Part shown: positions 1 through 64,000 of the stretch, piece after piece
How the letters are laid out: every line of letters starts with the position of its first letter
Position numbering within the stretch: position 1 is the stretch's first letter
Origin: a virus
Lineage: Duplodnaviria; Caudoviricetes
Virus record (IMG/VR): IMGVR_UViG_3300012983_000037
Coordinates: 1-64,000 of that record
Length of the DNA: 64,000 nucleotides
Strand: one strand, 5' to 3'
The notes under the pieces: model-generated
Databases searched by the model: none
Seen by the model: only the letters and a program-made list of their open reading frames with translations
Told to the model about the DNA's origin: nothing
Translations under genes and position numbers: made by a program

Positions 1-200
1 AATCCCTCTGCACCATCATCATCATTGAGAGAAACACTCTTTGGAAGACATGAGTTGTAATGCTTCTCCATTCTCTGCTCTTCCTTCCTTCTCTTCTCTT
101 CTTTAGTGAAGTAGATGTGATCTACGATTACCATGCTGATGAGCATGAGGATTACACCTGCTACTATAGCAGCTGTAATTGTTGTGAATACTGTGTTCAT
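1..200 (-). CDS. small membrane-anchored hypothetical protein, runs off the window start (MNTVFTTITAAIVAGVILMLISMVIVDHIYFTKEEKRRKEEQ...)
   Basis: Manual translation from the ATG at 200 is open to the window edge. It has an N-terminal hydrophobic helix followed by a charged stretch, and an A-rich upstream region. Not in the ORF track. Confidence 0.7.
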   Translation of the reverse strand, partial: MNTVFTTITAAIVAGVILMLISMVIVDHIYFTKEEKRRKEEQRMEKHYNSCLPKSVSLNDDDGAEG

Positions 201-367
201 TGTTTTTGTTTGCTTTGTGTAAGATACGCTTACTGTTTTTACGGATTAGGTTTATTTATCCTCTATATGCCTAATCGCTAGAGTGTGTTTTACTCCTGAG
301 AACCTAACTTAATAGGAAAGCCCAAGGAGCCCTCAACATCTTGGGAATGTTTAGAGCTTTTGAAGTC

Positions 368-682
368 TTACAACACTGTTACTGTATGTAAGAAGAATGT
401 GTAAGTCTCTCTTTCATAACCACCGTAACGATCGGTCTTATGAGAGTACTTGTAATCCTTCTCTGTGAAGAAGTATTTATCACAAGGAAAGTTCGCATCT
501 ACAAATGCTTTGATGGCCTTGTTTACATCATCACCTTTAATAGTAGTGGTAATGATCTTACCATCTGTAGTGATAGCCTCAAATTCTACCACTCTACATT
601 CTCCACGAGAACTCCATCCATGATAATAAGATGCTTCTACATACGCAACTCTGTTGCAAAACTCTGTAATCTTTTGTGCCAT
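368..682 (-). CDS. hypothetical protein, probable early gene
   Basis: 104 aa ORF with normal composition and an A-rich start context; same strand as the neighbouring gene. Confidence 0.75.
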   Translation of the reverse strand: MAQKITEFCNRVAYVEASYYHGWSSRGECRVVEFEAITTDGKIITTTIKGDDVNKAIKAFVDANFPCDKYFFTEKDYKYSHKTDRYGGYERETYTFFLHTVTVL

Positions 683-834
683 AATATATATTGTTTAATT
701 GATTGCAGAGTATATACCATACTATCACAGCATGGTTGTACTGTAGCTACTGCTAGCATTGCAGCTCAGTACTATTGCTTACTAGTAGTAGTTAGTATCT
801 TACTAGTAGCAAGTAGGCTTTGCTTTTATACTTA

Positions 835-1020
835 GGGACCATTGGGACCCATCCAGGGGGGCCAACCCCCAACTGGCAAAGCCATGGGGGAGGTATTTGT
901 AATTATACCTCACTTCCATAAATAAAAAAAAATTAAAATTTTCTAGAAAATACCCCACTCCTACAAATAATAAAAAAAAATAAAAAAAAATTCAAAAAAA
1001 AATAAAATTAAAAATTTTCT
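835..1020. other. strand-switch region with GC-rich hairpins and A-tracts; candidate genome terminus, packaging site or origin
   Basis: GGGGG-gccaa-CCCCC, TGGC-aaa-GCCA and GAGGTAT-n8-ATACCTC hairpins, followed by repeated A9 tracts. Genes diverge on either side. Confidence 0.45.
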
Positions 1021-1028
1021 TAAACCTC

Positions 1029-1059
1029 TTGCTTTTGTAAAAAATAATATATACTTTTG
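1029..1059 (+). promoter_or_regulatory. Bacteroidota primary-sigma promoter (-33 TTG / -7 TAnnTTTG)
   Basis: TTG 1029-1031, 20 nt spacer, TACTTTTG 1052-1059. Confidence 0.8.
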
Positions 1060-1076
1060 CGGAAATATTTAGAGAG

Positions 1077-1238
1077 TTACTTATATAGGATTATGTTTGC
1101 TCAAGCTAAAATGCACAGGTAATTGAGCCTAGGGATAACTAAGAGAAGAACTAATAATATATAAACGGGGCATAAGACTATATAAGTAAGTAACTGCAGT
1201 TACACCCAGGGATGCAAAGAGGTTTCCTAGGTCTCTTT
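1077..1238 (+). ncRNA. candidate structured leader or ncRNA
   Basis: TTACTTATATAG (1077-1088) pairs with CTATATAAGTAA (1178-1189) and extends inward. Also an inner GCTCAA/TTGAGC stem and a possible pseudoknot CCTAGGGA/TTCCTAGG. Confidence 0.5.
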
Positions 1239-1273
1239 ATTATATAAATGGAAGAGTAGGCTAAAAAATACTA

Positions 1274-2197
1274 ATGATTATGACTTTAGAAGAAGTAGTA
1301 TTAAAGCTAAAGGAGCATCCTATTTATTTAAAAAATGGGAAAGGACTTCTTAGTAGAAAGTTCAAATGCTCTCAAGAAACAATTGTAGAAGCTAGGAGAA
1401 TAGTTAGAGGTATTAAAAACTCTAACACTCCTAAGATACTTATTTTTGATTTAGAGACTGCTCCAATGTCAGCATATGTTTGGGGAAGGTGGAATCAGAA
1501 TGTATCATTAGATGCAACTATATCAGAATGGTTTATACTTTGCTGGTCTGCAAAATGGCTATATTCTGATTACATTATGTCAGATAAACTAACCTCTGAA
1601 GAGTCTTTAAATGAGGATGATTCTAGAATTATTAAATCACTTTGGTCTCTTGTAGATGAGGCAGATATTATTATTGCTCACAATGCTAAAAGAGCCGATG
1701 TTAAATGGATGAATACAAGATTCATACTTAATGGACTCATCCCCCCAAAACCATACTATATTATAGACACTTTAGATGTAGCAAAGAAAGAGTTTAAGTT
1801 CAGCTCTAATAAACTTGATGCATTGGCAGGCTATTTTGGAATAGAGCATAAGTTAGGTACTGACTTTAACCTGTGGAAAAAGTGTTTAGATGGAAATGAG
1901 GAGGCTCTAAACTATATGTGTGAGTACAACAAGAAGGATGTAGAAATTCTTGAAGATGTTTATTTACATCTTAGACCTTGGATAAAAAACCATCCTAATT
2001 TGGGAAATATATCAGAACTATCGGGTACAAGATGCACACATTGTAACTCTAAAAATATTAATATGATTAATGAGAAATTTTACTTTACCTCAGTAGGTAA
2101 ATATAATCTTTATAGATGTAAAGATTGCGGTGGAATATCCAGAGGTAGAGATAATCTAAATACTAGTAAAACTAAATTAGCACCAGTATTAAAGTGA
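1274..2197 (+). CDS. DnaQ/RNase H-like DEDD 3'-5' exonuclease with C-terminal Zn ribbon
   Basis: ExoI IFDLET, ExoII AHNAKRAD, IDTL, ExoIII YNKKDV; CTHC...CKDC. Confidence 0.85.
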   Translation: MIMTLEEVVLKLKEHPIYLKNGKGLLSRKFKCSQETIVEARRIVRGIKNSNTPKILIFDLETAPMSAYVWGRWNQNVSLDATISEWFILCWSAKWLYSDYIMSDKLTSEESLNEDDSRIIKSLWSLVDEADIIIAHNAKRADVKWMNTRFILNGLIPPKPYYIIDTLDVAKKEFKFSSNKLDALAGYFGIEHKLGTDFNLWKKCLDGNEEALNYMCEYNKKDVEILEDVYLHLRPWIKNHPNLGNISELSGTRCTHCNSKNINMINEKFYFTSVGKYNLYRCKDCGGISRGRDNLNTSKTKLAPVLK

Positions 2198-2529
2198 AAG
2201 TAATATTTAATAATCTTATTCCATTTCCTGGATTTGCTGCTATAAATTTATTTGGAGTAATGTTTGTTAGAAATGGAGTATATAGGAATAATAAGATTCC
2301 TAAAAAGACCTATACACATGAGTCTATACATACTGCTCAAATGAAAGAGATGCTTTATATATTTTTTTATATATGGTACTTCTTAGAGTGGTTAGTTCAA
2401 TTATGTTTACATGGAAAGTATGCTTATTATTGGATATCTTTTGAGAGAGAAGCATATGATAATGAGAGAAATGAAAACTATTTAAGTAATAGAAAACATT
2501 TTAATTGGTTTGGATATTATGGAAAATAA
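2194..2529 (+). CDS. small zincin-like metallopeptidase
   Basis: HExxH (HESIH) plus a downstream FEREAY third-ligand motif. Confidence 0.7.
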   Translation: MKVIFNNLIPFPGFAAINLFGVMFVRNGVYRNNKIPKKTYTHESIHTAQMKEMLYIFFYIWYFLEWLVQLCLHGKYAYYWISFEREAYDNERNENYLSNRKHFNWFGYYGK

Positions 2530-2645
2530 GAACAAATATGTAATATCAGGTAGAGAATTAATATCAAAAATAGGAACACTACCTATAGAAAATACTAATG
2601 CTACTATGATTGTGTGGGATTATCATAATGAAAAAGGGATAAATA

Positions 2646-4514
2646 ATGGAAAACAAAGATAGATGGTCATCCCTCTCTATATCAGAGAAGGATGCTTTAA
2701 TTAAATTATATGTGAGTAATGGTATTACTTCTTTAGATGCTATAAAGAAGGATTATAATAGTTTTAGTGGGGGGAGCAACTTGCATAATAAGGAGTCTAA
2801 CATACCACAAAATACAGATGATAATACACCTACTGTTTTAGAAGATTCTGCAGAAGGAGATAATAGTTCTACTAGAAATAAAGTGCAGACACCTAGAGTT
2901 GATGCTTCAATTAAGCGTGCAACAAAGATAATTGGAAATAGTATTAAACTAGCCTTAGGAGAATACCTCTCCTCATTGAAACAACAATCTCTACAAGAGT
3001 CAGAAGCGAATAAGTTTGGTCCTGGTGGACCTGTAAATAATACTAAATGGAAAGCTTTAGATAATGTTGATTTTAAAGCTATTCCTGATTCTACTTATAC
3101 TAGAGAAAAAACAGGTATAGGAAGTATTGAGTTTTTTCATAAAGATAATCCTGTGGGAATAACTTATCCTAATGGATATTTTAGAGAACACCCTTCTCCT
3201 GGGGAGAATGTAATATTATATGATCCTAAAACTAATGACGATCAAGATATTAGGTTAGACGCATTACATGTAATGCCTCAAGATCCTGTATACGCTGATT
3301 TACTTGCTATGTATAGATTGGCTGCTAACGATGGAGATGTTGCTCATCAAGCCGATAGAGATTACAAATATTATGTAGATACATACGGTATGGATAAAGC
3401 ATTAAAAACCTTTGATGCAAAAGATCCTCAGCAACTTTGGGAGAGGTTGTTTGATAATGCAGCAGACGGCTTATTGAGAAATATGCTTATAGAAGGCACT
3501 CCTGAATATATAGAAAGTAAAAGATATTATCCTAATAAACAGCAACTTAGAGAATGGAATAGTCATCTAGTACCGTATATAGATGAGATTCAAAAGTATC
3601 TTGAAACAGGTGAGAGGCCTTGGTATATGCTTGAACCTGCTGTAGTAACAGCAGAAGCAAAAAGTGAAGGAGGGAAAATAAATACTTTTGCAACAGGAGG
3701 AGATAAAGACAGTGCAGAAGGAGAAGTTTGGAAAAGGGAATTTAAAGATTTACCTCAAGGATTTAAGCAAGCTATATTACAACTAGTAGAAGAACTAAAC
3801 TATAATGTTGAGGATGCTGAAGAATTATTTAATTCAGGAGCATTAAGGGCTCCGCTAGATGCTAAATTTAGAAATACACAGTCTGGTAGGGTTAGGCAGA
3901 ATGATTCTCCTACATCTGATAGGAGCACTGCTTTAGAGGATAGAATGAATACCTTTATATATAATAGATCAGATGCTGTAAGGCCTAATATGCAATATGC
4001 GATTCCATATATTGAGGATTTAGAAATTAAAGTTCCAGGAGTAGGAAGAACTACTACTAATGCACTAGACTCTTTGGCTAAATATGCATATGAAGCACAA
4101 ATTCCTTTAGAAGAAGCTTTAGGATTAGCAGCTCAAGAAACTGCATTAGGAGCAATACCACTCATCAATTATAAAGATATTCCAAAAAATGCAACTGAAG
4201 AGGAAAAGCAAGAAGTAAAAGAGCACAATAGGGCTTTAGGTAATTCCTCTTACTTTAGAAACTACGGTATTATACCTGCAGAGAGTATGGTTAGAGACTT
4301 TAGATATAATATAGTAGAGGATCCTGTTTCTAGAGGTGTCCCTCCTTTATTACATGCATTTGAGTACTGGAAAGAAGGAAACTACAATAGAGGGGATCCT
4401 AGCCATAATGAAGATGTTAAAAGGAAAGGCAGAGAGATTATGAGTACTAAAGTTATTCAAGATTGGGTTAAAGATAGTGAATTTGCACAAAAAGTAATAA
4501 ATTTATTTAAATAA
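2646..4514 (+). CDS. modular protein, candidate virion cargo, with a C-terminal lysozyme/lytic-transglycosylase-like domain
   Basis: Segments are separated by xxGG motifs. The C-terminal ALGLAAQETALG...YNRG resembles SLT motifs. Confidence 0.5.
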   Translation: MENKDRWSSLSISEKDALIKLYVSNGITSLDAIKKDYNSFSGGSNLHNKESNIPQNTDDNTPTVLEDSAEGDNSSTRNKVQTPRVDASIKRATKIIGNSIKLALGEYLSSLKQQSLQESEANKFGPGGPVNNTKWKALDNVDFKAIPDSTYTREKTGIGSIEFFHKDNPVGITYPNGYFREHPSPGENVILYDPKTNDDQDIRLDALHVMPQDPVYADLLAMYRLAANDGDVAHQADRDYKYYVDTYGMDKALKTFDAKDPQQLWERLFDNAADGLLRNMLIEGTPEYIESKRYYPNKQQLREWNSHLVPYIDEIQKYLETGERPWYMLEPAVVTAEAKSEGGKINTFATGGDKDSAEGEVWKREFKDLPQGFKQAILQLVEELNYNVEDAEELFNSGALRAPLDAKFRNTQSGRVRQNDSPTSDRSTALEDRMNTFIYNRSDAVRPNMQYAIPYIEDLEIKVPGVGRTTTNALDSLAKYAYEAQIPLEEALGLAAQETALGAIPLINYKDIPKNATEEEKQEVKEHNRALGNSSYFRNYGIIPAESMVRDFRYNIVEDPVSRGVPPLLHAFEYWKEGNYNRGDPSHNEDVKRKGREIMSTKVIQDWVKDSEFAQKVINLFK

Positions 4515-4515
4515 A

Positions 4516-4547
4516 TTTGGTAATTTAAATTTTTTTACATATCTTTG
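4516..4547 (+). promoter_or_regulatory. Bacteroidota promoter
   Basis: TTTG 4516-4519, 20 nt spacer, TATCTTTG 4540-4547. Confidence 0.85.
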
Positions 4548-4568
4548 CAAAGTAAAATAAGAGTAGAT

Positions 4569-4802
4569 ATGAATACTAAGAGATGGATTTCGCTTGGAAT
4601 AGCAGTTCTTATTGTTATTCTAGCAATTGTTTTAACTAATGTACTTCCTATTTGGATTACATTCTATGCATGTCTAGCATTTGTTGCTGGATTTGTAGCA
4701 GGTTATTTATTTAAGAAGCCTGAAGTAATTACTAAGACTGTTGAAAAGATAGTTGAGGTAACAAAGCCTATAAAGATTAAGAAGGCTAAGAAGGTAGAAT
4801 AA
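4569..4802 (+). CDS. small two-helix membrane protein with basic tail (holin-like topology)
   Basis: Start moved to ATG 4569 because the track's TTG start lies inside the promoter. Two hydrophobic segments. Confidence 0.7.
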   Translation: MNTKRWISLGIAVLIVILAIVLTNVLPIWITFYACLAFVAGFVAGYLFKKPEVITKTVEKIVEVTKPIKIKKAKKVE

Positions 4803-4811
4803 TCTACCTAT

Positions 4812-4883
4812 GGGGATATAGCACAGTGGTAGTGCAGTAGACTGTTAATCTATTGGTCGATGGTTCGAATCCATCTATCCCCG
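4812..4883 (+). tRNA. tRNA-Asn(GTT)
   Basis: Acceptor GGGGATA/TATCCCC, anticodon arm GTAGA-CTGTTAA-TCTAT, T-loop TTCGAAT. Confidence 0.93.
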
Positions 4884-4886
4884 CGA

Positions 4887-5206
4887 TTAATGAATTACGA
4901 GCGAGAGCTACAGGCCGTAGAAAGCAATGAGTGTAATATCTATAGTAAAAGACTTGTGGGCGTACTACTCTAAAGACAATAAACGTTAGAACGTTGGCTG
5001 TGTCTAGTAATTCATTGAGGTCTAATGCCGCTTGCATCCGGCTTTGTATGTTGCAAACGTCTTTTCTACCGACGGTGGTGTAGAATGCTCTATCACAAAC
5101 GATAGTGACGCTTTGTAAGTTTGTCAAGATGGGAGAAATTTAAAAACGATTGGTGGGTATACACACACAATTCATACTGAAGTAGGAGGTCAAACCTTAG
5201 TCAGTA
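4887..5206 (+). ncRNA. structured non-coding tract between tRNA-Asn and tRNA-Ala
   Basis: A 12-bp closing stem (4887-4898/5007-5018), a three-way junction at about 5058-5110, and a three-hairpin motif at 5112-5206 that is repeated at 7723-7819. Confidence 0.6.
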
Positions 5207-5210
5207 ATTT

Positions 5211-5285
5211 GGGGTCATCATATAAGGGCTATTATGATAGATTTGCATTCTATTCATCGGAGTTCGAATCTCCGTGGCTCCACCA
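5211..5285 (+). tRNA. tRNA-Ala(TGC)
   Basis: GGGGTCA/TGGCTCC with G3:U70, ATAGA-TTTGCAT-TCTAT, encoded CCA. Confidence 0.92.
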
Positions 5286-5385
5286 ATAAAACAAAGACTA
5301 AGCAAAGATCGCAACTTTGTTACGGAGAGTATGCCTTCTCTCCGTCTTTGTTTAGTATTAATAAGGCATTTAAAAAGGTAATAAT

Positions 5386-6105
5386 ATGAATATAAAAAAT
5401 TTAACAAAAGAAGAGTTAATATAGCTTTTCAAAGACAAAGAATGTAATCTAAAAAGAATTGAAGCAGATTTCGGATTAGGTAAAAATGCTGCTGGACGAC
5501 TACTAACTAAAATGGGTATAGATTATAATAAAATAAAATCAGAATGGTTAGATAGTTTGAAAAAAGCCTACGAAACTAATCCTAAATTATGTAAATATTG
5601 TGGAAACCCTATACTTTATGAAGATAGAAATCGAAAAGATTTTTGTAATCAATCTTGTGCAGCATCCTATAATAACACATTAAGAGGTGGTAAAATTAGA
5701 GAACACCTTACACATTGTTTAAATTGCGGAAAAGAACTTTCTAAATCCGCTATTAAATATTGTGATAATAAATGCCGAATTGAATTCAAATACAAGATGT
5801 ACATAGAAAGATGGAAACAAGGTTTAGAAAACGGGGTAACAGGTAAATATGATATAAGCTCTCATATTAGAAAGTACTTATTCATCAAATATAACAACTC
5901 TTGCCAAATATGTGGTTGGAATAAAACTAATCCTAAATCTGGAAAAGTTCCTTTATAGATACATCATATAGATGGGAATTGCCTTAACAATAAAGAGGAA
6001 AATCTTCAATTACTTTGTCCAAATTGTCATTCTTTGACAGATACATTTGGAAATTTAAATGACTCTAGTAGTCGTATTTATAGAAAACAAAAACAAAATA
6101 TATAA
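5386..6105 (+). CDS. HNH homing endonuclease with Zn fingers, interrupted by two in-frame TAG codons (5422-5424, 5956-5958); 239 aa if TAG is read as sense, otherwise a pseudogene
   Basis: A single frame runs from ATG 5386 to TAA 6105: MNIKNLTKEELI*LFKD...CQICGW...VPL*IHHIDGNCLNNKEENLQLLCPNCHS. The HNH core lies after the second TAG. Confidence 0.88.
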
Positions 6106-6117
6106 AAATTAACAATT

Positions 6118-6384
6118 ATGTGGTATTGGATTACTGCGCTTATATTCTTAGCGCTAGAAATTGCAGCAGTTGCTGTACTTGTAGGAATAAATCATAGAAG
6201 AGACAATAGAGGTCTGGATTTAGACGAAATATTCGAAAACTTTGGTCCAGTAGCAGTAGTTCTGTTGTTAGGTGCTATTGCATGGCCGTTACTAACACTA
6301 GTCATTCTTTTTGTAATTCTTTACAATATATTCTTAAAGGATGCCTTTAATAAAATAGTTGATTGGATAGACGAACGTCTATGA
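6118..6384 (+). CDS. hypothetical membrane protein
   Basis: 88 aa, two hydrophobic helices, AWP motif. Confidence 0.75.
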   Translation: MWYWITALIFLALEIAAVAVLVGINHRRDNRGLDLDEIFENFGPVAVVLLLGAIAWPLLTLVILFVILYNIFLKDAFNKIVDWIDERL

Positions 6385-7139
6385 TAGCTATACAAGGACA
6401 TCTAGATAGAGGAAATGAAGTAATTCAAATTCTTAAAAATTTAGGTGGTATAAATCGAATGAATCATAGTGGTCGTTACACTAACTACTTTTATTATATT
6501 AGTGGTGATGACAACACTATTGCATGGACTTGCATTCAACCACAGCATTTAGGTGTTTATACGTTAGAAGAGTTTGAGAAAAAATTCCCTCTTAAGATTG
6601 GTGAAACAGTAATCACCACACTAAATCATGTTGGAACAATAATAGGCATAACAAATGGGAAGTACAAAGTTCTGTTTAGAGAAGACAGTGCCTTAATTGC
6701 TCCACGTAGATTAAAATCTTATAAAGAAATGGAAAGAAATGTAACGCTTACTCTTGACAAAGCAAAGGAGTGGTATAACAAAGGTGGAGAACTCAGAGAG
6801 ATTGCTCTACAAGCTTTTACCAAAGAAGAATTAAATCCACTTCCTAGAAATTGGGAAGAGTACTGTAAACACACCTCAACACTTACAACCTCATTCAGCA
6901 GTTGTCCTAGATATGATGCTTTTGTCAAACTTGAACACCTGAGAGATTGTTGGTTAGATGGATGGAAACCTAAATGGGATGTTTCTCAAAAATGGTGTAT
7001 TCGTTTGTATAAGAACGAATTACATGTGGGATTATGCACAGATATATCTAGATTTCTTACATTCCCAACTAGAGAAATGGCTGAAGAGTTCCTTAAGTGT
7101 TTCAGGAATTTGATTGAATTAGCTAAAGATTTAATCTAA
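6381..7139 (+). CDS. hypothetical phage protein
   Basis: Likely start at ATG 6381 (ATGA overlap with the upstream stop); long ORF. Confidence 0.75.
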   Translation: MIAIQGHLDRGNEVIQILKNLGGINRMNHSGRYTNYFYYISGDDNTIAWTCIQPQHLGVYTLEEFEKKFPLKIGETVITTLNHVGTIIGITNGKYKVLFREDSALIAPRRLKSYKEMERNVTLTLDKAKEWYNKGGELREIALQAFTKEELNPLPRNWEEYCKHTSTLTTSFSSCPRYDAFVKLEHLRDCWLDGWKPKWDVSQKWCIRLYKNELHVGLCTDISRFLTFPTREMAEEFLKCFRNLIELAKDLI

Positions 7140-7492
7140 TGTGTCTAGTAACTAGTCAATCTGAACCACTAATCGCTAAAAAGGATATAGTGGTATATAA
7201 ATGTCTAATTAAACAAGCAACTACCTTAGTAAGTCCTTACATAGGGTTTGTATATAAACTTCGTACTTTATACGAAGCTTCTTTAGGAGTATCAGTACAC
7301 AATACAATCACTGTAGTAGAAGAAGGTTTACACGCTTATTACGATAAAAAGCGCGCCTTAAATAAATGGTCTAATGAAGTGTATAAATGTATTGTACCTA
7401 AAGGAAGTAAGTATTACTTGTCTAAAAAAGACGGTGAAATCGTATCAGACAAGTTAATCATAAAAAGAAAGCTCTTGTTTAATAGATTCTAA
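7139..7492 (+). CDS. hypothetical phage protein
   Basis: TAATG coupling; MCL...KDIVVYK...GLHAY...CIVPKGSKYY pattern. Confidence 0.75.
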   Translation: MCLVTSQSEPLIAKKDIVVYKCLIKQATTLVSPYIGFVYKLRTLYEASLGVSVHNTITVVEEGLHAYYDKKRALNKWSNEVYKCIVPKGSKYYLSKKDGEIVSDKLIIKRKLLFNRF

Positions 7493-15080: not shown

Positions 15081-17555
15081 ATGCAATTTAAGGAAAAAGT
15101 ATTATACGATAGTTTTCCTAGACAGAGGCTTCCTGAGAAGAAGAAGACACCTAGATGGCGTGCTAAATGTGTTAATTGGGGAGCTGATAGAGATGTTTTA
15201 CATTTCTCCCCTGTAAGGAAGTCTGTTGAGCATAAGCAAATTAATTATGACCTCTTGAATGGTAAAATCCATATGTCAGACTTGAAGATGGTTGTAAATC
15301 CTCATAACATGACAGCTGGATATATACCAGAGAAGATTCAGCATTATCCTATAATTAACTCTAAACTAAGGGTATTACATGGAGAGGAATCTAAGAGAGT
15401 ATTTGACTATAGTGTTGTAGTAGTAAATCCTAATGCTATTACAGAGATGCAGGAAGCTAAGAAGCTAGAGATCCTAACTAAAATGCAGGGATTGATAGCT
15501 AATCCTAACATTTCTGAAGAGCAGTATCAAATGGAAATGGAAAAGCTTCAATACTATGCTAACTTTGAATACAAGGACTTTAGAGAGATTAGAGCAAATT
15601 CATTTGTAAAGCACTTCTCAAAAGAGCAGAACTTTAACCTTATTTTTAATAGTGGTTTTATGGATGCGATGACTGTAGGAGAAGAAATATATCAAGTATG
15701 TGTTATTCAAGGAGAGCCTACTCTTATTAAGTTAAATCCAAGAAAAGTTAGAGTTTATCAATCAGGATACTCTAATAAGATAGAGGATGCTGATATGATA
15801 GTCATTGAGGACTACTGGCCGCTAGGTAAGGTAGTTGATACATATCAAGATGTGTTAACAGATAGTGATCTTGACTACTTAGAAGAATTAGTATATAAAA
15901 CAGAAGATACTTCATTCTACCCAGATAATACTCAGTATGCATCCTATAATGTAGGAGGAAGACCTAGTCGCCCATCTAAAATTAATGTACTTAGAGAGAA
16001 TGAAGATGGTTTCTATTGGGAAGAGAAAGGTTTAACTGCTGAAGATTTATTCGGAGGAGATGAGACTATACATAGTACAAGTACACTTCCATATGACTTT
16101 TATGGTAATATAAAAGTGTGTCAGGTATTTTGGAAATCCCTCAGAAAGATTAAGAGAGTTAAATCTTATGATCCAATGACTGGAGAAGAAGTATTTACAC
16201 TTCATACAGAGCACTATATAACCAATAAAGAAAAAGGTGAGGAGGAAGATATATTCTGGATTAACGAAGCTTGGCAGGGTGTAAAGATTGGAGATAGAAT
16301 ATTTGTAAATATGGGACCATGTCCTATACAATTTAATTCAATGTCTAATCCATCAAAATGTCACTTTGGTATTATAGGATCAGTATACAATATCAATGAC
16401 GATCAGCCATTCTCTATGGTTGATATTATGAAGCCTTATAACTATCTTTATGATGTTGTGTATGATAACCTCATCAAGCTTCTTGCTAGAAACCATGGAA
16501 AATTAGTTAGATTAGACTTTGCTAAGATACCTGATAAATGGGGTATTGATAAGTGGTTAACAGTTCTTAAAACAGCTGGTGTTGTAGTGGAAGACTCATT
16601 CCAAGAAGGTAAGAGAGGAGCATCTTTAGGTAAGATGGCTGGAGCAATGAATAATGCCACTACAGGAGTTGTAGATGCTGAATTAGGCCAGTCAATTCAA
16701 TCAATGATCGCTCTACTAGAGTTCATAAAGAATGAGATGGCTGAAGTTGCTGGTATTTCTAAGCAGAGGGAAGGTCAAATCTCTAATAGAGAGACTGTAG
16801 GAGGTGTAGAGAGAGCAACACTTCAATCATCACATATTACTGAATGGCTGTTTATAGTCCATGATGATTTAAAGAAGAGAGTTATTGAGGCATTTATTGA
16901 AGTAGCAAAGGCTGCAAGTAGAGGAAGATCTCTTAAATTTCAATATATAGCACCTGACCATTCTCAAAGAGTAATGGAAATTGATGGAGATGAGTTTTCA
17001 GAATGCGATTATGGTTTAGTTGTAGATAATTCTCCAGAAACTCAGGAATTAAAAGCAAATTTACCTGGTTTAGTTCAAGCTGGACTTTCTAGTAAAATGA
17101 CTTCATTCTCTACTGCCATGAAGATATGGTCATCATCATCTATTGCTGAAAAGCAAAGAATGATTGAAAATGATGAAAGAACCATGCAGCAGCAAGCAGC
17201 TCAAGCACAACAGGCAGCACAGCAAGCAGAACAGCAGAAGATTGAGCACGAACTCAGACTTAAGACAATGGAACTTGAGCAGAATGATTTAATAAATCAG
17301 AGAGATAACGAAACTAAAGTTCTTATTGCAAATATACAAGCTAATGCTAAAATACAGTCAATCCAAGATACTGTTTCAGAAGAAGGTGAATCCAATATAG
17401 AGAGGGAGAGACTCGATGAGCAGATAAGAGAGTTTGATGAGAAACTAAAACTTGAAAAAGAAAAACTATCCTTAGAGAAGGATAAAGCAAAAACTGATGC
17501 TAGACTAAAAGAGAAACAAATAAATTCTAGACCTAAAACCACTAATAAGAAATGA
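15081..17555 (+). CDS. portal protein
   Basis: Follows terL; HYPIINSKL..L.GEE and GISKQREGQISNRETVGGVERA motifs; long C-terminal coiled coil; start moved to ATG 15081, downstream of the promoter. Confidence 0.9.
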   Translation: MQFKEKVLYDSFPRQRLPEKKKTPRWRAKCVNWGADRDVLHFSPVRKSVEHKQINYDLLNGKIHMSDLKMVVNPHNMTAGYIPEKIQHYPIINSKLRVLHGEESKRVFDYSVVVVNPNAITEMQEAKKLEILTKMQGLIANPNISEEQYQMEMEKLQYYANFEYKDFREIRANSFVKHFSKEQNFNLIFNSGFMDAMTVGEEIYQVCVIQGEPTLIKLNPRKVRVYQSGYSNKIEDADMIVIEDYWPLGKVVDTYQDVLTDSDLDYLEELVYKTEDTSFYPDNTQYASYNVGGRPSRPSKINVLRENEDGFYWEEKGLTAEDLFGGDETIHSTSTLPYDFYGNIKVCQVFWKSLRKIKRVKSYDPMTGEEVFTLHTEHYITNKEKGEEEDIFWINEAWQGVKIGDRIFVNMGPCPIQFNSMSNPSKCHFGIIGSVYNINDDQPFSMVDIMKPYNYLYDVVYDNLIKLLARNHGKLVRLDFAKIPDKWGIDKWLTVLKTAGVVVEDSFQEGKRGASLGKMAGAMNNATTGVVDAELGQSIQSMIALLEFIKNEMAEVAGISKQREGQISNRETVGGVERATLQSSHITEWLFIVHDDLKKRVIEAFIEVAKAASRGRSLKFQYIAPDHSQRVMEIDGDEFSECDYGLVVDNSPETQELKANLPGLVQAGLSSKMTSFSTAMKIWSSSSIAEKQRMIENDERTMQQQAAQAQQAAQQAEQQKIEHELRLKTMELEQNDLINQRDNETKVLIANIQANAKIQSIQDTVSEEGESNIERERLDEQIREFDEKLKLEKEKLSLEKDKAKTDARLKEKQINSRPKTTNKK

Positions 17556-18046
17556 TAAATACTTCTTTGACCGATTATATTAAAAAATACTCTAACAGTA
17601 GGACAATGGATACAGTAGTTATCCATTGTTCTGCTACTAAAGAGAATAAAGACTACTCTATTAAAGATATAAAGAAATGGCATCTTCAAAGAGGTTTTAA
17701 AGATGTAGGTTATCATTTTGTTATTAAACTTGATGGTACAATAGAAGTAGGTAGACCTCTAAATCAACAAGGTGCTCATGTGTCAGGACATAATTCATAT
17801 ACTATAGGTATATGTTATGTTGGAGGTTTGGACACCAACGGTAAACCTAAAGACACTAGAACTCCCGCACAAAAGGAATCTTTAAATAGATTAGTTGATA
17901 TGCTAAAAGATCTCATTACTATTAAAGCTATTAAAGGACATAGAGATTTTTCTAAAGACCTTAACGGCAATGGTAAAATAGATAAGAATGAATGGATTAA
18001 AGCATGTCCTTGTTTTGAAGTTAGTGATGAGTTTAATGTAAACTAA
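17552..18046 (+). CDS. N-acetylmuramoyl-L-alanine amidase (T7-lysozyme-type endolysin)
   Basis: IHCSAT, GYHF, GAHVSGHN, IGICYVGG, GHRD, KACPCF. Confidence 0.92.
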   Translation: MINTSLTDYIKKYSNSRTMDTVVIHCSATKENKDYSIKDIKKWHLQRGFKDVGYHFVIKLDGTIEVGRPLNQQGAHVSGHNSYTIGICYVGGLDTNGKPKDTRTPAQKESLNRLVDMLKDLITIKAIKGHRDFSKDLNGNGKIDKNEWIKACPCFEVSDEFNVN

Positions 18047-18133
18047 CACGGAAAGAAAAATAAGTGAATTACAATATCACTATTGTTAAAAGAAATAAAA
18101 ATAATAGAAAATAACAATTAAAATCATTTAATT

Positions 18134-18925
18134 ATGGCTAAAGAAATTGATAAGATTATTCAATCAAAAACAGCTCCTAAGAGTAATAATGTACTTTGGG
18201 ATGATGGCGAGAATTTAAAGATTAATAGAAATGGTAAGTGGGAGAGTACGGGTAGTGGAACCTCAGTACCTCAAGAAGTATTAGACACTATTGATTTTGG
18301 ATACTATACTTTTGCAAGTGGAAATATTGTAGCTAATTGGGGACCTTTTACTATTAAAGAGGGTGAGACTATTAAAGTAGATACAAATACATGGGCTGAA
18401 CCTGAATATATAAAAATTCATGATTATAGTGGAGTAGGTTATACAGAAAAAGGTACTATATTTGGACTTAACAAACGCCCAGATGGGACTTTAGGAGTTA
18501 TTGGTATAAATATTAAATTACAAGGTACTACTTTAGAAATATATAATAACAGTAATTTAGGAACAGTAACTATATCATTTTTAGCTTATAAAAAGCAAGT
18601 AATTAGTAATACTACGCATAGTATTTCTAGTGATTTACTCTCAGACTTAGAATTAAGGTCAGATATAGAAATAATACCAGGAGAGCACCCATATGAATTT
18701 TGGAAATTAATAGGAAAAAATGTTAATATATTTGATCGTCATAATTTTATATCCTATGGAGGTTTTTGTATTAATGTTAAAGAGGGATTTCACGATAACT
18801 ACAACGTGGTTTTCACAATAAATTTAGTAGATTTTCCAGATGTTAAAGTAATAAAAGTATACTTAGATAATAATTATTTAGTACAAAGTGTATCTTCAGA
18901 AGATAAAAAAATAACTGTTGTTTAA
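18134..18925 (+). CDS. putative head fibre/decoration protein
   Basis: N-terminal SKTAP...VLW...NGKW anchor-like segment, GSG linker and beta-rich body; located after the portal gene. Confidence 0.45.
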   Translation: MAKEIDKIIQSKTAPKSNNVLWDDGENLKINRNGKWESTGSGTSVPQEVLDTIDFGYYTFASGNIVANWGPFTIKEGETIKVDTNTWAEPEYIKIHDYSGVGYTEKGTIFGLNKRPDGTLGVIGINIKLQGTTLEIYNNSNLGTVTISFLAYKKQVISNTTHSISSDLLSDLELRSDIEIIPGEHPYEFWKLIGKNVNIFDRHNFISYGGFCINVKEGFHDNYNVVFTINLVDFPDVKVIKVYLDNNYLVQSVSSEDKKITVV

Positions 18926-18935
18926 TGATTTATTT

Positions 18936-19760
18936 ATGATATCAGTAATAATGTCTGCATATAATGCATCAAGCACTATCCTTAATGCTATAAATTCTGT
19001 ATTAGGTCAAACATATCAAGATATACAGCTAATTGTGATTAATGACTGTAGTACAGATAATACTCAATCAATAGTAAGTAATATTAATGATCCAAGAATC
19101 CTACTTATAAATAATGAGTATAATATGGGATGTGGAATGAGTAGAAGAATTGGACTATCTAAAGCTACAGGAGAATACATAACCTTTTTAGATTCTGATG
19201 ATTTTTATTCAAAAAACCATTTAGAAACTCTTATAAATGCTGCTAATGCCTTTCCTGATGCAGACATTATTCATTCTGGATTTAATATTGTATATAATAC
19301 TTATATAGACCCTAAAGTTCCTAGATTTAGAATAGAAACTGGTAATGATACTTTACATCCAAACGAAGTAGATACTAAAAGGTTTTTATGGCAAAATCTA
19401 ATTAAGAGGGAACTATTTGATAAAGTAGAATACAGTCATAGAAGATATATAGAAGATACTCCTACTTTGTTTAAATTGCTTTATTTAGCTAATAAAGTAA
19501 TTACTATAGAGCACTCTGGATATAATTGGGTACAAAGAGATGATTCTCTAACTCATACTAGTAGTATGGTGAAAAATGCTGTATATAGATGTTTGGCTGC
19601 AAAAGACATTATTGAATTCTTAAAAACTGAAAATAAAGGTTTTAGTTATAATGATCTTTATGACTGTCTGGAATGTCTAAAACCATATTTACAAACTTCT
19701 GAGATAAATAATTACCAAGAAGAGTTAGATGAATTAAAGCTCTTTCTAAAAGGACTATAG
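18936..19760 (+). CDS. family 2 glycosyltransferase (GT-A fold)
   Basis: ISVIMSAYN, INDCSTD, GEYITFLDSDD, IED; start moved to ATG 18936. Confidence 0.92.
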   Translation: MISVIMSAYNASSTILNAINSVLGQTYQDIQLIVINDCSTDNTQSIVSNINDPRILLINNEYNMGCGMSRRIGLSKATGEYITFLDSDDFYSKNHLETLINAANAFPDADIIHSGFNIVYNTYIDPKVPRFRIETGNDTLHPNEVDTKRFLWQNLIKRELFDKVEYSHRRYIEDTPTLFKLLYLANKVITIEHSGYNWVQRDDSLTHTSSMVKNAVYRCLAAKDIIEFLKTENKGFSYNDLYDCLECLKPYLQTSEINNYQEELDELKLFLKGL

Positions 19761-19775
19761 AATCTTAAATATACA

Positions 19776-20021
19776 ATGCTTAAAAAACTACTACAAACAG
19801 ATAAACTAACACATAATCTACTAAACTACTCAATACTATTAACACTAGCAATACTAGTAAACTATTGGGTAGGTTTAGTAGTATGTATTACATTAAGCTG
19901 TCTCAAAGAATTCCTTTGGGATAAGAAATTAAAGAAAGGTACTTATGAAGTAGCAGATTTAATTGCTAATGGATTAGGTATACTTGAAGCCACAATAATA
20001 TATTTAATATATATTTTATAA
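19776..20021 (+). CDS. small membrane protein (VanZ/YfiM-like DKxxH...KE...D pattern)
   Basis: DKLTH, KEFLWD and DLIANGLG between hydrophobic helices. Confidence 0.6.
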   Translation: MLKKLLQTDKLTHNLLNYSILLTLAILVNYWVGLVVCITLSCLKEFLWDKKLKKGTYEVADLIANGLGILEATIIYLIYIL

Positions 20022-20053
20022 AGTGAAAATATTTAATAAAAACTGTATAATAT

Positions 20054-20776
20054 ATGAAAAAGAAAGTTGGAGAATTATATGATAGACCAATAGTTATTGG
20101 TAATCCCAATGAAGTAAACAAAGATGAAATACTTTTAAAGAATACTGGTGGAGGGATTACTCTTTCTGAAAGAAAAGATGGTGAATTAGAAGATATTACT
20201 ACTACTCCTCCTAAATATCCTAGATGTTTTATTTGGTATGATAAAGGAAATGATGGTGATGTTGGAGAGCCAGTTCCTCTTCATTGTCATATAGGCAATA
20301 CTAGGCTTTTTGAAAATAACGATGGTATATTGGCGAGTAATTATATAATGTTTGATAGTGAACTTGTCGTTGGTTATGATAGTAGTATAAATGTTGATTC
20401 ATTTTTAAGTAGGCATAAAGGTAAATACAAAGAAATATCTTTAAAAGAATATATGGGAGAATGTCCAGAAGGAGATTTTGGAATTATTAAAATACCTATG
20501 CCTTATGATCAAAATGGACAAGTTATTTATACTTTGGTAGAAGATGAATTAAGTAAAAAACGTATTAATTATTTAAATAATAATGTAGAAAATAAATATA
20601 ATATAATACGAATATATGCATCAAAAGCTTTCAATAACAATTATTATTATGTCAATGTTAAATCTTATACAATAGATAAAGAAAATAATTGTATTGTGTT
20701 TGAAATAGAACAAATTCCACCACTTGATATGGCTACTCAAGTTAGAGTTTCTCTTGATGCAGAAGTCTTAAAATAA
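20054..20776 (+). CDS. putative head fibre protein
   Basis: N-terminal IVIGNPNEVNKDEILL recalls the crAss head-fibre capsid anchor (from memory); variable C-terminus. Confidence 0.55.
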   Translation: MKKKVGELYDRPIVIGNPNEVNKDEILLKNTGGGITLSERKDGELEDITTTPPKYPRCFIWYDKGNDGDVGEPVPLHCHIGNTRLFENNDGILASNYIMFDSELVVGYDSSINVDSFLSRHKGKYKEISLKEYMGECPEGDFGIIKIPMPYDQNGQVIYTLVEDELSKKRINYLNNNVENKYNIIRIYASKAFNNNYYYVNVKSYTIDKENNCIVFEIEQIPPLDMATQVRVSLDAEVLK

Positions 20777-20793
20777 CTAATCTATTTACCCTA

Positions 20794-20824
20794 TTGCAAA
20801 ATTCAAATATTTGTTTTACCTTTG
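20794..20824 (+). promoter_or_regulatory. Bacteroidota promoter, nearly leaderless transcript
   Basis: TTG 20794-20796, 20 nt spacer, TACCTTTG 20817-20824; ATG at 20829. Confidence 0.8.
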
Positions 20825-20828
20825 TGAA

Positions 20829-21437
20829 ATGAAAACTATAAAAACTATATTTTGGATATTTATAGGTGTTCTAATAATTAGTGTAATTGGTATGGCTAAA
20901 CACATATCAAATCTAAATGAAGAAATAGGAGTATATGATAATAACTTCAAGTCTTTAAATTTAGAGTTAAATGAATATGAGAAGCATGCAATAGCATATA
21001 AGTTTAGTGTAGAACAATTAAACTATATTAATGATTCAATTATTACTGAGTTAAATAATACTCGTAAACAATTGAAAATTAAAGACAAAGAGTTAAAGCA
21101 GTTACAAAGTATCAAAACAGAAGTTCATATAAGAGATAGTGTCTTCGTAAGAGACACTATCTTTAAAGAATCTTTTATTAGATTAGATACTCTATTAGGT
21201 GATGAGTGGTATAAAACTAAACTTACTTTAGAGTATCCTAATAAGATAGGTTTAGATATGACTTATAAAAGTGATATTAGTGTAATTGCTAGTACTCAAA
21301 AAGAGATTATAGGAACACCTAAGAAGTGTTTTATTGGGAGATGGTTTCAAAAGAAACAAAAGGTTATAAGAGTAGATGTAATGGACAATAACCCTTATAG
21401 TGAAATTAAAAGTAAAAAATTTGTAATTGTTGAGTAA
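20829..21437 (+). CDS. spanin-like lysis protein
   Basis: N-terminal TM helix, coiled coil, RDSVFVRDT, C-terminal NPY. Confidence 0.55.
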   Translation: MKTIKTIFWIFIGVLIISVIGMAKHISNLNEEIGVYDNNFKSLNLELNEYEKHAIAYKFSVEQLNYINDSIITELNNTRKQLKIKDKELKQLQSIKTEVHIRDSVFVRDTIFKESFIRLDTLLGDEWYKTKLTLEYPNKIGLDMTYKSDISVIASTQKEIIGTPKKCFIGRWFQKKQKVIRVDVMDNNPYSEIKSKKFVIVE

Positions 21438-21796
21438 TGGATTTATTAGTAACATCTATTATTGGAGTTGTGTGTACAGGATTATCTAGTCTTATAACAT
21501 GGTTGTTTACTAGACGAAAATATAACACTGAAGTAGATCATAACTCTATAGAGAACATGGGAGGTTCTCTTGAATTTTATGAGAGACTTACTGCTAGTAG
21601 TAATAAGATTTTAGCAGAAGTTTTAGAGAAGTCTGAAAAGTTAGCTCAGTCTAATGTTGAATTGTTAATTGAAGTTCAAAACCTTAGAGCTCAAATTGGT
21701 ATTCTTACAGAAGTAATTAAGAATGAGGTTGATAATTTAGACTTTGAAAAATATGGTATTAAAATTAATGAGGATGGAACTTTAATTAGATTGTAG
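21437..21796 (+). CDS. holin-like membrane protein
   Basis: N-terminal TM helix, RRKY, then coiled coil. Confidence 0.55.
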   Translation: MDLLVTSIIGVVCTGLSSLITWLFTRRKYNTEVDHNSIENMGGSLEFYERLTASSNKILAEVLEKSEKLAQSNVELLIEVQNLRAQIGILTEVIKNEVDNLDFEKYGIKINEDGTLIRL

Positions 21797-21797
21797 T

Positions 21798-21929
21798 ATG
21801 AAACAGAAAGTAGGTGAACTTTATGGAAAACCTGTTGTAGTAGGTAACCCAAATGAATTTGAAAAGCACGAGATTCCTTTGAATGATTTACTGGAAGGTA
21901 AATTGTCTTTAGAGGATGTTAAAGAGTAA
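21798..21929 (+). CDS. 43-aa paralogue of the N-terminus of 20054..20776
   Basis: MKQKVGELYGKPVVVGNPNEFEKHEI vs MKKKVGELYDRPIVIGNPNEVNKDEI; not in the ORF track. Confidence 0.8.
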   Translation: MKQKVGELYGKPVVVGNPNEFEKHEIPLNDLLEGKLSLEDVKE

Positions 21930-21934
21930 TAATT

Positions 21935-22057
21935 ATGGCAAAGAAAACTAAAGCTAGAAAAGTAACAATAGCTCCTAAACTAATACCTAGAGCAGGAGTA
22001 ACTAAAAACCCTAAACAATCCTATAAGTGTGGAGGAAAAATCAAGACAGCTAAATAG
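21935..22057 (+). CDS. 40-aa basic peptide ending in YKCGGKIKTAK
   Basis: Clean ATG-to-TAG ORF with AATTATGG start context; not in the ORF track. Confidence 0.65.
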   Translation: MAKKTKARKVTIAPKLIPRAGVTKNPKQSYKCGGKIKTAK

Positions 22058-22415
22058 AAATTTGTATTTCATAGAGATTAAGCTATTAAAGATATTACCT
22101 TCTTTAATAGCTTTAATTTACTTTATTAATATTATACTTAATTTAACTGGTGTTAATTTAAATTCATTGAGTTATCTTGCAGGAATGTCTTTTATTCCAC
22201 TACTGTTTATGTATATTTCTTCTTATGTATTTCAGTTTTGTGAGTACCACAGACTACCATTACATTATATATTAATTACCGATTTGTTAAGTATAATAGG
22301 ATATGAATTTGAAATATCTGTAGATGTTTGGTTATATATAGTAATACACAGTATACTGTTTGGTTTAAGTATTGCTATAGCACTATATTTATATTTAAAA
22401 GATAAAAGCATATAA
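22029..22415 (+). CDS. multi-pass membrane protein
   Basis: About four hydrophobic helices, FCEYHRLPLHY motif. Confidence 0.75.
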   Translation: MEEKSRQLNRNLYFIEIKLLKILPSLIALIYFINIILNLTGVNLNSLSYLAGMSFIPLLFMYISSYVFQFCEYHRLPLHYILITDLLSIIGYEFEISVDVWLYIVIHSILFGLSIAIALYLYLKDKSI

Positions 22416-22422
22416 TCACAAT

Positions 22423-22758
22423 ATGAGAAATCTCATTAATAAATTACTTGATACTTCTTTGAGGGAGTTCCTAATATCTAACTCTAACCTTACAGAAGAA
22501 GATATGTGCACAGTAGTTGATAAATTTCTAGATATCATAGATACTTTAAATGCTAATAAAGAAAAGCAGAAAGAGTATTGTAGGACAGAAGCTTATCAAT
22601 ACTTAAGGATAAGCAGATCTTCTTTTGATTCTAAGGTTAATAACGGTATTCTCCCTAAAGGTCATAAAGTCCCTGGTAAAGGTCCTGTATGGTATAAAAA
22701 AGATTTAGATGAATATCTTAAGAAATATGACAGGAAATTAAAAGTATCATTGGAATAA
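22423..22758 (+). CDS. excisionase/AlpA-like helix-turn-helix protein
   Basis: EAYQYLRISRSSFDSKVNNGILPKG...WYKKDLDEY. Confidence 0.75.
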   Translation: MRNLINKLLDTSLREFLISNSNLTEEDMCTVVDKFLDIIDTLNANKEKQKEYCRTEAYQYLRISRSSFDSKVNNGILPKGHKVPGKGPVWYKKDLDEYLKKYDRKLKVSLE

Positions 22759-22767
22759 AAATACCTG

Positions 22768-22804
22768 AAAAACCCTATCTAGAGTAATCTAGGTAGGGTT
22801 TTTT
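22768..22804 (+). terminator. intrinsic terminator, possibly bidirectional
   Basis: AAAAACCCTATCTAGA-gtaa-TCTAGGTAGGGTTTTT. Confidence 0.85.
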
Positions 22805-22811
22805 GGTATAA

Positions 22812-22843
22812 TTAGTTTTTGTGAAAAATGTTACATATGTTTG
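22812..22843 (+). promoter_or_regulatory. Bacteroidota promoter with degenerate -33
   Basis: TATGTTTG 22836-22843, with TTAG 20 nt upstream. Confidence 0.6.
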
Positions 22844-22895
22844 CAGTCGTAAGCTTACAGAAAGAAAAAAAACCTAAAACTTAAACTGAAAAACT

Positions 22896-23681
22896 ATGGA
22901 CATTATTGAAAAAGAGACTGTAAAAGAAGTTCCTGTAGAGTATTGGCAGAAGCACTATGGCTGCTGCGATAACTATAAGTGGAATACAGGACATGCTCCT
23001 TTTGCTTCAAGAGGAGTAGCAGGTGCTGGTTTAGGCCTTGGAATTGCAGGTACTGCATTAGGACTACTTGCACTTAGTAGAAATGGTGGATTTAACCTTT
23101 TTGGAAATGGGGGCTCTTCTCCTGAGAATGTAAACATTAATACTGTTGGAGGTTCTCCTATAGCTCCTACAGCATTTGATGTTTGGGCTAAAGAGAGTAC
23201 TGACATTTTTAATGCTCAAAAGGCACTCTATGATTATGCTCTATTAGATCAAAGTCAGAGATTTACTGACAGACAGACTCTCAACTCTGAGTTATTTGGA
23301 GTATACAAGAGTCAGATTGATGCAGACTTTGGACTATACAAGTCACAGAGAGATGCTAATGATTTAACTAATGCTAGATTAACTAACGAAGTATTCAGCC
23401 TTTATAAGAGTACTAGAGATGAAGATGACTCTATTAGAAAAGAGCTATGTGACCTTAAGGCTCAAGTTGCTATTAATTCTGCTATCAGACCTTATCAGGA
23501 TAAACTCATCCAGTGTGAGATTGACAAAGCATTTACTGCAGGCATTAATTATACAAACAGCAAAACCTGCAATGTGCTGTACGGTCAAGTAGTACTTCCT
23601 AGCACCCCAACTATAACTGGTTATGCTGGTGCTAACAGATGTGGTTGTCCTATGGTAGTTGCTGCAGAAGCAGGTGCTTAA
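22896..23681 (+). CDS. glycine-zipper/coiled-coil protein of unknown function
   Basis: GVAGAGLGLGIAGTALGLLAL, three FxxYKSxxD repeats, Cys-rich ends. Confidence 0.8.
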   Translation: MDIIEKETVKEVPVEYWQKHYGCCDNYKWNTGHAPFASRGVAGAGLGLGIAGTALGLLALSRNGGFNLFGNGGSSPENVNINTVGGSPIAPTAFDVWAKESTDIFNAQKALYDYALLDQSQRFTDRQTLNSELFGVYKSQIDADFGLYKSQRDANDLTNARLTNEVFSLYKSTRDEDDSIRKELCDLKAQVAINSAIRPYQDKLIQCEIDKAFTAGINYTNSKTCNVLYGQVVLPSTPTITGYAGANRCGCPMVVAAEAGA

Positions 23682-23695
23682 TTTAACTATTCAAT

Positions 23696-24169
23696 ATGAT
23701 GCCAATAAACCAAATTACTATTGGAGGAGACCCATTATTAGGTACACCAAGCTATAATATAGAAGAGCAGTTAAGACAACTAGAAGCTAGAAAACAAGCT
23801 CTAGAGTCTATGAAACAACTGAACCCTCAAGCTATACAGCAATCTGTACTATGGGACTCAATAGATTCTGAAATAAAAGTTCTATCCCAAGATCAATTAT
23901 CTAGATTATTTGAAAATCAAGAATACATAGCTACCTATACAAGAATACAAGAGTTGGTTAACACTGAAATAATAAACTTAGTAAAAGCTAGAATTGAAAA
24001 TACCACTGAAGGAAAACAACTACTACAAGAGCAACTTAATATAATAAGAAAAATGAAACCAACTATAATAGAAGAAACAAATAGAGAGGTAGAACTTTTT
24101 AAGAGGTTTAGGGAGTACAGCAAAAACAATCCTAATATAACATACGAAGAATTTATTAAAGCAAAATAA
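23696..24169 (+). CDS. helical Gln/Glu-rich hypothetical protein
   Basis: 157 aa ORF. Confidence 0.8.
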   Translation: MMPINQITIGGDPLLGTPSYNIEEQLRQLEARKQALESMKQLNPQAIQQSVLWDSIDSEIKVLSQDQLSRLFENQEYIATYTRIQELVNTEIINLVKARIENTTEGKQLLQEQLNIIRKMKPTIIEETNREVELFKRFREYSKNNPNITYEEFIKAK

Positions 24170-24171
24170 TT

Positions 24172-24546
24172 ATGAATATAGATACACTACATAAGTTATT
24201 TGGAGAATTTGTAGATACCAAACTTAATAGTTTTTGCACTACTAACCCTATGCTACAACTATTTAAACCTGTTATTAAGAGAGTTATAAATGTAAATTTT
24301 AGTAAGATACATTCAAAACTTTCTATACTAGCAGATGTAAATGGTGATATAGATGTAAAAGGCATATTGCCTGAGATGATTGATAATATAAAGAATATGG
24401 AACCATACACAATCCAAACAGAAGCTATCGGAGATATAATAATTGGTAAAGGTAGCATCATATTGAATATACCTATGACAGATAGAAGGTTGGTTATCAA
24501 TACATCTGATCTAGAAGAATTAAAAAACTTAATAAACAGCAACTGA
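24172..24546 (+). CDS. hypothetical protein
   Basis: 124 aa ORF. Confidence 0.8.
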   Translation: MNIDTLHKLFGEFVDTKLNSFCTTNPMLQLFKPVIKRVINVNFSKIHSKLSILADVNGDIDVKGILPEMIDNIKNMEPYTIQTEAIGDIIIGKGSIILNIPMTDRRLVINTSDLEELKNLINSN

Positions 24547-24547
24547 T

Positions 24548-25060
24548 ATGGAAGACTATTTATTGATGGAACTTTTAAAGACTAAGAGTAAAATGGACCC
24601 AGAGTTCAACTCTAAGTTAACTGAATATATAAGAAGTGGTAAAATGGATACTGAAATCCATAATGCTAGAGGAAGGAGATATATGAGAAACTATACTCAA
24701 AGCCAGCATTATATGCCTCAAATAGAAGAAGAGCATTTTGATGAGGAGATGGCTAAATCTATAGTAGAATCTATGCATCATATGGAGGATAATAACAAGG
24801 TAGTATCAGGAGAACACTTCTCAATGTTCAAAGCTAATAGTGTATGTGAAACATATAAGAAGATGTATCACCTTGATATAACTCCTGAAGATGTTTATGT
24901 AGCTATTAATGCTCAGTACCATGACTACTCTAAGTTATTTAAATCTTGGTTTGGATCTAATATAGATAGTAAAATAATTGAATCTGCAATCTGCTTCTGG
25001 TTTAAAGATGTAGATTATGACAAGGGTTCTAAATTATGGAACTATTTTCAAGACCTATAA
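24548..25060 (+). CDS. His-rich hypothetical protein
   Basis: HFDEEMA, GEHFS, YVAINAQYHDY, WFKDVD, KLWNYF. Confidence 0.8.
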   Translation: MEDYLLMELLKTKSKMDPEFNSKLTEYIRSGKMDTEIHNARGRRYMRNYTQSQHYMPQIEEEHFDEEMAKSIVESMHHMEDNNKVVSGEHFSMFKANSVCETYKKMYHLDITPEDVYVAINAQYHDYSKLFKSWFGSNIDSKIIESAICFWFKDVDYDKGSKLWNYFQDL

Positions 25061-25061
25061 C

Positions 25062-25100
25062 AGTAGTGGGTAAGGGAAACCTTATCCACTATTCTTATTT
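25062..25100 (+). terminator. intrinsic terminator
   Basis: AGTAGTGGGTAAGG-gaaa-CCTTATCCACTATT followed by a T-rich tail. Confidence 0.75.
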
Positions 25101-25148
25101 ATATAATAAAGAAAATTTTAAGTACTACTTAATTTATCGTTAAACTTA

Positions 25149-25179
25149 TTGATTCTGTTTTTATTTTACCATATATTTG
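25149..25179 (+). promoter_or_regulatory. Bacteroidota promoter
   Basis: TTG 25149-25151, 20 nt spacer, TATATTTG 25172-25179. Confidence 0.8.
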
Positions 25180-25204
25180 CAAATATTTTAATAAAGGAGA
25201 TATT

Positions 25205-26356
25205 ATGGAAGATTTTGGAGAATTAAGCTTAGAAGCGATCTTGTCTGATGATGAGATTGCTGAACTTGAGCAATCAAATGAATTACAGGAAACTCCTCCT
25301 GAACAAAAGGAGAATAAGAAATCTAACAATAATATTAACACCGAGGATTTAACACTAGAAGATTTATTTGGTGGTGATAATCCAGAGAGCGTAGGTGGTG
25401 ATGAAGATAATAAAGGTAGTAAAGGGAACCCAGAATCCTCTGAAGCTGAGGAAAATACTTCTCCCGATTCAATCTACTCTTCCATTGCCGAAGCTTTGAT
25501 GGATGAGGGTTTCTTTTCTGACCTTACAGACGAAGTTAAGGAATGTAAGTCTGCTGCAGACTTAATGGAATTATTCAAGAAGCACAACCAATCATTACTT
25601 GATGAAGAGCAAAAGAGAATTTCTCAGGCTCTTAATGATGGTGTGCAGCCTTCTGCTATTAGTTCTATGGAGAAGACTATTAAGTACCTTGATAGTATTA
25701 CTAAAGAACATATCAAGGACGAGTCTGACAATGGAATTAAGCTAAGACAGCAGTTAATATACAATGATTATATTAACAAGGGCTTCTCACAGCAAAGAGC
25801 CGCTGACTTAGTTAAGAGAGCATTTGATAGTGGTACTGATGTTGAAGATGCTATTGAAGCTTTATCAAGTAACAAAGAGCACTTTAAAGGTAAGTATAAT
25901 ACTTTACTATCAGAGGCAAGAGCAGCTAAGCAAAAGGAAATTGACGAACTAAATGCTAGAAAGACAAATCTTAAGAAGAGTATTCTTGAAGAGAGTAAAG
26001 CATTTGGTGAGCTTGAAGTTGACAAGAAGACTAGGCAGAGAGTGTTTGAAGTTCTAACCAAGCCTTATTATAAGGATAAGGAAACTGGTGAATACATGTC
26101 AGAGATTGACAAGTATGAAATGGAACATCCTGATGAGTTTGATAAGTATATGGCATACTTCTATGTACTTACTGATGGATTCACTTCTCTTGGAAACTTA
26201 ACAAAGTCTGTAGAAAGAAAAGTAACAAAAGCTGGACTAAAAAAGTTGGAACAAGTAGTTAACAGCACCCAAAGAAACTCTGATGGAAGTCTGAGACTTG
26301 TAGGTGGTAATAGAGAAGATTCTTATTTCAACGGAGATGTGTCCATTGATTTATAA
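25205..26356 (+). CDS. putative capsid scaffolding protein
   Basis: Acidic disordered N-terminus, helical body, immediately upstream of the MCP gene. Confidence 0.7.
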   Translation: MEDFGELSLEAILSDDEIAELEQSNELQETPPEQKENKKSNNNINTEDLTLEDLFGGDNPESVGGDEDNKGSKGNPESSEAEENTSPDSIYSSIAEALMDEGFFSDLTDEVKECKSAADLMELFKKHNQSLLDEEQKRISQALNDGVQPSAISSMEKTIKYLDSITKEHIKDESDNGIKLRQQLIYNDYINKGFSQQRAADLVKRAFDSGTDVEDAIEALSSNKEHFKGKYNTLLSEARAAKQKEIDELNARKTNLKKSILEESKAFGELEVDKKTRQRVFEVLTKPYYKDKETGEYMSEIDKYEMEHPDEFDKYMAYFYVLTDGFTSLGNLTKSVERKVTKAGLKKLEQVVNSTQRNSDGSLRLVGGNREDSYFNGDVSIDL

Positions 26357-26376
26357 TAATTAATTAATACTAACTT

Positions 26377-27888
26377 ATGGTAAAGTTACAAAAATTTCAG
26401 ACTAAGACTTTTGAGGGTTGGGCTACAGAGATTACTAAGAGAAATCACATTGACAGTCTCTATGGCAAGAACCCACAAGGTGTTGCTAATTTTATGATTC
26501 AGCTCCTTGCTAGAAACTTTGGTAATTCACTTGAAACAGTACTTAGCAAGTACCCTACTAAAGAATTCGAGGATGATACTGAATTTTACTGGGATGTTAT
26601 TGGATCAGCAAGAAGGAACATTCCTCTTGTAGAGGCAAGAACAATGACTGGTGAGACTATTACTCCTGAATTTGAGGGTATGGTAGGTGCAGGTGGAGAG
26701 CAGTTCTACCTTGTATTTAATGAGCATTGGTTCTTTGATGGTGAGGAAATCTTTGGTGAACTCAATCATGTTTATCCAATGTTAATTAAGGGTAAGCCAA
26801 CTATGGAGGGTACTAAGTATGTATATCTTGTAGAGCTTGCTAATGGTTCTAGAAAGGGTATGCCTGCTGAGAGACTCCTTGCAGGTGAGAGATTCTCTTA
26901 TGCATTTGCTCCTGTAGAAAGAGGCCTTTCTAAGGAAGTTGGTGGTGTTAGATATACTACTCCTTCTAAGATGAGAAATGAGTTCTCTATGATTAGAATT
27001 CATGATGAGGCTTCTGGTGATGTTTACAACAAGAAGATTGCTATGGGTGTTCCTGTAACTGTTAATCAGAATGGTAAGCAGGTTAAGACTACTGTTAATA
27101 AGTGGATGCACCTTTGGGAGTATACATTTGAGCAGACTTGGAGAGAGTATAAGAATAACCTCTATGCATGGTCAGTTTCTAACAGAAACGAGAATGGTGA
27201 CTACATGAACTTTGGTAAGTCAGGTGAGGTTATTAGAAAGGGTGATGGTCTTTATGCACAGCTTGAGAGAGGTAATGTATTCTATTTCAATAAGTTCTCT
27301 CTTAAGTATCTTGAGAGCATTCTCTTAACTATTGCATCTACTAAGATGGAGTCTAATGAGAGATCATTCCTCATTAGAACAGGTAGCTGGGGTGCAGTTG
27401 ACTTCTCTAAGGCAGTAAAGGCTGAGGCTTCAGGTTGGACTATGTTTGACTACAATGGTGATAGCCTTGGTATAATTAAGAGAAATGGTGAGGGTACATA
27501 TACTGCAGTTAATCCACAGTTTACTGAGTATATTGGACCAATGAATATTAGAGTTAAGGTTGAGGTAGATGACTTCTACGATGATCCTGTAAATAACAAG
27601 ATTGATTTCCCAGGTGGTGAGGGTAAGGCTATGTCTCACAGAATGGATATCTTCTTTGAGGGATCTATGGGTCAGCCAAATATCTTCAAGTGTGGTATTA
27701 AGGGTCAGCCTACTGAGGGCAGAAGCTACAGATGGGGTATTAGAAACCCTTACACTGGACAGTGGGATAATCCTTACATGTCATTTACTGATGATAAGGC
27801 TGAGGTACACAGAATGGGACAGTTTGGTGTTTGTGTATTAGATCCAACTAGAACTGTTGCACTTATACCTTCAATTCTTAAGGCGTAA
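26377..27888 (+). CDS. major capsid protein (crAss-type HK97 fold)
   Basis: 503 aa; YWDVIGSARRNIPLVEAR, YMNFGKSG and GVCVLDPTRT match the phiCrAss001 MCP as recalled; strong high-expression codon bias. Confidence 0.92.
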   Translation: MVKLQKFQTKTFEGWATEITKRNHIDSLYGKNPQGVANFMIQLLARNFGNSLETVLSKYPTKEFEDDTEFYWDVIGSARRNIPLVEARTMTGETITPEFEGMVGAGGEQFYLVFNEHWFFDGEEIFGELNHVYPMLIKGKPTMEGTKYVYLVELANGSRKGMPAERLLAGERFSYAFAPVERGLSKEVGGVRYTTPSKMRNEFSMIRIHDEASGDVYNKKIAMGVPVTVNQNGKQVKTTVNKWMHLWEYTFEQTWREYKNNLYAWSVSNRNENGDYMNFGKSGEVIRKGDGLYAQLERGNVFYFNKFSLKYLESILLTIASTKMESNERSFLIRTGSWGAVDFSKAVKAEASGWTMFDYNGDSLGIIKRNGEGTYTAVNPQFTEYIGPMNIRVKVEVDDFYDDPVNNKIDFPGGEGKAMSHRMDIFFEGSMGQPNIFKCGIKGQPTEGRSYRWGIRNPYTGQWDNPYMSFTDDKAEVHRMGQFGVCVLDPTRTVALIPSILKA

Positions 27889-27894
27889 TTAAAT

Positions 27895-27933
27895 AAGGGG
27901 AGGAGAAATTAAAACCTCCTTCCCTTCTTTTTT
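27895..27933 (+). terminator. intrinsic terminator
   Basis: AAGGGGAGGAG...CTCCTTCCCTT followed by a T tract. Confidence 0.75.
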
Positions 27934-27951
27934 AAAGGGAGAAAAAAAAGT

Positions 27952-28914
27952 ATGGGAGATTTTGAAAATATAGATTTAGATTTAAGTGCTGAAGAGCCAG
28001 AGGTTCCTGTAAAGGTTACCAAAAAGACTACAAAGAAGTCTGTAGCAAAGGCAGTTGTTCATGATGAGGACGAGCTAATTAACTGTCTAAGAAATGAAAG
28101 GATAACTGTTAAATTTATTCCAAGAGAGAAGACTGGAATTACTGATAAGCATCACCCCTTTTATGGAGGTTTAGCAGATGGAGCTGTTATTACCCTTGTA
28201 CTACCTGTGTTAAGAAATGGTTCTTATAAGAACCCTCTTACAAGAGAGGAAAAGGATTTCCTTGAATACGCATTGGGTTTAGAAACTAATGCACTTTCAG
28301 TTCACAATGCTAAGGATAATTACTGGGAAAACTATCAGGTTAGACTCTCAAAGGAAGACTACATTCTTGATTTGTCAACCCCTAAGGGTTATATTGATTA
28401 TAAAGTTCTTTTAGCTAATACTGATTATGTAGCTCCTTCTATTGAGGACCTCAATAATAATGATAAGGAGACTTATAGATTTGTCCTTATTTCTGATAAG
28501 GAAGTTCTTGATACAACTTCAAGTAAGGTTAAATCAAAGGAGAGGTGTATGGAGCTATACTTAGCATATAAGGATGACTTAGATACTTTAAGATGTATTA
28601 TACAGACAGTTACAGGAAGACCTGTAGATCACAAAACTCAGTTAGATTTCCTCAAAGGAAAGTGTGCTGAACAGATTGAGTTGGATCCTATAAGATTCTT
28701 AAAGATTCTCGAAGACCCTTATTTGCCAGCAAAGGTAATTATAACAAGAGCTGTTGATGCTAATATTATTACTAAGAGAGGCACATGGCATTACTATGAG
28801 GGAACTCCTATGTGTGACAACAATGAGGAGCCTACCTTTACAATAGCTGCTAAGTATCTTGCTAATAAGAAGAATCAAGAAATAAAATTCAGCATTGAAA
28901 ACAAATTAAAATAA
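27952..28914 (+). CDS. conserved Crassvirales protein downstream of MCP
   Basis: Synteny; LDLSTP..YIDYKVLLAN motif. Confidence 0.7.
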   Translation: MGDFENIDLDLSAEEPEVPVKVTKKTTKKSVAKAVVHDEDELINCLRNERITVKFIPREKTGITDKHHPFYGGLADGAVITLVLPVLRNGSYKNPLTREEKDFLEYALGLETNALSVHNAKDNYWENYQVRLSKEDYILDLSTPKGYIDYKVLLANTDYVAPSIEDLNNNDKETYRFVLISDKEVLDTTSSKVKSKERCMELYLAYKDDLDTLRCIIQTVTGRPVDHKTQLDFLKGKCAEQIELDPIRFLKILEDPYLPAKVIITRAVDANIITKRGTWHYYEGTPMCDNNEEPTFTIAAKYLANKKNQEIKFSIENKLK

Positions 28915-28915
28915 T

Positions 28916-29602
28916 ATGACTTTAGAAGAATTTAGCTTAGAGTTTGATATTCTATATAATAATATTACATCTAATCAAGCTCCTGGATTAAGTGAACTAG
29001 AGAAGAGTATATTCTTAACACAGGCTCAAGAAGCTATTGTAAAGCAATATTATAAGGGTAATTTAGAACAGTCTTTTGAAAACACTGAAGAAGTTACAGA
29101 GTATTTAAACACTCTTGTATCTCAAAAGAAGTATCTTGAAAAGGATAAAATTGCTAACAGTCCATCAATACTTCTCAGTAGTAAACATTACAGTTCAGTA
29201 TTTAATCTTCCAGATGATGTAATGTTTATTACTTATGAGTCCGCTTCAGTTTATACAAAAACTGGATCTCTTGTACCTTCTGCTACTAAAGCAGTTTTAG
29301 TAGTGCCTACTACTCAAGATGAATTCTTCAATATTCATAAAAATCCTTTTAGAGGCCCTAGTAAAAATAGAGCAGTTAGATTAATTGCAGGAGATAAGAT
29401 TGAGGTTATATCAGCTAATCCTATTAAAGAATATCTTGTAAGGTACATAAGGCTTCCTAAGCCTATAGTTCTTCCAGGTGCTGATGAGATAAAGCCTTAT
29501 AGTGAATACTCTGATGGTTTAAATACTGAATTACCAGAGTCAGTTCATAGAAACATTTTAATGCAAGCAGTAGCTTTAGCAAAAGCTTCATGGGCTTCAT
29601 AA
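28916..29602 (+). CDS. tail ring protein
   Basis: EFDILYNNITSNQAPGL..EKSIFLTQAQE, NPFRGP, YLVRYIRLP.PI, ELPESVH..I...AV. Confidence 0.75.
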   Translation: MTLEEFSLEFDILYNNITSNQAPGLSELEKSIFLTQAQEAIVKQYYKGNLEQSFENTEEVTEYLNTLVSQKKYLEKDKIANSPSILLSSKHYSSVFNLPDDVMFITYESASVYTKTGSLVPSATKAVLVVPTTQDEFFNIHKNPFRGPSKNRAVRLIAGDKIEVISANPIKEYLVRYIRLPKPIVLPGADEIKPYSEYSDGLNTELPESVHRNILMQAVALAKASWAS

Positions 29603-29635
29603 AACATATATAACAATTTTAATATTAAATAAGTT

Positions 29636-30616
29636 ATGAATTTTTCAACAAATCAAGTAATGCAGCTGTTTGTACTAGGAGAGAATGAAGCAGCTGAAGT
29701 AAAGAAGGTTATAGTTCCTGGTGGTAACCCAGAAAACTTTGATGATGTAAAGGGATTCCTTATTCAGGTTCTTAATGAAGAGGGTGAAGTTATTGATGTA
29801 ACTGACTTTATAGAGAAGGCTAACATTCTCTCAATTACAGAGTCAGCTGCTAGGGATAATGTTCTCTATAGAAAGGGACTTCCTGTAGCTCTTAGCTCTG
29901 AGGTTAATGGTGGTAAGCCAGTAAAGGGTGAGGAGTATGTAATGACTCTTGTATACAGAGGCTTCGGAGAGGAAGATACTTATTCTAAGGTATTTTCAGC
30001 AAAGGCTACTGATGAAAACCCTGCAACACTTCTTAAGGCACTAGCTAAGAATATGTTAGCTAACCTTGATGTAGAGTATTCACCTCTTTATGAGCTTTAC
30101 ACAGGTGAGGGTGTAAAGATCACTATGGCTAATTATGAGACTGCTGTAACTGCAGAGGGATTCTGTATTGTAGAACCAGTTCCTTATTGGTCACTTGGTA
30201 GATTTGCAGAGACTCTGATGACTATTGATGTGCATACTGCACCAATAACTCTTGATGGAGAGGATGAAAATGCTTGGTTAGCATATTATAAGTTTATGCC
30301 TCTTCAAGGAGAGATTGTAGAAGGCCTTCCTAACTCAAAGAGAATTGCAGACCTTGAGTATTTCTGCAAGGGTGAGAGAGGTACTTCTAATGCTCTTGTT
30401 GGATGGCCTGATACTCCTGATTATGTAGCTAAGGTTAACCCTAAGTCTGCTAATGGATATGATATCCTTACTATTCACTATGCTTATGTAGGACCTAATG
30501 CTTCTAATCAGAAGAGCGAGAAGGATCTTATCTTTGTATCAGAGGCAGGATCAAATGTAGAACAGGGTCTTAACTATATTAAGACTATGATTACAACTGG
30601 ACAGACTCCTAACTAA
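29636..30616 (+). CDS. auxiliary capsid protein
   Basis: FSTNQV..LFV, IADLEYFCKGERG, IHYAYVG..QKSEKD; same codon bias as MCP. Confidence 0.7.
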   Translation: MNFSTNQVMQLFVLGENEAAEVKKVIVPGGNPENFDDVKGFLIQVLNEEGEVIDVTDFIEKANILSITESAARDNVLYRKGLPVALSSEVNGGKPVKGEEYVMTLVYRGFGEEDTYSKVFSAKATDENPATLLKALAKNMLANLDVEYSPLYELYTGEGVKITMANYETAVTAEGFCIVEPVPYWSLGRFAETLMTIDVHTAPITLDGEDENAWLAYYKFMPLQGEIVEGLPNSKRIADLEYFCKGERGTSNALVGWPDTPDYVAKVNPKSANGYDILTIHYAYVGPNASNQKSEKDLIFVSEAGSNVEQGLNYIKTMITTGQTPN

Positions 30617-30654
30617 TCAGCATAATAATTTATTCTACATAAATTAATTGTTTA

Positions 30655-30709
30655 AATTCTTGTTAGTTTAAGATATTATATATATCTTTGCTAGCAAGAA
30701 TTTTTTTTT
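30655..30709 (+). promoter_or_regulatory. promoter embedded in a terminator-like inverted repeat
   Basis: TTG 30660-30662 and TATCTTTG 30683-30690 lie inside AATTCTTGTTAG...CTAGCAAGAATT followed by a T run. Confidence 0.7.
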
Positions 30710-30725
30710 ATTTAATAGTACTGTT

Positions 30726-31496
30726 ATGTCAAAAGTTTCAGAATTAGTTTCAATGGTTGTCGATTTAGTAAAGATAATGAGTGATGACTCTACTATCAAT
30801 GAGAACCATGTAATGTATTTATTGGGAGTATATAGAGCATTCCTTCTTAAACAAAGATATGAGAAGGACCCTAGAAGAACTATACCAGAGTCTAACTATC
30901 AAGTTAAGACTTTATCTTTTACAACAAAAGATTACCAACACGATGTAGATGTTTGCTCTAAAGGATGTTATACAGATGAAGAAGGAAATGAGGTTTGTGA
31001 TTGCTCATTAACTTCTGAAAAAATTTTAGTAAGTACTTCAGAACTTCCTACTATTATAAGTTTAGGTATTCCAAGAATGTATACAAATAGTGGACCTTTT
31101 AATTATACATTTACTAAAGTACCAATGTCTAGATTTGAAGTAGTTGGTAATAATAAGTGGTTGTCTAAATTTATATATTGGACAATAGGTCCTGATAATA
31201 AAATATACATTAAATCAGGAAGTAATACTTGTGCTTTAAAACTAACATCAGCAAATATAATGGCTATATTTGAAGATTGTTCAGATTTAGAAGAGGAGGA
31301 TAATTTCCCTATAGAAGAGGCTTTAATTCCTAATTTATTAGAGCTAGTGGTTAAAGATATTCTTGGATCTACATTAAGACCTAAAGATAGAGATAATAAT
31401 GCATCTGATGACCTTGCTAATATTGCTGCATTTGTAAGACAGAATATGAAGGATAGGTATGTAAAGGATACTCAAACAACTGCTAAGGATGCTTAG
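30726..31496 (+). CDS. tail ring protein
   Basis: MSDDS...YRAFLLKQRY, FPIEEALIP.L.ELVVK, PKD..NNASDDL; synteny. Confidence 0.7.
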   Translation: MSKVSELVSMVVDLVKIMSDDSTINENHVMYLLGVYRAFLLKQRYEKDPRRTIPESNYQVKTLSFTTKDYQHDVDVCSKGCYTDEEGNEVCDCSLTSEKILVSTSELPTIISLGIPRMYTNSGPFNYTFTKVPMSRFEVVGNNKWLSKFIYWTIGPDNKIYIKSGSNTCALKLTSANIMAIFEDCSDLEEEDNFPIEEALIPNLLELVVKDILGSTLRPKDRDNNASDDLANIAAFVRQNMKDRYVKDTQTTAKDA

Positions 31497-32004
31497 AGAT
31501 TTTAAGACATCAATAAAAAGATCTAATACTAAGAAAGAACATAAGATAACAGCCTCTCTTGGAATGAGAGAGGCTTTTAGATACTACACTAAAAAATCCA
31601 AATCTCTTAGTGAAAAAGATTTTAGAAGAGTTATTAGATATATTAACAGTATTCTACAAGAGTCCTTAGCATTAGGAGAAGATATAAATCTTCCTTGTAG
31701 AATGGGAAGACTTGAACTTAGGAAGTTTAAAACATCTGTCTCTTTTAAAGATGGTAAAATGATAACTAACCTTCCTATAGATTGGGATGAGACATTAAAT
31801 CTTTGGTATGAGGATAAGGAATCCTTCAAAGAAAAAAGAAAAGTAAGAATGGAAGTACCTGAAGTATTTAGAGTATACTATAAGAAAAGTACTGCTAATT
31901 ATAATAACAAATCATTCTTTACTTTTAAGGTTAATAGGGATTTAAAACAGAAGTTAAAAACAAATATAATTAATAAAAAGGTAGATGCCTTTCTAGTAAA
32001 TTAA
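31489..32004 (+). CDS. IHF-like DNA-binding protein
   Basis: GEDINLPCRMGRLELRK...F.F..NR.LK; typical position in the crAss tail module. Confidence 0.7.
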   Translation: MLRDFKTSIKRSNTKKEHKITASLGMREAFRYYTKKSKSLSEKDFRRVIRYINSILQESLALGEDINLPCRMGRLELRKFKTSVSFKDGKMITNLPIDWDETLNLWYEDKESFKEKRKVRMEVPEVFRVYYKKSTANYNNKSFFTFKVNRDLKQKLKTNIINKKVDAFLVN

Positions 32005-32005
32005 T

Positions 32006-32689
32006 ATGGAACATAGATCTATAAACATAAAACAATTAATAGATAAGGTAAGAAGACATCCTATGATGGCTGACTTATCTATGGAAGCTATAGTTGATTA
32101 TGCTGTAGACTTCCTTCAAATAGTTGGACTTCCAACAGCATTTATGGAGAATACTGCAGTAGTTGAAATCAAAAACTATAAAGGTGAATTACCTAGTGAC
32201 TATATGGAGATGGTTCAGGTTAGAACTACTACTAATCCAGTAGTGTATTATAGATATACATCTGATACATTCCATAAGAGTAGTAATAAAGTCCACTCAG
32301 CACCTTATACTTATAAGGTTCAAGGTAATTACATTTTTACATCTGAGAAGGATACTACCATAGAAATAGCTTACTTAGCTATAGAAACTGATGAATGTGG
32401 ATTACCTGTACTTCCAGATAATGCTAAATTTATAAGGGCTATAGAAGCTTATATTAAGTATAAGCATTTCACAGTATTATTTGATTGTGGTAAAATTACA
32501 GGTAATATTTTAGAAAAAGCAGACCAGGAGTATTGTTGGGCAGTAGGTGCTTGTCAATCAGAGTTTAATAGACTTACTCTAGATAAAGCAGAAACAGTGC
32601 TTAATATACTTAATAATATATTCTCCCCTACAGACTTACACAGCAATGGTTATGCTAATATGGGAGATAAAGTAATCATAAGGAGGTAA
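32006..32689 (+). CDS. tail tubular/ring protein (portal adaptor type)
   Basis: IEIAYLAIETDECGLPVLPDN...AIEAYIK; immediately before the muzzle gene. Confidence 0.75.
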   Translation: MEHRSINIKQLIDKVRRHPMMADLSMEAIVDYAVDFLQIVGLPTAFMENTAVVEIKNYKGELPSDYMEMVQVRTTTNPVVYYRYTSDTFHKSSNKVHSAPYTYKVQGNYIFTSEKDTTIEIAYLAIETDECGLPVLPDNAKFIRAIEAYIKYKHFTVLFDCGKITGNILEKADQEYCWAVGACQSEFNRLTLDKAETVLNILNNIFSPTDLHSNGYANMGDKVIIRR

Positions 32690-32691
32690 TT

Positions 32692-35600
32692 ATGGCTTTT
32701 GAAGTTAAAGAATTTACAAACCTAGGAATGGATAAAGACTCTGTTATTAGTAAAGCAGAGCACACATTTGCGTTTGATAACTACAATATAAGATTGTCAG
32801 CATCAAATGATAGTACTGTGCTGTCTGTAACTAATGAGAGAGGACCTAAGCCTTTAGACACTCTTGTAACAAAGAAGTTAAAGAGGAATAAAATTACATT
32901 ATCTAAAAATGGAGACTCTATAGATGTAAGAATAGAATACCCAGTACAGTCAAATGTATATGTAATACATTATGTGAATGGTGAGAGGAACTATGGAATG
33001 CTACCTAAAGGAACTACTTGGACACATTGGCCATCTGGATATGAGAGTAATGATGAGTATGAAATAAATGCGGCATATGTAAGTTTAAATTCTATAGATG
33101 AGTTTGAATACATTAGTGATGATTACTTTATATATTATACTAATCTTGTAGATGCTCCTACTGATACAGAAGGTCATGTAGGTATTTTAGGTAATTATGC
33201 AGGTCATTGTATTGCTGGAAAATATCTAGTTCTATTTACACACGATAGAAATGATATAAACTATATATATAGACTAGAGGTAGGCAGTAATGGGTGTAGT
33301 GGAGTATTATTATATCAAGGTAAATTAAATATAAAACCCCACAATGAAATAGAAACATTATATTATTATGAATCAGAGGATATCCAAAAGGTATATTGGG
33401 TAGATAGTGATAACCCTCCTAGAGTCATAAATATAATGGCTGAAAATAACTACAATAGATTAGATACGCAATTTGACTTTACACCTACTGTTAACAAGCT
33501 ACCTAAAGTAAAAATTAAAAAAGACTATAACGGTATAGGATTATTTCCAAGTGGAACTATTCAATATTTTGTATCGTACTATAATAAACATGGTGCAGAG
33601 ACTGGTATAGTATTTAGTTCTGCATTACAATATCTATCTTACGAAGATAGAGGAGCTAAGGCTGATGAAGTAGTTACTTGTAGTTTTGATATTAGCATAT
33701 CAAATATAGATACATCATTTGATTATATAAGAGTATATTCAGCTAAAAGAACATCTAAGAATGGTCCTATAGAGCTTAATATAGTAGCAGATGCACAAAT
33801 ATCAGATGATAAAGTAACTGTGGTTGATAATAATATATCCCAAGAAACTATAGATCCAAATATTTTATATTTTATAGGAGGAACATCATTCATCGCTGGA
33901 ACTCTAACACAGAAGAATGATACTTTATTTATGGGAGATATAAAGCTTGTAGAAAGTGCTTTAGATCCAAAAATAAAAGAGGAAATTAATAGAACTCTTA
34001 TATCTAAAATAGATGATTTTTACGAGGCAAATGGAATAAATTTCGTATACAAGTGTTTTACAGGACCTAAATTAGAGAGTGAGTATGACCACAGCCAGCA
34101 GATAAATTACTCTAGTAGAATGTTTAAGACATTCAAAAGAGGTGAGATTTATAGATTTGCCATTCAATTTTTATCTAAAACAGGTAAGTGGACAACTCCT
34201 ATATGGATAGGAGATAAGAAGTGTACTTTGTACCCACAATATACTAGTAGCTATAACCAGATTAATGTACCTGATGTAGAATTTACACTTCCTGATAATA
34301 TTCAAGAAGTAGTTAAAGATACATTCTTGAGTTACAGAATTCTAATGGCTGAAACAAACTACACCAATAGAAGTATAGTAGCCCAGGGAGTAGTATGCCC
34401 TACCATGTTTAATTATGAAGAGAGGTTTAATAACAAACCATACTCTATTGCATCTTGGGTCATGAGACCTAGAGGAGGTAATGCTTCTTGGGAACACTTA
34501 AGTGATACTGGAATTAATTCAAGTGCTAATTCTGAAATTCAATGTTTAGACAAATCAACACCTCCGATTGTAGATACTAATTCTACAAATTCTATAGGAG
34601 ATGCTATTTTAATATGTGTAGGATTATCTAAGTATAAGAAGATTCAGATTGCGGTATATGCAACATCTTATGTAGAAAATTATACATCACAGGATTTATT
34701 ATCTCTTAGGGATGGTGCAAAAAATATAAAGTGGGTAGATGAGAATAATAATACTTGGAATCAATGCTATAACACATTATTTAATGTGTTTGTAACATTA
34801 GGTTTAAACATGAATTCTTATATGGAAGAGAAAAATTTCCTAGGAAGAACTCCCACACACTCTAATCCATCAGGTGGAATAGATGAATCATTTAATGATG
34901 CATTTGGTGTAGAAGGTGATGTAAGTAGATTTCATTTTTATATACCAAAGACAGCTATTAAAGATACTGCTTTCGATGTGTATAAAAAACAGAGTAATTA
35001 CTATGTAGATGGTTCTATAGTAACATTTAATTCTCCTGAACTTGAAGATGTTCAAGATTTAGTAGATTATGCTAATTTATCATTTAGAATAGTTGGAATA
35101 GTTCCTATTACAGGTAGTTTTAGTAATGCTTCACTATCTACAAGTACAGTAGGTATATCTCCTTATGCAAGAGTTACTGTAAAAAGTAAAAGTTATCCAA
35201 ACTTTAAGGGTAGACCTGAGACTTTAATTACTGGAGATTTCTATAGTGATTTTGCATGGACTAAGGGACATCCAAATGATTTAAAAGATTTTATATATGC
35301 ATCAGGAGATACAGTGGCATATAGGGTGCATATGTGGAATAAAGAAGGTTCAATTATTGGGCAAAACCAGAATACTTTTATATTAGATGGAGAAAATAAG
35401 AAACCATTTGATACAGTAAAAGCTGAACTTAAAGATAAACTCTTTGCTACACAAAGATATTCATATGCTACTGAATATTTAGAAGATAAATTTATATGGT
35501 CATCTGGAGCATCTAGAGTAGTATTATTTAATAGTGATGAAGTTACTTTAAAAAATATAGATAGTATACAAGGTAGCCTTTATTATCAAGGAAATTATGA

Positions 35601-37734
35601 TAGGCTAATTACATCAGAGGAAGGTTATAATGTACGTAATAACTTAGATTATGATGAAAATAGAAGGGTAGTGATAAAACAGTATGATCCTGTTAGAATC
35701 AACTATAAAACAACTCCTCATGCTGTTTTTGCATTGCAGTCTGATAGTGGAGTATTTAATATACTGCCTAGAACTAAAAATGAAACTGCAAATAGAATAC
35801 ATGAACTTTATCCTGATTTTAAATTTGACGAGAATGCTAGTATAGAATTTCCATGGGATGATATAAGTATAGATCCTAGATATAAATGTTTGGGCATACA
35901 CTACCTTGTTAATGGTGGGGATGAAAATGAAATTATATCACATCTTGATAAGGAGATTGCTAAACTTGAGGATAGTGGTATTGATTTTACAGAAGAGCTA
36001 AAAAGATATACTGTCTTTGCACTTGTAACATCTGCAAAAAATAAAGCACCTAATACTTTTAATTTTGCATTTAGACTGTCTAGTACACCATCTGGTATTG
36101 AGTATAGGAAAGTAAAAGATGTTGGAGGAATAGAAACAACAACTAATACTTATGGAATATCAATGATTGGATTTACTACTTCAGATGATGATGAGAATAA
36201 TGTAAAACTGAAAAATGTATTAAAACTTAGAAATAATTCTATAGTATGGGGAACTAAAACCATATATGAAGAAGGAATAATAGATGTTAATACTCCTGAA
36301 TATCCATATTTATATATGGCTGAATTATATAGAAATATCCCATATCATAGTTTATACGGTGGATATGAAGAAAATGATCTAGAGAAAATAAATTGGATTC
36401 CAATATCAGACTCTACTAAATTTACAGAAACTGCTAAACAGATGGAGGGTGATACTTACTATCAAAGATGGGATTGTATGAAAACATATCCATTTACTGA
36501 AGAGTCTACTAATAAAGTAGTGGATATAACATCATTTATGGTAGAAACTCATATTAATCTTGATGGCAGATGTGATGTTAATAGGGGAAATGATAATCTA
36601 TTAAATTCAAGACCTACTAACTTTGGACTACTTAATACTTCATATACACAAGATGATAATGTGTTTAGATATAATGTCCTCGATGAAAAGTTTAAACTTA
36701 ATAAATTTAGTAATCAGATAACATGGTCACTTACTAAGAGTCCTACTGAGGATATAGATTCTTGGACAGGAATTACTTTGAATTCATCTATATATCTTGA
36801 TGGTTCGTATGGTAGGGTAACAAAGCTTCTAAATGTGAATGATAATATAGTAGCATTCCAAGAAAAAGGAATATCCACTATTCAGTACAATGAAAGAGTT
36901 CAAATTTCAACAGAATCTGGTGCTCCTGTAGAGATACAGAATAATAATAAGGTTACTGGTTATGACTATATAACTAATAATTATGGATGTAGGAATAAAT
37001 TTAGTATAGTCTCAACAAAGACTGGTGTGTACTTTATAGATGAACTAAATAAGACTTTTAGTAAATTTAGTAAGGACGGTATAGTAGATGTGTCTAGTCA
37101 AGGTATGGCATCTTGGTTTAAGAATAATGATATACAGTATTTTAAATCATTCTATGATGGTATAACTCATGATATCTATTTAATAGATGTTGATGCTTGT
37201 CTAGTATTTAATGAAGATCTAAATAGATTCTCTTCATTCTTTGATTATGAAGGATCATCATTTATTTTTAATAACGATGGAAGTTCTTTCATTTATAATG
37301 ATAAGTTCTATGAGATGTTTAAAGGTGAATATGGTGTTGGACTTAATAACAGTCCAATGAGATATTGGGTAGAATATAGAGTAAATCCAGAACCTTATAT
37401 TGATAAGACATTTACTAATATAGAATTTATAGCTGACATTCTAGACCCAGAAGATGATATAAATAGTCCTCATACTGAATCTGATGAAGATGTTCCTTTT
37501 AATAAGTTAGATGTATGGAACTCTTATCAAAGAGGTTCTTCTACTCTTAGCAGAAAACTAATGGGACCTCTCGCTAAAAAGTTTAGAATATGGAGAGTTC
37601 AAATTCCTAGAGATGATAATTCTAAATTCAAACAAGATAGGATTAGAAGTCCTTGGATGCATTTGAGATTGTCTAATAGTCCTACTAATAAGAAGATGGT
37701 ATTCCATAATCTTATAGTGAAATACTTTAAGTAG
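32692..37734 (+). CDS. tail muzzle/stabilisation protein
   Basis: 1680 aa; GMDKD, SVTNERG, KVYWVD, TFKRGEIYRFAIQF, GDTYYQRWDC.KTYP, KKFRIWR..IPRD..DRIR.PW. Confidence 0.85.
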   Translation: MAFEVKEFTNLGMDKDSVISKAEHTFAFDNYNIRLSASNDSTVLSVTNERGPKPLDTLVTKKLKRNKITLSKNGDSIDVRIEYPVQSNVYVIHYVNGERNYGMLPKGTTWTHWPSGYESNDEYEINAAYVSLNSIDEFEYISDDYFIYYTNLVDAPTDTEGHVGILGNYAGHCIAGKYLVLFTHDRNDINYIYRLEVGSNGCSGVLLYQGKLNIKPHNEIETLYYYESEDIQKVYWVDSDNPPRVINIMAENNYNRLDTQFDFTPTVNKLPKVKIKKDYNGIGLFPSGTIQYFVSYYNKHGAETGIVFSSALQYLSYEDRGAKADEVVTCSFDISISNIDTSFDYIRVYSAKRTSKNGPIELNIVADAQISDDKVTVVDNNISQETIDPNILYFIGGTSFIAGTLTQKNDTLFMGDIKLVESALDPKIKEEINRTLISKIDDFYEANGINFVYKCFTGPKLESEYDHSQQINYSSRMFKTFKRGEIYRFAIQFLSKTGKWTTPIWIGDKKCTLYPQYTSSYNQINVPDVEFTLPDNIQEVVKDTFLSYRILMAETNYTNRSIVAQGVVCPTMFNYEERFNNKPYSIASWVMRPRGGNASWEHLSDTGINSSANSEIQCLDKSTPPIVDTNSTNSIGDAILICVGLSKYKKIQIAVYATSYVENYTSQDLLSLRDGAKNIKWVDENNNTWNQCYNTLFNVFVTLGLNMNSYMEEKNFLGRTPTHSNPSGGIDESFNDAFGVEGDVSRFHFYIPKTAIKDTAFDVYKKQSNYYVDGSIVTFNSPELEDVQDLVDYANLSFRIVGIVPITGSFSNASLSTSTVGISPYARVTVKSKSYPNFKGRPETLITGDFYSDFAWTKGHPNDLKDFIYASGDTVAYRVHMWNKEGSIIGQNQNTFILDGENKKPFDTVKAELKDKLFATQRYSYATEYLEDKFIWSSGASRVVLFNSDEVTLKNIDSIQGSLYYQGNYDRLITSEEGYNVRNNLDYDENRRVVIKQYDPVRINYKTTPHAVFALQSDSGVFNILPRTKNETANRIHELYPDFKFDENASIEFPWDDISIDPRYKCLGIHYLVNGGDENEIISHLDKEIAKLEDSGIDFTEELKRYTVFALVTSAKNKAPNTFNFAFRLSSTPSGIEYRKVKDVGGIETTTNTYGISMIGFTTSDDDENNVKLKNVLKLRNNSIVWGTKTIYEEGIIDVNTPEYPYLYMAELYRNIPYHSLYGGYEENDLEKINWIPISDSTKFTETAKQMEGDTYYQRWDCMKTYPFTEESTNKVVDITSFMVETHINLDGRCDVNRGNDNLLNSRPTNFGLLNTSYTQDDNVFRYNVLDEKFKLNKFSNQITWSLTKSPTEDIDSWTGITLNSSIYLDGSYGRVTKLLNVNDNIVAFQEKGISTIQYNERVQISTESGAPVEIQNNNKVTGYDYITNNYGCRNKFSIVSTKTGVYFIDELNKTFSKFSKDGIVDVSSQGMASWFKNNDIQYFKSFYDGITHDIYLIDVDACLVFNEDLNRFSSFFDYEGSSFIFNNDGSSFIYNDKFYEMFKGEYGVGLNNSPMRYWVEYRVNPEPYIDKTFTNIEFIADILDPEDDINSPHTESDEDVPFNKLDVWNSYQRGSSTLSRKLMGPLAKKFRIWRVQIPRDDNSKFKQDRIRSPWMHLRLSNSPTNKKMVFHNLIVKYFK

Positions 37735-37738
37735 ATTT

Positions 37739-37779
37739 TAGGGGAGTGAATAAATTTTTTATTCATTCCCTTAATTTTT
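37739..37779 (+). terminator. intrinsic terminator
   Basis: GGGGAGTGAATAAA-ttt-TTTATTCATTCCC followed by a T-rich tail. Confidence 0.75.
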
Positions 37780-37790
37780 AATTAAAATAC

Positions 37791-37821
37791 TTGCTAATTA
37801 TAAAATAAATGTTTAGATTTG
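37791..37821 (+). promoter_or_regulatory. Bacteroidota promoter
   Basis: TTG 37791-37793, 20 nt spacer, TAGATTTG 37814-37821. Confidence 0.8.
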
Positions 37822-37841
37822 CACAATAAATTAATACAGAA

Positions 37842-40313
37842 ATGGCTAATTGGAATAAAAAATCAAAAGAAGTAGCTCAAAGGGCATTCAAAGCTGAGAA
37901 CTTAGGTAGTACAATTTCAGAACTTGCTGGAGGTATTACAGGTATAGCAGATGCTGGAATTGAGAATGCTCAAATAGCAGATACTGGTGGAATACATAGC
38001 AGTATAAATGATACAGCAAATACAGAATTTGCATATGACAGCTATGACTCTTTACTTGCTGGGTATAATCCATATGCATTACAATCAGGTGACTTTTCTC
38101 AAAAAGATGTTAGAGGAGCTACTGGTGGTGAGATGGCTATGAATACTATCTCAGGAACTCTTAGTGGTGCTGCAGCAGGTGCTCAAGTTGGAGGTCCTTG
38201 GGGAGCTATAGCAGGTGCTGCTGTTGGATTAGGTAGTGGTTTAGCTGGTATATTTTCTGGTAATGCTAAAGCAAGAAGAGAGGCTAACTTACTTAATGCA
38301 AAGGCTGAAAATGCTAATAGGCAATACATGCAAAACTTTGCATTGAATGCATCAAATATAGGTCAAGGAATGTTTAATAGTGCTGCATTGAATCTAGCAG
38401 CAGAAGGTGGACAGCTTGATATATATGACCAATCAAAAGTTAATGCTAAGAATTTTAAAATGAAACATAAAAAATCAAGATACAAAGGCTTTGGTAATTA
38501 CTATGCTTATGGTGGACAAATGATGTCAGGAGACTGGTCTAATGGTGTAGTAACAATTAATAAAGGAGATACTCATGAAAGAAATCCTTTAGGTGGAGTT
38601 CTTATGGGAATAGACCCACAGGGTGTTCCTAATTTAGTAGAGGAAGGTGAAGTTATATTTAATGACTATGTGTACTCTAACAGACTTAAACCTACTACTA
38701 AGCAATTAGAAGGAATGCATTTAGACCCTAAATTAGAAGGACTAACATTTGCAGAAGCAGCTAAGAAGATTCAAGAGGAATCAGAATTAAGGCCTATGGA
38801 TAACATATCTAAGAATACACTAGTAGATGGACTCACTAAACTAACCGTGATGCAAGAGGAAATTAGAATGAAGAAGGAAAGAGCTAGGATGCTAAGAATG
38901 TTAAGACATATGGCTATACAAGAGCCACAAGAACCTCAAGAAATGCAGGAAGAGGTTCCTGGAGAAGGTGATCAAATGGCTATGGAAAATCAAGGTGCTC
39001 AAATGCCAGAAGCCCAATTCTCAGAAAGAACACCTAGAGCATATAAACAAATTCAAGAAGAAATGCCTGAACAATATGCCCATGGTGGAATGTTAGCTAA
39101 TTATTTTGATGATGGTAGTAAACTTCCTCTTATTAGTAACAGTATTACTGATTTTGAATACTGGGATGCTGCTAATAATGATTATAATAGTGAATATAAG
39201 AATTGGATAAACAATACTGACTTATCTACTACAGCTAAATGGGCAGAATTAAGTAAGTTATATAAGGATACTTTTGGTACTGATCTTGATGTTGCTACTG
39301 CAAGAAGACTTGCTTTGGATGGAAAATATGGTAGATTCCATACTATGGTTGGTGATATGTATAAAACTCATTTAGCAAGTTTACAGCCAGCAGATGAAAC
39401 TGAAGGACCAGTAGCTATAGATCCAGTAACAAGATATATCCTTAAAGGAGCTGATGCTAATGGACTACCTGTAGAGTCTGAAATAACAGATTATGACCCT
39501 AATAGTGGTAAATATAAATTCTTAAACACTTCAGTTAAAGATAATGTAACTACTCATTATTTTAGTGCTAAGCCAGAGACACCTGAATCAGAGGGTGATA
39601 CTCCTGTAGTACCTCTTGGAGATTACCCTAAAACTAATTTACTTCAATATGCACCAGCAATAGGAGGTACTCTAACTACATTAGCTAGTTTATTCCAAAA
39701 GCCTGATACTACAAATGCAGATTTATTAGCAAAGTCTAGAAAAAATGTAAGAAGGATAAAATCAAATCCTATAGGTGGATATGCCGAATTTAATCCTTAT
39801 GATGTTAATCTACAGCAGTTAAAGCTTGATAATTTAGCAGCTGGTAATATGAGAAATGCTATTAACTCATCATCAGGTAATAGGGCAGCAGCAATGGTAG
39901 ATTTACTAGCAATGAATAATCAGAGAGCATCTCAAAGTGGAGATATATATAGACAAGCATTAGAAGCTAATGATGAACAAAGATTAAAAGTATTAGCACA
40001 TAATGCAGAGATAGATAAATTTAACTCACAGGCAGATCTTACAGCTTCTCACTATAATCAGGCTGCTGATTTACAGCTTCTTGATAATGTTCATAAAGAA
40101 TTAGAAATGAGAGATACTGAAGCTATAAACCTTTCAAATACTAGAAACTCAAATATTAAAACAATGTTTGAAAATATAGGAGAAATAGGCAATACTTTAT
40201 ATTCAGGAGCCCAAGAGAAGTGGTTAATAGATAGAGGATATGTACCTAGTGTAGGATCTATACGTGCTAACGGTGGTAGAATTAGAAGGAGTAAAAGAAA
40301 AAGAAAATGTTAA
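37842..40313 (+). CDS. virion cargo/ejection protein with glycine-rich membrane segment
   Basis: GAAAGAQVGGPWGAIAGAAVGLG, THERNPLGGV...LVEEGEVI, repeated xxGG motifs; follows the muzzle gene. Confidence 0.75.
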   Translation: MANWNKKSKEVAQRAFKAENLGSTISELAGGITGIADAGIENAQIADTGGIHSSINDTANTEFAYDSYDSLLAGYNPYALQSGDFSQKDVRGATGGEMAMNTISGTLSGAAAGAQVGGPWGAIAGAAVGLGSGLAGIFSGNAKARREANLLNAKAENANRQYMQNFALNASNIGQGMFNSAALNLAAEGGQLDIYDQSKVNAKNFKMKHKKSRYKGFGNYYAYGGQMMSGDWSNGVVTINKGDTHERNPLGGVLMGIDPQGVPNLVEEGEVIFNDYVYSNRLKPTTKQLEGMHLDPKLEGLTFAEAAKKIQEESELRPMDNISKNTLVDGLTKLTVMQEEIRMKKERARMLRMLRHMAIQEPQEPQEMQEEVPGEGDQMAMENQGAQMPEAQFSERTPRAYKQIQEEMPEQYAHGGMLANYFDDGSKLPLISNSITDFEYWDAANNDYNSEYKNWINNTDLSTTAKWAELSKLYKDTFGTDLDVATARRLALDGKYGRFHTMVGDMYKTHLASLQPADETEGPVAIDPVTRYILKGADANGLPVESEITDYDPNSGKYKFLNTSVKDNVTTHYFSAKPETPESEGDTPVVPLGDYPKTNLLQYAPAIGGTLTTLASLFQKPDTTNADLLAKSRKNVRRIKSNPIGGYAEFNPYDVNLQQLKLDNLAAGNMRNAINSSSGNRAAAMVDLLAMNNQRASQSGDIYRQALEANDEQRLKVLAHNAEIDKFNSQADLTASHYNQAADLQLLDNVHKELEMRDTEAINLSNTRNSNIKTMFENIGEIGNTLYSGAQEKWLIDRGYVPSVGSIRANGGRIRRSKRKRKC

Positions 40314-40319
40314 TTAGTT

Positions 40320-41504
40320 ATGTCTAAATATTTAGAAGCAACACCAAAGTATACAGGAGTAACTCTAGAACAAAGGTTAAAACCATTGGTCCTTTATAAG
40401 GATGAATATGATAAGCAGCAAGATGCTTATGATAAACTTTTAGAGGATACCCTTGTACTTGAAAATATAAAAGACTCTGAAGTAGATGCTGATTTATATA
40501 GGAACTACTCAGATTGGAGAGAAAAGCTTAATACATCAGCAGACTCTCTAGCATCTACAGGAATGTTGGATATGCAGTCTCTAAGAGATTTAAGAAGGGA
40601 GTATATAAATACTTACAAACCAATGGAGGATAAATATAAGCATAGAGCTAATCTTATATTTAAACAAGCATCAGAAGCTGGACCTGATGTAATATATAAA
40701 AGAGATTTTTCAAGAGTACCTCTTGAAGAAATTGAACTATCAGATGCTATTGAAAGTCAAAATCTTTCAGAATTATACACATCGTATACTAAAAGATGGT
40801 CAGCAGACTTTTTTGCTTCAGGTATTCCAGAAGGTAATGATGCTGAAGAAATAACAGTGGATAATGCAATAGAAGAAATGGGATTATCAGGATACTCTGA
40901 TACAGATATTGAAAGAATAAGGGAAACACTGCATGATGCCTATAATGCTGGAATTACAGGAGCAACTAATCTTGAATTAGATAGAAGTATTAATGAAGAG
41001 AGATTAAAAGAAGCAAGAAATCCTAGTAGTACTGGTGATACAACCAACTTACTAACTTCAAGTACATATACAGATTCAGCAACAGGAGAATCTTATACAG
41101 TAATAAAGAAGAATGGTAAATACTATGCACCAGACGGTGTAACTGAAATCCCTGAAATGCATCTTCGTAGATACTACTCTAAATATTTTACAGATCCTGT
41201 AGTTAATGCTAAATACTCATTTGAAGGTACTAAAACAGTAAGATATAATCCTTTGGATGAAAGTACTACGTCAGTACCTTCTGCAGTGAGTGATGCAAAA
41301 ACAGTTGCCATTATTAATAAGTGGTATGGAGATAATAATAGCTGTGCATCTACTAGTCCAGCGTATGTAACAGCTGCTGATGCTGCTGCAAAGAAATTAG
41401 GATTTGATTTAAAAGGATTATTTGCACATGGGTATACTGTAACAGTTAAAGAGACAGGTACTGGAAATACTACTGCATACTTTATAGAAATTAATAAGAT
41501 TTAA
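40320..41504 (+). CDS. putative cargo protein
   Basis: 394 aa; synteny between cargo genes. Confidence 0.6.
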   Translation: MSKYLEATPKYTGVTLEQRLKPLVLYKDEYDKQQDAYDKLLEDTLVLENIKDSEVDADLYRNYSDWREKLNTSADSLASTGMLDMQSLRDLRREYINTYKPMEDKYKHRANLIFKQASEAGPDVIYKRDFSRVPLEEIELSDAIESQNLSELYTSYTKRWSADFFASGIPEGNDAEEITVDNAIEEMGLSGYSDTDIERIRETLHDAYNAGITGATNLELDRSINEERLKEARNPSSTGDTTNLLTSSTYTDSATGESYTVIKKNGKYYAPDGVTEIPEMHLRRYYSKYFTDPVVNAKYSFEGTKTVRYNPLDESTTSVPSAVSDAKTVAIINKWYGDNNSCASTSPAYVTAADAAAKKLGFDLKGLFAHGYTVTVKETGTGNTTAYFIEINKI

Positions 41505-41505
41505 T

Positions 41506-44500
41506 ATGGGAAATCCTCAAAGTAATATAAAAGAACTAGAGCAAAAACTAGGAAAATATAATAACAGTTTAAATAATATAAAAGACTTTAGTGCTGAAGA
41601 TTATTATAATTATGTGGATGATAATTATAATTATTTTGCAAGTACTGGAGAAGATCCTAGTGTTTACTATGCAAGAAAAGTATTTGGTGAAAAGACTACA
41701 GAAGCTGGTGGTACTTACGATCAGGAGTATGCTAAAAAATTAACATTAGATCAATTAATATCTGCTATAGACTCTGTATCAAATGCTGGAAGTATTAAAC
41801 CTGTGGATACTGAAAATGAAGAAGAAACTGTTAGTAATGTACTAGATGATGATAGTAATACTCCCGCTGTACCTCTAGTACCTGTAAAAGATCCAATAGC
41901 AGAACATGTAGATAGTCTAGAGTTCGATTTTACAAGACCCTTATTTGAAGAAGCTTTTCCAGAGTATTCCTTTTTAAGTGGTGTAGATGATAAGCCTATA
42001 ACTTCTATAGTAGAGAGAAGGTATAGTGGAGACCCTAGATCAATGAATTATATAAGGGATGAGGTTGAATTTGCAGACAGTCATCATTATGCTGGTGATA
42101 AATACTATGATAATCCAGGAGAAGCAAGATACACACTTGCTTCTCTTGAAGCTACTCAAACAGGTAAATCAATAAATAGCACTTTGTCAAGTAAGTATGG
42201 TACATCTGATTCTGATATATTAGGTATGGATGTCCCAGATGAGATGCTTCAATATGTTATAAAATACTCAGATTTAGATTGGGAAAACCTAACACCTTCA
42301 GAGGAGTTGGTAGAAATGATGAATAGTGAAGGTAGGGTTCAAGGGGGTAAACCTTTAACTCTTGCAGAACTTAAGAAGATTAAAAAAGAGTATGATAAAT
42401 CTAAATTATACAAAGAAGAGTTAGCAACACGAGAAAAGCATAAAAAGCAAAGAGAAGCTTTTGGTAAACTACCTGGACCTGAGCAGGATAGAATAATGAG
42501 AGAATATACAACTCTTAGAGATGAGTATAATAAAGAAGCTTTATCTCAAGAAGAGTTAAGTTATCTTTTCGAAAGAATTAATGTAGAAAAAGCAACTGGT
42601 ACTGCTGAAGGAAAGACCGCTGATGACTATTATTCTGAGATACTGCAAAAAATAATGGGAGGATCCTACACTACTAAAGTACCTATGCGTGATGGTTCTG
42701 TAAAAGATGTAACTATTAGAATTAATCCTGATATATATGTAAAGCTTTATGATGAATTAGGATCAGCTGTTAGCCAGTATTATAAAGATAATTATTCAAA
42801 TACTGATTATAATAGTGCAGAATACATGGCAAAACTACAAGAGGTGGCATACTTCTTAGCAAACTCTGCACTTAATGGTGAAGAAGCTGCAGTAGGTAAA
42901 CTTGCTGAAGTTTTAAATCCTAAAGTTGTAACAGTACACGAAAGTTTACCTTGGTGGCAACATGCTCTTACTTTTGGAGCCTATACAGACTCTGGTTGGG
43001 GACATGCTCTTTTAGGATTTAAGAAAAACATAATCTCAACTGGAGCTTATCTTTTAGGAGTACTAGAAGGTACTGGAGTAGCTGCATATGACTTGTTTGG
43101 TGGAGATACCCCTGAATATATGAAGGATTTAGGATTCTTTGAAAGATGGGGTGCTTACATAGGAACTAGTAATATGTCAGAATGGGGATATGGTATTCAG
43201 AATACAGGTTTATTACCATTCCACGATCAGTATGATTTAGCATTAGAACATGGTGTAGATGTTACAAGATATGATGGTCATTGGGCTGGATTCTGGAATT
43301 TTATGGGAGATACAGGATTTAGTACAGCGGCTGCTATACTTTCTGGTGGAGCAACAGCACTAGCTAGATGGAGCACAAAACAATTTAGCAAATTAACTGC
43401 TAAGGCAGTAGCTAAAGAAGTAATGAAACAAACTACAGCTAATACTATAAATAAGACAGCTGGAATACTTACTACAATAGGAGCTGCTACTCTTGTTGCA
43501 GCACCTGAGGCAATAGGTAATGGTTTGGATGTATATCATAGTGTAGTAAATAAAGGTTTAGATTTACTTAATAAAGATATTCAAAAAAAGGTAAATAATG
43601 ACTTTACATTAAAAGAAGGTTATGGAATATCTTTGAATCCTGAAGATCTTAAAAATGCATTTAATGATAAGGAAATATACAATTACTTAAAAAATAACTC
43701 ATCTATATTAGATGAGATGGAAGAGTTTTACACTTTCATGCAATCAGATGAGTTTAAAGAAGGTTATGCTAAAGGTGAATATACTCAAGAGTGGATTAAT
43801 GCTAACTATAGTATCCTAGTAGAAAAACTAGATAAAGAACTAAATAAAGCAAAAGAAGTTTGGGGCGATACTAAGTATTCTGATTTTATCAAACAGAGTG
43901 AGCAGACTATAGAAACTAATGCTTGGCAATCATTTGCAGGAGCTGCGGCTGTTGACCTTGTAATTGTATCTGTAACTGATTTATTTTTTAGTAAGGTGCT
44001 AGCACCTAGCCTAGGCAGTCTTGCAGACAGAGTAGGAATTCCAGGAAGACTTAATGGTAGAGGAAGGCTACTTAACACAGTTATAACTGATGGAAATCCT
44101 ATGGTAGAGGCTACTAAATATAATATGACTGGAAGATTTTTAACAGATGTTATCAGTGAAGGATTTGAAGAGTTAAATACTTATGCTACTGATGAAACTG
44201 CGAAAGCTCTTGGAATATTAGATATTAGTAATTACTTCTATAATAGTAATAGAGCAGAATCAGATGCTACACTAGGCTATGGTATTTGGGAAAATATGTC
44301 AGCTGTAGCAGGAGCTTTTGGAGATGCTTGGTTTAGTAAGGAAGGTTGGAAGTGTTTTGGTCAAGGTGCTTTAGGAGCATTCGTTGGATCGTTAGGAGGA
44401 TTTGCTGGATCTGGAACTAAGATGAAAGCAGATTTACAAATAGCTACAAATGGTTGGGAAAAATTCTCAGCAGTTGCAGGTAATATTTGGAGAAGTCCTA

Positions 44501-47500
44501 TATTCTACCATACCATAGATAGAAGAAGACATATAGTAGAATCAAATAAAGCTGTTCAAGTTGTAACTGAACATCTAGAAAATAACCCTGAATTTGTAGA
44601 AGCTCTTAGTAGTACAGAGGCTGCACTTTCGTATATGAATAGATACTTTAATGCTCTTGTAAATGCAGATGCTCTTGAGATGGAAGAGAATGAGTTTAGT
44701 ATGTATGTAGCACAAGCTAATGTACTTGCAAAACTTAAAGGCACTACTGTAGGAGATGCATTCTTTAAAAGGATTAAAGAATTACAAGATGCTACCATAG
44801 ATTCTGAACTTGGACAGCAGATTGCTGATAGGTATATTGAGCTGCTTGATGTTAGTGATAAATCGGAATATTTAGAAGATAAATCAAAGGCTCTTGAAGA
44901 AGCTAAGAAGAATATAAATAAGTTCGCAGAGGTTCAGAAAGGTGTAGTTGATATGCTATCTAAAATGGATATAGATTATGGATATGCAGTAGATGATAGA
45001 ACAAAAGAAGCTATTGCTTATACATATATGGCTCAAGAGAACAGGGAGAAGATGTTAGCTGAAAGAGAGGATATTATTAAAGAAGCTCTCACTAAGAAGT
45101 CTATTGCAAAAGATAAAACACCTATATCTGGATTATCAGAAGAGCAGAAGAATGCCGTTGCAAAATTTGGTACTTATGAGAATGCTGTAGCTGAATTGGA
45201 GAAATTAAAAGCTCAGAAGGCTAACAAATACCTTATACAGGAAGCTAAAGAGGCTGTTAAACTACTGAAGGAATTTAAAGATACTGAGACACCAGTACTT
45301 AATATAACTGAAATTCTTCAAATGTCACCATCTGAAAGAGCAGAATTCTTCAGGGGAAGAACTAAATTTTCAGAAAAACAAAAAGCTGTTATTAATAAAT
45401 TTAAAGCTAGTGGTTTAGGTAGACATGTTCAAAGTGCAATAGAAGATGCTGGAAAAATTCAGGAAAAACTAGATGCAAACCAATCTATTATAGATGGATT
45501 AGAAAGCAGTTCTGTTAACATATTTAGACTACAAAATACTGTATTAGCAAATAATTTAATAACAAGTGCTAGAAGAAAAGCAGGACATTTAAATACTGCT
45601 AATACATATGAGGAATTTAGTAAAGGTCTTGATGGATTAATTGAAACTGGAGTACTGACACCTGAGGAAAGTGCTATAATAGGAACCCATGTTATTACGG
45701 AAGATAAAGCTAAAGAGTTTTACAAAAAATATTCTAAAGAAATATCTGTAGCCCGTAGTAATAGAGTAATGCTTCAAAAGCTAACTATTAAAGTATCAAA
45801 TAAGAAAACCAAAGGTATTGTTATGGAGGTCCTAGAAAGGCTTAGTGGTCAGATGAGGAGTGAGGATGATAGATATAAATTCAGTGATGCTGAGAATTTA
45901 TTTACAGATGGTGGATTTATTGAGACTATTAAGACTAAGTATAAGGTTGATTGGAATACTGTAACAGAAAGAGAACAACATAGAATACTTTCAGAAGTTA
46001 AGAAGGGTATAGATGCTGCAAATAAAGCATTAACTAATAGACAGGATTTTAATACAAGATTTAATACAGGACATAAAGACAGACCTGCAAGAAGAAAGAC
46101 TACTAAATATGATCTTTTTAATAGGGATGTATACGAAAGTGCTAAAGATATGTATGATATAATTTTTGGTAAGGTATCAAGAATTATTAAAGGTGAGAAT
46201 GTTAAGCTAACACCTATGGAAGTATATCAATTAGCATGTTTGTTTGACGGTAATATGCTGACAGCACCTATTGATGTAGATACTGTAGTAGTAAAAGGAT
46301 TACCTACATCTTTAAAATCTGTGGAAGATCTTGCTACTTTAGCTAGAGTACTTGAAGGTAGAGCTGATATATATGAAGATACTTACGATGTATTTGCACA
46401 GTTCTTAGATGGAGTAGTTAAGTGGATTGACATGTGCTCTGATACTGTTACACCATACCAAGTTATAGGTAGTGCAGCAGCGGAGTTAAATCCTTCAATG
46501 AAGGGACTGTTTGATAACAAGAGTAAGGAGGATGTTAAAAAATATGAAAGGGGTATAAATTTTAAAGATGGTACTAGAGGTACAACTATTACAGTTATTC
46601 CTCCTGGAAATTCAGCACTTACAGAGGCTCAATCTAAATGGTATGAAGAAAATGGAGTAGAAGATAATATTAAATACCTTCTAGACACTAGAAGTAGAAA
46701 AGATGTAAGACTCATATTAGTTAAGAACTCTGAATTGTATGAGGCTGAAGCTACTTACGATGATGATAATCTTCCTTTGGCTGTAGCTGTAATAGTACCT
46801 AAAGGCACTAAAAATTCTGTAGAAGTTGACGGTGTAAACATTATATATGTAGGTATTGCAGGTAATAGTAGACAGGGTGTTTCTGAAAAAGCTAACATTC
46901 TAAATGCTATTAGAGATAATTTACTTGCTAATAATGACGATTCTAAATCTTGGGTAATTAGATACAGTGATACAAATAATCCTGTAGAATTTGGTGGATG
47001 GAATTTTACATATCAAAAATACAAGGATGGTATAATTACAAATCTCAGAGAAAGAATACTAAGTAAATACTCTCATCTAGAAGAGTCAGAAAGAGAGGAG
47101 GCTGCTTATAGAGACTTCTGTTTAAATACTGTAAAGGTAAATTGTAAGTATGATGTAGAAGATGGTGTACAGGTATTTAAAATATCTTATACATGGAATG
47201 GTCAAGATTATACTGAAAAATTTAATGTTACAGAAGAAAAGGTAAAGGAACTTAATGAAAGTGGTAGAACTGAGGATAAGTTCTCAATGATTGCTTATAT
47301 TGAACCTAACAGTGCTAGTAATCAGCCTATATGTAACCTGTTAACATATGACTTCTATGATACATCTTATTTAGGTAATAATATAGCAGAAGTATATGAT
47401 TTAATACAGAAGGGTGAAATTAACATATTTAGTAAAGAATTTGAAGATTCACCTTTAGCATTAGTACATAATGCTTTAGTTGCATGTGAAAGAGAGATAT

Positions 47501-49317
47501 TTACAAATACTAAAGCTAAAGAAGCACTTAGGAAAAACATAAAATCATCAAATGATAAAGATGTTAGGGCAGCTAGTAAGTTTATAGAGGACAAAATAAA
47601 TGGTATATTTAGAGGATTCTTAAACTTACAAAAACCTAGAGGTCAGGAGTCAAGATTAAAATTTGAGACAGTAATAACAAAAGATGCAGAAGGAAAACCT
47701 GTATTAAATATTTATATTAAAGATTCCTACACAAATAGTGATATATATAATACAAAAATTTCAGTAGATGCACTATTTGAAAAAGACTCTCAACAGAGAA
47801 GGACATTTTTACAGGATATACTTTTCAACACAATTCTTAAAGAAGAGAATGGAAGTTATACTTACAGAGTGTATAAAGATGATTTTGGAAAGGTTATACC
47901 TATAGTCAAGATGCAGGTTAACTATAAGATGTTTAACGGAACATTAGGATCTACAAAGGATTATAGAAAACACATCTTTATGTCAGGTGTATTAAGCACA
48001 GATGCTAGTTGGGAATCTAGGAAGGTAGAAGGTGTTGAATCTAGACAGATAAGAGATAAAAAAGATAAACCTACTACTGAGACTCAAAGAGATGGATCTG
48101 AAAAAGAAGTAGTAGAAAATACACCAACAATTGTAGAAGCTACTGAAGCTGTTCAAAAAGCTTTAGATATTCTTTCTAACTTTAAGCATAAAGGAATTTC
48201 TTCTGTAGAAGAAGCTAGAAGTACTGGAGCACATGGTGTTACAACATTTATAAGTGATAGTAATAGTAAGACACTTACTAAAGAATCTCTTATAGCAACC
48301 GAAATAGGAACATCTTTAGACTTTGTTGTAAGAAAGTATATTGAATTAGGTGGTGATGCAGATGCTACATTTAGTTTTATTTATGATACTTATTCTAAAC
48401 ATACTTTAAAAGGTAAAAGAGTATCACCAATTCAAGGTCTTGATTGGGGAATGCTTAGAAGTTTTATAGATAATATAAAAACTTTAAAAGACACTCTTGA
48501 AGCTAGAGGTGAATTTATAGTGCCTTTTGATACTATATTTAGAGAAGTGCTGAAATCTGAAGGTGGTAAATATGCTAATCTTACTGCTATTCCAGATATT
48601 ATAACTATAGATTCTAAAGGTCAGCTGCATATATATGATATGAAATCATATTTAGCATCTGGAATTTCAGTAGGTAGATATAAAGGTATGAATACTGGAA
48701 CTGAAGTGAAAGTAGCTAGAGGTGCTTACTTTGATGAAAATATTGGTAAGGGTGGTAAGTGGCAACAGCAAGTATCTTTATATGCCCATATAATAGAACA
48801 AGCTACTGGATTAAAAGTAGCATCAGTAGGTATCTTACCTATACCTGTAAGATATAAAACAGCTGGTGTTAATGTAACAGACACTAAAATTGAAGCTATT
48901 GGACTAACACCTGTGAGAGCTCTTACTACTACAACTGGAGACCAGTTTAAATTAGAAAGAGTACCTACATTTACAAGTGATGCTATAAGAATGGATATTC
49001 TTAAGTTATCAGAAATTAAATCTTCTATGTGGATGGATAGTATGGTTTTCATAGAACCAGCTGAACCTATTACTGATGATGAGGTACTTAATGATAATGA
49101 AGCAGCAGTTGAAGTTGCAGAAGAAACTAAAGTTCAAGAAGAAGAAGGTATTGAAGTAATAGTTGAAAAGATAGAAGAGGATCAACCTGGCAGTGATGAT
49201 ACAGGGCTTGATGACTTAGGAGGTACAGGAAGGTTTACTAGAAGAAGGAATGGTAGAGAGAGAAGGAATTCTGAGGGAACTAATCCAAAAGCTCTTAAAA
49301 TATTCAAATGCTTATAA
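41506..49317 (+). CDS. giant virion cargo protein with hydrophobic segments and a C-terminal PD-(D/E)xK nuclease-like domain
   Basis: 2603 aa; SEGFEE and GALGAFVG segments; IPDIITID..G..HIYDMKS...QQQVSLYA. Confidence 0.75.
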   Translation: MGNPQSNIKELEQKLGKYNNSLNNIKDFSAEDYYNYVDDNYNYFASTGEDPSVYYARKVFGEKTTEAGGTYDQEYAKKLTLDQLISAIDSVSNAGSIKPVDTENEEETVSNVLDDDSNTPAVPLVPVKDPIAEHVDSLEFDFTRPLFEEAFPEYSFLSGVDDKPITSIVERRYSGDPRSMNYIRDEVEFADSHHYAGDKYYDNPGEARYTLASLEATQTGKSINSTLSSKYGTSDSDILGMDVPDEMLQYVIKYSDLDWENLTPSEELVEMMNSEGRVQGGKPLTLAELKKIKKEYDKSKLYKEELATREKHKKQREAFGKLPGPEQDRIMREYTTLRDEYNKEALSQEELSYLFERINVEKATGTAEGKTADDYYSEILQKIMGGSYTTKVPMRDGSVKDVTIRINPDIYVKLYDELGSAVSQYYKDNYSNTDYNSAEYMAKLQEVAYFLANSALNGEEAAVGKLAEVLNPKVVTVHESLPWWQHALTFGAYTDSGWGHALLGFKKNIISTGAYLLGVLEGTGVAAYDLFGGDTPEYMKDLGFFERWGAYIGTSNMSEWGYGIQNTGLLPFHDQYDLALEHGVDVTRYDGHWAGFWNFMGDTGFSTAAAILSGGATALARWSTKQFSKLTAKAVAKEVMKQTTANTINKTAGILTTIGAATLVAAPEAIGNGLDVYHSVVNKGLDLLNKDIQKKVNNDFTLKEGYGISLNPEDLKNAFNDKEIYNYLKNNSSILDEMEEFYTFMQSDEFKEGYAKGEYTQEWINANYSILVEKLDKELNKAKEVWGDTKYSDFIKQSEQTIETNAWQSFAGAAAVDLVIVSVTDLFFSKVLAPSLGSLADRVGIPGRLNGRGRLLNTVITDGNPMVEATKYNMTGRFLTDVISEGFEELNTYATDETAKALGILDISNYFYNSNRAESDATLGYGIWENMSAVAGAFGDAWFSKEGWKCFGQGALGAFVGSLGGFAGSGTKMKADLQIATNGWEKFSAVAGNIWRSPIFYHTIDRRRHIVESNKAVQVVTEHLENNPEFVEALSSTEAALSYMNRYFNALVNADALEMEENEFSMYVAQANVLAKLKGTTVGDAFFKRIKELQDATIDSELGQQIADRYIELLDVSDKSEYLEDKSKALEEAKKNINKFAEVQKGVVDMLSKMDIDYGYAVDDRTKEAIAYTYMAQENREKMLAEREDIIKEALTKKSIAKDKTPISGLSEEQKNAVAKFGTYENAVAELEKLKAQKANKYLIQEAKEAVKLLKEFKDTETPVLNITEILQMSPSERAEFFRGRTKFSEKQKAVINKFKASGLGRHVQSAIEDAGKIQEKLDANQSIIDGLESSSVNIFRLQNTVLANNLITSARRKAGHLNTANTYEEFSKGLDGLIETGVLTPEESAIIGTHVITEDKAKEFYKKYSKEISVARSNRVMLQKLTIKVSNKKTKGIVMEVLERLSGQMRSEDDRYKFSDAENLFTDGGFIETIKTKYKVDWNTVTEREQHRILSEVKKGIDAANKALTNRQDFNTRFNTGHKDRPARRKTTKYDLFNRDVYESAKDMYDIIFGKVSRIIKGENVKLTPMEVYQLACLFDGNMLTAPIDVDTVVVKGLPTSLKSVEDLATLARVLEGRADIYEDTYDVFAQFLDGVVKWIDMCSDTVTPYQVIGSAAAELNPSMKGLFDNKSKEDVKKYERGINFKDGTRGTTITVIPPGNSALTEAQSKWYEENGVEDNIKYLLDTRSRKDVRLILVKNSELYEAEATYDDDNLPLAVAVIVPKGTKNSVEVDGVNIIYVGIAGNSRQGVSEKANILNAIRDNLLANNDDSKSWVIRYSDTNNPVEFGGWNFTYQKYKDGIITNLRERILSKYSHLEESEREEAAYRDFCLNTVKVNCKYDVEDGVQVFKISYTWNGQDYTEKFNVTEEKVKELNESGRTEDKFSMIAYIEPNSASNQPICNLLTYDFYDTSYLGNNIAEVYDLIQKGEINIFSKEFEDSPLALVHNALVACEREIFTNTKAKEALRKNIKSSNDKDVRAASKFIEDKINGIFRGFLNLQKPRGQESRLKFETVITKDAEGKPVLNIYIKDSYTNSDIYNTKISVDALFEKDSQQRRTFLQDILFNTILKEENGSYTYRVYKDDFGKVIPIVKMQVNYKMFNGTLGSTKDYRKHIFMSGVLSTDASWESRKVEGVESRQIRDKKDKPTTETQRDGSEKEVVENTPTIVEATEAVQKALDILSNFKHKGISSVEEARSTGAHGVTTFISDSNSKTLTKESLIATEIGTSLDFVVRKYIELGGDADATFSFIYDTYSKHTLKGKRVSPIQGLDWGMLRSFIDNIKTLKDTLEARGEFIVPFDTIFREVLKSEGGKYANLTAIPDIITIDSKGQLHIYDMKSYLASGISVGRYKGMNTGTEVKVARGAYFDENIGKGGKWQQQVSLYAHIIEQATGLKVASVGILPIPVRYKTAGVNVTDTKIEAIGLTPVRALTTTTGDQFKLERVPTFTSDAIRMDILKLSEIKSSMWMDSMVFIEPAEPITDDEVLNDNEAAVEVAEETKVQEEEGIEVIVEKIEEDQPGSDDTGLDDLGGTGRFTRRRNGRERRNSEGTNPKALKIFKCL

Positions 49318-49318
49318 T

Positions 49319-49352
49319 AAAAAAAAGAGTGGGAAATCCCCACTCTTTTTTT
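49319..49352. terminator. bidirectional terminator between convergent giant genes
   Basis: A-run + GAGTGGG-aaatc-CCCACTC + T-run. Confidence 0.9.
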
Positions 49353-52300
49353 ATTGTCCTTTCATCTTCATGAAATTAGATCTTCTATCAGCAACTTTAA
49401 AAGCATCTTGAACCTGATAGCCAGTTCTTCCTTCTATTTCAGAGCTATCCATATTATCAAGCTCTTCTTGTGTAGGAGGAAGTATATATCCGTAATCATC
49501 AGTTTCTAAGAATACCTTATTTAAAAAGAAATTATAAAACTTACTTCTAACTTTATTACTAAAATTAGGATCATCAGTATGCGTTGCTAAATCTGCTATA
49601 TCCATAATACCGTCTAGAACCATCATAGCATCATTATATCTGAAACCTATAGTTCCTATGTCTTCCACATTCTGAATTAGAGATGTCATACCTTGAAGCT
49701 CTTCAGCATTCTTCTTAGCAAAATAATACATAATACCAGTCATTTTATATGCTGCAGACTCAGTATCATAACCAATACCTTTGTATACTTGACTAAGTAG
49801 ATGTCTTGATAATAACTCCATATCCTGTGCTCTTGTAAAATTAAACCGTTTATCTTTTGAATAAACTGTTGTCCAATCAAATTCACCGTTTTCAGATTTC
49901 GAGCTATCAGAATTATACATCATTCTAGAAGTCTCATTATCTTCAAAGTTATGGTAGCTAAGAAATTCATTATAACTCATTTTAACTTTAGTACTACCAT
50001 CTTTCATAACTGGAGCCATATCTTTATAGTCAATTAGAAGCTCTATATGACTAGCTACATCAGAACTAATACCGTTATTAGTAGCAGCTTTTGATAATGC
50101 TTCTTTAGGTTCTAAACCTTCAAGTAGTAAATCAGAATACTCAGATAAGAATGTAGAAAATAACTCTAAAGAGTGTGCTGGATCCTTTTCAAAATCGTCA
50201 ATACTTTGTATAACTCCTAACAAGTAATCAGATTTAGTTAAATAATTTGATAAGCTCTCTTTAATTTTATCATTATTAATAACGGGTTTGTTAAGAGCAT
50301 CAAATATTATATGAGTCTTTAGGCATCCTCCTGTTATCCTATCCATTGTATCATATAAATACTGATCTATGTCAAAATCCATTATATTAAACTTACTACT
50401 AACTTTACTAAAATCTCCTGTAGAGTATCCTAACTGTTTAGCAGCTTCTTCAGGTTTTCTAGGTGCGAACATACCTAATATTACATATGCAAAGAACCAG
50501 AATAATAAGTCATTTCCAAATTCATACATTCTCTTAATCATTTGGTCTGTATAACCACCTTTCTTAAGAACTTGTTGTACTCTAGGTATTTTTGTAAACT
50601 GTTGAAGAACAGGAAGATTAAGAGCAGCTATACTTAACCATAAGACTACAGATTTTTTCTTTCTATCCAAAGTATTAGCATCATACATAGGCATCATAAG
50701 ATTTAACCAAGAAAATGCTACAGTCCTCATTTTAGATGGTACATACTCCTCTTTAAGAACATCGTATCCACTATTCCAGTTTCTGTTAGCATCACCAATC
50801 ATATAACCAGTGTATAACGCCATACTTTTCAACATAAAGTCTTCTTGAATATGAGCTTTAACATCAGAATAATAAGTACCTTGAGTCTCTACATTTTCTG
50901 ATAATAAGCTATCTGACACAGAGAAAAGATCACTTTCCTTCCATAACATTCCGTCAATAGCTTCTTTAATTAATGTTTGAGCATCTGTTAAAGAAATAAA
51001 GTTTCCATACTCATCCATTAATGAAATACCCATCTCATTAAAAACTTTATATAAGTTATCAGTAAAAGTATTATTAGATAGTAAATCAACTAAATTCCTA
51101 TATATACCTGAACCTAGCTTTTCAGGGTCTGAATTCTCTTCGATAGCTAAGTTAATTTTATCTAAGAACTTTTTAAGAAAAAGATACTTAACAGTATCCT
51201 CTTTTCTTCTTAAGAATGAGTTAGATATATAAAATCCTTCCTGTGTATTACCTTCTTCATCCTTTTTACTAAAATGGTATATGCTTCTTAAAGACTTAGT
51301 TTTGCTCTTCCCATTAATCATATATTCAATAGAGTCATAGTCAGAATCTTCAAGTATACTGTCTATACTACCATATCTCTTTTCTATTTCAGCTATTGTA
51401 TCACTAACTTCACTACCATTATAGTGATCTAGCATAGCAAGATATACAGCCTCTTGTCCTACAGCATCTCCTAAAGCATACAGCTCCATAGGCTTATCAA
51501 CTAAGATATTTCTGATAATAGGATTATTCCTATCTTCCCATATAACCCTTCTATTATAAGCTCCACTAATATGATGAAGAATCATCTTATCCCTTCTTCT
51601 GCCTCTACCTAAAAATGTATTACCAATAAGTCTGAAGAATACAGTCCTTGGAAGCCTTCTTAAATACCCCCAGAAACTATAATGCTTAGATATTACAGCG
51701 TTTCTCAAGTAGTTAGTACTTGATTGAAAGAAGTTACTAATCATACTCTTCACACTCAACCATATAGTACCCATGACAAATATACTCTGAGTAAGATTCT
51801 TAACTACTCCCAAAGCTTTCCTAGCTAACTTCTCGTCTCTACTAGAGAAAGGATTGTCTTCGCCATAGAATAGCCTATTTAAATGAGTATCTAAGATACC
51901 TTGATAAGCTTTTACATTATCCTCATCTTCCTGAGATTTTCTAATAGATACTCTATGTTCAAGAGCGTACTTTGTGGCATACAATCTATTAACATTACTC
52001 TTTAACTCACTGTACCTTACAGCCATTACAGTGTAATCCTTTAAGGTTTTAACAATATTAGATGAAGGATTAGCTATTCTTTTTACTCCATATATAGGAA
52101 GCTTAGCAAAAGATTCATCAGCCTCTGCTAATGCTGATGCATACATACTAGAGCCTTCAATACCTAATTCGAAATCACTTTCAGATTCTGTTAAACCACC
52201 ATTAAGAGCCTTCTTAAAAGAGTAATCAAAAAGATGTTTCTTAGTTGAAATCTGAGGAATTCTATTACCTCTAACTAAAGATCTTCCACTTGAATCAGTG

Positions 52301-54684
52301 AGAAGAGAGTCAACCATACTTTTATATTCAGTAAGTGCTTTTAGTAAAACAAGTTGCTTCTTAGCAGTTTCATCACCTTCATCAGCAGCTCTTCTAATTT
52401 CCTCATACTGAGAACTAACATATACACCATCTTCATAGTCAGGATTTAAAACCCTTAAACCTGTTTTTGGATCTTCAATCCAAGATTCTTCTTCGAATAT
52501 TCTAAGTTTATCACTCTCTTCTATTTGTTTATTAATATAAACTCTTTCACTTCTTTTAGTTTTGAACTCTTCTTTATGATCTTTTATATATTCTACACAC
52601 TCAGCAACAATCTCTTTTATAATCTTATGTCTCAGTTCTTCATATTTCCAAGTATTACAAGGAGATATGAAATTTCCCATAAGTTTACCTTTATCATCCC
52701 TCTCTATAAGATCAGACATATCACTAGAATAGCCTAGTTCAGATGCAAGCCTTTCTATAGTATTCATCTTTGCTTGAAAATCTGTTTCAACCCTTCTATT
52801 AATATTTCTATTAATGTCTTTTGTCCATTTTCTAATGTAAGAAACTGCTGTGTCTTTAAGTTTAGTTGGAATTCTAAAGAGCCTTCCAAGCCAACCATCT
52901 GAATAATATATATAGTTTATTAAATCTTTTGTTTGTATTTCTTCATCTCCTATATATAATCCAAAATGTTTCTTTTTATTCTCTGTAGCATCTTCAATAA
53001 TCTCCTCTTCAGAATATGTATCATCTTTTTTCTTTTTCTTGCTCTTTTTATCTTTCTTAGGGAAGAATACAAAACTCATTTTACCCTTTAATATGATACT
53101 GTCTTTACCTGCAATCTCTATAAGTAATTCATTACCAATTTTTCTACACTCATCTAAAACACACTTTTCAGCAGCTTCAATTATTAATCTAAAATTAGTT
53201 GAAGATTCAGATAATCTACCAGAGCCTTTTAGAAATGTAGAACCTGTATAAGTATCTAAAAATTCTCGTAATCCAGGATTTTCTTTAGCAACTCTTTCTA
53301 AGGCTGACTCAATTGTAGACAATGCATCTGCATAGCTAGCTAAAGACCTTACAGCAGCATAAACATCTTCATCATACACACCACTATTATAATCAGGGCT
53401 GCCATATAATTCTTGAAGACCAGCATATACATTCTCCATTTCATCTATAAGTACAATAGCCATCTCCTGAAGTAAATAACCAGCTGTATTAAAATCCATT
53501 TCATAATCAGAAGGTGATATATTAGCATTTAAAATATCCTGTATCTTCTGATTATTCATTAAGATTTTATATAATTCAGTACTGGTTGTGTGTAATCTAT
53601 TTCTAAGATTCTTTATTGCTATTTTAGCTGTAACAATTGCATTGTTAATAGTATGTGTAGAATCTACTGAATATAAAGTCATAGGAACATTTAAAGCAGT
53701 ATCTAAATTAGATTTTCCAGACATAAACTCATTTGCTATTTGTTTTGCCATAAGCTTAACTTCCATTCTTTTAGCTAAGAGCGACTCTGGTTTAATCTTA
53801 TTAACTATACTAAATATAAATCCTTTAACTCTATTTAGAAATCCACCAAATCTATATACATTTGCACCTTTAAATTGTTTAGCAAGTATTCTACCTGCAG
53901 CTTCATAGACATTAGTATGTAAGCCCGCATCAATTTCCTCTTGTGTAAATATACCCATAGCTAATACAACCTCTTCATCCCTGCATAGCTCTATAAGTCT
54001 AGAAACTTGAGACGAATCATGTAAAGCTGCAATAGCAAAGTGAGCTGCCTCTTCTTTAAGAGCATCTGCCATAGAATCTCCTCTAGCTAAAGTAATCAGG
54101 TGATACATACCATCTGCTGCTTTAGTAGGGTTTTCAGTAGAATATTTACCGTTATATGGAGAGCCTTCCTCCATAAAATCAACTCTTACACCTACTTTAT
54201 TTAATTCATCAACAATCATTGTCTGAATTCCCTGTTCCTCAAGTACCTTCTCAAAAGCTACTTGATTTTCAGAAGTGTTTTTTACTACACTTAACCTATA
54301 CTTTTTACCTTCTTTAGTTAGAATTGCTAAATAATCAGAGCCATATTCTGATCTATTAAACTCTCTAGCTTTTTGAAGACCTTCAGTATAGTCATAGACT
54401 CCACTACCAATATCCCTATTAAGCTTTTTGATAATAGTTTCACCAGTAGGATCTAGTTGAGCAACTTTGATGAGAGAATGGAGAGTAATTTCCCCATTCT
54501 CATCAAAAGTTACATTTTCTTTTATACTGTCTAGAAATTCTTGGTCAGTAGCTACAAAGTAATCTCTCTTAGCAGCCTCCCTATCATTGTTATGATAGTC
54601 AAGTAACTCTCTAAATAAGATACTATCAACTTCCTGACCTTCTTTGTTTCTTACAGTAGGAATAATGTTACAATAATTAGCCAT
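49351..54684 (-). CDS. giant virion protein next to the RNAP gene, with a degenerate zincin-like motif
   Basis: About 1777 aa from ATG 54684 (MANYCNIIP); EEAAH in place of HExxH; C-terminal hydrophobic segments. Confidence 0.7.
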   Translation of the reverse strand: MANYCNIIPTVRNKEGQEVDSILFRELLDYHNNDREAAKRDYFVATDQEFLDSIKENVTFDENGEITLHSLIKVAQLDPTGETIIKKLNRDIGSGVYDYTEGLQKAREFNRSEYGSDYLAILTKEGKKYRLSVVKNTSENQVAFEKVLEEQGIQTMIVDELNKVGVRVDFMEEGSPYNGKYSTENPTKAADGMYHLITLARGDSMADALKEEAAHFAIAALHDSSQVSRLIELCRDEEVVLAMGIFTQEEIDAGLHTNVYEAAGRILAKQFKGANVYRFGGFLNRVKGFIFSIVNKIKPESLLAKRMEVKLMAKQIANEFMSGKSNLDTALNVPMTLYSVDSTHTINNAIVTAKIAIKNLRNRLHTTSTELYKILMNNQKIQDILNANISPSDYEMDFNTAGYLLQEMAIVLIDEMENVYAGLQELYGSPDYNSGVYDEDVYAAVRSLASYADALSTIESALERVAKENPGLREFLDTYTGSTFLKGSGRLSESSTNFRLIIEAAEKCVLDECRKIGNELLIEIAGKDSIILKGKMSFVFFPKKDKKSKKKKKDDTYSEEEIIEDATENKKKHFGLYIGDEEIQTKDLINYIYYSDGWLGRLFRIPTKLKDTAVSYIRKWTKDINRNINRRVETDFQAKMNTIERLASELGYSSDMSDLIERDDKGKLMGNFISPCNTWKYEELRHKIIKEIVAECVEYIKDHKEEFKTKRSERVYINKQIEESDKLRIFEEESWIEDPKTGLRVLNPDYEDGVYVSSQYEEIRRAADEGDETAKKQLVLLKALTEYKSMVDSLLTDSSGRSLVRGNRIPQISTKKHLFDYSFKKALNGGLTESESDFELGIEGSSMYASALAEADESFAKLPIYGVKRIANPSSNIVKTLKDYTVMAVRYSELKSNVNRLYATKYALEHRVSIRKSQEDEDNVKAYQGILDTHLNRLFYGEDNPFSSRDEKLARKALGVVKNLTQSIFVMGTIWLSVKSMISNFFQSSTNYLRNAVISKHYSFWGYLRRLPRTVFFRLIGNTFLGRGRRRDKMILHHISGAYNRRVIWEDRNNPIIRNILVDKPMELYALGDAVGQEAVYLAMLDHYNGSEVSDTIAEIEKRYGSIDSILEDSDYDSIEYMINGKSKTKSLRSIYHFSKKDEEGNTQEGFYISNSFLRRKEDTVKYLFLKKFLDKINLAIEENSDPEKLGSGIYRNLVDLLSNNTFTDNLYKVFNEMGISLMDEYGNFISLTDAQTLIKEAIDGMLWKESDLFSVSDSLLSENVETQGTYYSDVKAHIQEDFMLKSMALYTGYMIGDANRNWNSGYDVLKEEYVPSKMRTVAFSWLNLMMPMYDANTLDRKKKSVVLWLSIAALNLPVLQQFTKIPRVQQVLKKGGYTDQMIKRMYEFGNDLLFWFFAYVILGMFAPRKPEEAAKQLGYSTGDFSKVSSKFNIMDFDIDQYLYDTMDRITGGCLKTHIIFDALNKPVINNDKIKESLSNYLTKSDYLLGVIQSIDDFEKDPAHSLELFSTFLSEYSDLLLEGLEPKEALSKAATNNGISSDVASHIELLIDYKDMAPVMKDGSTKVKMSYNEFLSYHNFEDNETSRMMYNSDSSKSENGEFDWTTVYSKDKRFNFTRAQDMELLSRHLLSQVYKGIGYDTESAAYKMTGIMYYFAKKNAEELQGMTSLIQNVEDIGTIGFRYNDAMMVLDGIMDIADLATHTDDPNFSNKVRSKFYNFFLNKVFLETDDYGYILPPTQEELDNMDSSEIEGRTGYQVQDAFKVADRRSNFMKMKGQ

Positions 54685-54686
54685 GT

Positions 54687-57600
54687 TTAACAAACACCTT
54701 TTTCTTTACTTTTCTTTTCTATATCTGTTGTTCTTCTTAATCTTTCAAATACACTAGAAGGACCTGTAGGCTCTGAAGATTCATCTTCAACTTCTCCTAT
54801 ATGATCGTCAGTATATACCTCAGAAACTGAGAACGCACTTCCTGAAGACTTTACATCTCCGTAAATATAACCACCAGAACCTTTAGTTATAACATCTGAA
54901 AATGCTGCAACTTTAGAATCTATGTTATTTATTACTTCCTCATATATAAGAGAAGTCCTTTTTCCTACATCACAAGAATACTCATTTTGACCTCCTTTAA
55001 ATCCTTGAAGTTCATAGAGCCTTCCGTCTATTGTGATATAAGGCATAGCGATTCTTCTATCTCCACCTCCATCTTTAATAGTTTTGACAATTAGTTTTAA
55101 ACCATCTTTACCAACAGTAACTACATTCTTTTCAGTACTTTCAGTAGGCACAAATAATGATTTAGTAGCCTCTGTGACTTTGAATACATAATTACTATTA
55201 TCAGTATGTTGCTTTATAAATTCGCCGAAGACATTGAATATATTAACACCTTCCATAATTTTACTTATAGATGTTGTTTCATCTGATTCAACTCTTAGCT
55301 CATCCATAAACTTGATATATCCAATTCCAGTGGTATAATCAACTAAACAAGCCTCCAATACATTCATAGGAACAGAAGATAAACTAAAGTTAGATGATTG
55401 AGAAAGACCATTAAGATAGTACATATGTAAGAATAATGCTTTTGCAAAATTCTGTAATGCTACATTCTTAACAACCTCTCCATACTCATTCTCATACTCA
55501 GCATTGAATAAGGTTTGCCACTCATTATATATAGTAGCTTTTTGCTCCTTAGTAAGGTTGAAAGGGATACTTAAATTGTATACCTCATACTCATGAGGTG
55601 TTCTTCTACCATCTTCATCAATAGTATATTCTGTAACAGTAGATATTTTAATGTTATTAAACAGTTCTGTTCTTTTAAGTGCAGTTAAATCATCTTCACT
55701 TAAAGCTTCCACAAACTGATCAAAACCTCTAACATATCTATCAAAGTTAGTTATACCATCAACTTCAGCAAAAGGATTAAAATCACCATTCAAATCTTTA
55801 ATAATAAGTCTAGTTATTTCACTAGCCATATCATTATAAACATCCTTACTTACACTTCCATACCTACTCCATAATCTAGCTGTAGCAAAAGCATCACTAA
55901 AAGTCTTCTCATGAAAAGGTGTATATTGATCTATCAAAGTATCAAACATATCTGCAGTAAGATTATACATAATAACCTCAAAAGCATATGGATGATCTGC
56001 AAACATTTCAAATAAACCTTGTCTATCCTCCAGTGAATCTATTTGCATTTTTACTCTAGGCATAACATCTCCAGAATACTCATCACTAACAGTGATAGCA
56101 ATACTACTATCTTTAACTCTATGAGACTGCCTTCTATCAGCATCTGCAAAATGAGAACCTATATCAGTTTTTACTGAATTTGAAGAAGTGTTTCTAGATT
56201 CCTGTACTAAAGCAGCAAAATCCTCTTTAACTTTCATAAGTTCATAGAATACTTTAACTACTTCAGATTGAGAAGTTTTGTAATGTTCAGTACTACCAGC
56301 CGCTTTGGTAATGTTATATGCTAAAGCCTCTCTAGTCATATGTTTAAGATTAACAGGTTTAGCTTTCTTACCTGTAAGTTTACTCATACTTTCCATGCCA
56401 TGACTCTTAAGTACTATATCAAGTGCTGTATAGAGACTTGTAATACCATCTCTTTCCATAAGAGTAGTAGCTTCTTTAATAATAGGCTGATTAAACAAAA
56501 GACCAATATCTTTAGTATCATAACCCATTCTTACAAGAACTACAGCAGCATCTGCAGTTACAGTATTAAGATTTAAGTATGCTAAAACAGGTTCCTTTAC
56601 TGCATCCACTGATGCTGCAAGAAGCTCTGCTAATCTCTGGCTAGTTGTCTTACCCATTGATTCAACTACAAGCATATCTCTTCCTGCATTTTCATCAACA
56701 GCTTTATATACATCACCATCTTTAACAACTTTACTTCCAAATACTATAGCTCTAGGTCCAACCATTCTCATACTCTTCAGTTTAGATTGAATAAAGTAGT
56801 TAGCAGAAGCATTAGCAAATATACCAATAAGTTTACCAGCTGCTTGATTCAATTTATTATATGCTATAGAAGTATAAGGATCGTCGAATAGCAGATTTTC
56901 AGAAGTTTCAGGAGTTGTTTCTATAACTGATTTCTTAGATAATTCACTAAGATCAACAGTGTGAGAACTATTATCTACCTGAGGACTATCAGAATCTAAT
57001 TCTTGGATTATAGTAGCAAATTTAGCATCAATAATAGTATCTTCAAAACCACCTGCAGTAAATCTAGATTGTGCTGTTTCAGGATCTGATAATCTAGCTT
57101 GCATAATATCAAGTATTAAATTATCAATATCACTCTTTTGTACATCACCAGAAAAGACCTTTTCAAAGTTTATAGAACCATCTGCATTAAAAGCATCTAA
57201 TACTGTAAATTTAGTAGATTTAATAGTACTTTCATCAGCATATCTAGAGAATACATCATTCTTATTCTCTTTAATCTTACCGAGTTTAACAGCTCTATCC
57301 CAGAACATATTCAAAGGAATAACCTTAGGTATTTCAAGACCTCTCTTTTCATACTTAGATTTTAAACCTTCAAGATATTCTGTAGGTGCTGTATCTCTTA
57401 ACTCTGTAAGAATAGATGCCCACTCTGGGTTTTCTTCAAATACTTTATCCCATACCTTTTTAGTATCATACTCACTAATGGTTGAATCAAAGCTTCTTCT
57501 CACAAGATAAAGCTTATCAATATCAAAGTCAAAACCAGCTCTTGTAGTACAGATATTAGGAAGCTGAATATAGTTAGCTCCTGACTTAGGACAACATCTT

Positions 57601-60600
57601 TTAATTCTAAGATTAAGCATTGAGTACTCTCTCTCAGTTGGAATTCTATATGCAACCAATTCAAGAATACCAGGATATTCTTCCTCTATCTTAGGTTTAT
57701 AAACCCTACCATCTTCTGTTACATAAGCACGATAATTATTATATTCAGGATCAGACTCTTCTAGTATTCTACCTACTTTAAAAGTACCATCCGGATTACA
57801 ATAATCATCATACTCCAAATCAACTTCATCGCCAAACTTATCTGTAACTTTAAAAGCAAAAGGCATTACTGCCTCACACTTTATAGGCATATCTGTTTCA
57901 GGATCAGTTTCAAACTGTAGTCCCTCATCCAAGTAGTTAAGAGTAATATTAGCTCCTAATGAAGATGCTTGTACAATATTACCTCCGTGAATCTTCTGCT
58001 TTGATACAGTAGACTTAAAAAGACTAATGATTGTAGCAAAAGTATCCCTTTGAAGCATTGGATCCCAGAATGGGAGGTTTCTAGCCATTCTATCAATACT
58101 TGATAAATCACTTCTATCATTGTTAAGAATGTTCTTTGATAACTCCTTTAAAAGTCTATGAGGGTCTGAAATTAATCTTTTATACTCTTTATAACTTTTA
58201 AAGAAATTAGCACTTGTAAGAGCATTCCATAATGTAATAAGTTGTTTACCTGTAATTTTAACTTTTCTACCTCCTAAGGTATATTCATATTCAGATTCTG
58301 CATTAATACCTCCAAGGATAATCTTTCTTCCTTGAGTACCTACAAGAGTAGGTGCAACAGAATGGTCAGGAACATTAGTCTGAATTAAATATGTCTTTAA
58401 AGGACATTCATGAATAACTCCACTAAAGACTCTATTTATCTCATTACCTTTGTCATCTACTCCTACAGTTGTATAAGAAGTAATAGCTTTTCCTCTAGTA
58501 TCTGTAGCTATCTGAGCATTAAGCATATCAATAAGTGGTATAGCCCCACCCTCTGATGTAGATAGATTTTCTACAGCCCTTGATTTAAACTCTTTAGATC
58601 TTCTTTGTTCGCCTCTTGTAGGATTATCGACATAGTTACCATTCTCATCAACTCCTGGGATAATATTACCCTCAGCATCAATATACTGACCACTTGAATT
58701 GACTTTATATTGAATATCAATCTCACCAAACACTCCTTTCTTTCCACACTTATCTGAACATATCATATCAATTCCATGCTCTTCCATAAACTGTCCCATA
58801 ACTCTTAGTGCACTTCCCTTAGGGTATAATGCAGGAATTATAGGAATTTCAGCATACTTGTGTTGGAATGGGATTGCAGCAGACTTACCTGTTGAACCAT
58901 CAGTAGAGAATTGTTCAATTCCATTACATACAGGTTTTCTAGGTTGAAATACTACTGCTAATTCAGCAAGTTGAGCTACTTTAGCTGCAAGTTTTCCTTC
59001 AACTATTTCTTTCTTTCTATATGCTTCTCTATTATCTTCTAAGCTTCCTTCTTTAAGTGTAAACTTCTCAAAACTCTCAAGCTCTTTCTCTATAGCATAG
59101 ATTTCTTCAGAGATTTTTTGTACTTCATGATAAGCATCTTCCATCTCTTGAGTCCAGACCTTACCACAGAATGATAAGCCTATCTTTCTCCAAGAAGAAA
59201 AGCTTCTCCAACCCTGACCATCAGATATAGTATTTTGTTTATATACACCTTTATAATCATAATCAGTACCTTCAAATATCTTAGAAAGCATATCTTCATC
59301 CTGCTCAGAAAGAGCAGGTTTAATGTCATAAACATATACAACCTTTTGTTTAGGGTTTGAAGGGTCTTCCCATACAGGATTCATAGTCTTAGGATCAATA
59401 GCATCAGTAACAAGTTGAATACCATTTGTTAACTCTACCTTATTTCTCTTCTGCTGTTCTTTAGAATTAGCAAAGAACTTTGGTGAAATATCAACAATAG
59501 CAGTCTGATTCATTTGGGAGAATCTAAAGTTAAAATAAAAATCTCTCATTTTAGCTTTAAACGAATCTCTTAACTCAGGACTTATAGATAACTCCTCATC
59601 AGTATAAGATTCTATACCTTTACCAGAGATGTTAAATGTACCACTACTAATACCTAATTCTGCAAGTCTTACTTCATAGAAGTACTCAAATTCAGAATTT
59701 AGACACTCTCTAATCAAATCTTTAATTAGATTTTCGTCATAAGAGTCAGCAACTTCATCTAATCTCTTAGCCCAATAACCTGGTTCAGAAGGTTTCCATA
59801 CACCATCTTCTTTTATATGAGTTCTAAAGTTAGGATTGAAGAATCCACAGAATCCCATAAAATTAGGGTTCTTAGTGAATGTTTCTTTACCATTACCGCT
59901 AACAGGTAATCCCATATTATTAAGCTCAGTAGCCTTAAGGGATGTTCCTTTATCTACAGCGTAGAAGTCAAATATACCATCAATAATCTCATTAATATCA
60001 TAATGGAGAGATGTTACACCTCTAAGTGCTAAAGTATCACCAGTAATGAATGTAGGAATCATTATAGTTCTAATTCTTTCACTATCAAGAATAATACCAT
60101 CACTATCTTTATAGCTAGCTTTTGATGAATTCCTAACATAATAGTGAGTATTTTTACTTTCTTCTCCTATGAATCCAGCTATTTCAGAAGCATCGTCAAC
60201 AAAGACTACTTTACTTCCTGTGTAGAGGTTATTAAAATACATAGAAAGTATAGAAAGCATATGACCTTTATCAGAAATGTTCTCAAAATCTATATTATCC
60301 ATTCCTAGATTTCTAGACACTCTAAACCTCCTTCTAAAAGATCTTCCAGAATCAAGATTTAGAGAATCATATAGATCTTGAATCCATCTAACTTTAAATC
60401 TATAATTGTATATAGGGTTACCAGACTCGTCAACATCTTCAGTAATCTCACATAATGAAGAATCACCAGCATAGGTATCAATAAGAATCTGCTTTAATGT
60501 TTCAGCATCTGAAAAGTTACACTCCTTAATAAACTGAGTAAGCTGTGACATTTGAACATTAGCAGAAAGTGTTTTTGTCTTCTCGCCTGAATATGTTACC

Positions 60601-62360
60601 ATACCTGAAAGTCCTGCTCCATACTCATCAGTAGCTTCTACAATTTCTAGGATTCTTGTAAATGCTAACCTGCCTTTGTTTAATTCACCATCTTCAGATT
60701 CCTGGAAAAGTGATATAGCAGGTCTGTCTTTTCTACCATAATCATTTAAGAATTTACCTAAATCCTTCAAAGATTCAAGTAAAGTATGAAGCTGCAAAGA
60801 ATCAACAACAATAGATTGGATTTCATTATCATTCTTCTGTATTCCAAAGTATTGAAGAAGATGGTCAACAGCACGAATCTTCTGCTCTGTACTCTTCTTA
60901 TTAACAAAGTCAGTAATTGTAACTATAGAATTATCTTCTCCTCTTAGAATCAGTCTAACAAAGTCATTGTTAAATGATGCAATGTTCTTTCTGTTAGGTA
61001 CTAACATTCCTTTTTCCTCAGATGGTACAAAAACATTTGTATTCACCTCTTTCGGTCCGAAATCTTTTCTAGCCATCCTAGAAAGAAAAGAAGATACTCT
61101 TCTAGCGTTTCCTGATGCATTGAGATGGATCTCTGAAAATGTACCATCTTTATGTGACTCTGTATAGTAATAGTGAAGATAGTATCTTTTAAATGCAGTC
61201 ATAAAAGTAGTCTGAACCATAGGTCTTTTAAGAAGCTCATCATACAACTCTGCATATCTAGGGTCTTCACTTAATTTACTCATCATATCACTAAGAGTGA
61301 CACAACTATTAATAAGTCTAAGAAGTCTTCTAGCCTCAACTCTAGGATTTACAGTAATAGGAAAATAGTCAGTAACAATATTACCATTAGCATCTTTAAC
61401 TTCTGTAGTTAAAAGCATTGACTTCCTCTTAGGAACTTCTCTATGTCTGTATTTTATCTTACCATCTTCTTCATATACTTCATTAACAGCTTTTGTATCA
61501 GGAATTTGACCTAAGATATTATTAATAATAGATGAAAGTGAACCAGAAGGGTCAATAGAATCCATCATAATAGTCCATCTTTCTCTCTCTTCAGTTTCAA
61601 AGTCTATTTCAGTTTCCTCATCAACATGTATACTATCCTCATCATCTTCCTTATATACAATATTACTTTCTGGATTAAAGGTTCTTCCAAAAAGTTTCTT
61701 AATTTCAGCACTGTTTATAATACAAAGCTCTGTGAAGAATCCTGGATTAGAAGCTCTATCATCAGGATCTCCTAAAATTCTATATAGGAAATCTAACTTC
61801 TGTTGAAGCTCCTCCATACTCTCCTCTATATCATCATAACCAGCCTCTTTATCAGCTATATCTGCAAGAGTGTTAGCGAGTGCATCAGTATACACTTGTC
61901 TGATATATGAGAAAAGTCTGCTTATAGTGTACTTATCAATAAGTTCACCACCAGTCCATCCTTTATCAGCTGCTAACTGTCTTAAGATTCCTACAAATTC
62001 ACATTTGAAGGATTCTCGTTCTTCAGAAGAAAAGAATTGAGTAGTAACTGCATAAGCATATGCAGCTTTAGATCCTAAAGCCTCTCTTAGACTATCAAAG
62101 TCTTCCGCTGAGTCAACTCTAGCTCTATTAAATTCATTAATGAATATAGAAAGCCTTTTACCCATTATGTTTAGGTACTCACTTTTTTGTGCCTCGTTTA
62201 GACTAAAGTAATAGTCGTCACTAATTATAGGATTACCTAACCTAGTAGCCTCTTCGTTAAAAGCTTCAATATATACATTAATACCTCTGTCTGTTAAGCC
62301 CATAGCATTTGCAAGCGGTTTACAAATTCTGAACACTGGGCATCCTGCTTTAGTACTCAT
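54687..62360 (-). CDS. virion-packaged double-psi beta-barrel RNA polymerase
   Basis: Catalytic AGFDFDIDKLY, AYRIPT, SDGQGW, KRNK, LAASVDAVKEP; 2557 aa. Confidence 0.92.
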   Translation of the reverse strand: MSTKAGCPVFRICKPLANAMGLTDRGINVYIEAFNEEATRLGNPIISDDYYFSLNEAQKSEYLNIMGKRLSIFINEFNRARVDSAEDFDSLREALGSKAAYAYAVTTQFFSSEERESFKCEFVGILRQLAADKGWTGGELIDKYTISRLFSYIRQVYTDALANTLADIADKEAGYDDIEESMEELQQKLDFLYRILGDPDDRASNPGFFTELCIINSAEIKKLFGRTFNPESNIVYKEDDEDSIHVDEETEIDFETEERERWTIMMDSIDPSGSLSSIINNILGQIPDTKAVNEVYEEDGKIKYRHREVPKRKSMLLTTEVKDANGNIVTDYFPITVNPRVEARRLLRLINSCVTLSDMMSKLSEDPRYAELYDELLKRPMVQTTFMTAFKRYYLHYYYTESHKDGTFSEIHLNASGNARRVSSFLSRMARKDFGPKEVNTNVFVPSEEKGMLVPNRKNIASFNNDFVRLILRGEDNSIVTITDFVNKKSTEQKIRAVDHLLQYFGIQKNDNEIQSIVVDSLQLHTLLESLKDLGKFLNDYGRKDRPAISLFQESEDGELNKGRLAFTRILEIVEATDEYGAGLSGMVTYSGEKTKTLSANVQMSQLTQFIKECNFSDAETLKQILIDTYAGDSSLCEITEDVDESGNPIYNYRFKVRWIQDLYDSLNLDSGRSFRRRFRVSRNLGMDNIDFENISDKGHMLSILSMYFNNLYTGSKVVFVDDASEIAGFIGEESKNTHYYVRNSSKASYKDSDGIILDSERIRTIMIPTFITGDTLALRGVTSLHYDINEIIDGIFDFYAVDKGTSLKATELNNMGLPVSGNGKETFTKNPNFMGFCGFFNPNFRTHIKEDGVWKPSEPGYWAKRLDEVADSYDENLIKDLIRECLNSEFEYFYEVRLAELGISSGTFNISGKGIESYTDEELSISPELRDSFKAKMRDFYFNFRFSQMNQTAIVDISPKFFANSKEQQKRNKVELTNGIQLVTDAIDPKTMNPVWEDPSNPKQKVVYVYDIKPALSEQDEDMLSKIFEGTDYDYKGVYKQNTISDGQGWRSFSSWRKIGLSFCGKVWTQEMEDAYHEVQKISEEIYAIEKELESFEKFTLKEGSLEDNREAYRKKEIVEGKLAAKVAQLAELAVVFQPRKPVCNGIEQFSTDGSTGKSAAIPFQHKYAEIPIIPALYPKGSALRVMGQFMEEHGIDMICSDKCGKKGVFGEIDIQYKVNSSGQYIDAEGNIIPGVDENGNYVDNPTRGEQRRSKEFKSRAVENLSTSEGGAIPLIDMLNAQIATDTRGKAITSYTTVGVDDKGNEINRVFSGVIHECPLKTYLIQTNVPDHSVAPTLVGTQGRKIILGGINAESEYEYTLGGRKVKITGKQLITLWNALTSANFFKSYKEYKRLISDPHRLLKELSKNILNNDRSDLSSIDRMARNLPFWDPMLQRDTFATIISLFKSTVSKQKIHGGNIVQASSLGANITLNYLDEGLQFETDPETDMPIKCEAVMPFAFKVTDKFGDEVDLEYDDYCNPDGTFKVGRILEESDPEYNNYRAYVTEDGRVYKPKIEEEYPGILELVAYRIPTEREYSMLNLRIKRCCPKSGANYIQLPNICTTRAGFDFDIDKLYLVRRSFDSTISEYDTKKVWDKVFEENPEWASILTELRDTAPTEYLEGLKSKYEKRGLEIPKVIPLNMFWDRAVKLGKIKENKNDVFSRYADESTIKSTKFTVLDAFNADGSINFEKVFSGDVQKSDIDNLILDIMQARLSDPETAQSRFTAGGFEDTIIDAKFATIIQELDSDSPQVDNSSHTVDLSELSKKSVIETTPETSENLLFDDPYTSIAYNKLNQAAGKLIGIFANASANYFIQSKLKSMRMVGPRAIVFGSKVVKDGDVYKAVDENAGRDMLVVESMGKTTSQRLAELLAASVDAVKEPVLAYLNLNTVTADAAVVLVRMGYDTKDIGLLFNQPIIKEATTLMERDGITSLYTALDIVLKSHGMESMSKLTGKKAKPVNLKHMTREALAYNITKAAGSTEHYKTSQSEVVKVFYELMKVKEDFAALVQESRNTSSNSVKTDIGSHFADADRRQSHRVKDSSIAITVSDEYSGDVMPRVKMQIDSLEDRQGLFEMFADHPYAFEVIMYNLTADMFDTLIDQYTPFHEKTFSDAFATARLWSRYGSVSKDVYNDMASEITRLIIKDLNGDFNPFAEVDGITNFDRYVRGFDQFVEALSEDDLTALKRTELFNNIKISTVTEYTIDEDGRRTPHEYEVYNLSIPFNLTKEQKATIYNEWQTLFNAEYENEYGEVVKNVALQNFAKALFLHMYYLNGLSQSSNFSLSSVPMNVLEACLVDYTTGIGYIKFMDELRVESDETTSISKIMEGVNIFNVFGEFIKQHTDNSNYVFKVTEATKSLFVPTESTEKNVVTVGKDGLKLIVKTIKDGGGDRRIAMPYITIDGRLYELQGFKGGQNEYSCDVGKRTSLIYEEVINNIDSKVAAFSDVITKGSGGYIYGDVKSSGSAFSVSEVYTDDHIGEVEDESSEPTGPSSVFERLRRTTDIEKKSKEKGVC

Positions 62361-62394
62361 AAAATATTTTTAATGTATGTTGTAAATAATGTGG

Positions 62395-62425
62395 CAAATT
62401 TATCAATTGTTTTTTATAAAAACAA
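62395..62425 (-). promoter_or_regulatory. Bacteroidota promoter driving the RNAP operon
   Basis: On the minus strand: TTG, 20 nt spacer, TAAATTTG. Confidence 0.8.
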
Positions 62426-62445
62426 GGTTTTAAATGATTTTTTTA

Positions 62446-62472
62446 AGGGAGGATTATCTTTTAATCCTCCCT
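62446..62472 (-). terminator. hairpin downstream of thyX
   Basis: AGGGAGGATTA-n5-TAATCCTCCCT; poor U tract. Confidence 0.5.
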
Positions 62473-62501
62473 AATAAATAAATTATTTGGTAATTAAGAT
62501 T

Positions 62502-63365
62502 TTAGTTCTCATTACTTTCCTCAGGCATATCAAGATAACCTCTTTCGATAAATTCCTTATAAAGAGGAAGAGCAACTTTCTTAATATCTGGATGAGGTGC
62601 TCCTGTAGTTCCTAGTGCTCTAAGGTCAAAGAAGTGCTGCCAGTCATCAACAAATGCTGTAATAATTAACTCTGTTTTAACACCTGTTGGTAAGAAATAT
62701 CTAGCCTCTTGAGCTATATATCCTTTGTTAAGCCATTTAAAATAAATATCTTCAAACAACTTAACATCTTCTTCAAACTCCTCTTGGTCTTCTGGTTTAA
62801 TCCAATCAGGTTGAATGAAAGTAACAGATGCTCCAAACTTCTCTTTAAGATAATTACAATATCTAGTAGACTCTTGAGCAAAAGACATAACCTTATGTCT
62901 TACAGCTTCATGAGATACTCCTCTATCAATTGTAAATCTAACAGTAATTCTAGCATTCTCCTCTTCTTTAGTAGGGATATACCACCATCTCTTCATAAAT
63001 TCTTGTAGATTATTCTCAACAATAACTCTGAAGTTAGTGACAATAATAAGGTAAGGCTTATCCTCTCTAATAATCTCATACCACCTAGTCCATATATGCA
63101 TAGAAATAAGTAAACTAACTACTTCACTTACTTCCTTATTATTATGAACTCTATCAGCAGGAATGCCTAAGTAGACAGTTCCATGCTCTAACATAGCATT
63201 ATGCTGAGATTTAATCATCCTTTCTACAAATCCAGCTGCTACATCATTTGTAATCTCCTTCTCTGTTTTGTAGCAAGTATATCCACACTCTGTAATATGT
63301 TTCATCATACTTGCAATACTCCTATTAGGAGTAATAATCTTATAATCTGAACTAACTAATTTCAT
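62502..63365 (-). CDS. thyX: flavin-dependent thymidylate synthase
   Basis: H..MLEH, RGVSHEAVRHKVMSFAQESTRYCNY, QEARYFLP, FFDLR...HPD. Confidence 0.92.
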   Translation of the reverse strand: MKLVSSDYKIITPNRSIASMMKHITECGYTCYKTEKEITNDVAAGFVERMIKSQHNAMLEHGTVYLGIPADRVHNNKEVSEVVSLLISMHIWTRWYEIIREDKPYLIIVTNFRVIVENNLQEFMKRWWYIPTKEEENARITVRFTIDRGVSHEAVRHKVMSFAQESTRYCNYLKEKFGASVTFIQPDWIKPEDQEEFEEDVKLFEDIYFKWLNKGYIAQEARYFLPTGVKTELIITAFVDDWQHFFDLRALGTTGAPHPDIKKVALPLYKEFIERGYLDMPEESNEN

Positions 63366-63366
63366 A

Positions 63367-63516
63367 CTATTTCAATGGTACACAATCAATTATATCTTCA
63401 ATATCCCAGTATTCGTCTTTTACATACTCAATTGCATCTGACTTTGATGGTGCTGAGCACCATACATTAGTAATGTCACCATCTTCATCTCTGTAAGTTA
63501 CTTTCCACTTTTTCAT
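63367..63516 (-). CDS. small hypothetical protein (49 aa)
   Basis: MKKWKVTYRDEDGD...DCVPLK, coupled to both neighbours; not in the ORF track. Confidence 0.7.
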   Translation of the reverse strand: MKKWKVTYRDEDGDITNVWCSAPSKSDAIEYVKDEYWDIEDIIDCVPLK

Positions 63517-63818
63517 AATCGTACTTGTTTAAATTTTGATTCATATACTCTTTGTCTAAGACTTGGTTTAAGTGTAATAATATATCCTTTAGGATTATCT
63601 TCACTAAATCTTATATTTTCTACTTTATAAGGAGTAGACTGTAGTATTGAACCTACCTTAATCATAGGTCCTCCTGAAAGATCTAGTGCTATTATACTAT
63701 CACCATTCTTAATAACTCTTAAAGAGTTCTTAGTATGCAGCACATAATCATTATCTTTATACAGGATTAATTTATGTGCTATATTATAAGAACCTCTTAA
63801 TAATATGATTTTTCTCAT
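63513..63818 (-). CDS. hypothetical protein
   Basis: 101 aa, DLSGGPMIKVG motif. Confidence 0.7.
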   Translation of the reverse strand: MRKIILLRGSYNIAHKLILYKDNDYVLHTKNSLRVIKNGDSIIALDLSGGPMIKVGSILQSTPYKVENIRFSEDNPKGYIITLKPSLRQRVYESKFKQVRL

Positions 63819-64000
63819 TAAGAATCCTCCATAATTACAAGCTCATCAATATCCCAACCGTCATTACAAAATTTTCTGAACTCTCTCATTTCAGGAGTGT
63901 CTTCAGCAATTTCATCATATACAGAAGGGTCAGTCATCTTATCAACAACTATCTCTATAGTTTTAGAAATAGTGGCAGATACAAGGATTTCTTTAATTAC
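63818..64000 (-). CDS. partial hypothetical protein (3' end only)
   Basis: Frame ending GWDIDELVIMEDS with a TAATG overlap to the next gene. Confidence 0.55.
   Translation of the reverse strand, partial: VIKEILVSATISKTIEIVVDKMTDPSVYDEIAEDTPEMREFRKFCNDGWDIDELVIMEDS

Follow-up and report, generated by a model that had tools for sequence, protein, structure and literature searches.

The window, the 64,000-nucleotide stretch analysed here, carries at 5386-6105 a candidate HNH homing-endonuclease gene written in code 15 (TAG=Gln), within a phage genome that reads TAG as stop. We consider it probable that this gene belongs to a cassette of a TAG=Gln lineage now resident in a standard-code phage, where it would stay silent unless a suppressor were supplied in trans. 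The gene and the elements within it are the following.

5386-6105, plus strand: candidate HNH homing-endonuclease gene, 239 codons with TAG=Gln
5422-5424, plus strand: in-frame TAG at codon 13, on a Gln column, context KEELI*LFKD
5512-5958, plus strand: sole sizeable code-11 open reading frame, M44-L190, 148 aa, comprising the zinc-finger part without the catalytic His-Asn-His
5956-5958, plus strand: in-frame TAG at codon 191, on a nearly invariant Gln column, context VPL*IHHIDG

In agreement with an earlier sequence-only reading of this DNA, the gene forms a single frame without frameshifts, with 239 sense codons followed by TAA and two internal stops, both TAG; a codon count likewise bears out that its other Gln codons are CAA in six of six cases and never CAG. 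That reading had also held that Gln fits both TAG sites and had proposed a check of the aligned residues, and in the homologue alignment both TAGs indeed fall on Gln columns of the family (Gln accounts for 8 of the 239 residues of the protein). The codon-13 column holds TAG in the window, L111, L002, L005, L087, L085 and L088 and CAA in L089, and the codon-191 column holds TAG, CAG (L123) or, in more distant copies, CAA. Pyrrolysine or selenocysteine at the TAGs was ruled out, as the homologues have Gln at both columns. The intact HNH core described earlier was recovered as a PF01844 (HNH) profile match at residues 173-216, which spans the second TAG and scores 23.8 bits against a Pfam cut-off of 21.4, together with catalytic and ligand residues that are invariant or nearly so among homologues (H193, H194, N206 and H215; C173, C176, C211 and C214). 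PHROG 1271 'HNH endonuclease' matches the read-through protein at E = 3e-28. In an AlphaFold model (29 homologues, mean pLDDT 87), strands 191-194 and 207-210 and helix 212-216 make up the catalytic core, in which residue 191 is the first residue of beta-strand 191-194 of the beta-beta-alpha-metal fold. Foldseek gives HNH nucleases in all its top rows, though at weak E-values (0.014 or higher), and a PDB sequence search with the HNH protein gave no match. By its profile match, His-Asn-His residues, CxxC...CxxC zinc ligands and modelled two-strand and helix core, the predicted product is an HNH endonuclease. The M44-L190 fragment keeps two treble-clef-like zinc fingers and is annotated as a gene in L005 and L111.

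The same arrangement of TAG codons recurs in other samples. The closest homologue (95% identical) is found on three contigs from three samples, where it is encoded only with TAG=Gln; a fourth contig, from another sample, has it annotated as a 148-aa fragment between the TAGs, and a fifth, L111, is 98.6% identical. In all five of these further assemblies, from four samples, codons 13 and 191 are TAG and the gene is otherwise free of defects. At least three other phage backgrounds (L111, L002-4 and L005) share this pair of TAGs, and the nearest copies, those of L111, L002 and L005, are 93-99% identical to the HNH gene of the window. Across the family, TAG interchanges with CAA or CAG at columns 13, 57, 89, 131, 135, 138, 174, 191, 208, 226 and 235, a TAG in one copy being mostly CAA or CAG in others at the same column. 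The TAG-bearing columns are 13 and 89 in L085 and 13 and 174 in L087, those of L089 and G2 differ again, and in L088 TAG makes up 11 of 15 Gln-type codons. The Gln codon pool of the HNH gene (6 CAA, 0 CAG and 2 TAG) compares with 482 CAA and 357 CAG in the host genome and with 441 CAA, 124 CAG and 818 TAG in the late genes of G2, where TAG is the main Gln codon. The alignment of the TAGs with Gln, their interchange with CAA and CAG and the conservation of the frame downstream together indicate that the HNH gene is written in code 15.

Substitution patterns, which the sequence-only reading had also proposed to check after each TAG, give a dN/dS of 0.16 overall, both for the window against L002 and for the window against L005, and reveal strong constraint also after the second TAG. 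Over codons 192-239 the window and L005 differ by five synonymous and no non-synonymous changes (at ~26 synonymous and 118 non-synonymous sites), a split that simple arithmetic gives a chance of ~2e-4 under neutrality. These values point to purifying selection on the HNH gene, including the part past the second TAG that lies inside the catalytic fold.

The surrounding genome is of another kind. The complete virus record, of which the window makes up the first 64 kb, spans 99,869 bp and has direct terminal repeats; its major capsid protein is 52-53% identical to those of cr112_1, IAS virus and PhiCrAssBcn phages, and PHROG matches cover the terminase, portal and major head genes. Its related capsid, portal and terminase, ~100-kb genome and terminal repeats place the host among Crassvirales-like phages. 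Codes 11, 15 and 4 give coding densities of 0.885, 0.896 and 0.891, respectively, and TAG terminates eight genuine genes, one of them a 1680-aa gene in which only four codons would be added by read-through. The earlier view that the window treats TAG as stop is upheld by these eight genes and by the want of a density gain under code 15, and the TAG-T-ATG junctions on which it had relied are present at all three places, 10285, 21794 and, on the minus strand, 63367. The HNH gene is the sole host gene that needs TAG read-through. At 18915-20021, a 280-aa frame ends in TAG and is followed in frame by one of 87 codons; these are probably two adjacent genes, although nowhere else in the genome, apart from the HNH gene, would reading through a TAG fuse open reading frames of some size. 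The search of the full genome for a CUA tRNA that had been proposed yielded 12 tRNAs and no CUA tRNA among them (ARAGORN on the whole genome; Rfam on the window and on 84-99.9 kb), and neither an RF-1 or GlnRS-type domain nor a second HNH gene was found in the host genome. Relaxed ARAGORN settings returned hundreds of matches inside genes, which we discarded as noise. A tRNA with an 8-nt anticodon loop UUUUGGGU lies outside the window at L091:7124-7198 (genome 91124-91198, minus strand; Rfam 53 bits); ARAGORN assigns it the 4-base anticodon UUGG, and it is no CUA suppressor. With no large density gain and no CUA tRNA or other code-switch factor, the host genome is not TAG-recoded.

The HNH gene lies within a tRNA island whose relationships differ from those of the backbone. 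The island and the elements around the gene are the following.

4809-8126, plus strand: ~3.3-kb tRNA-island module, 86-92% identical by blastn to the L111, L112, L114 and L123 types
4812-4884, plus strand: tRNA-Asn(GUU), left edge of the island (ARAGORN; Rfam 77.8 bits)
5099-5214, plus strand: conserved spacer/RNA-motif segment upstream of tRNA-Ala, left homology arm, present in filled and empty alleles
5211-5285, plus strand: variant tRNA-Ala(UGC), linked to the cassette, with G3:U70 and an encoded CCA (49.2 bits; 100% identical to L111)
5286-5385, plus strand: spacer with a terminator-like hairpin at 5322-5345 and then a T-rich tail (100% identical to L111)
6118-6384, plus strand: 88-aa gene downstream of the HNH gene, right homology arm (97.8% identical to L111)

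Outside 4700-8200 the window has no DNA or protein homology to the phages that share the island, and the tetranucleotide composition of the island is nearer to the L111 type than that of any backbone chunk. Comparison of the islands distinguishes three alleles. In the filled allele (window, L111 and L002-L005) the variant tRNA-Ala is followed by the 100-nt spacer and the HNH gene; in the empty allele (L112 and L114-L118) a canonical tRNA-Ala, very unlike the variant, is followed after ~30 nt by the 88-aa gene; and a short-form allele (L113, L123 and L124) holds an N-terminally shortened HNH gene of 134 aa with its own TAG (CCQ-TAG-CQ; L113:554-958 and about 4560-4965 in L123), in which the equivalent of codon 191 is TAG in L113 and CAG in L123 and L124. 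The 5099-5214 segment is 85.6% identical by blastn in L114-L117, and the edge of the empty-site replacement falls at 6108/6109. A contig of run X1 (depth 37) matches 4809-5150 and 6109-7635, with 157 other letters in place of 5151-6108. We therefore read 5211-6108 (~900 bp) as a predicted mobile cassette, consisting of the variant tRNA-Ala, the 100-nt spacer and the HNH gene, that replaces the canonical tRNA-Ala. A tRNA-Ala(UGC) lies just upstream of the HNH gene, inside a tRNA array, in every close relative, and deposited phages likewise have members of the HNH family next to tRNA genes.

Identity between islands is highest across the cassette and falls off at its flanks. The cassettes of the window and L111 are 98.6-100% identical, against 75-84% for the left spacer and 82% for the 258-aa gene to the right; L002 and L005 are 94% identical across the cassette and ~71% in its flanks; and the cassettes of the window and L002 share 94% DNA identity, the next gene only 37% protein identity, the 88-aa gene having 34-37% amino-acid identity to its L002 and L005 counterparts. 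The island of the window is a mosaic in its own right, with 65-100% identity to L111 from block to block. This pattern points to a recent transfer of the cassette with co-converted markers, and the presence or absence of the cassette, taken with its flanks, is the pattern of intronless homing by a predicted free-standing homing endonuclease gene. The resident tRNA-Ala gene is likely to be the target site of the nuclease.

Several other observations concern these islands. A second, diverged copy of the 5099-5214 segment lies at 7718-7815, directly upstream of tRNA-Glu as the first is of tRNA-Ala, and L114 matches both (85.6% and 74.3%, respectively). The counterpart of the 258-aa gene of the window (6363-7139) is split at L123:5264-6023, and also in L124 and L125, into open reading frames of 99 and 136 aa in different frames. 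L002 has three more HNH-type genes (4597-5226, 8659-9123 and 11870-12397) within 8 kb of one tRNA array; of these, one matches the C-terminal half of the window HNH protein at 59% identity. The 176-kb phage-like contigs with L085 and L086 carry a 667-aa TonB-dependent receptor gene with Plug and beta-barrel domains (L085:18646-20649 and L086:12712-14715).

To place the gene among its relatives, we took four other IMG/VR records with HNH relatives that contain in-frame TAG.

G2, 186.6 kb: coding density 0.50 under code 11 and 0.88 under code 15, recoding only in the 70-160 kb late block; CUA tRNA
G3, 102-kb fragment: coding density 0.53 under code 11 and 0.91 under code 15; no suppressor tRNA found
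G4, 166.8 kb: coding density 0.69 under code 11 and 0.89 under code 15; CUA tRNA
G5, 89-kb fragment: coding density 0.56 under code 11 and 0.70 under code 15; CUA and UCA tRNAs

All four are TAG-recoded and three of the four have a CUA tRNA, and the window genome is the exception among the five whole records examined. In a further relative, L089 (181 kb), a CUA tRNA lies 3.3 kb upstream of the HNH gene and a neighbouring 401-aa gene contains eight internal TAG codons. The nearest copies (93-99% identical) have other surroundings: ordinary genes end in TAG in the L111, L002 and L005 backgrounds, the GATase genes of L111 and L123 end in TAG, and no CUA tRNA was seen in the examined parts of the L111, L002 and L005 backgrounds. 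Because the nearest backgrounds end genes in TAG and their examined parts showed no CUA tRNA, the most recent donor may also have been a phage with the standard code. The earlier proposal that the gene came from a code-15 phage thus stands for the gene lineage, with its recoded relatives and their CUA tRNAs, but not for the last step of transfer. In IMG/VR and the JGI metagenomes there was no HNH copy closer than ~69%, and no close relative of the backbone gene of the window or of the L111-type GATase gene.

The calling of a contig's genes in code 15 was rejected as evidence of recoding, since short contigs flip on the HNH gene alone, and the seemingly in-frame TAGs next to the HNH gene in L002 proved to be true stops over-read by the code-15 gene caller. 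For annotation this means that code-11 pipelines split the HNH gene and that automatic code-15 calling of short contigs over-extends its neighbours. TGA recoding is also represented in this neighbourhood. G1, a relative at 65-71% nucleotide identity, is TGA-recoded; G001 (L130-L138, 175.8 kb) is a complete TGA-recoded phage (coding density 0.61 under code 11 and 0.89 under code 4; UCA tRNA) that carries Peptidase_C26, ligase and GATase genes like those of L002 and L111; and several HNH relatives in records similar to G001 (L018, L019, L021, L030 and L036-L041) have TGA or TAA breaks when only TAG is read through. G2 gives a faint hint that internal TAGs might be special to nucleases in code-11-compatible early regions: its HNH gene has four TAGs, but a few other early genes also carry some.

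If the gene were an ordinary pseudogene, that is, a code-11 HNH gene with two nonsense mutations or sequencing errors, its two stops and the lack of a suppressor in the genome would need no further account. We find this scarcely credible, because nonsense mutation, pseudogene decay and assembly error are each rejected by the shared TAGs, the Gln-column interchange and the low dN/dS. Two independent nonsense mutations, the alternative weighed in the sequence-only reading, do not explain identical TAGs in five other assemblies from four samples, and the same sharing answers that reading's concern that the TAGs might be assembly errors; both TAGs, moreover, lie on Gln columns, relatives carry TAG at other Gln columns, no CAG is left in the gene as a one-step source, and the frame has no frameshift and a dN/dS of 0.16. 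An assembly chimera, in which the island at 4809-8126 derives from an L111-type phage, possibly a recoded one, and was joined to the backbone at tRNA genes, bears on the host instead, since with an island wrongly joined the HNH gene would not belong to a standard-code genome. In favour of a chimera, the island is bounded on both sides by tRNA genes, homology to L111-type phages is confined to it, its composition is nearer to the L111 type, and reads of the sequencing runs examined scarcely cover the backbone at 3500-4500. An independent contig, L151, does join backbone 1284-4838 to the tRNA-Asn at 97% identity, but it ends inside that tRNA, and beyond this point no independent contig connects backbone and island. 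Against a chimera, the distant backbone relative L152 also has a tRNA array after the same gene, the island is a distinct mosaic and not a copy of any contig seen, and the genome in the record is closed, has direct terminal repeats and is of a length usual for crAss phages. At 73-76 nt, a tRNA gene is only a short repeat by the standards of modern assemblers. On this evidence we judge a chimera distinctly unlikely.

In the reading we prefer, that of a TAG=Gln cassette in a standard-code phage, the HNH lineage would evolve under TAG=Gln in large TAG-recoded gut phages and keep its two TAGs, and, in the tRNA island of a crAss-like phage with the standard code, the cassette would have taken the place of the canonical tRNA-Ala. 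As this host has no amber-suppressor tRNA or code-switching gene, only truncated products are expected, and translation by the host alone would give a 12-residue peptide from M1 and perhaps the 148-aa fragment without the catalytic motif. Full nuclease would be expected only with a CUA tRNA in trans, from a co-infecting TAG-recoded phage, or through rare read-through. In homing, the nuclease would then cleave the canonical tRNA-Ala allele carried by a co-infecting phage and the cassette would be copied into it, and co-infection is also when the target allele would be present. Metatranscriptome X15 has no cover over the HNH gene, which carries no weight as evidence of silence. What speaks against this reading is that the continued spread of a silent nuclease would be hard to explain if the last donor were a standard-code phage; both the strength of purifying selection and the 99% identity to L111 imply that the nuclease was recently active somewhere. 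A more specific proposal, that the TAGs act as a cross-code switch, with the cassette silent and harmless in standard-code phages and nuclease made only with a CUA tRNA from a co-infecting recoded phage, the sole circumstance in which a target allele would be at hand, we regard as possible but on the doubtful side.

Activity could also arise without a foreign suppressor. Under adaptive amber gating, low-level read-through, for example by a near-cognate phage tRNA-Gln(UUG), would yield trace amounts of a toxic nuclease, enough for homing at little self-damage. The window genome carries a tRNA-Gln(UUG) of this kind, and in L002 and L005 one adjoins the cassette; the two-TAG cassette is maintained, at a dN/dS of 0.16, across four or more backgrounds, several of them with genes that end in TAG; and tight down-regulation of tRNA-cluster homing nucleases has been discussed for T4 SegB and the T5 enzymes (PMC2330249). 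Two serial TAGs, however, would multiply two small read-through rates, the TAGs drift among Gln columns like neutral synonymous changes and do not keep to fixed gating sites, and the other TAG-bearing copies with whole genomes lie in recoded phages in four of four cases, so that we hold gating to be unlikely. It is very improbable that the working product is instead the zinc-finger fragment M44-L190, binding without cutting and thereby shielding the site or acting as a regulator. This fragment is the sole long code-11 open reading frame and keeps the two treble-clef-like zinc fingers, but nothing marks M44 as a start codon, and a product that ends at residue 190 fails to explain why codons 192-239 are the most constrained (0-1 non-synonymous against 3-5 synonymous changes).

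Published work covers phage TAG recoding, homing nucleases of tRNA clusters and stop-laden nucleases inside recoded phages. T4 SegB and T5 F-TflI, II and IV are free-standing homing endonucleases in phage tRNA gene clusters (PMC2330249). As with SegB, the nuclease gene described here lies between tRNA genes, and related phages have the tRNA region without it; SegB's flanking tRNA markers are co-inherited with the nuclease gene and its recognition site contains a conserved tRNA element (PMC2330249), to which the difference between the tRNA-Ala of the filled and empty alleles is a parallel. SegB, however, is a GIY-YIG enzyme of a standard-code phage with normal translation, whereas the gene of the window is predicted to encode an HNH protein with extra zinc fingers and needs TAG=Gln. 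Gut phages that reassign TAG to Gln (code 15), crAss-like phages among them, have been described (Borges et al., bioRxiv 10.1101/2021.08.26.457843; Peters et al., PMC9523058; zeta crAss-like phages, PMC12386605), and the HNH gene shares with them the reassignment, the animal-gut habitat and the link to a CUA tRNA, having relatives in G2, G3, G4, G5 and L089. Unlike those phages, the window genome gains no density under code 15, ends real genes in TAG and has no suppressor.

Two further systems offer partial precedents. In the TGA-recoded Agate phages a group I intron endonuclease is enriched in in-frame TGA, which Borges et al. (10.1101/2021.08.26.457843) propose to delay the nuclease until the code switch. 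The gene of the window resembles it as a putative homing nuclease of an early region with in-frame recoded stops, but the Agate phage makes its own suppressor, whereas here any switch would come from another phage. T4 mobE drives trans-homing of the defunct I-TevIII (PMC2790892) and so sets a precedent for outside help in spreading a nuclease gene that cannot be translated; the helper there is a neighbouring nuclease of the same genome, whereas the window genome has one HNH gene only. Our literature search found no report of a homing cassette written with TAG=Gln in a complete standard-code genome without a suppressor.

Alternative codes are usually discussed as a means for a phage to time its own late genes or as obstacles to the exchange of genes. 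In the present case a mobile gene written in one code resides in a genome that reads another, and the evidence for its recent transfer and for purifying selection suggests that the code difference has not stopped the flow of DNA. What the difference may do instead is make expression of the gene conditional on a second phage.

Follow-up and report, generated by a model that had tools for sequence, protein, structure and literature searches.

Between the lysis and capsid genes of a complete 99.9-kb crAss-like phage genome lies a compact block of four genes, g1 to g4, and the question that this locus raises is what such a block does for the phage. The window analysed here comprises 64,000 nucleotides of that genome (positions 1 to 64,000 of IMG/VR record IMGVR_UViG_3300012983_000037). 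A sequence-only reading had described the block as a self-contained operon, accompanied upstream by a membrane protein and a helix-turn-helix (HTH) protein, and had proposed that it builds an oligomeric or membrane-inserting assembly. Every open reading frame in that reading was recovered at the same position, as were all of its motifs (the Gly zipper, YGCCD, RCGCP, a Gln-rich stretch, DVNGDID, and HFD, HH, EHFS and YHDY). The features of the locus, in window coordinates, are these:

22029-22415, plus strand: small membrane protein (128 aa) with three hydrophobic segments, a loose companion of the cassette
22423-22758, plus strand: excisionase/MerR-type HTH protein (111 aa), assigned by profile matches, a candidate regulator
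22761-22809, plus strand: intrinsic terminator ending the membrane/HTH unit, 17-bp core stem and T-run, -29.5 kcal/mol
22812-22843, plus strand: Bacteroides-type promoter with a -7 box TAtgTTTG at 22836-22843 and TTAG in place of the TTG of its sister promoters
22849-22858, no strand: perfect 10-bp palindrome GTAAGCTTAC near the transcription start, a candidate operator
22896-23681, plus strand: g1 (261 aa), with a Gly-zipper hydrophobic segment (residues 41-59), a Gly-rich linker, a long helix (93-216) and a Cys-bearing tail
23696-24169, plus strand: g2 (157 aa), with a conserved N-terminal peptide P.NQ..LGG.DPLL, a Gln-rich linker and a conserved C-terminal region
24172-24546, plus strand: g3 (124 aa), a small protein with no hydrophobic segment, outside known families
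24548-25060, plus strand: g4 (170 aa), with a variable N-terminus and a DUF7841 domain bearing the invariant motif AINAQYHDY
25062-25093, plus strand: intrinsic terminator ending the cassette, 14-bp stem, -20.8 kcal/mol

The four genes are tightly packed at 22896-25060 downstream of the -7 box and between two strong terminators, with homologues of the lysis genes gp27 and gp28 (20811-21796) on one side and gp31-like and MCP genes on the other, which agrees with the placement originally given to the block. The same type of -7 box precedes three other late operons (at 25172, 30683 and 37814), the first of these being the next promoter after the cassette terminator. Each of the three has TTG exactly 20 nt upstream of the box, so the TTAG of the g1 promoter is indeed the non-consensus -33 element that had been described, and the terminators placed after the HTH gene and after g4 were both upheld by folding. 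These calls are sequence motifs, with transcript ends predicted from the letters, and as such they bear out the description of a self-contained transcription unit. In a single raw-read RNA run, 0 reads fell within the stretch; relatives of the cassette are represented among contigs of RNA-labelled libraries, and such contigs carry no information on transcription, ends or strand. The palindrome GTAAGCTTAC has one exact copy in the whole window and does not fold as RNA (-0.1 kcal/mol). Versions of 12-14 bp occupy the equivalent position at several related loci (L013, L017, L018, L023, L024, L025, L071 and L072), and other lineages carry different palindromes there, again near the transcription start.

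Among the four products, g1 has relatives that form at least 3,232 clusters. All full-length members have the hydrophobic segment (mean hydropathy 1.4-1.8 over 19 residues), four conserved Cys columns are located beyond it, and the C-terminal tip comes in two alternative forms. The three FxxYKSxxD repeats noticed earlier are present as F.(V/L)YKS..D, and the F.LYKS.RD repeats sit within the long helix. This architecture would suit a membrane-inserting or oligomeric assembly. In our protein the segment is borderline hydrophobic, starts at about residue 40 and has balanced flanking charges (+2/+2), so its topology is not predictable. No match to g1 was found in Pfam, PHROG or the PDB, and the ESM Atlas returned only its own phage clusters, labelled automatically, for instance 'tail protein' or 'DUF5320'. 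The monomer model was of low confidence (pLDDT 53) and was therefore left out of the fold search. The codon bias of g1 is near that of the gp31-like and gp33-like genes and that of g2 and g3 is low, a weak gauge of expression given that the reference ring proteins score low too.

The anchor gene of the cassette is g4, which belongs to Pfam family DUF7841 (PF25223; 108.5 bits, E 3e-31, against a gathering cut-off of 25.2 bits); a scan of the genome found the domain as a single copy, in g4 (110.2 bits). Its relatives number at least 1,543 clusters. The variable N-terminus is Arg/Gly-rich in relatives. The model reaches a pLDDT of about 90 over residues 60-170, and with it Foldseek found nothing in the PDB and BFVD returned other DUF7841 proteins only. 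The gene is often solitary: DUF7841 occurs without the rest of the cassette at 8 of 69 loci and also in the Suoliviridae genome cr109_1. For g2 the only family match was a weak one to phrog_24449. For g3 there were 381 representative clusters at 50% identity, with no match in the PDB, Pfam or PHROG and nothing usable in the ESM Atlas. No hydrophobic or signal segments were detected in g2, g3 or g4, and a comparison of g1 with g2 gave no sign of paralogy within the cassette. A complex prediction for g2, g4 (residues 55-170) and g3 scored 0.00, which counts neither for nor against binding. We also considered the N-terminal peptide of g2 as a head-fibre-type capsid anchor, which it loosely resembles through the G(D/N)PNE motif of HFD, and dropped the idea, since BF1-TP2, a phage without a crass capsid, conserves the peptide.

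The claim, made in the sequence-only reading, that similar cassettes recur in gut phages proved correct. In the comparison of gene neighbourhoods that had been set beforehand, all four genes were adjacent, on one strand and in fixed order at 51 of 69 informative related loci, and the same holds in p-crAssphage and in BF1-TP2. In p-crAssphage (Carjivirus communis) the genes KP06_gp61-gp58 are the same four, in the same order and of similar sizes (HMM E-values for the four genes of this type 5.5e-109, 1.2e-68, 5.3e-38 and 8.8e-78), and equivalents of all four are likewise found in cr106_1, cr85_1, cr111_1 and bajarodcaudo virus 1. The p-crAssphage cassette differs from that of the window in lying among tail-fibre genes, far from the capsid genes, with no membrane/HTH pair upstream. 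Public labels for these genes ('putative tail protein', 'nuclear pore complex-like protein') have no experimental basis within the records, and the latter was given to g2 by others on account of its composition. Our literature search found no paper mentioning BF1-TP2, DUF7841 or KP06_gp61, and the preprint on p-crAssphage culturing does not treat genes of the KP06_gp61-58 type.

At least four genomic contexts can be distinguished. The cassette stands directly before gp31 and MCP in the window, in cr106_1 and at 22 of 80 loci; among tail-fibre genes in p-crAssphage, and within the tail-fibre region in Intestiviridae; upstream of lysis genes at L097, a locus with a distant g3 relative; and as the last block of the late operon in BF1-TP2, an unrelated, non-crass phage of Bacteroides fragilis, where it is far from the capsid genes. 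It is also dispensable, since ΦcrAss001 has no DUF7841 anywhere in its genome and in crAss002 g4 is reduced to half; a tblastn search of DAC15 gave no match. The cassette is found essentially only on phage genomes, and when some 185,000 species genomes were scanned for prophages by a conserved motif, 9 matches came up, none of them an evident integrated prophage. Most of the 9 were contigs, either short or the size of a crass genome, that had been binned into MAGs of taxa other than hosts. We conclude that g1-g4 form a separately switched operon, one version of an optional gut-phage cassette, which in our preferred reading stands apart from the core particle and life cycle of crassviruses.

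The original description of the unit stood for the four-gene block and failed for the membrane/HTH pair, which is present together at only 21 of 80 loci and is separated from g1 by lysis genes in some of them. Close relatives lack the membrane ORF, and contigs of relatives skip 21790-22402. The HTH protein matched Pfam HTH_17 weakly (E 0.0085, below cut-off) and two PHROGs, phrog_668 (8.8e-5) and phrog_9834, 'excisionase and transcriptional regulator' (5e-3). The pair is thus a looser companion and not a fixed component.

A parallel arrangement occurs in Clostridia prophages, in which a cassette consisting of a Sigma70_r4-like HTH, PHROG 21718, PHROG 16490 and DUF7841 shares with ours a last gene encoding DUF7841 with an Arg/Gly/Tyr-rich N-terminus. 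Like g1, one of its products (about 235 aa) combines a Gly-zipper segment and a Gly-rich stretch with helices and a tail bearing Cys, and a small HTH gene lies upstream as in the window, although it is of another type. DUF7841 is the only demonstrable homologue between the two: no homology of g1 to PHROG 16490 was detectable (no PHROG match, BLASTP E 4.5, hhalign E 0.15) and g2 and g3 have no detectable counterparts there. In our preferred reading the operon of the window is the Bacteroides-phage version of a broader gut-phage cassette family ending in a DUF7841 protein.

Our preferred reading, held tentatively, is that the cassette is an autonomous, moron-like accessory operon acting late at the envelope of the infected cell. 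Host RNA polymerase would transcribe it late, from the promoter type common to the structural operons, and the palindrome at the start site may gate this transcription. The Gly-zipper segment of g1 would enter the cytoplasmic membrane and g1 would self-associate, presenting a helical stalk (roughly 18-nm) and a cysteine-bearing tip outside the cytoplasm; g2, g3 and g4 would remain cytoplasmic, and the four proteins may contact one another. The assembly would then act on the envelope, most likely through tuning of lysis time or exclusion of further phages. Conservation in BF1-TP2 of the g2 peptide and of full-length g1, including its N-terminus, alongside a capsid and tail unrelated to those of crass phages, argues for a host-directed rather than a particle-specific role, and the cassette has lysis genes close by in the window and in three further lineages, represented by Suoliviridae cr109_1, BF1-TP2 and the Clostridia locus L105. 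Counterpoints to the envelope reading are that nearness to lysis genes may merely mark a permissive insertion site, that the promoter type of the cassette is that of the virion operons, and that the Intestiviridae block is located in the tail-fibre region.

The main rival is a role in the particle, a serious though unlikely contender, in which g1 would be carried by the virion, either as an appendage of fibrous form or as a protein that is ejected and inserts into a membrane, with g2-g4 as its partners or assembly helpers. The late-type promoter and the location in the hypervariable fibre-lysis-capsid region would fit this, as would, weakly, the codon bias of g1, whose long helix with two alternative tips is reminiscent of receptor-binding proteins. 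In some loci g1 is swapped whilst g2-g4 remain, an HFD-like head-fibre gene taking its place at L026, and fibre-like genes replace g1-g3 at L040 (849-aa and 635-aa) and in crAss002 (gp_22), replacements which could mean functional equivalence with fibres. The Clostridia cassette at L107 lies between capsid-like and connector-like genes. In ΦcrAss001 the virions are disulfide-stabilised and one cargo protein, gp45, is predicted to have a transmembrane helix (PMC10172136); the conserved cysteines and hydrophobic segment of g1 are thus compatible with a particle protein. Against this, phmmer and profile searches of g1-g4 against all PDB chains gave no sequence match to a solved structure, ΦcrAss001 and other crassvirus virion chains included. 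The fold comparison with virion chains, which used the g4 model alone, gave no clear match and weighs on neither side; the earlier impression that the genes do not resemble characterised capsid, tail, replication or lysis proteins held in sequence searches of the PDB, Pfam and PHROG. Also against a particle role, the cassette is absent from ΦcrAss001 and unmatched in DAC15, and a particle protein attached in BF1-TP2 would need a phage-specific adaptor. An alternative tail hub or fibre dock replacing THA/THB of ΦcrAss001 was rejected, as THA homologues accompany the cassette in cr106_1, cr85_1, cr111_1, cr112_1, cr128_1, bajarodcaudo virus 1 and Dulem virus 41. It is doubtful that the cassette provides a morphogenesis or compartment factor, that is, a transient scaffold or condensate that aids late assembly and is not retained in the particle. 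Its late promoter, its position before the scaffold-like gp31 gene, the low-complexity stretches of three proteins (Gly-rich in g1, Gln-rich in g2, Arg/Gly-rich in g4 relatives) and the pore-like label of g2 point in that direction, but the cassette is distant from the capsid genes in p-crAssphage and BF1-TP2 and dispensable in cultured crassviruses, and a scaffold would not be expected to carry a membrane-type segment like that of g1.

Improbable, in our view, is cargo for defence, counter-defence or toxin-antitoxin activity against rivals or host immunity. The moron-like insulation and patchy distribution are consistent with such cargo, as are the HATPase/DUF4325 accessory gene pair that precedes the BF1-TP2 cassette and the lysis-type membrane genes that the L105 cassette follows. 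PADLOC, however, gave only noise-level matches of g1-g4 to Cas models (E 1e-3 to 8e-3), Pfam and PHROG searches revealed no enzyme or toxin families, and the cassette is essentially phage-only; a conserved four-gene set with low-complexity linkers is also unlike known small anti-defence proteins. Transcription control, with g4 as a sigma-region-2-like RNA-polymerase binder acting with the upstream HTH protein, is very improbable. In the wide VIA fold search at least 14 of the best 50 rows for g4 were sigma-factor region-2 chains (residues about 77-160), the Clostridia cassettes begin with a Sigma70_r4-like protein, and the Suoliviridae cr109_1 homologue has been labelled 'RNA polymerase sigma factor/ubiquitin-like' by others. 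The Z scores of these rows (3.5-4.1) are nevertheless far below a meaningful level for helical bundles, and the best match (Z 5.4) is to an unrelated DUF3069 protein. Sigma70_r2 and related Pfam families were matched, even weakly, by none of the 23 members of the g4 alignment, with E values up to 1 allowed; Foldseek was empty, and g1-g3 would be left unexplained.

If the envelope reading is extended across hosts, one may speculate, with rather little confidence, that cassettes ending in DUF7841, whether in Bacteroides, crAss-like or Clostridia phages, belong to a single ancient system spanning phyla, in which a membrane-anchored Gly-zipper stalk and low-complexity partners would control the end or the sharing of the cell at the close of infection (release timing, exclusion, or persistence in a carrier or plasmid state). 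Were this so, late phage functions would gain a new class, and among its bearers would be the most abundant virus of the human gut. The genes concerned are present in prototypical crAssphage and thousands of gut phages, strongly conserved and labelled 'hypothetical' or with unsupported names. Their being optional, mobile among unrelated Bacteroides phages and linked by an anchor gene to the Clostridia cassettes suggests a general host-directed function, which may bear on how crassviruses persist without forming plaques, an unusual lifestyle. Given that the complete cassette is carried by the cultured phage BF1-TP2, its function is directly testable now.

Among known systems, the DUF7841 family clearly includes g4, but it covers one of the four genes and has no assigned function. 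Envelope-acting late or exclusion proteins include the i-spanins (lambda Rz, P2 LysB), the T4 lysis-inhibition proteins RI and RIII, and T4 Imm and Sp. With these g1 shares a bitopic outline (N-terminal anchor, helical stalk, cysteines) near lysis genes; there is no sequence or fold relation, and the likeness is one of working mode rather than membership. As a spanin, g1 may fit in its anchor and helical domain, albeit with a borderline segment of unpredictable topology that begins only at about residue 40, but a two-component system would need a partner lipoprotein that the cassette lacks, and the phage already has a LysB-like gene (the gp27 homologue, 20811-21437) separate from it. A further parallel is with lambdoid morons such as bor and lom, promoter-gene-terminator units which likewise sit inside a late operon with a promoter and terminator of their own, are patchy among relatives and are transferred between unrelated phages of one host group. 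The cassette differs from these in having four conserved genes instead of one and in sharing its promoter type with the late operons next to it. Separate expression from its own promoter is a prediction from sequence motifs, and the cassette is not known to have a link to host fitness. In presence and absence it behaves as a moron would: absent from ΦcrAss001, reduced to half of g4 in crAss002 and complete in the non-crass BF1-TP2.

The four genes g1 to g4 (22896-25060, plus strand) form a cassette that is firmly supported as an autonomous unit, strongly conserved yet optional, which has been exchanged among unrelated Bacteroides phages. The sequence-only reading had stated that similar cassettes recur in gut phages, and this was borne out. 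Scanning with g4 brought up 109 viral contigs, of which 80 were kept, and wherever they were detectable in these 80 contigs g1, g2 and g3 always lay upstream of g4 in the same order. An HMM census of the 69 loci with enough upstream sequence found all four genes in order in 51, g4 alone in 8 and a partial set in 10. At 90% identity there were at least 1,543 clusters for g4 and at least 3,232 for g1, while the g3 family has 381 representatives at 50% identity; among the matches listed, the longest contigs were crass-sized.

The window is part of a complete phage genome of 99,869 bp with direct terminal repeats, and the phage is, judged from its sequence, crAss-like. Pfam searches placed the major capsid protein (MCP) at 26377-27888 (Crass_capsid, 1e-144) and a tail ring 3/4 protein at 28916-29602, and the homologues of the portal, gp27, gp28, gp31, MCP, gp33, ring, auxiliary capsid, IHF, muzzle and cargo proteins of ΦcrAss001, the crassvirus with a solved particle, keep the expected order. 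No homologue of the ΦcrAss001 tail fibres gp22-26, tail hub proteins THA/THB or endolysin gp30 (E 1e-3), or of HFT gp21 (tblastn, E 1e-3), was found in the 64-kb window, which was the part of the genome covered by the fibre and hub search, with 15024-22000 and 29600-32700 as regions of interest. An amidase-type endolysin is encoded at 17552-18046, immediately 3' of the portal gene, and a full-length head-fibre copy (240 aa, 20054-20776) lies upstream of the lysis genes. Directly after the gp28 homologue, in the position of gp29 in ΦcrAss001, a 43-aa ORF (21798-21929) consists of nothing but the capsid-binding N-terminal motif of a dimeric head fibre (gp29 type, G(D/N)PNE...EIL). This ORF looks like what is left of a head-fibre gene truncated when the block of membrane, HTH and cassette genes inserted.

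The cassette lies ahead of the gp31-like and MCP genes in the window, in cr106_1 and in 22/80 loci. In the prototypical p-crAssphage it corresponds to KP06_gp61-58, amid the tail-fibre genes (an annotated zincin-like gene, KP06_gp56, stands two genes past it), and in a further locus (L097) it sits between fibre and lysis genes. There, a 128-aa ORF (8840-9223) takes the position of the LysB-like gene; its lipoprotein-type signal (LSLCSC) is N-terminal and its hydrophobic segment C-terminal, which is the arrangement of a unimolecular spanin. BF1-TP2, a 68-kb lambdoid-type phage of Bacteroides fragilis (Erf, NinB, RusA, Rha, DUF5309 capsid) in which no crass MCP was found, carries all four genes in order, as gp40, gp39, gp37 and gp36, at the distal end of its late operon, past the endolysin and an HTH gene, with g1 conserved over its full length and the N-terminal peptide of g2 retained. 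Directly upstream of its cassette, at 22666-24371 of the record, are a DnaA_C-type HTH gene and a HATPase and DUF4325 (STAS-like) pair, which are further accessory cargo.

Elsewhere the cassette is missing or replaced. DUF7841, the Pfam family of g4, was found nowhere in ΦcrAss001, where gp29 (head fibre) and gp30 (endolysin) occupy the site. In crAss002 (MN917146) only the C-terminal half of g4 is left, in an unannotated gap between gp_23 and gp_24 (33175-33339 of the record). It lies behind a 1,197-aa gene, lacks a start codon and still has the whole motif; this remnant records how that gene recently replaced g1-g3 together with half of g4. One locus (L026) has an HFD-like head-fibre gene and a small zincin-like ORF (6311-6610, 99 aa, HEAEH motif) in place of g1, another (L040) has two large fibre-like genes in place of g1-g3, and Suoliviridae cr109_1 has a solitary DUF7841 gene immediately 3' of holin and LysB-like genes.

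The six ORFs described from sequence, with their quoted motifs, are all present. The g1 protein comprises a conserved Gly-zipper hydrophobic segment (mean hydropathy 1.4-1.8 over 19 residues in full-length members, flanking charges +2/+2), a Gly-rich linker, a single long helix predicted at 93-216 on which the F.LYKS.RD repeats sit, and a tail; its alignment shows four Cys columns kept in 13-15/17 sequences and two alternative C-terminal tips. In g2 a Gln-rich linker joins an almost invariant N-terminal peptide to a conserved C-terminal region, whilst g3 is small, conserved over its whole length and of no known family. The N-terminus of g4 is variable and Arg/Gly-rich in most relatives; its C-terminal DUF7841 domain has 26 invariant columns, AINAQYHDY among them, and a confident predicted fold of a helical bundle and small hairpin, for which fold searches returned no clear structural relative.

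Upstream of g1, the proposed membrane protein (22029-22415) does have three hydrophobic segments. The HTH gene (22423-22758), described as excisionase-like, gave weak matches to HTH_17, an HTH PHROG and an excisionase-type PHROG. This pair was detected in 21/80 loci, with lysis genes intervening between it and g1 in L017-L021, and the membrane ORF is missing from contigs of close relatives. The lineage of this phage is found in animal gut samples, and bovine gut library contigs fuse 21790 to 22402 and 21938 to 22406; there are thus close relatives that keep the HTH gene but have neither the membrane ORF nor the 43-aa ORF nor a basic ORF of 40 aa.

Both proposed terminators are hairpins with T-runs (-29.5 kcal/mol after the HTH gene, -20.8 kcal/mol after g4). 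Between them, 60 nt upstream of the g1 start, is a Bacteroides-type -7 box, TAtgTTTG (22836-22843). The same box followed by C precedes the gp31-like/MCP, ring-2 and cargo operons, and the cassette therefore appears wired like the late structural operons. Those three have TTG exactly 20 nt upstream of the box where g1 has TTAG, so that the -33 element was rightly called non-consensus. The late-operon layout (TTG, 20 nt, TAnnTTTGC) occurs at 25172, 30683 and 37814, and also at 1052, 1092, 4540 and 9686; 11/41 plus-strand TAnnTTTG matches are intergenic, intergenic sequence making up 13% of the total. One further element lies at the approximate transcription start:

22849-22858: 10-bp perfect palindrome GTAAGCTTAC, occurring once in the window

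A 12-14 bp version stands at the same place in 8 related loci, other lineages have palindromes of another sequence equally far from g1 (TGTAATAGCTATTACA, TATAGTAGCTACTATA, TGTAGTTCAAACTACA), and BF1-TP2 has a GC-rich hairpin there. Since arms of at least 6 occur in ~30% of random 90-nt windows, each palindrome is singly weak, and the argument for a candidate operator is the constant position across lineages. Given that the leader RNA of the cassette is unstructured (-0.1 kcal/mol), the palindrome in the window is more likely to be a binding site for a protein; it is absent from the other late promoters there.

What the cassette does can be stated only tentatively. We rank first a late, envelope-directed function, as a possibility that falls short of being probable. 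Such a host-directed role is favoured because g1 is conserved full length in BF1-TP2, whose particle is unrelated, because g1 has a hydrophobic segment and conserved cysteines, and because the cassette is repeatedly near lysis genes. A role in the particle is the serious rival and, although we hold it to be rather unlikely, the late type of the cassette promoter, its location in the fibre region and its exchange against fibre genes all speak for it. No solved chain, and hence no modelled ΦcrAss001 virion protein, was matched by g1-g4 by sequence or profile; that no cassette protein matches a solved virion chain of that phage at the level of sequence is firmly supported. An assembly or condensate factor, a sigma-like regulator, and defence or counter-defence cargo are weaker alternatives; searches of g1-g4 against NCBIfam and defence models gave no matches.

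Comparison can be extended to a Clostridia order, in which DUF7841 is present in 6/301 sampled genomes. The Clostridia cassettes at two loci (L105, L107) consist, in order, of:

Gene 1: Sigma70_r4-like HTH
Gene 2: PHROG 21718 low-complexity protein
Gene 3: protein of ~110 aa
Gene 4: PHROG 16490 protein (Gly-zipper segment, 'RNGGLFGGG', helices, Cys tail)
Gene 5: Cys-rich protein
Gene 6: DUF7841 protein, Arg/Gly/Tyr-rich

Neither g2 nor g3 has a counterpart in these two cassettes, and homology with the window cassette is demonstrable for DUF7841 only. Whilst g1 and the PHROG 16490 protein have no significant similarity, they do share a similar architecture.
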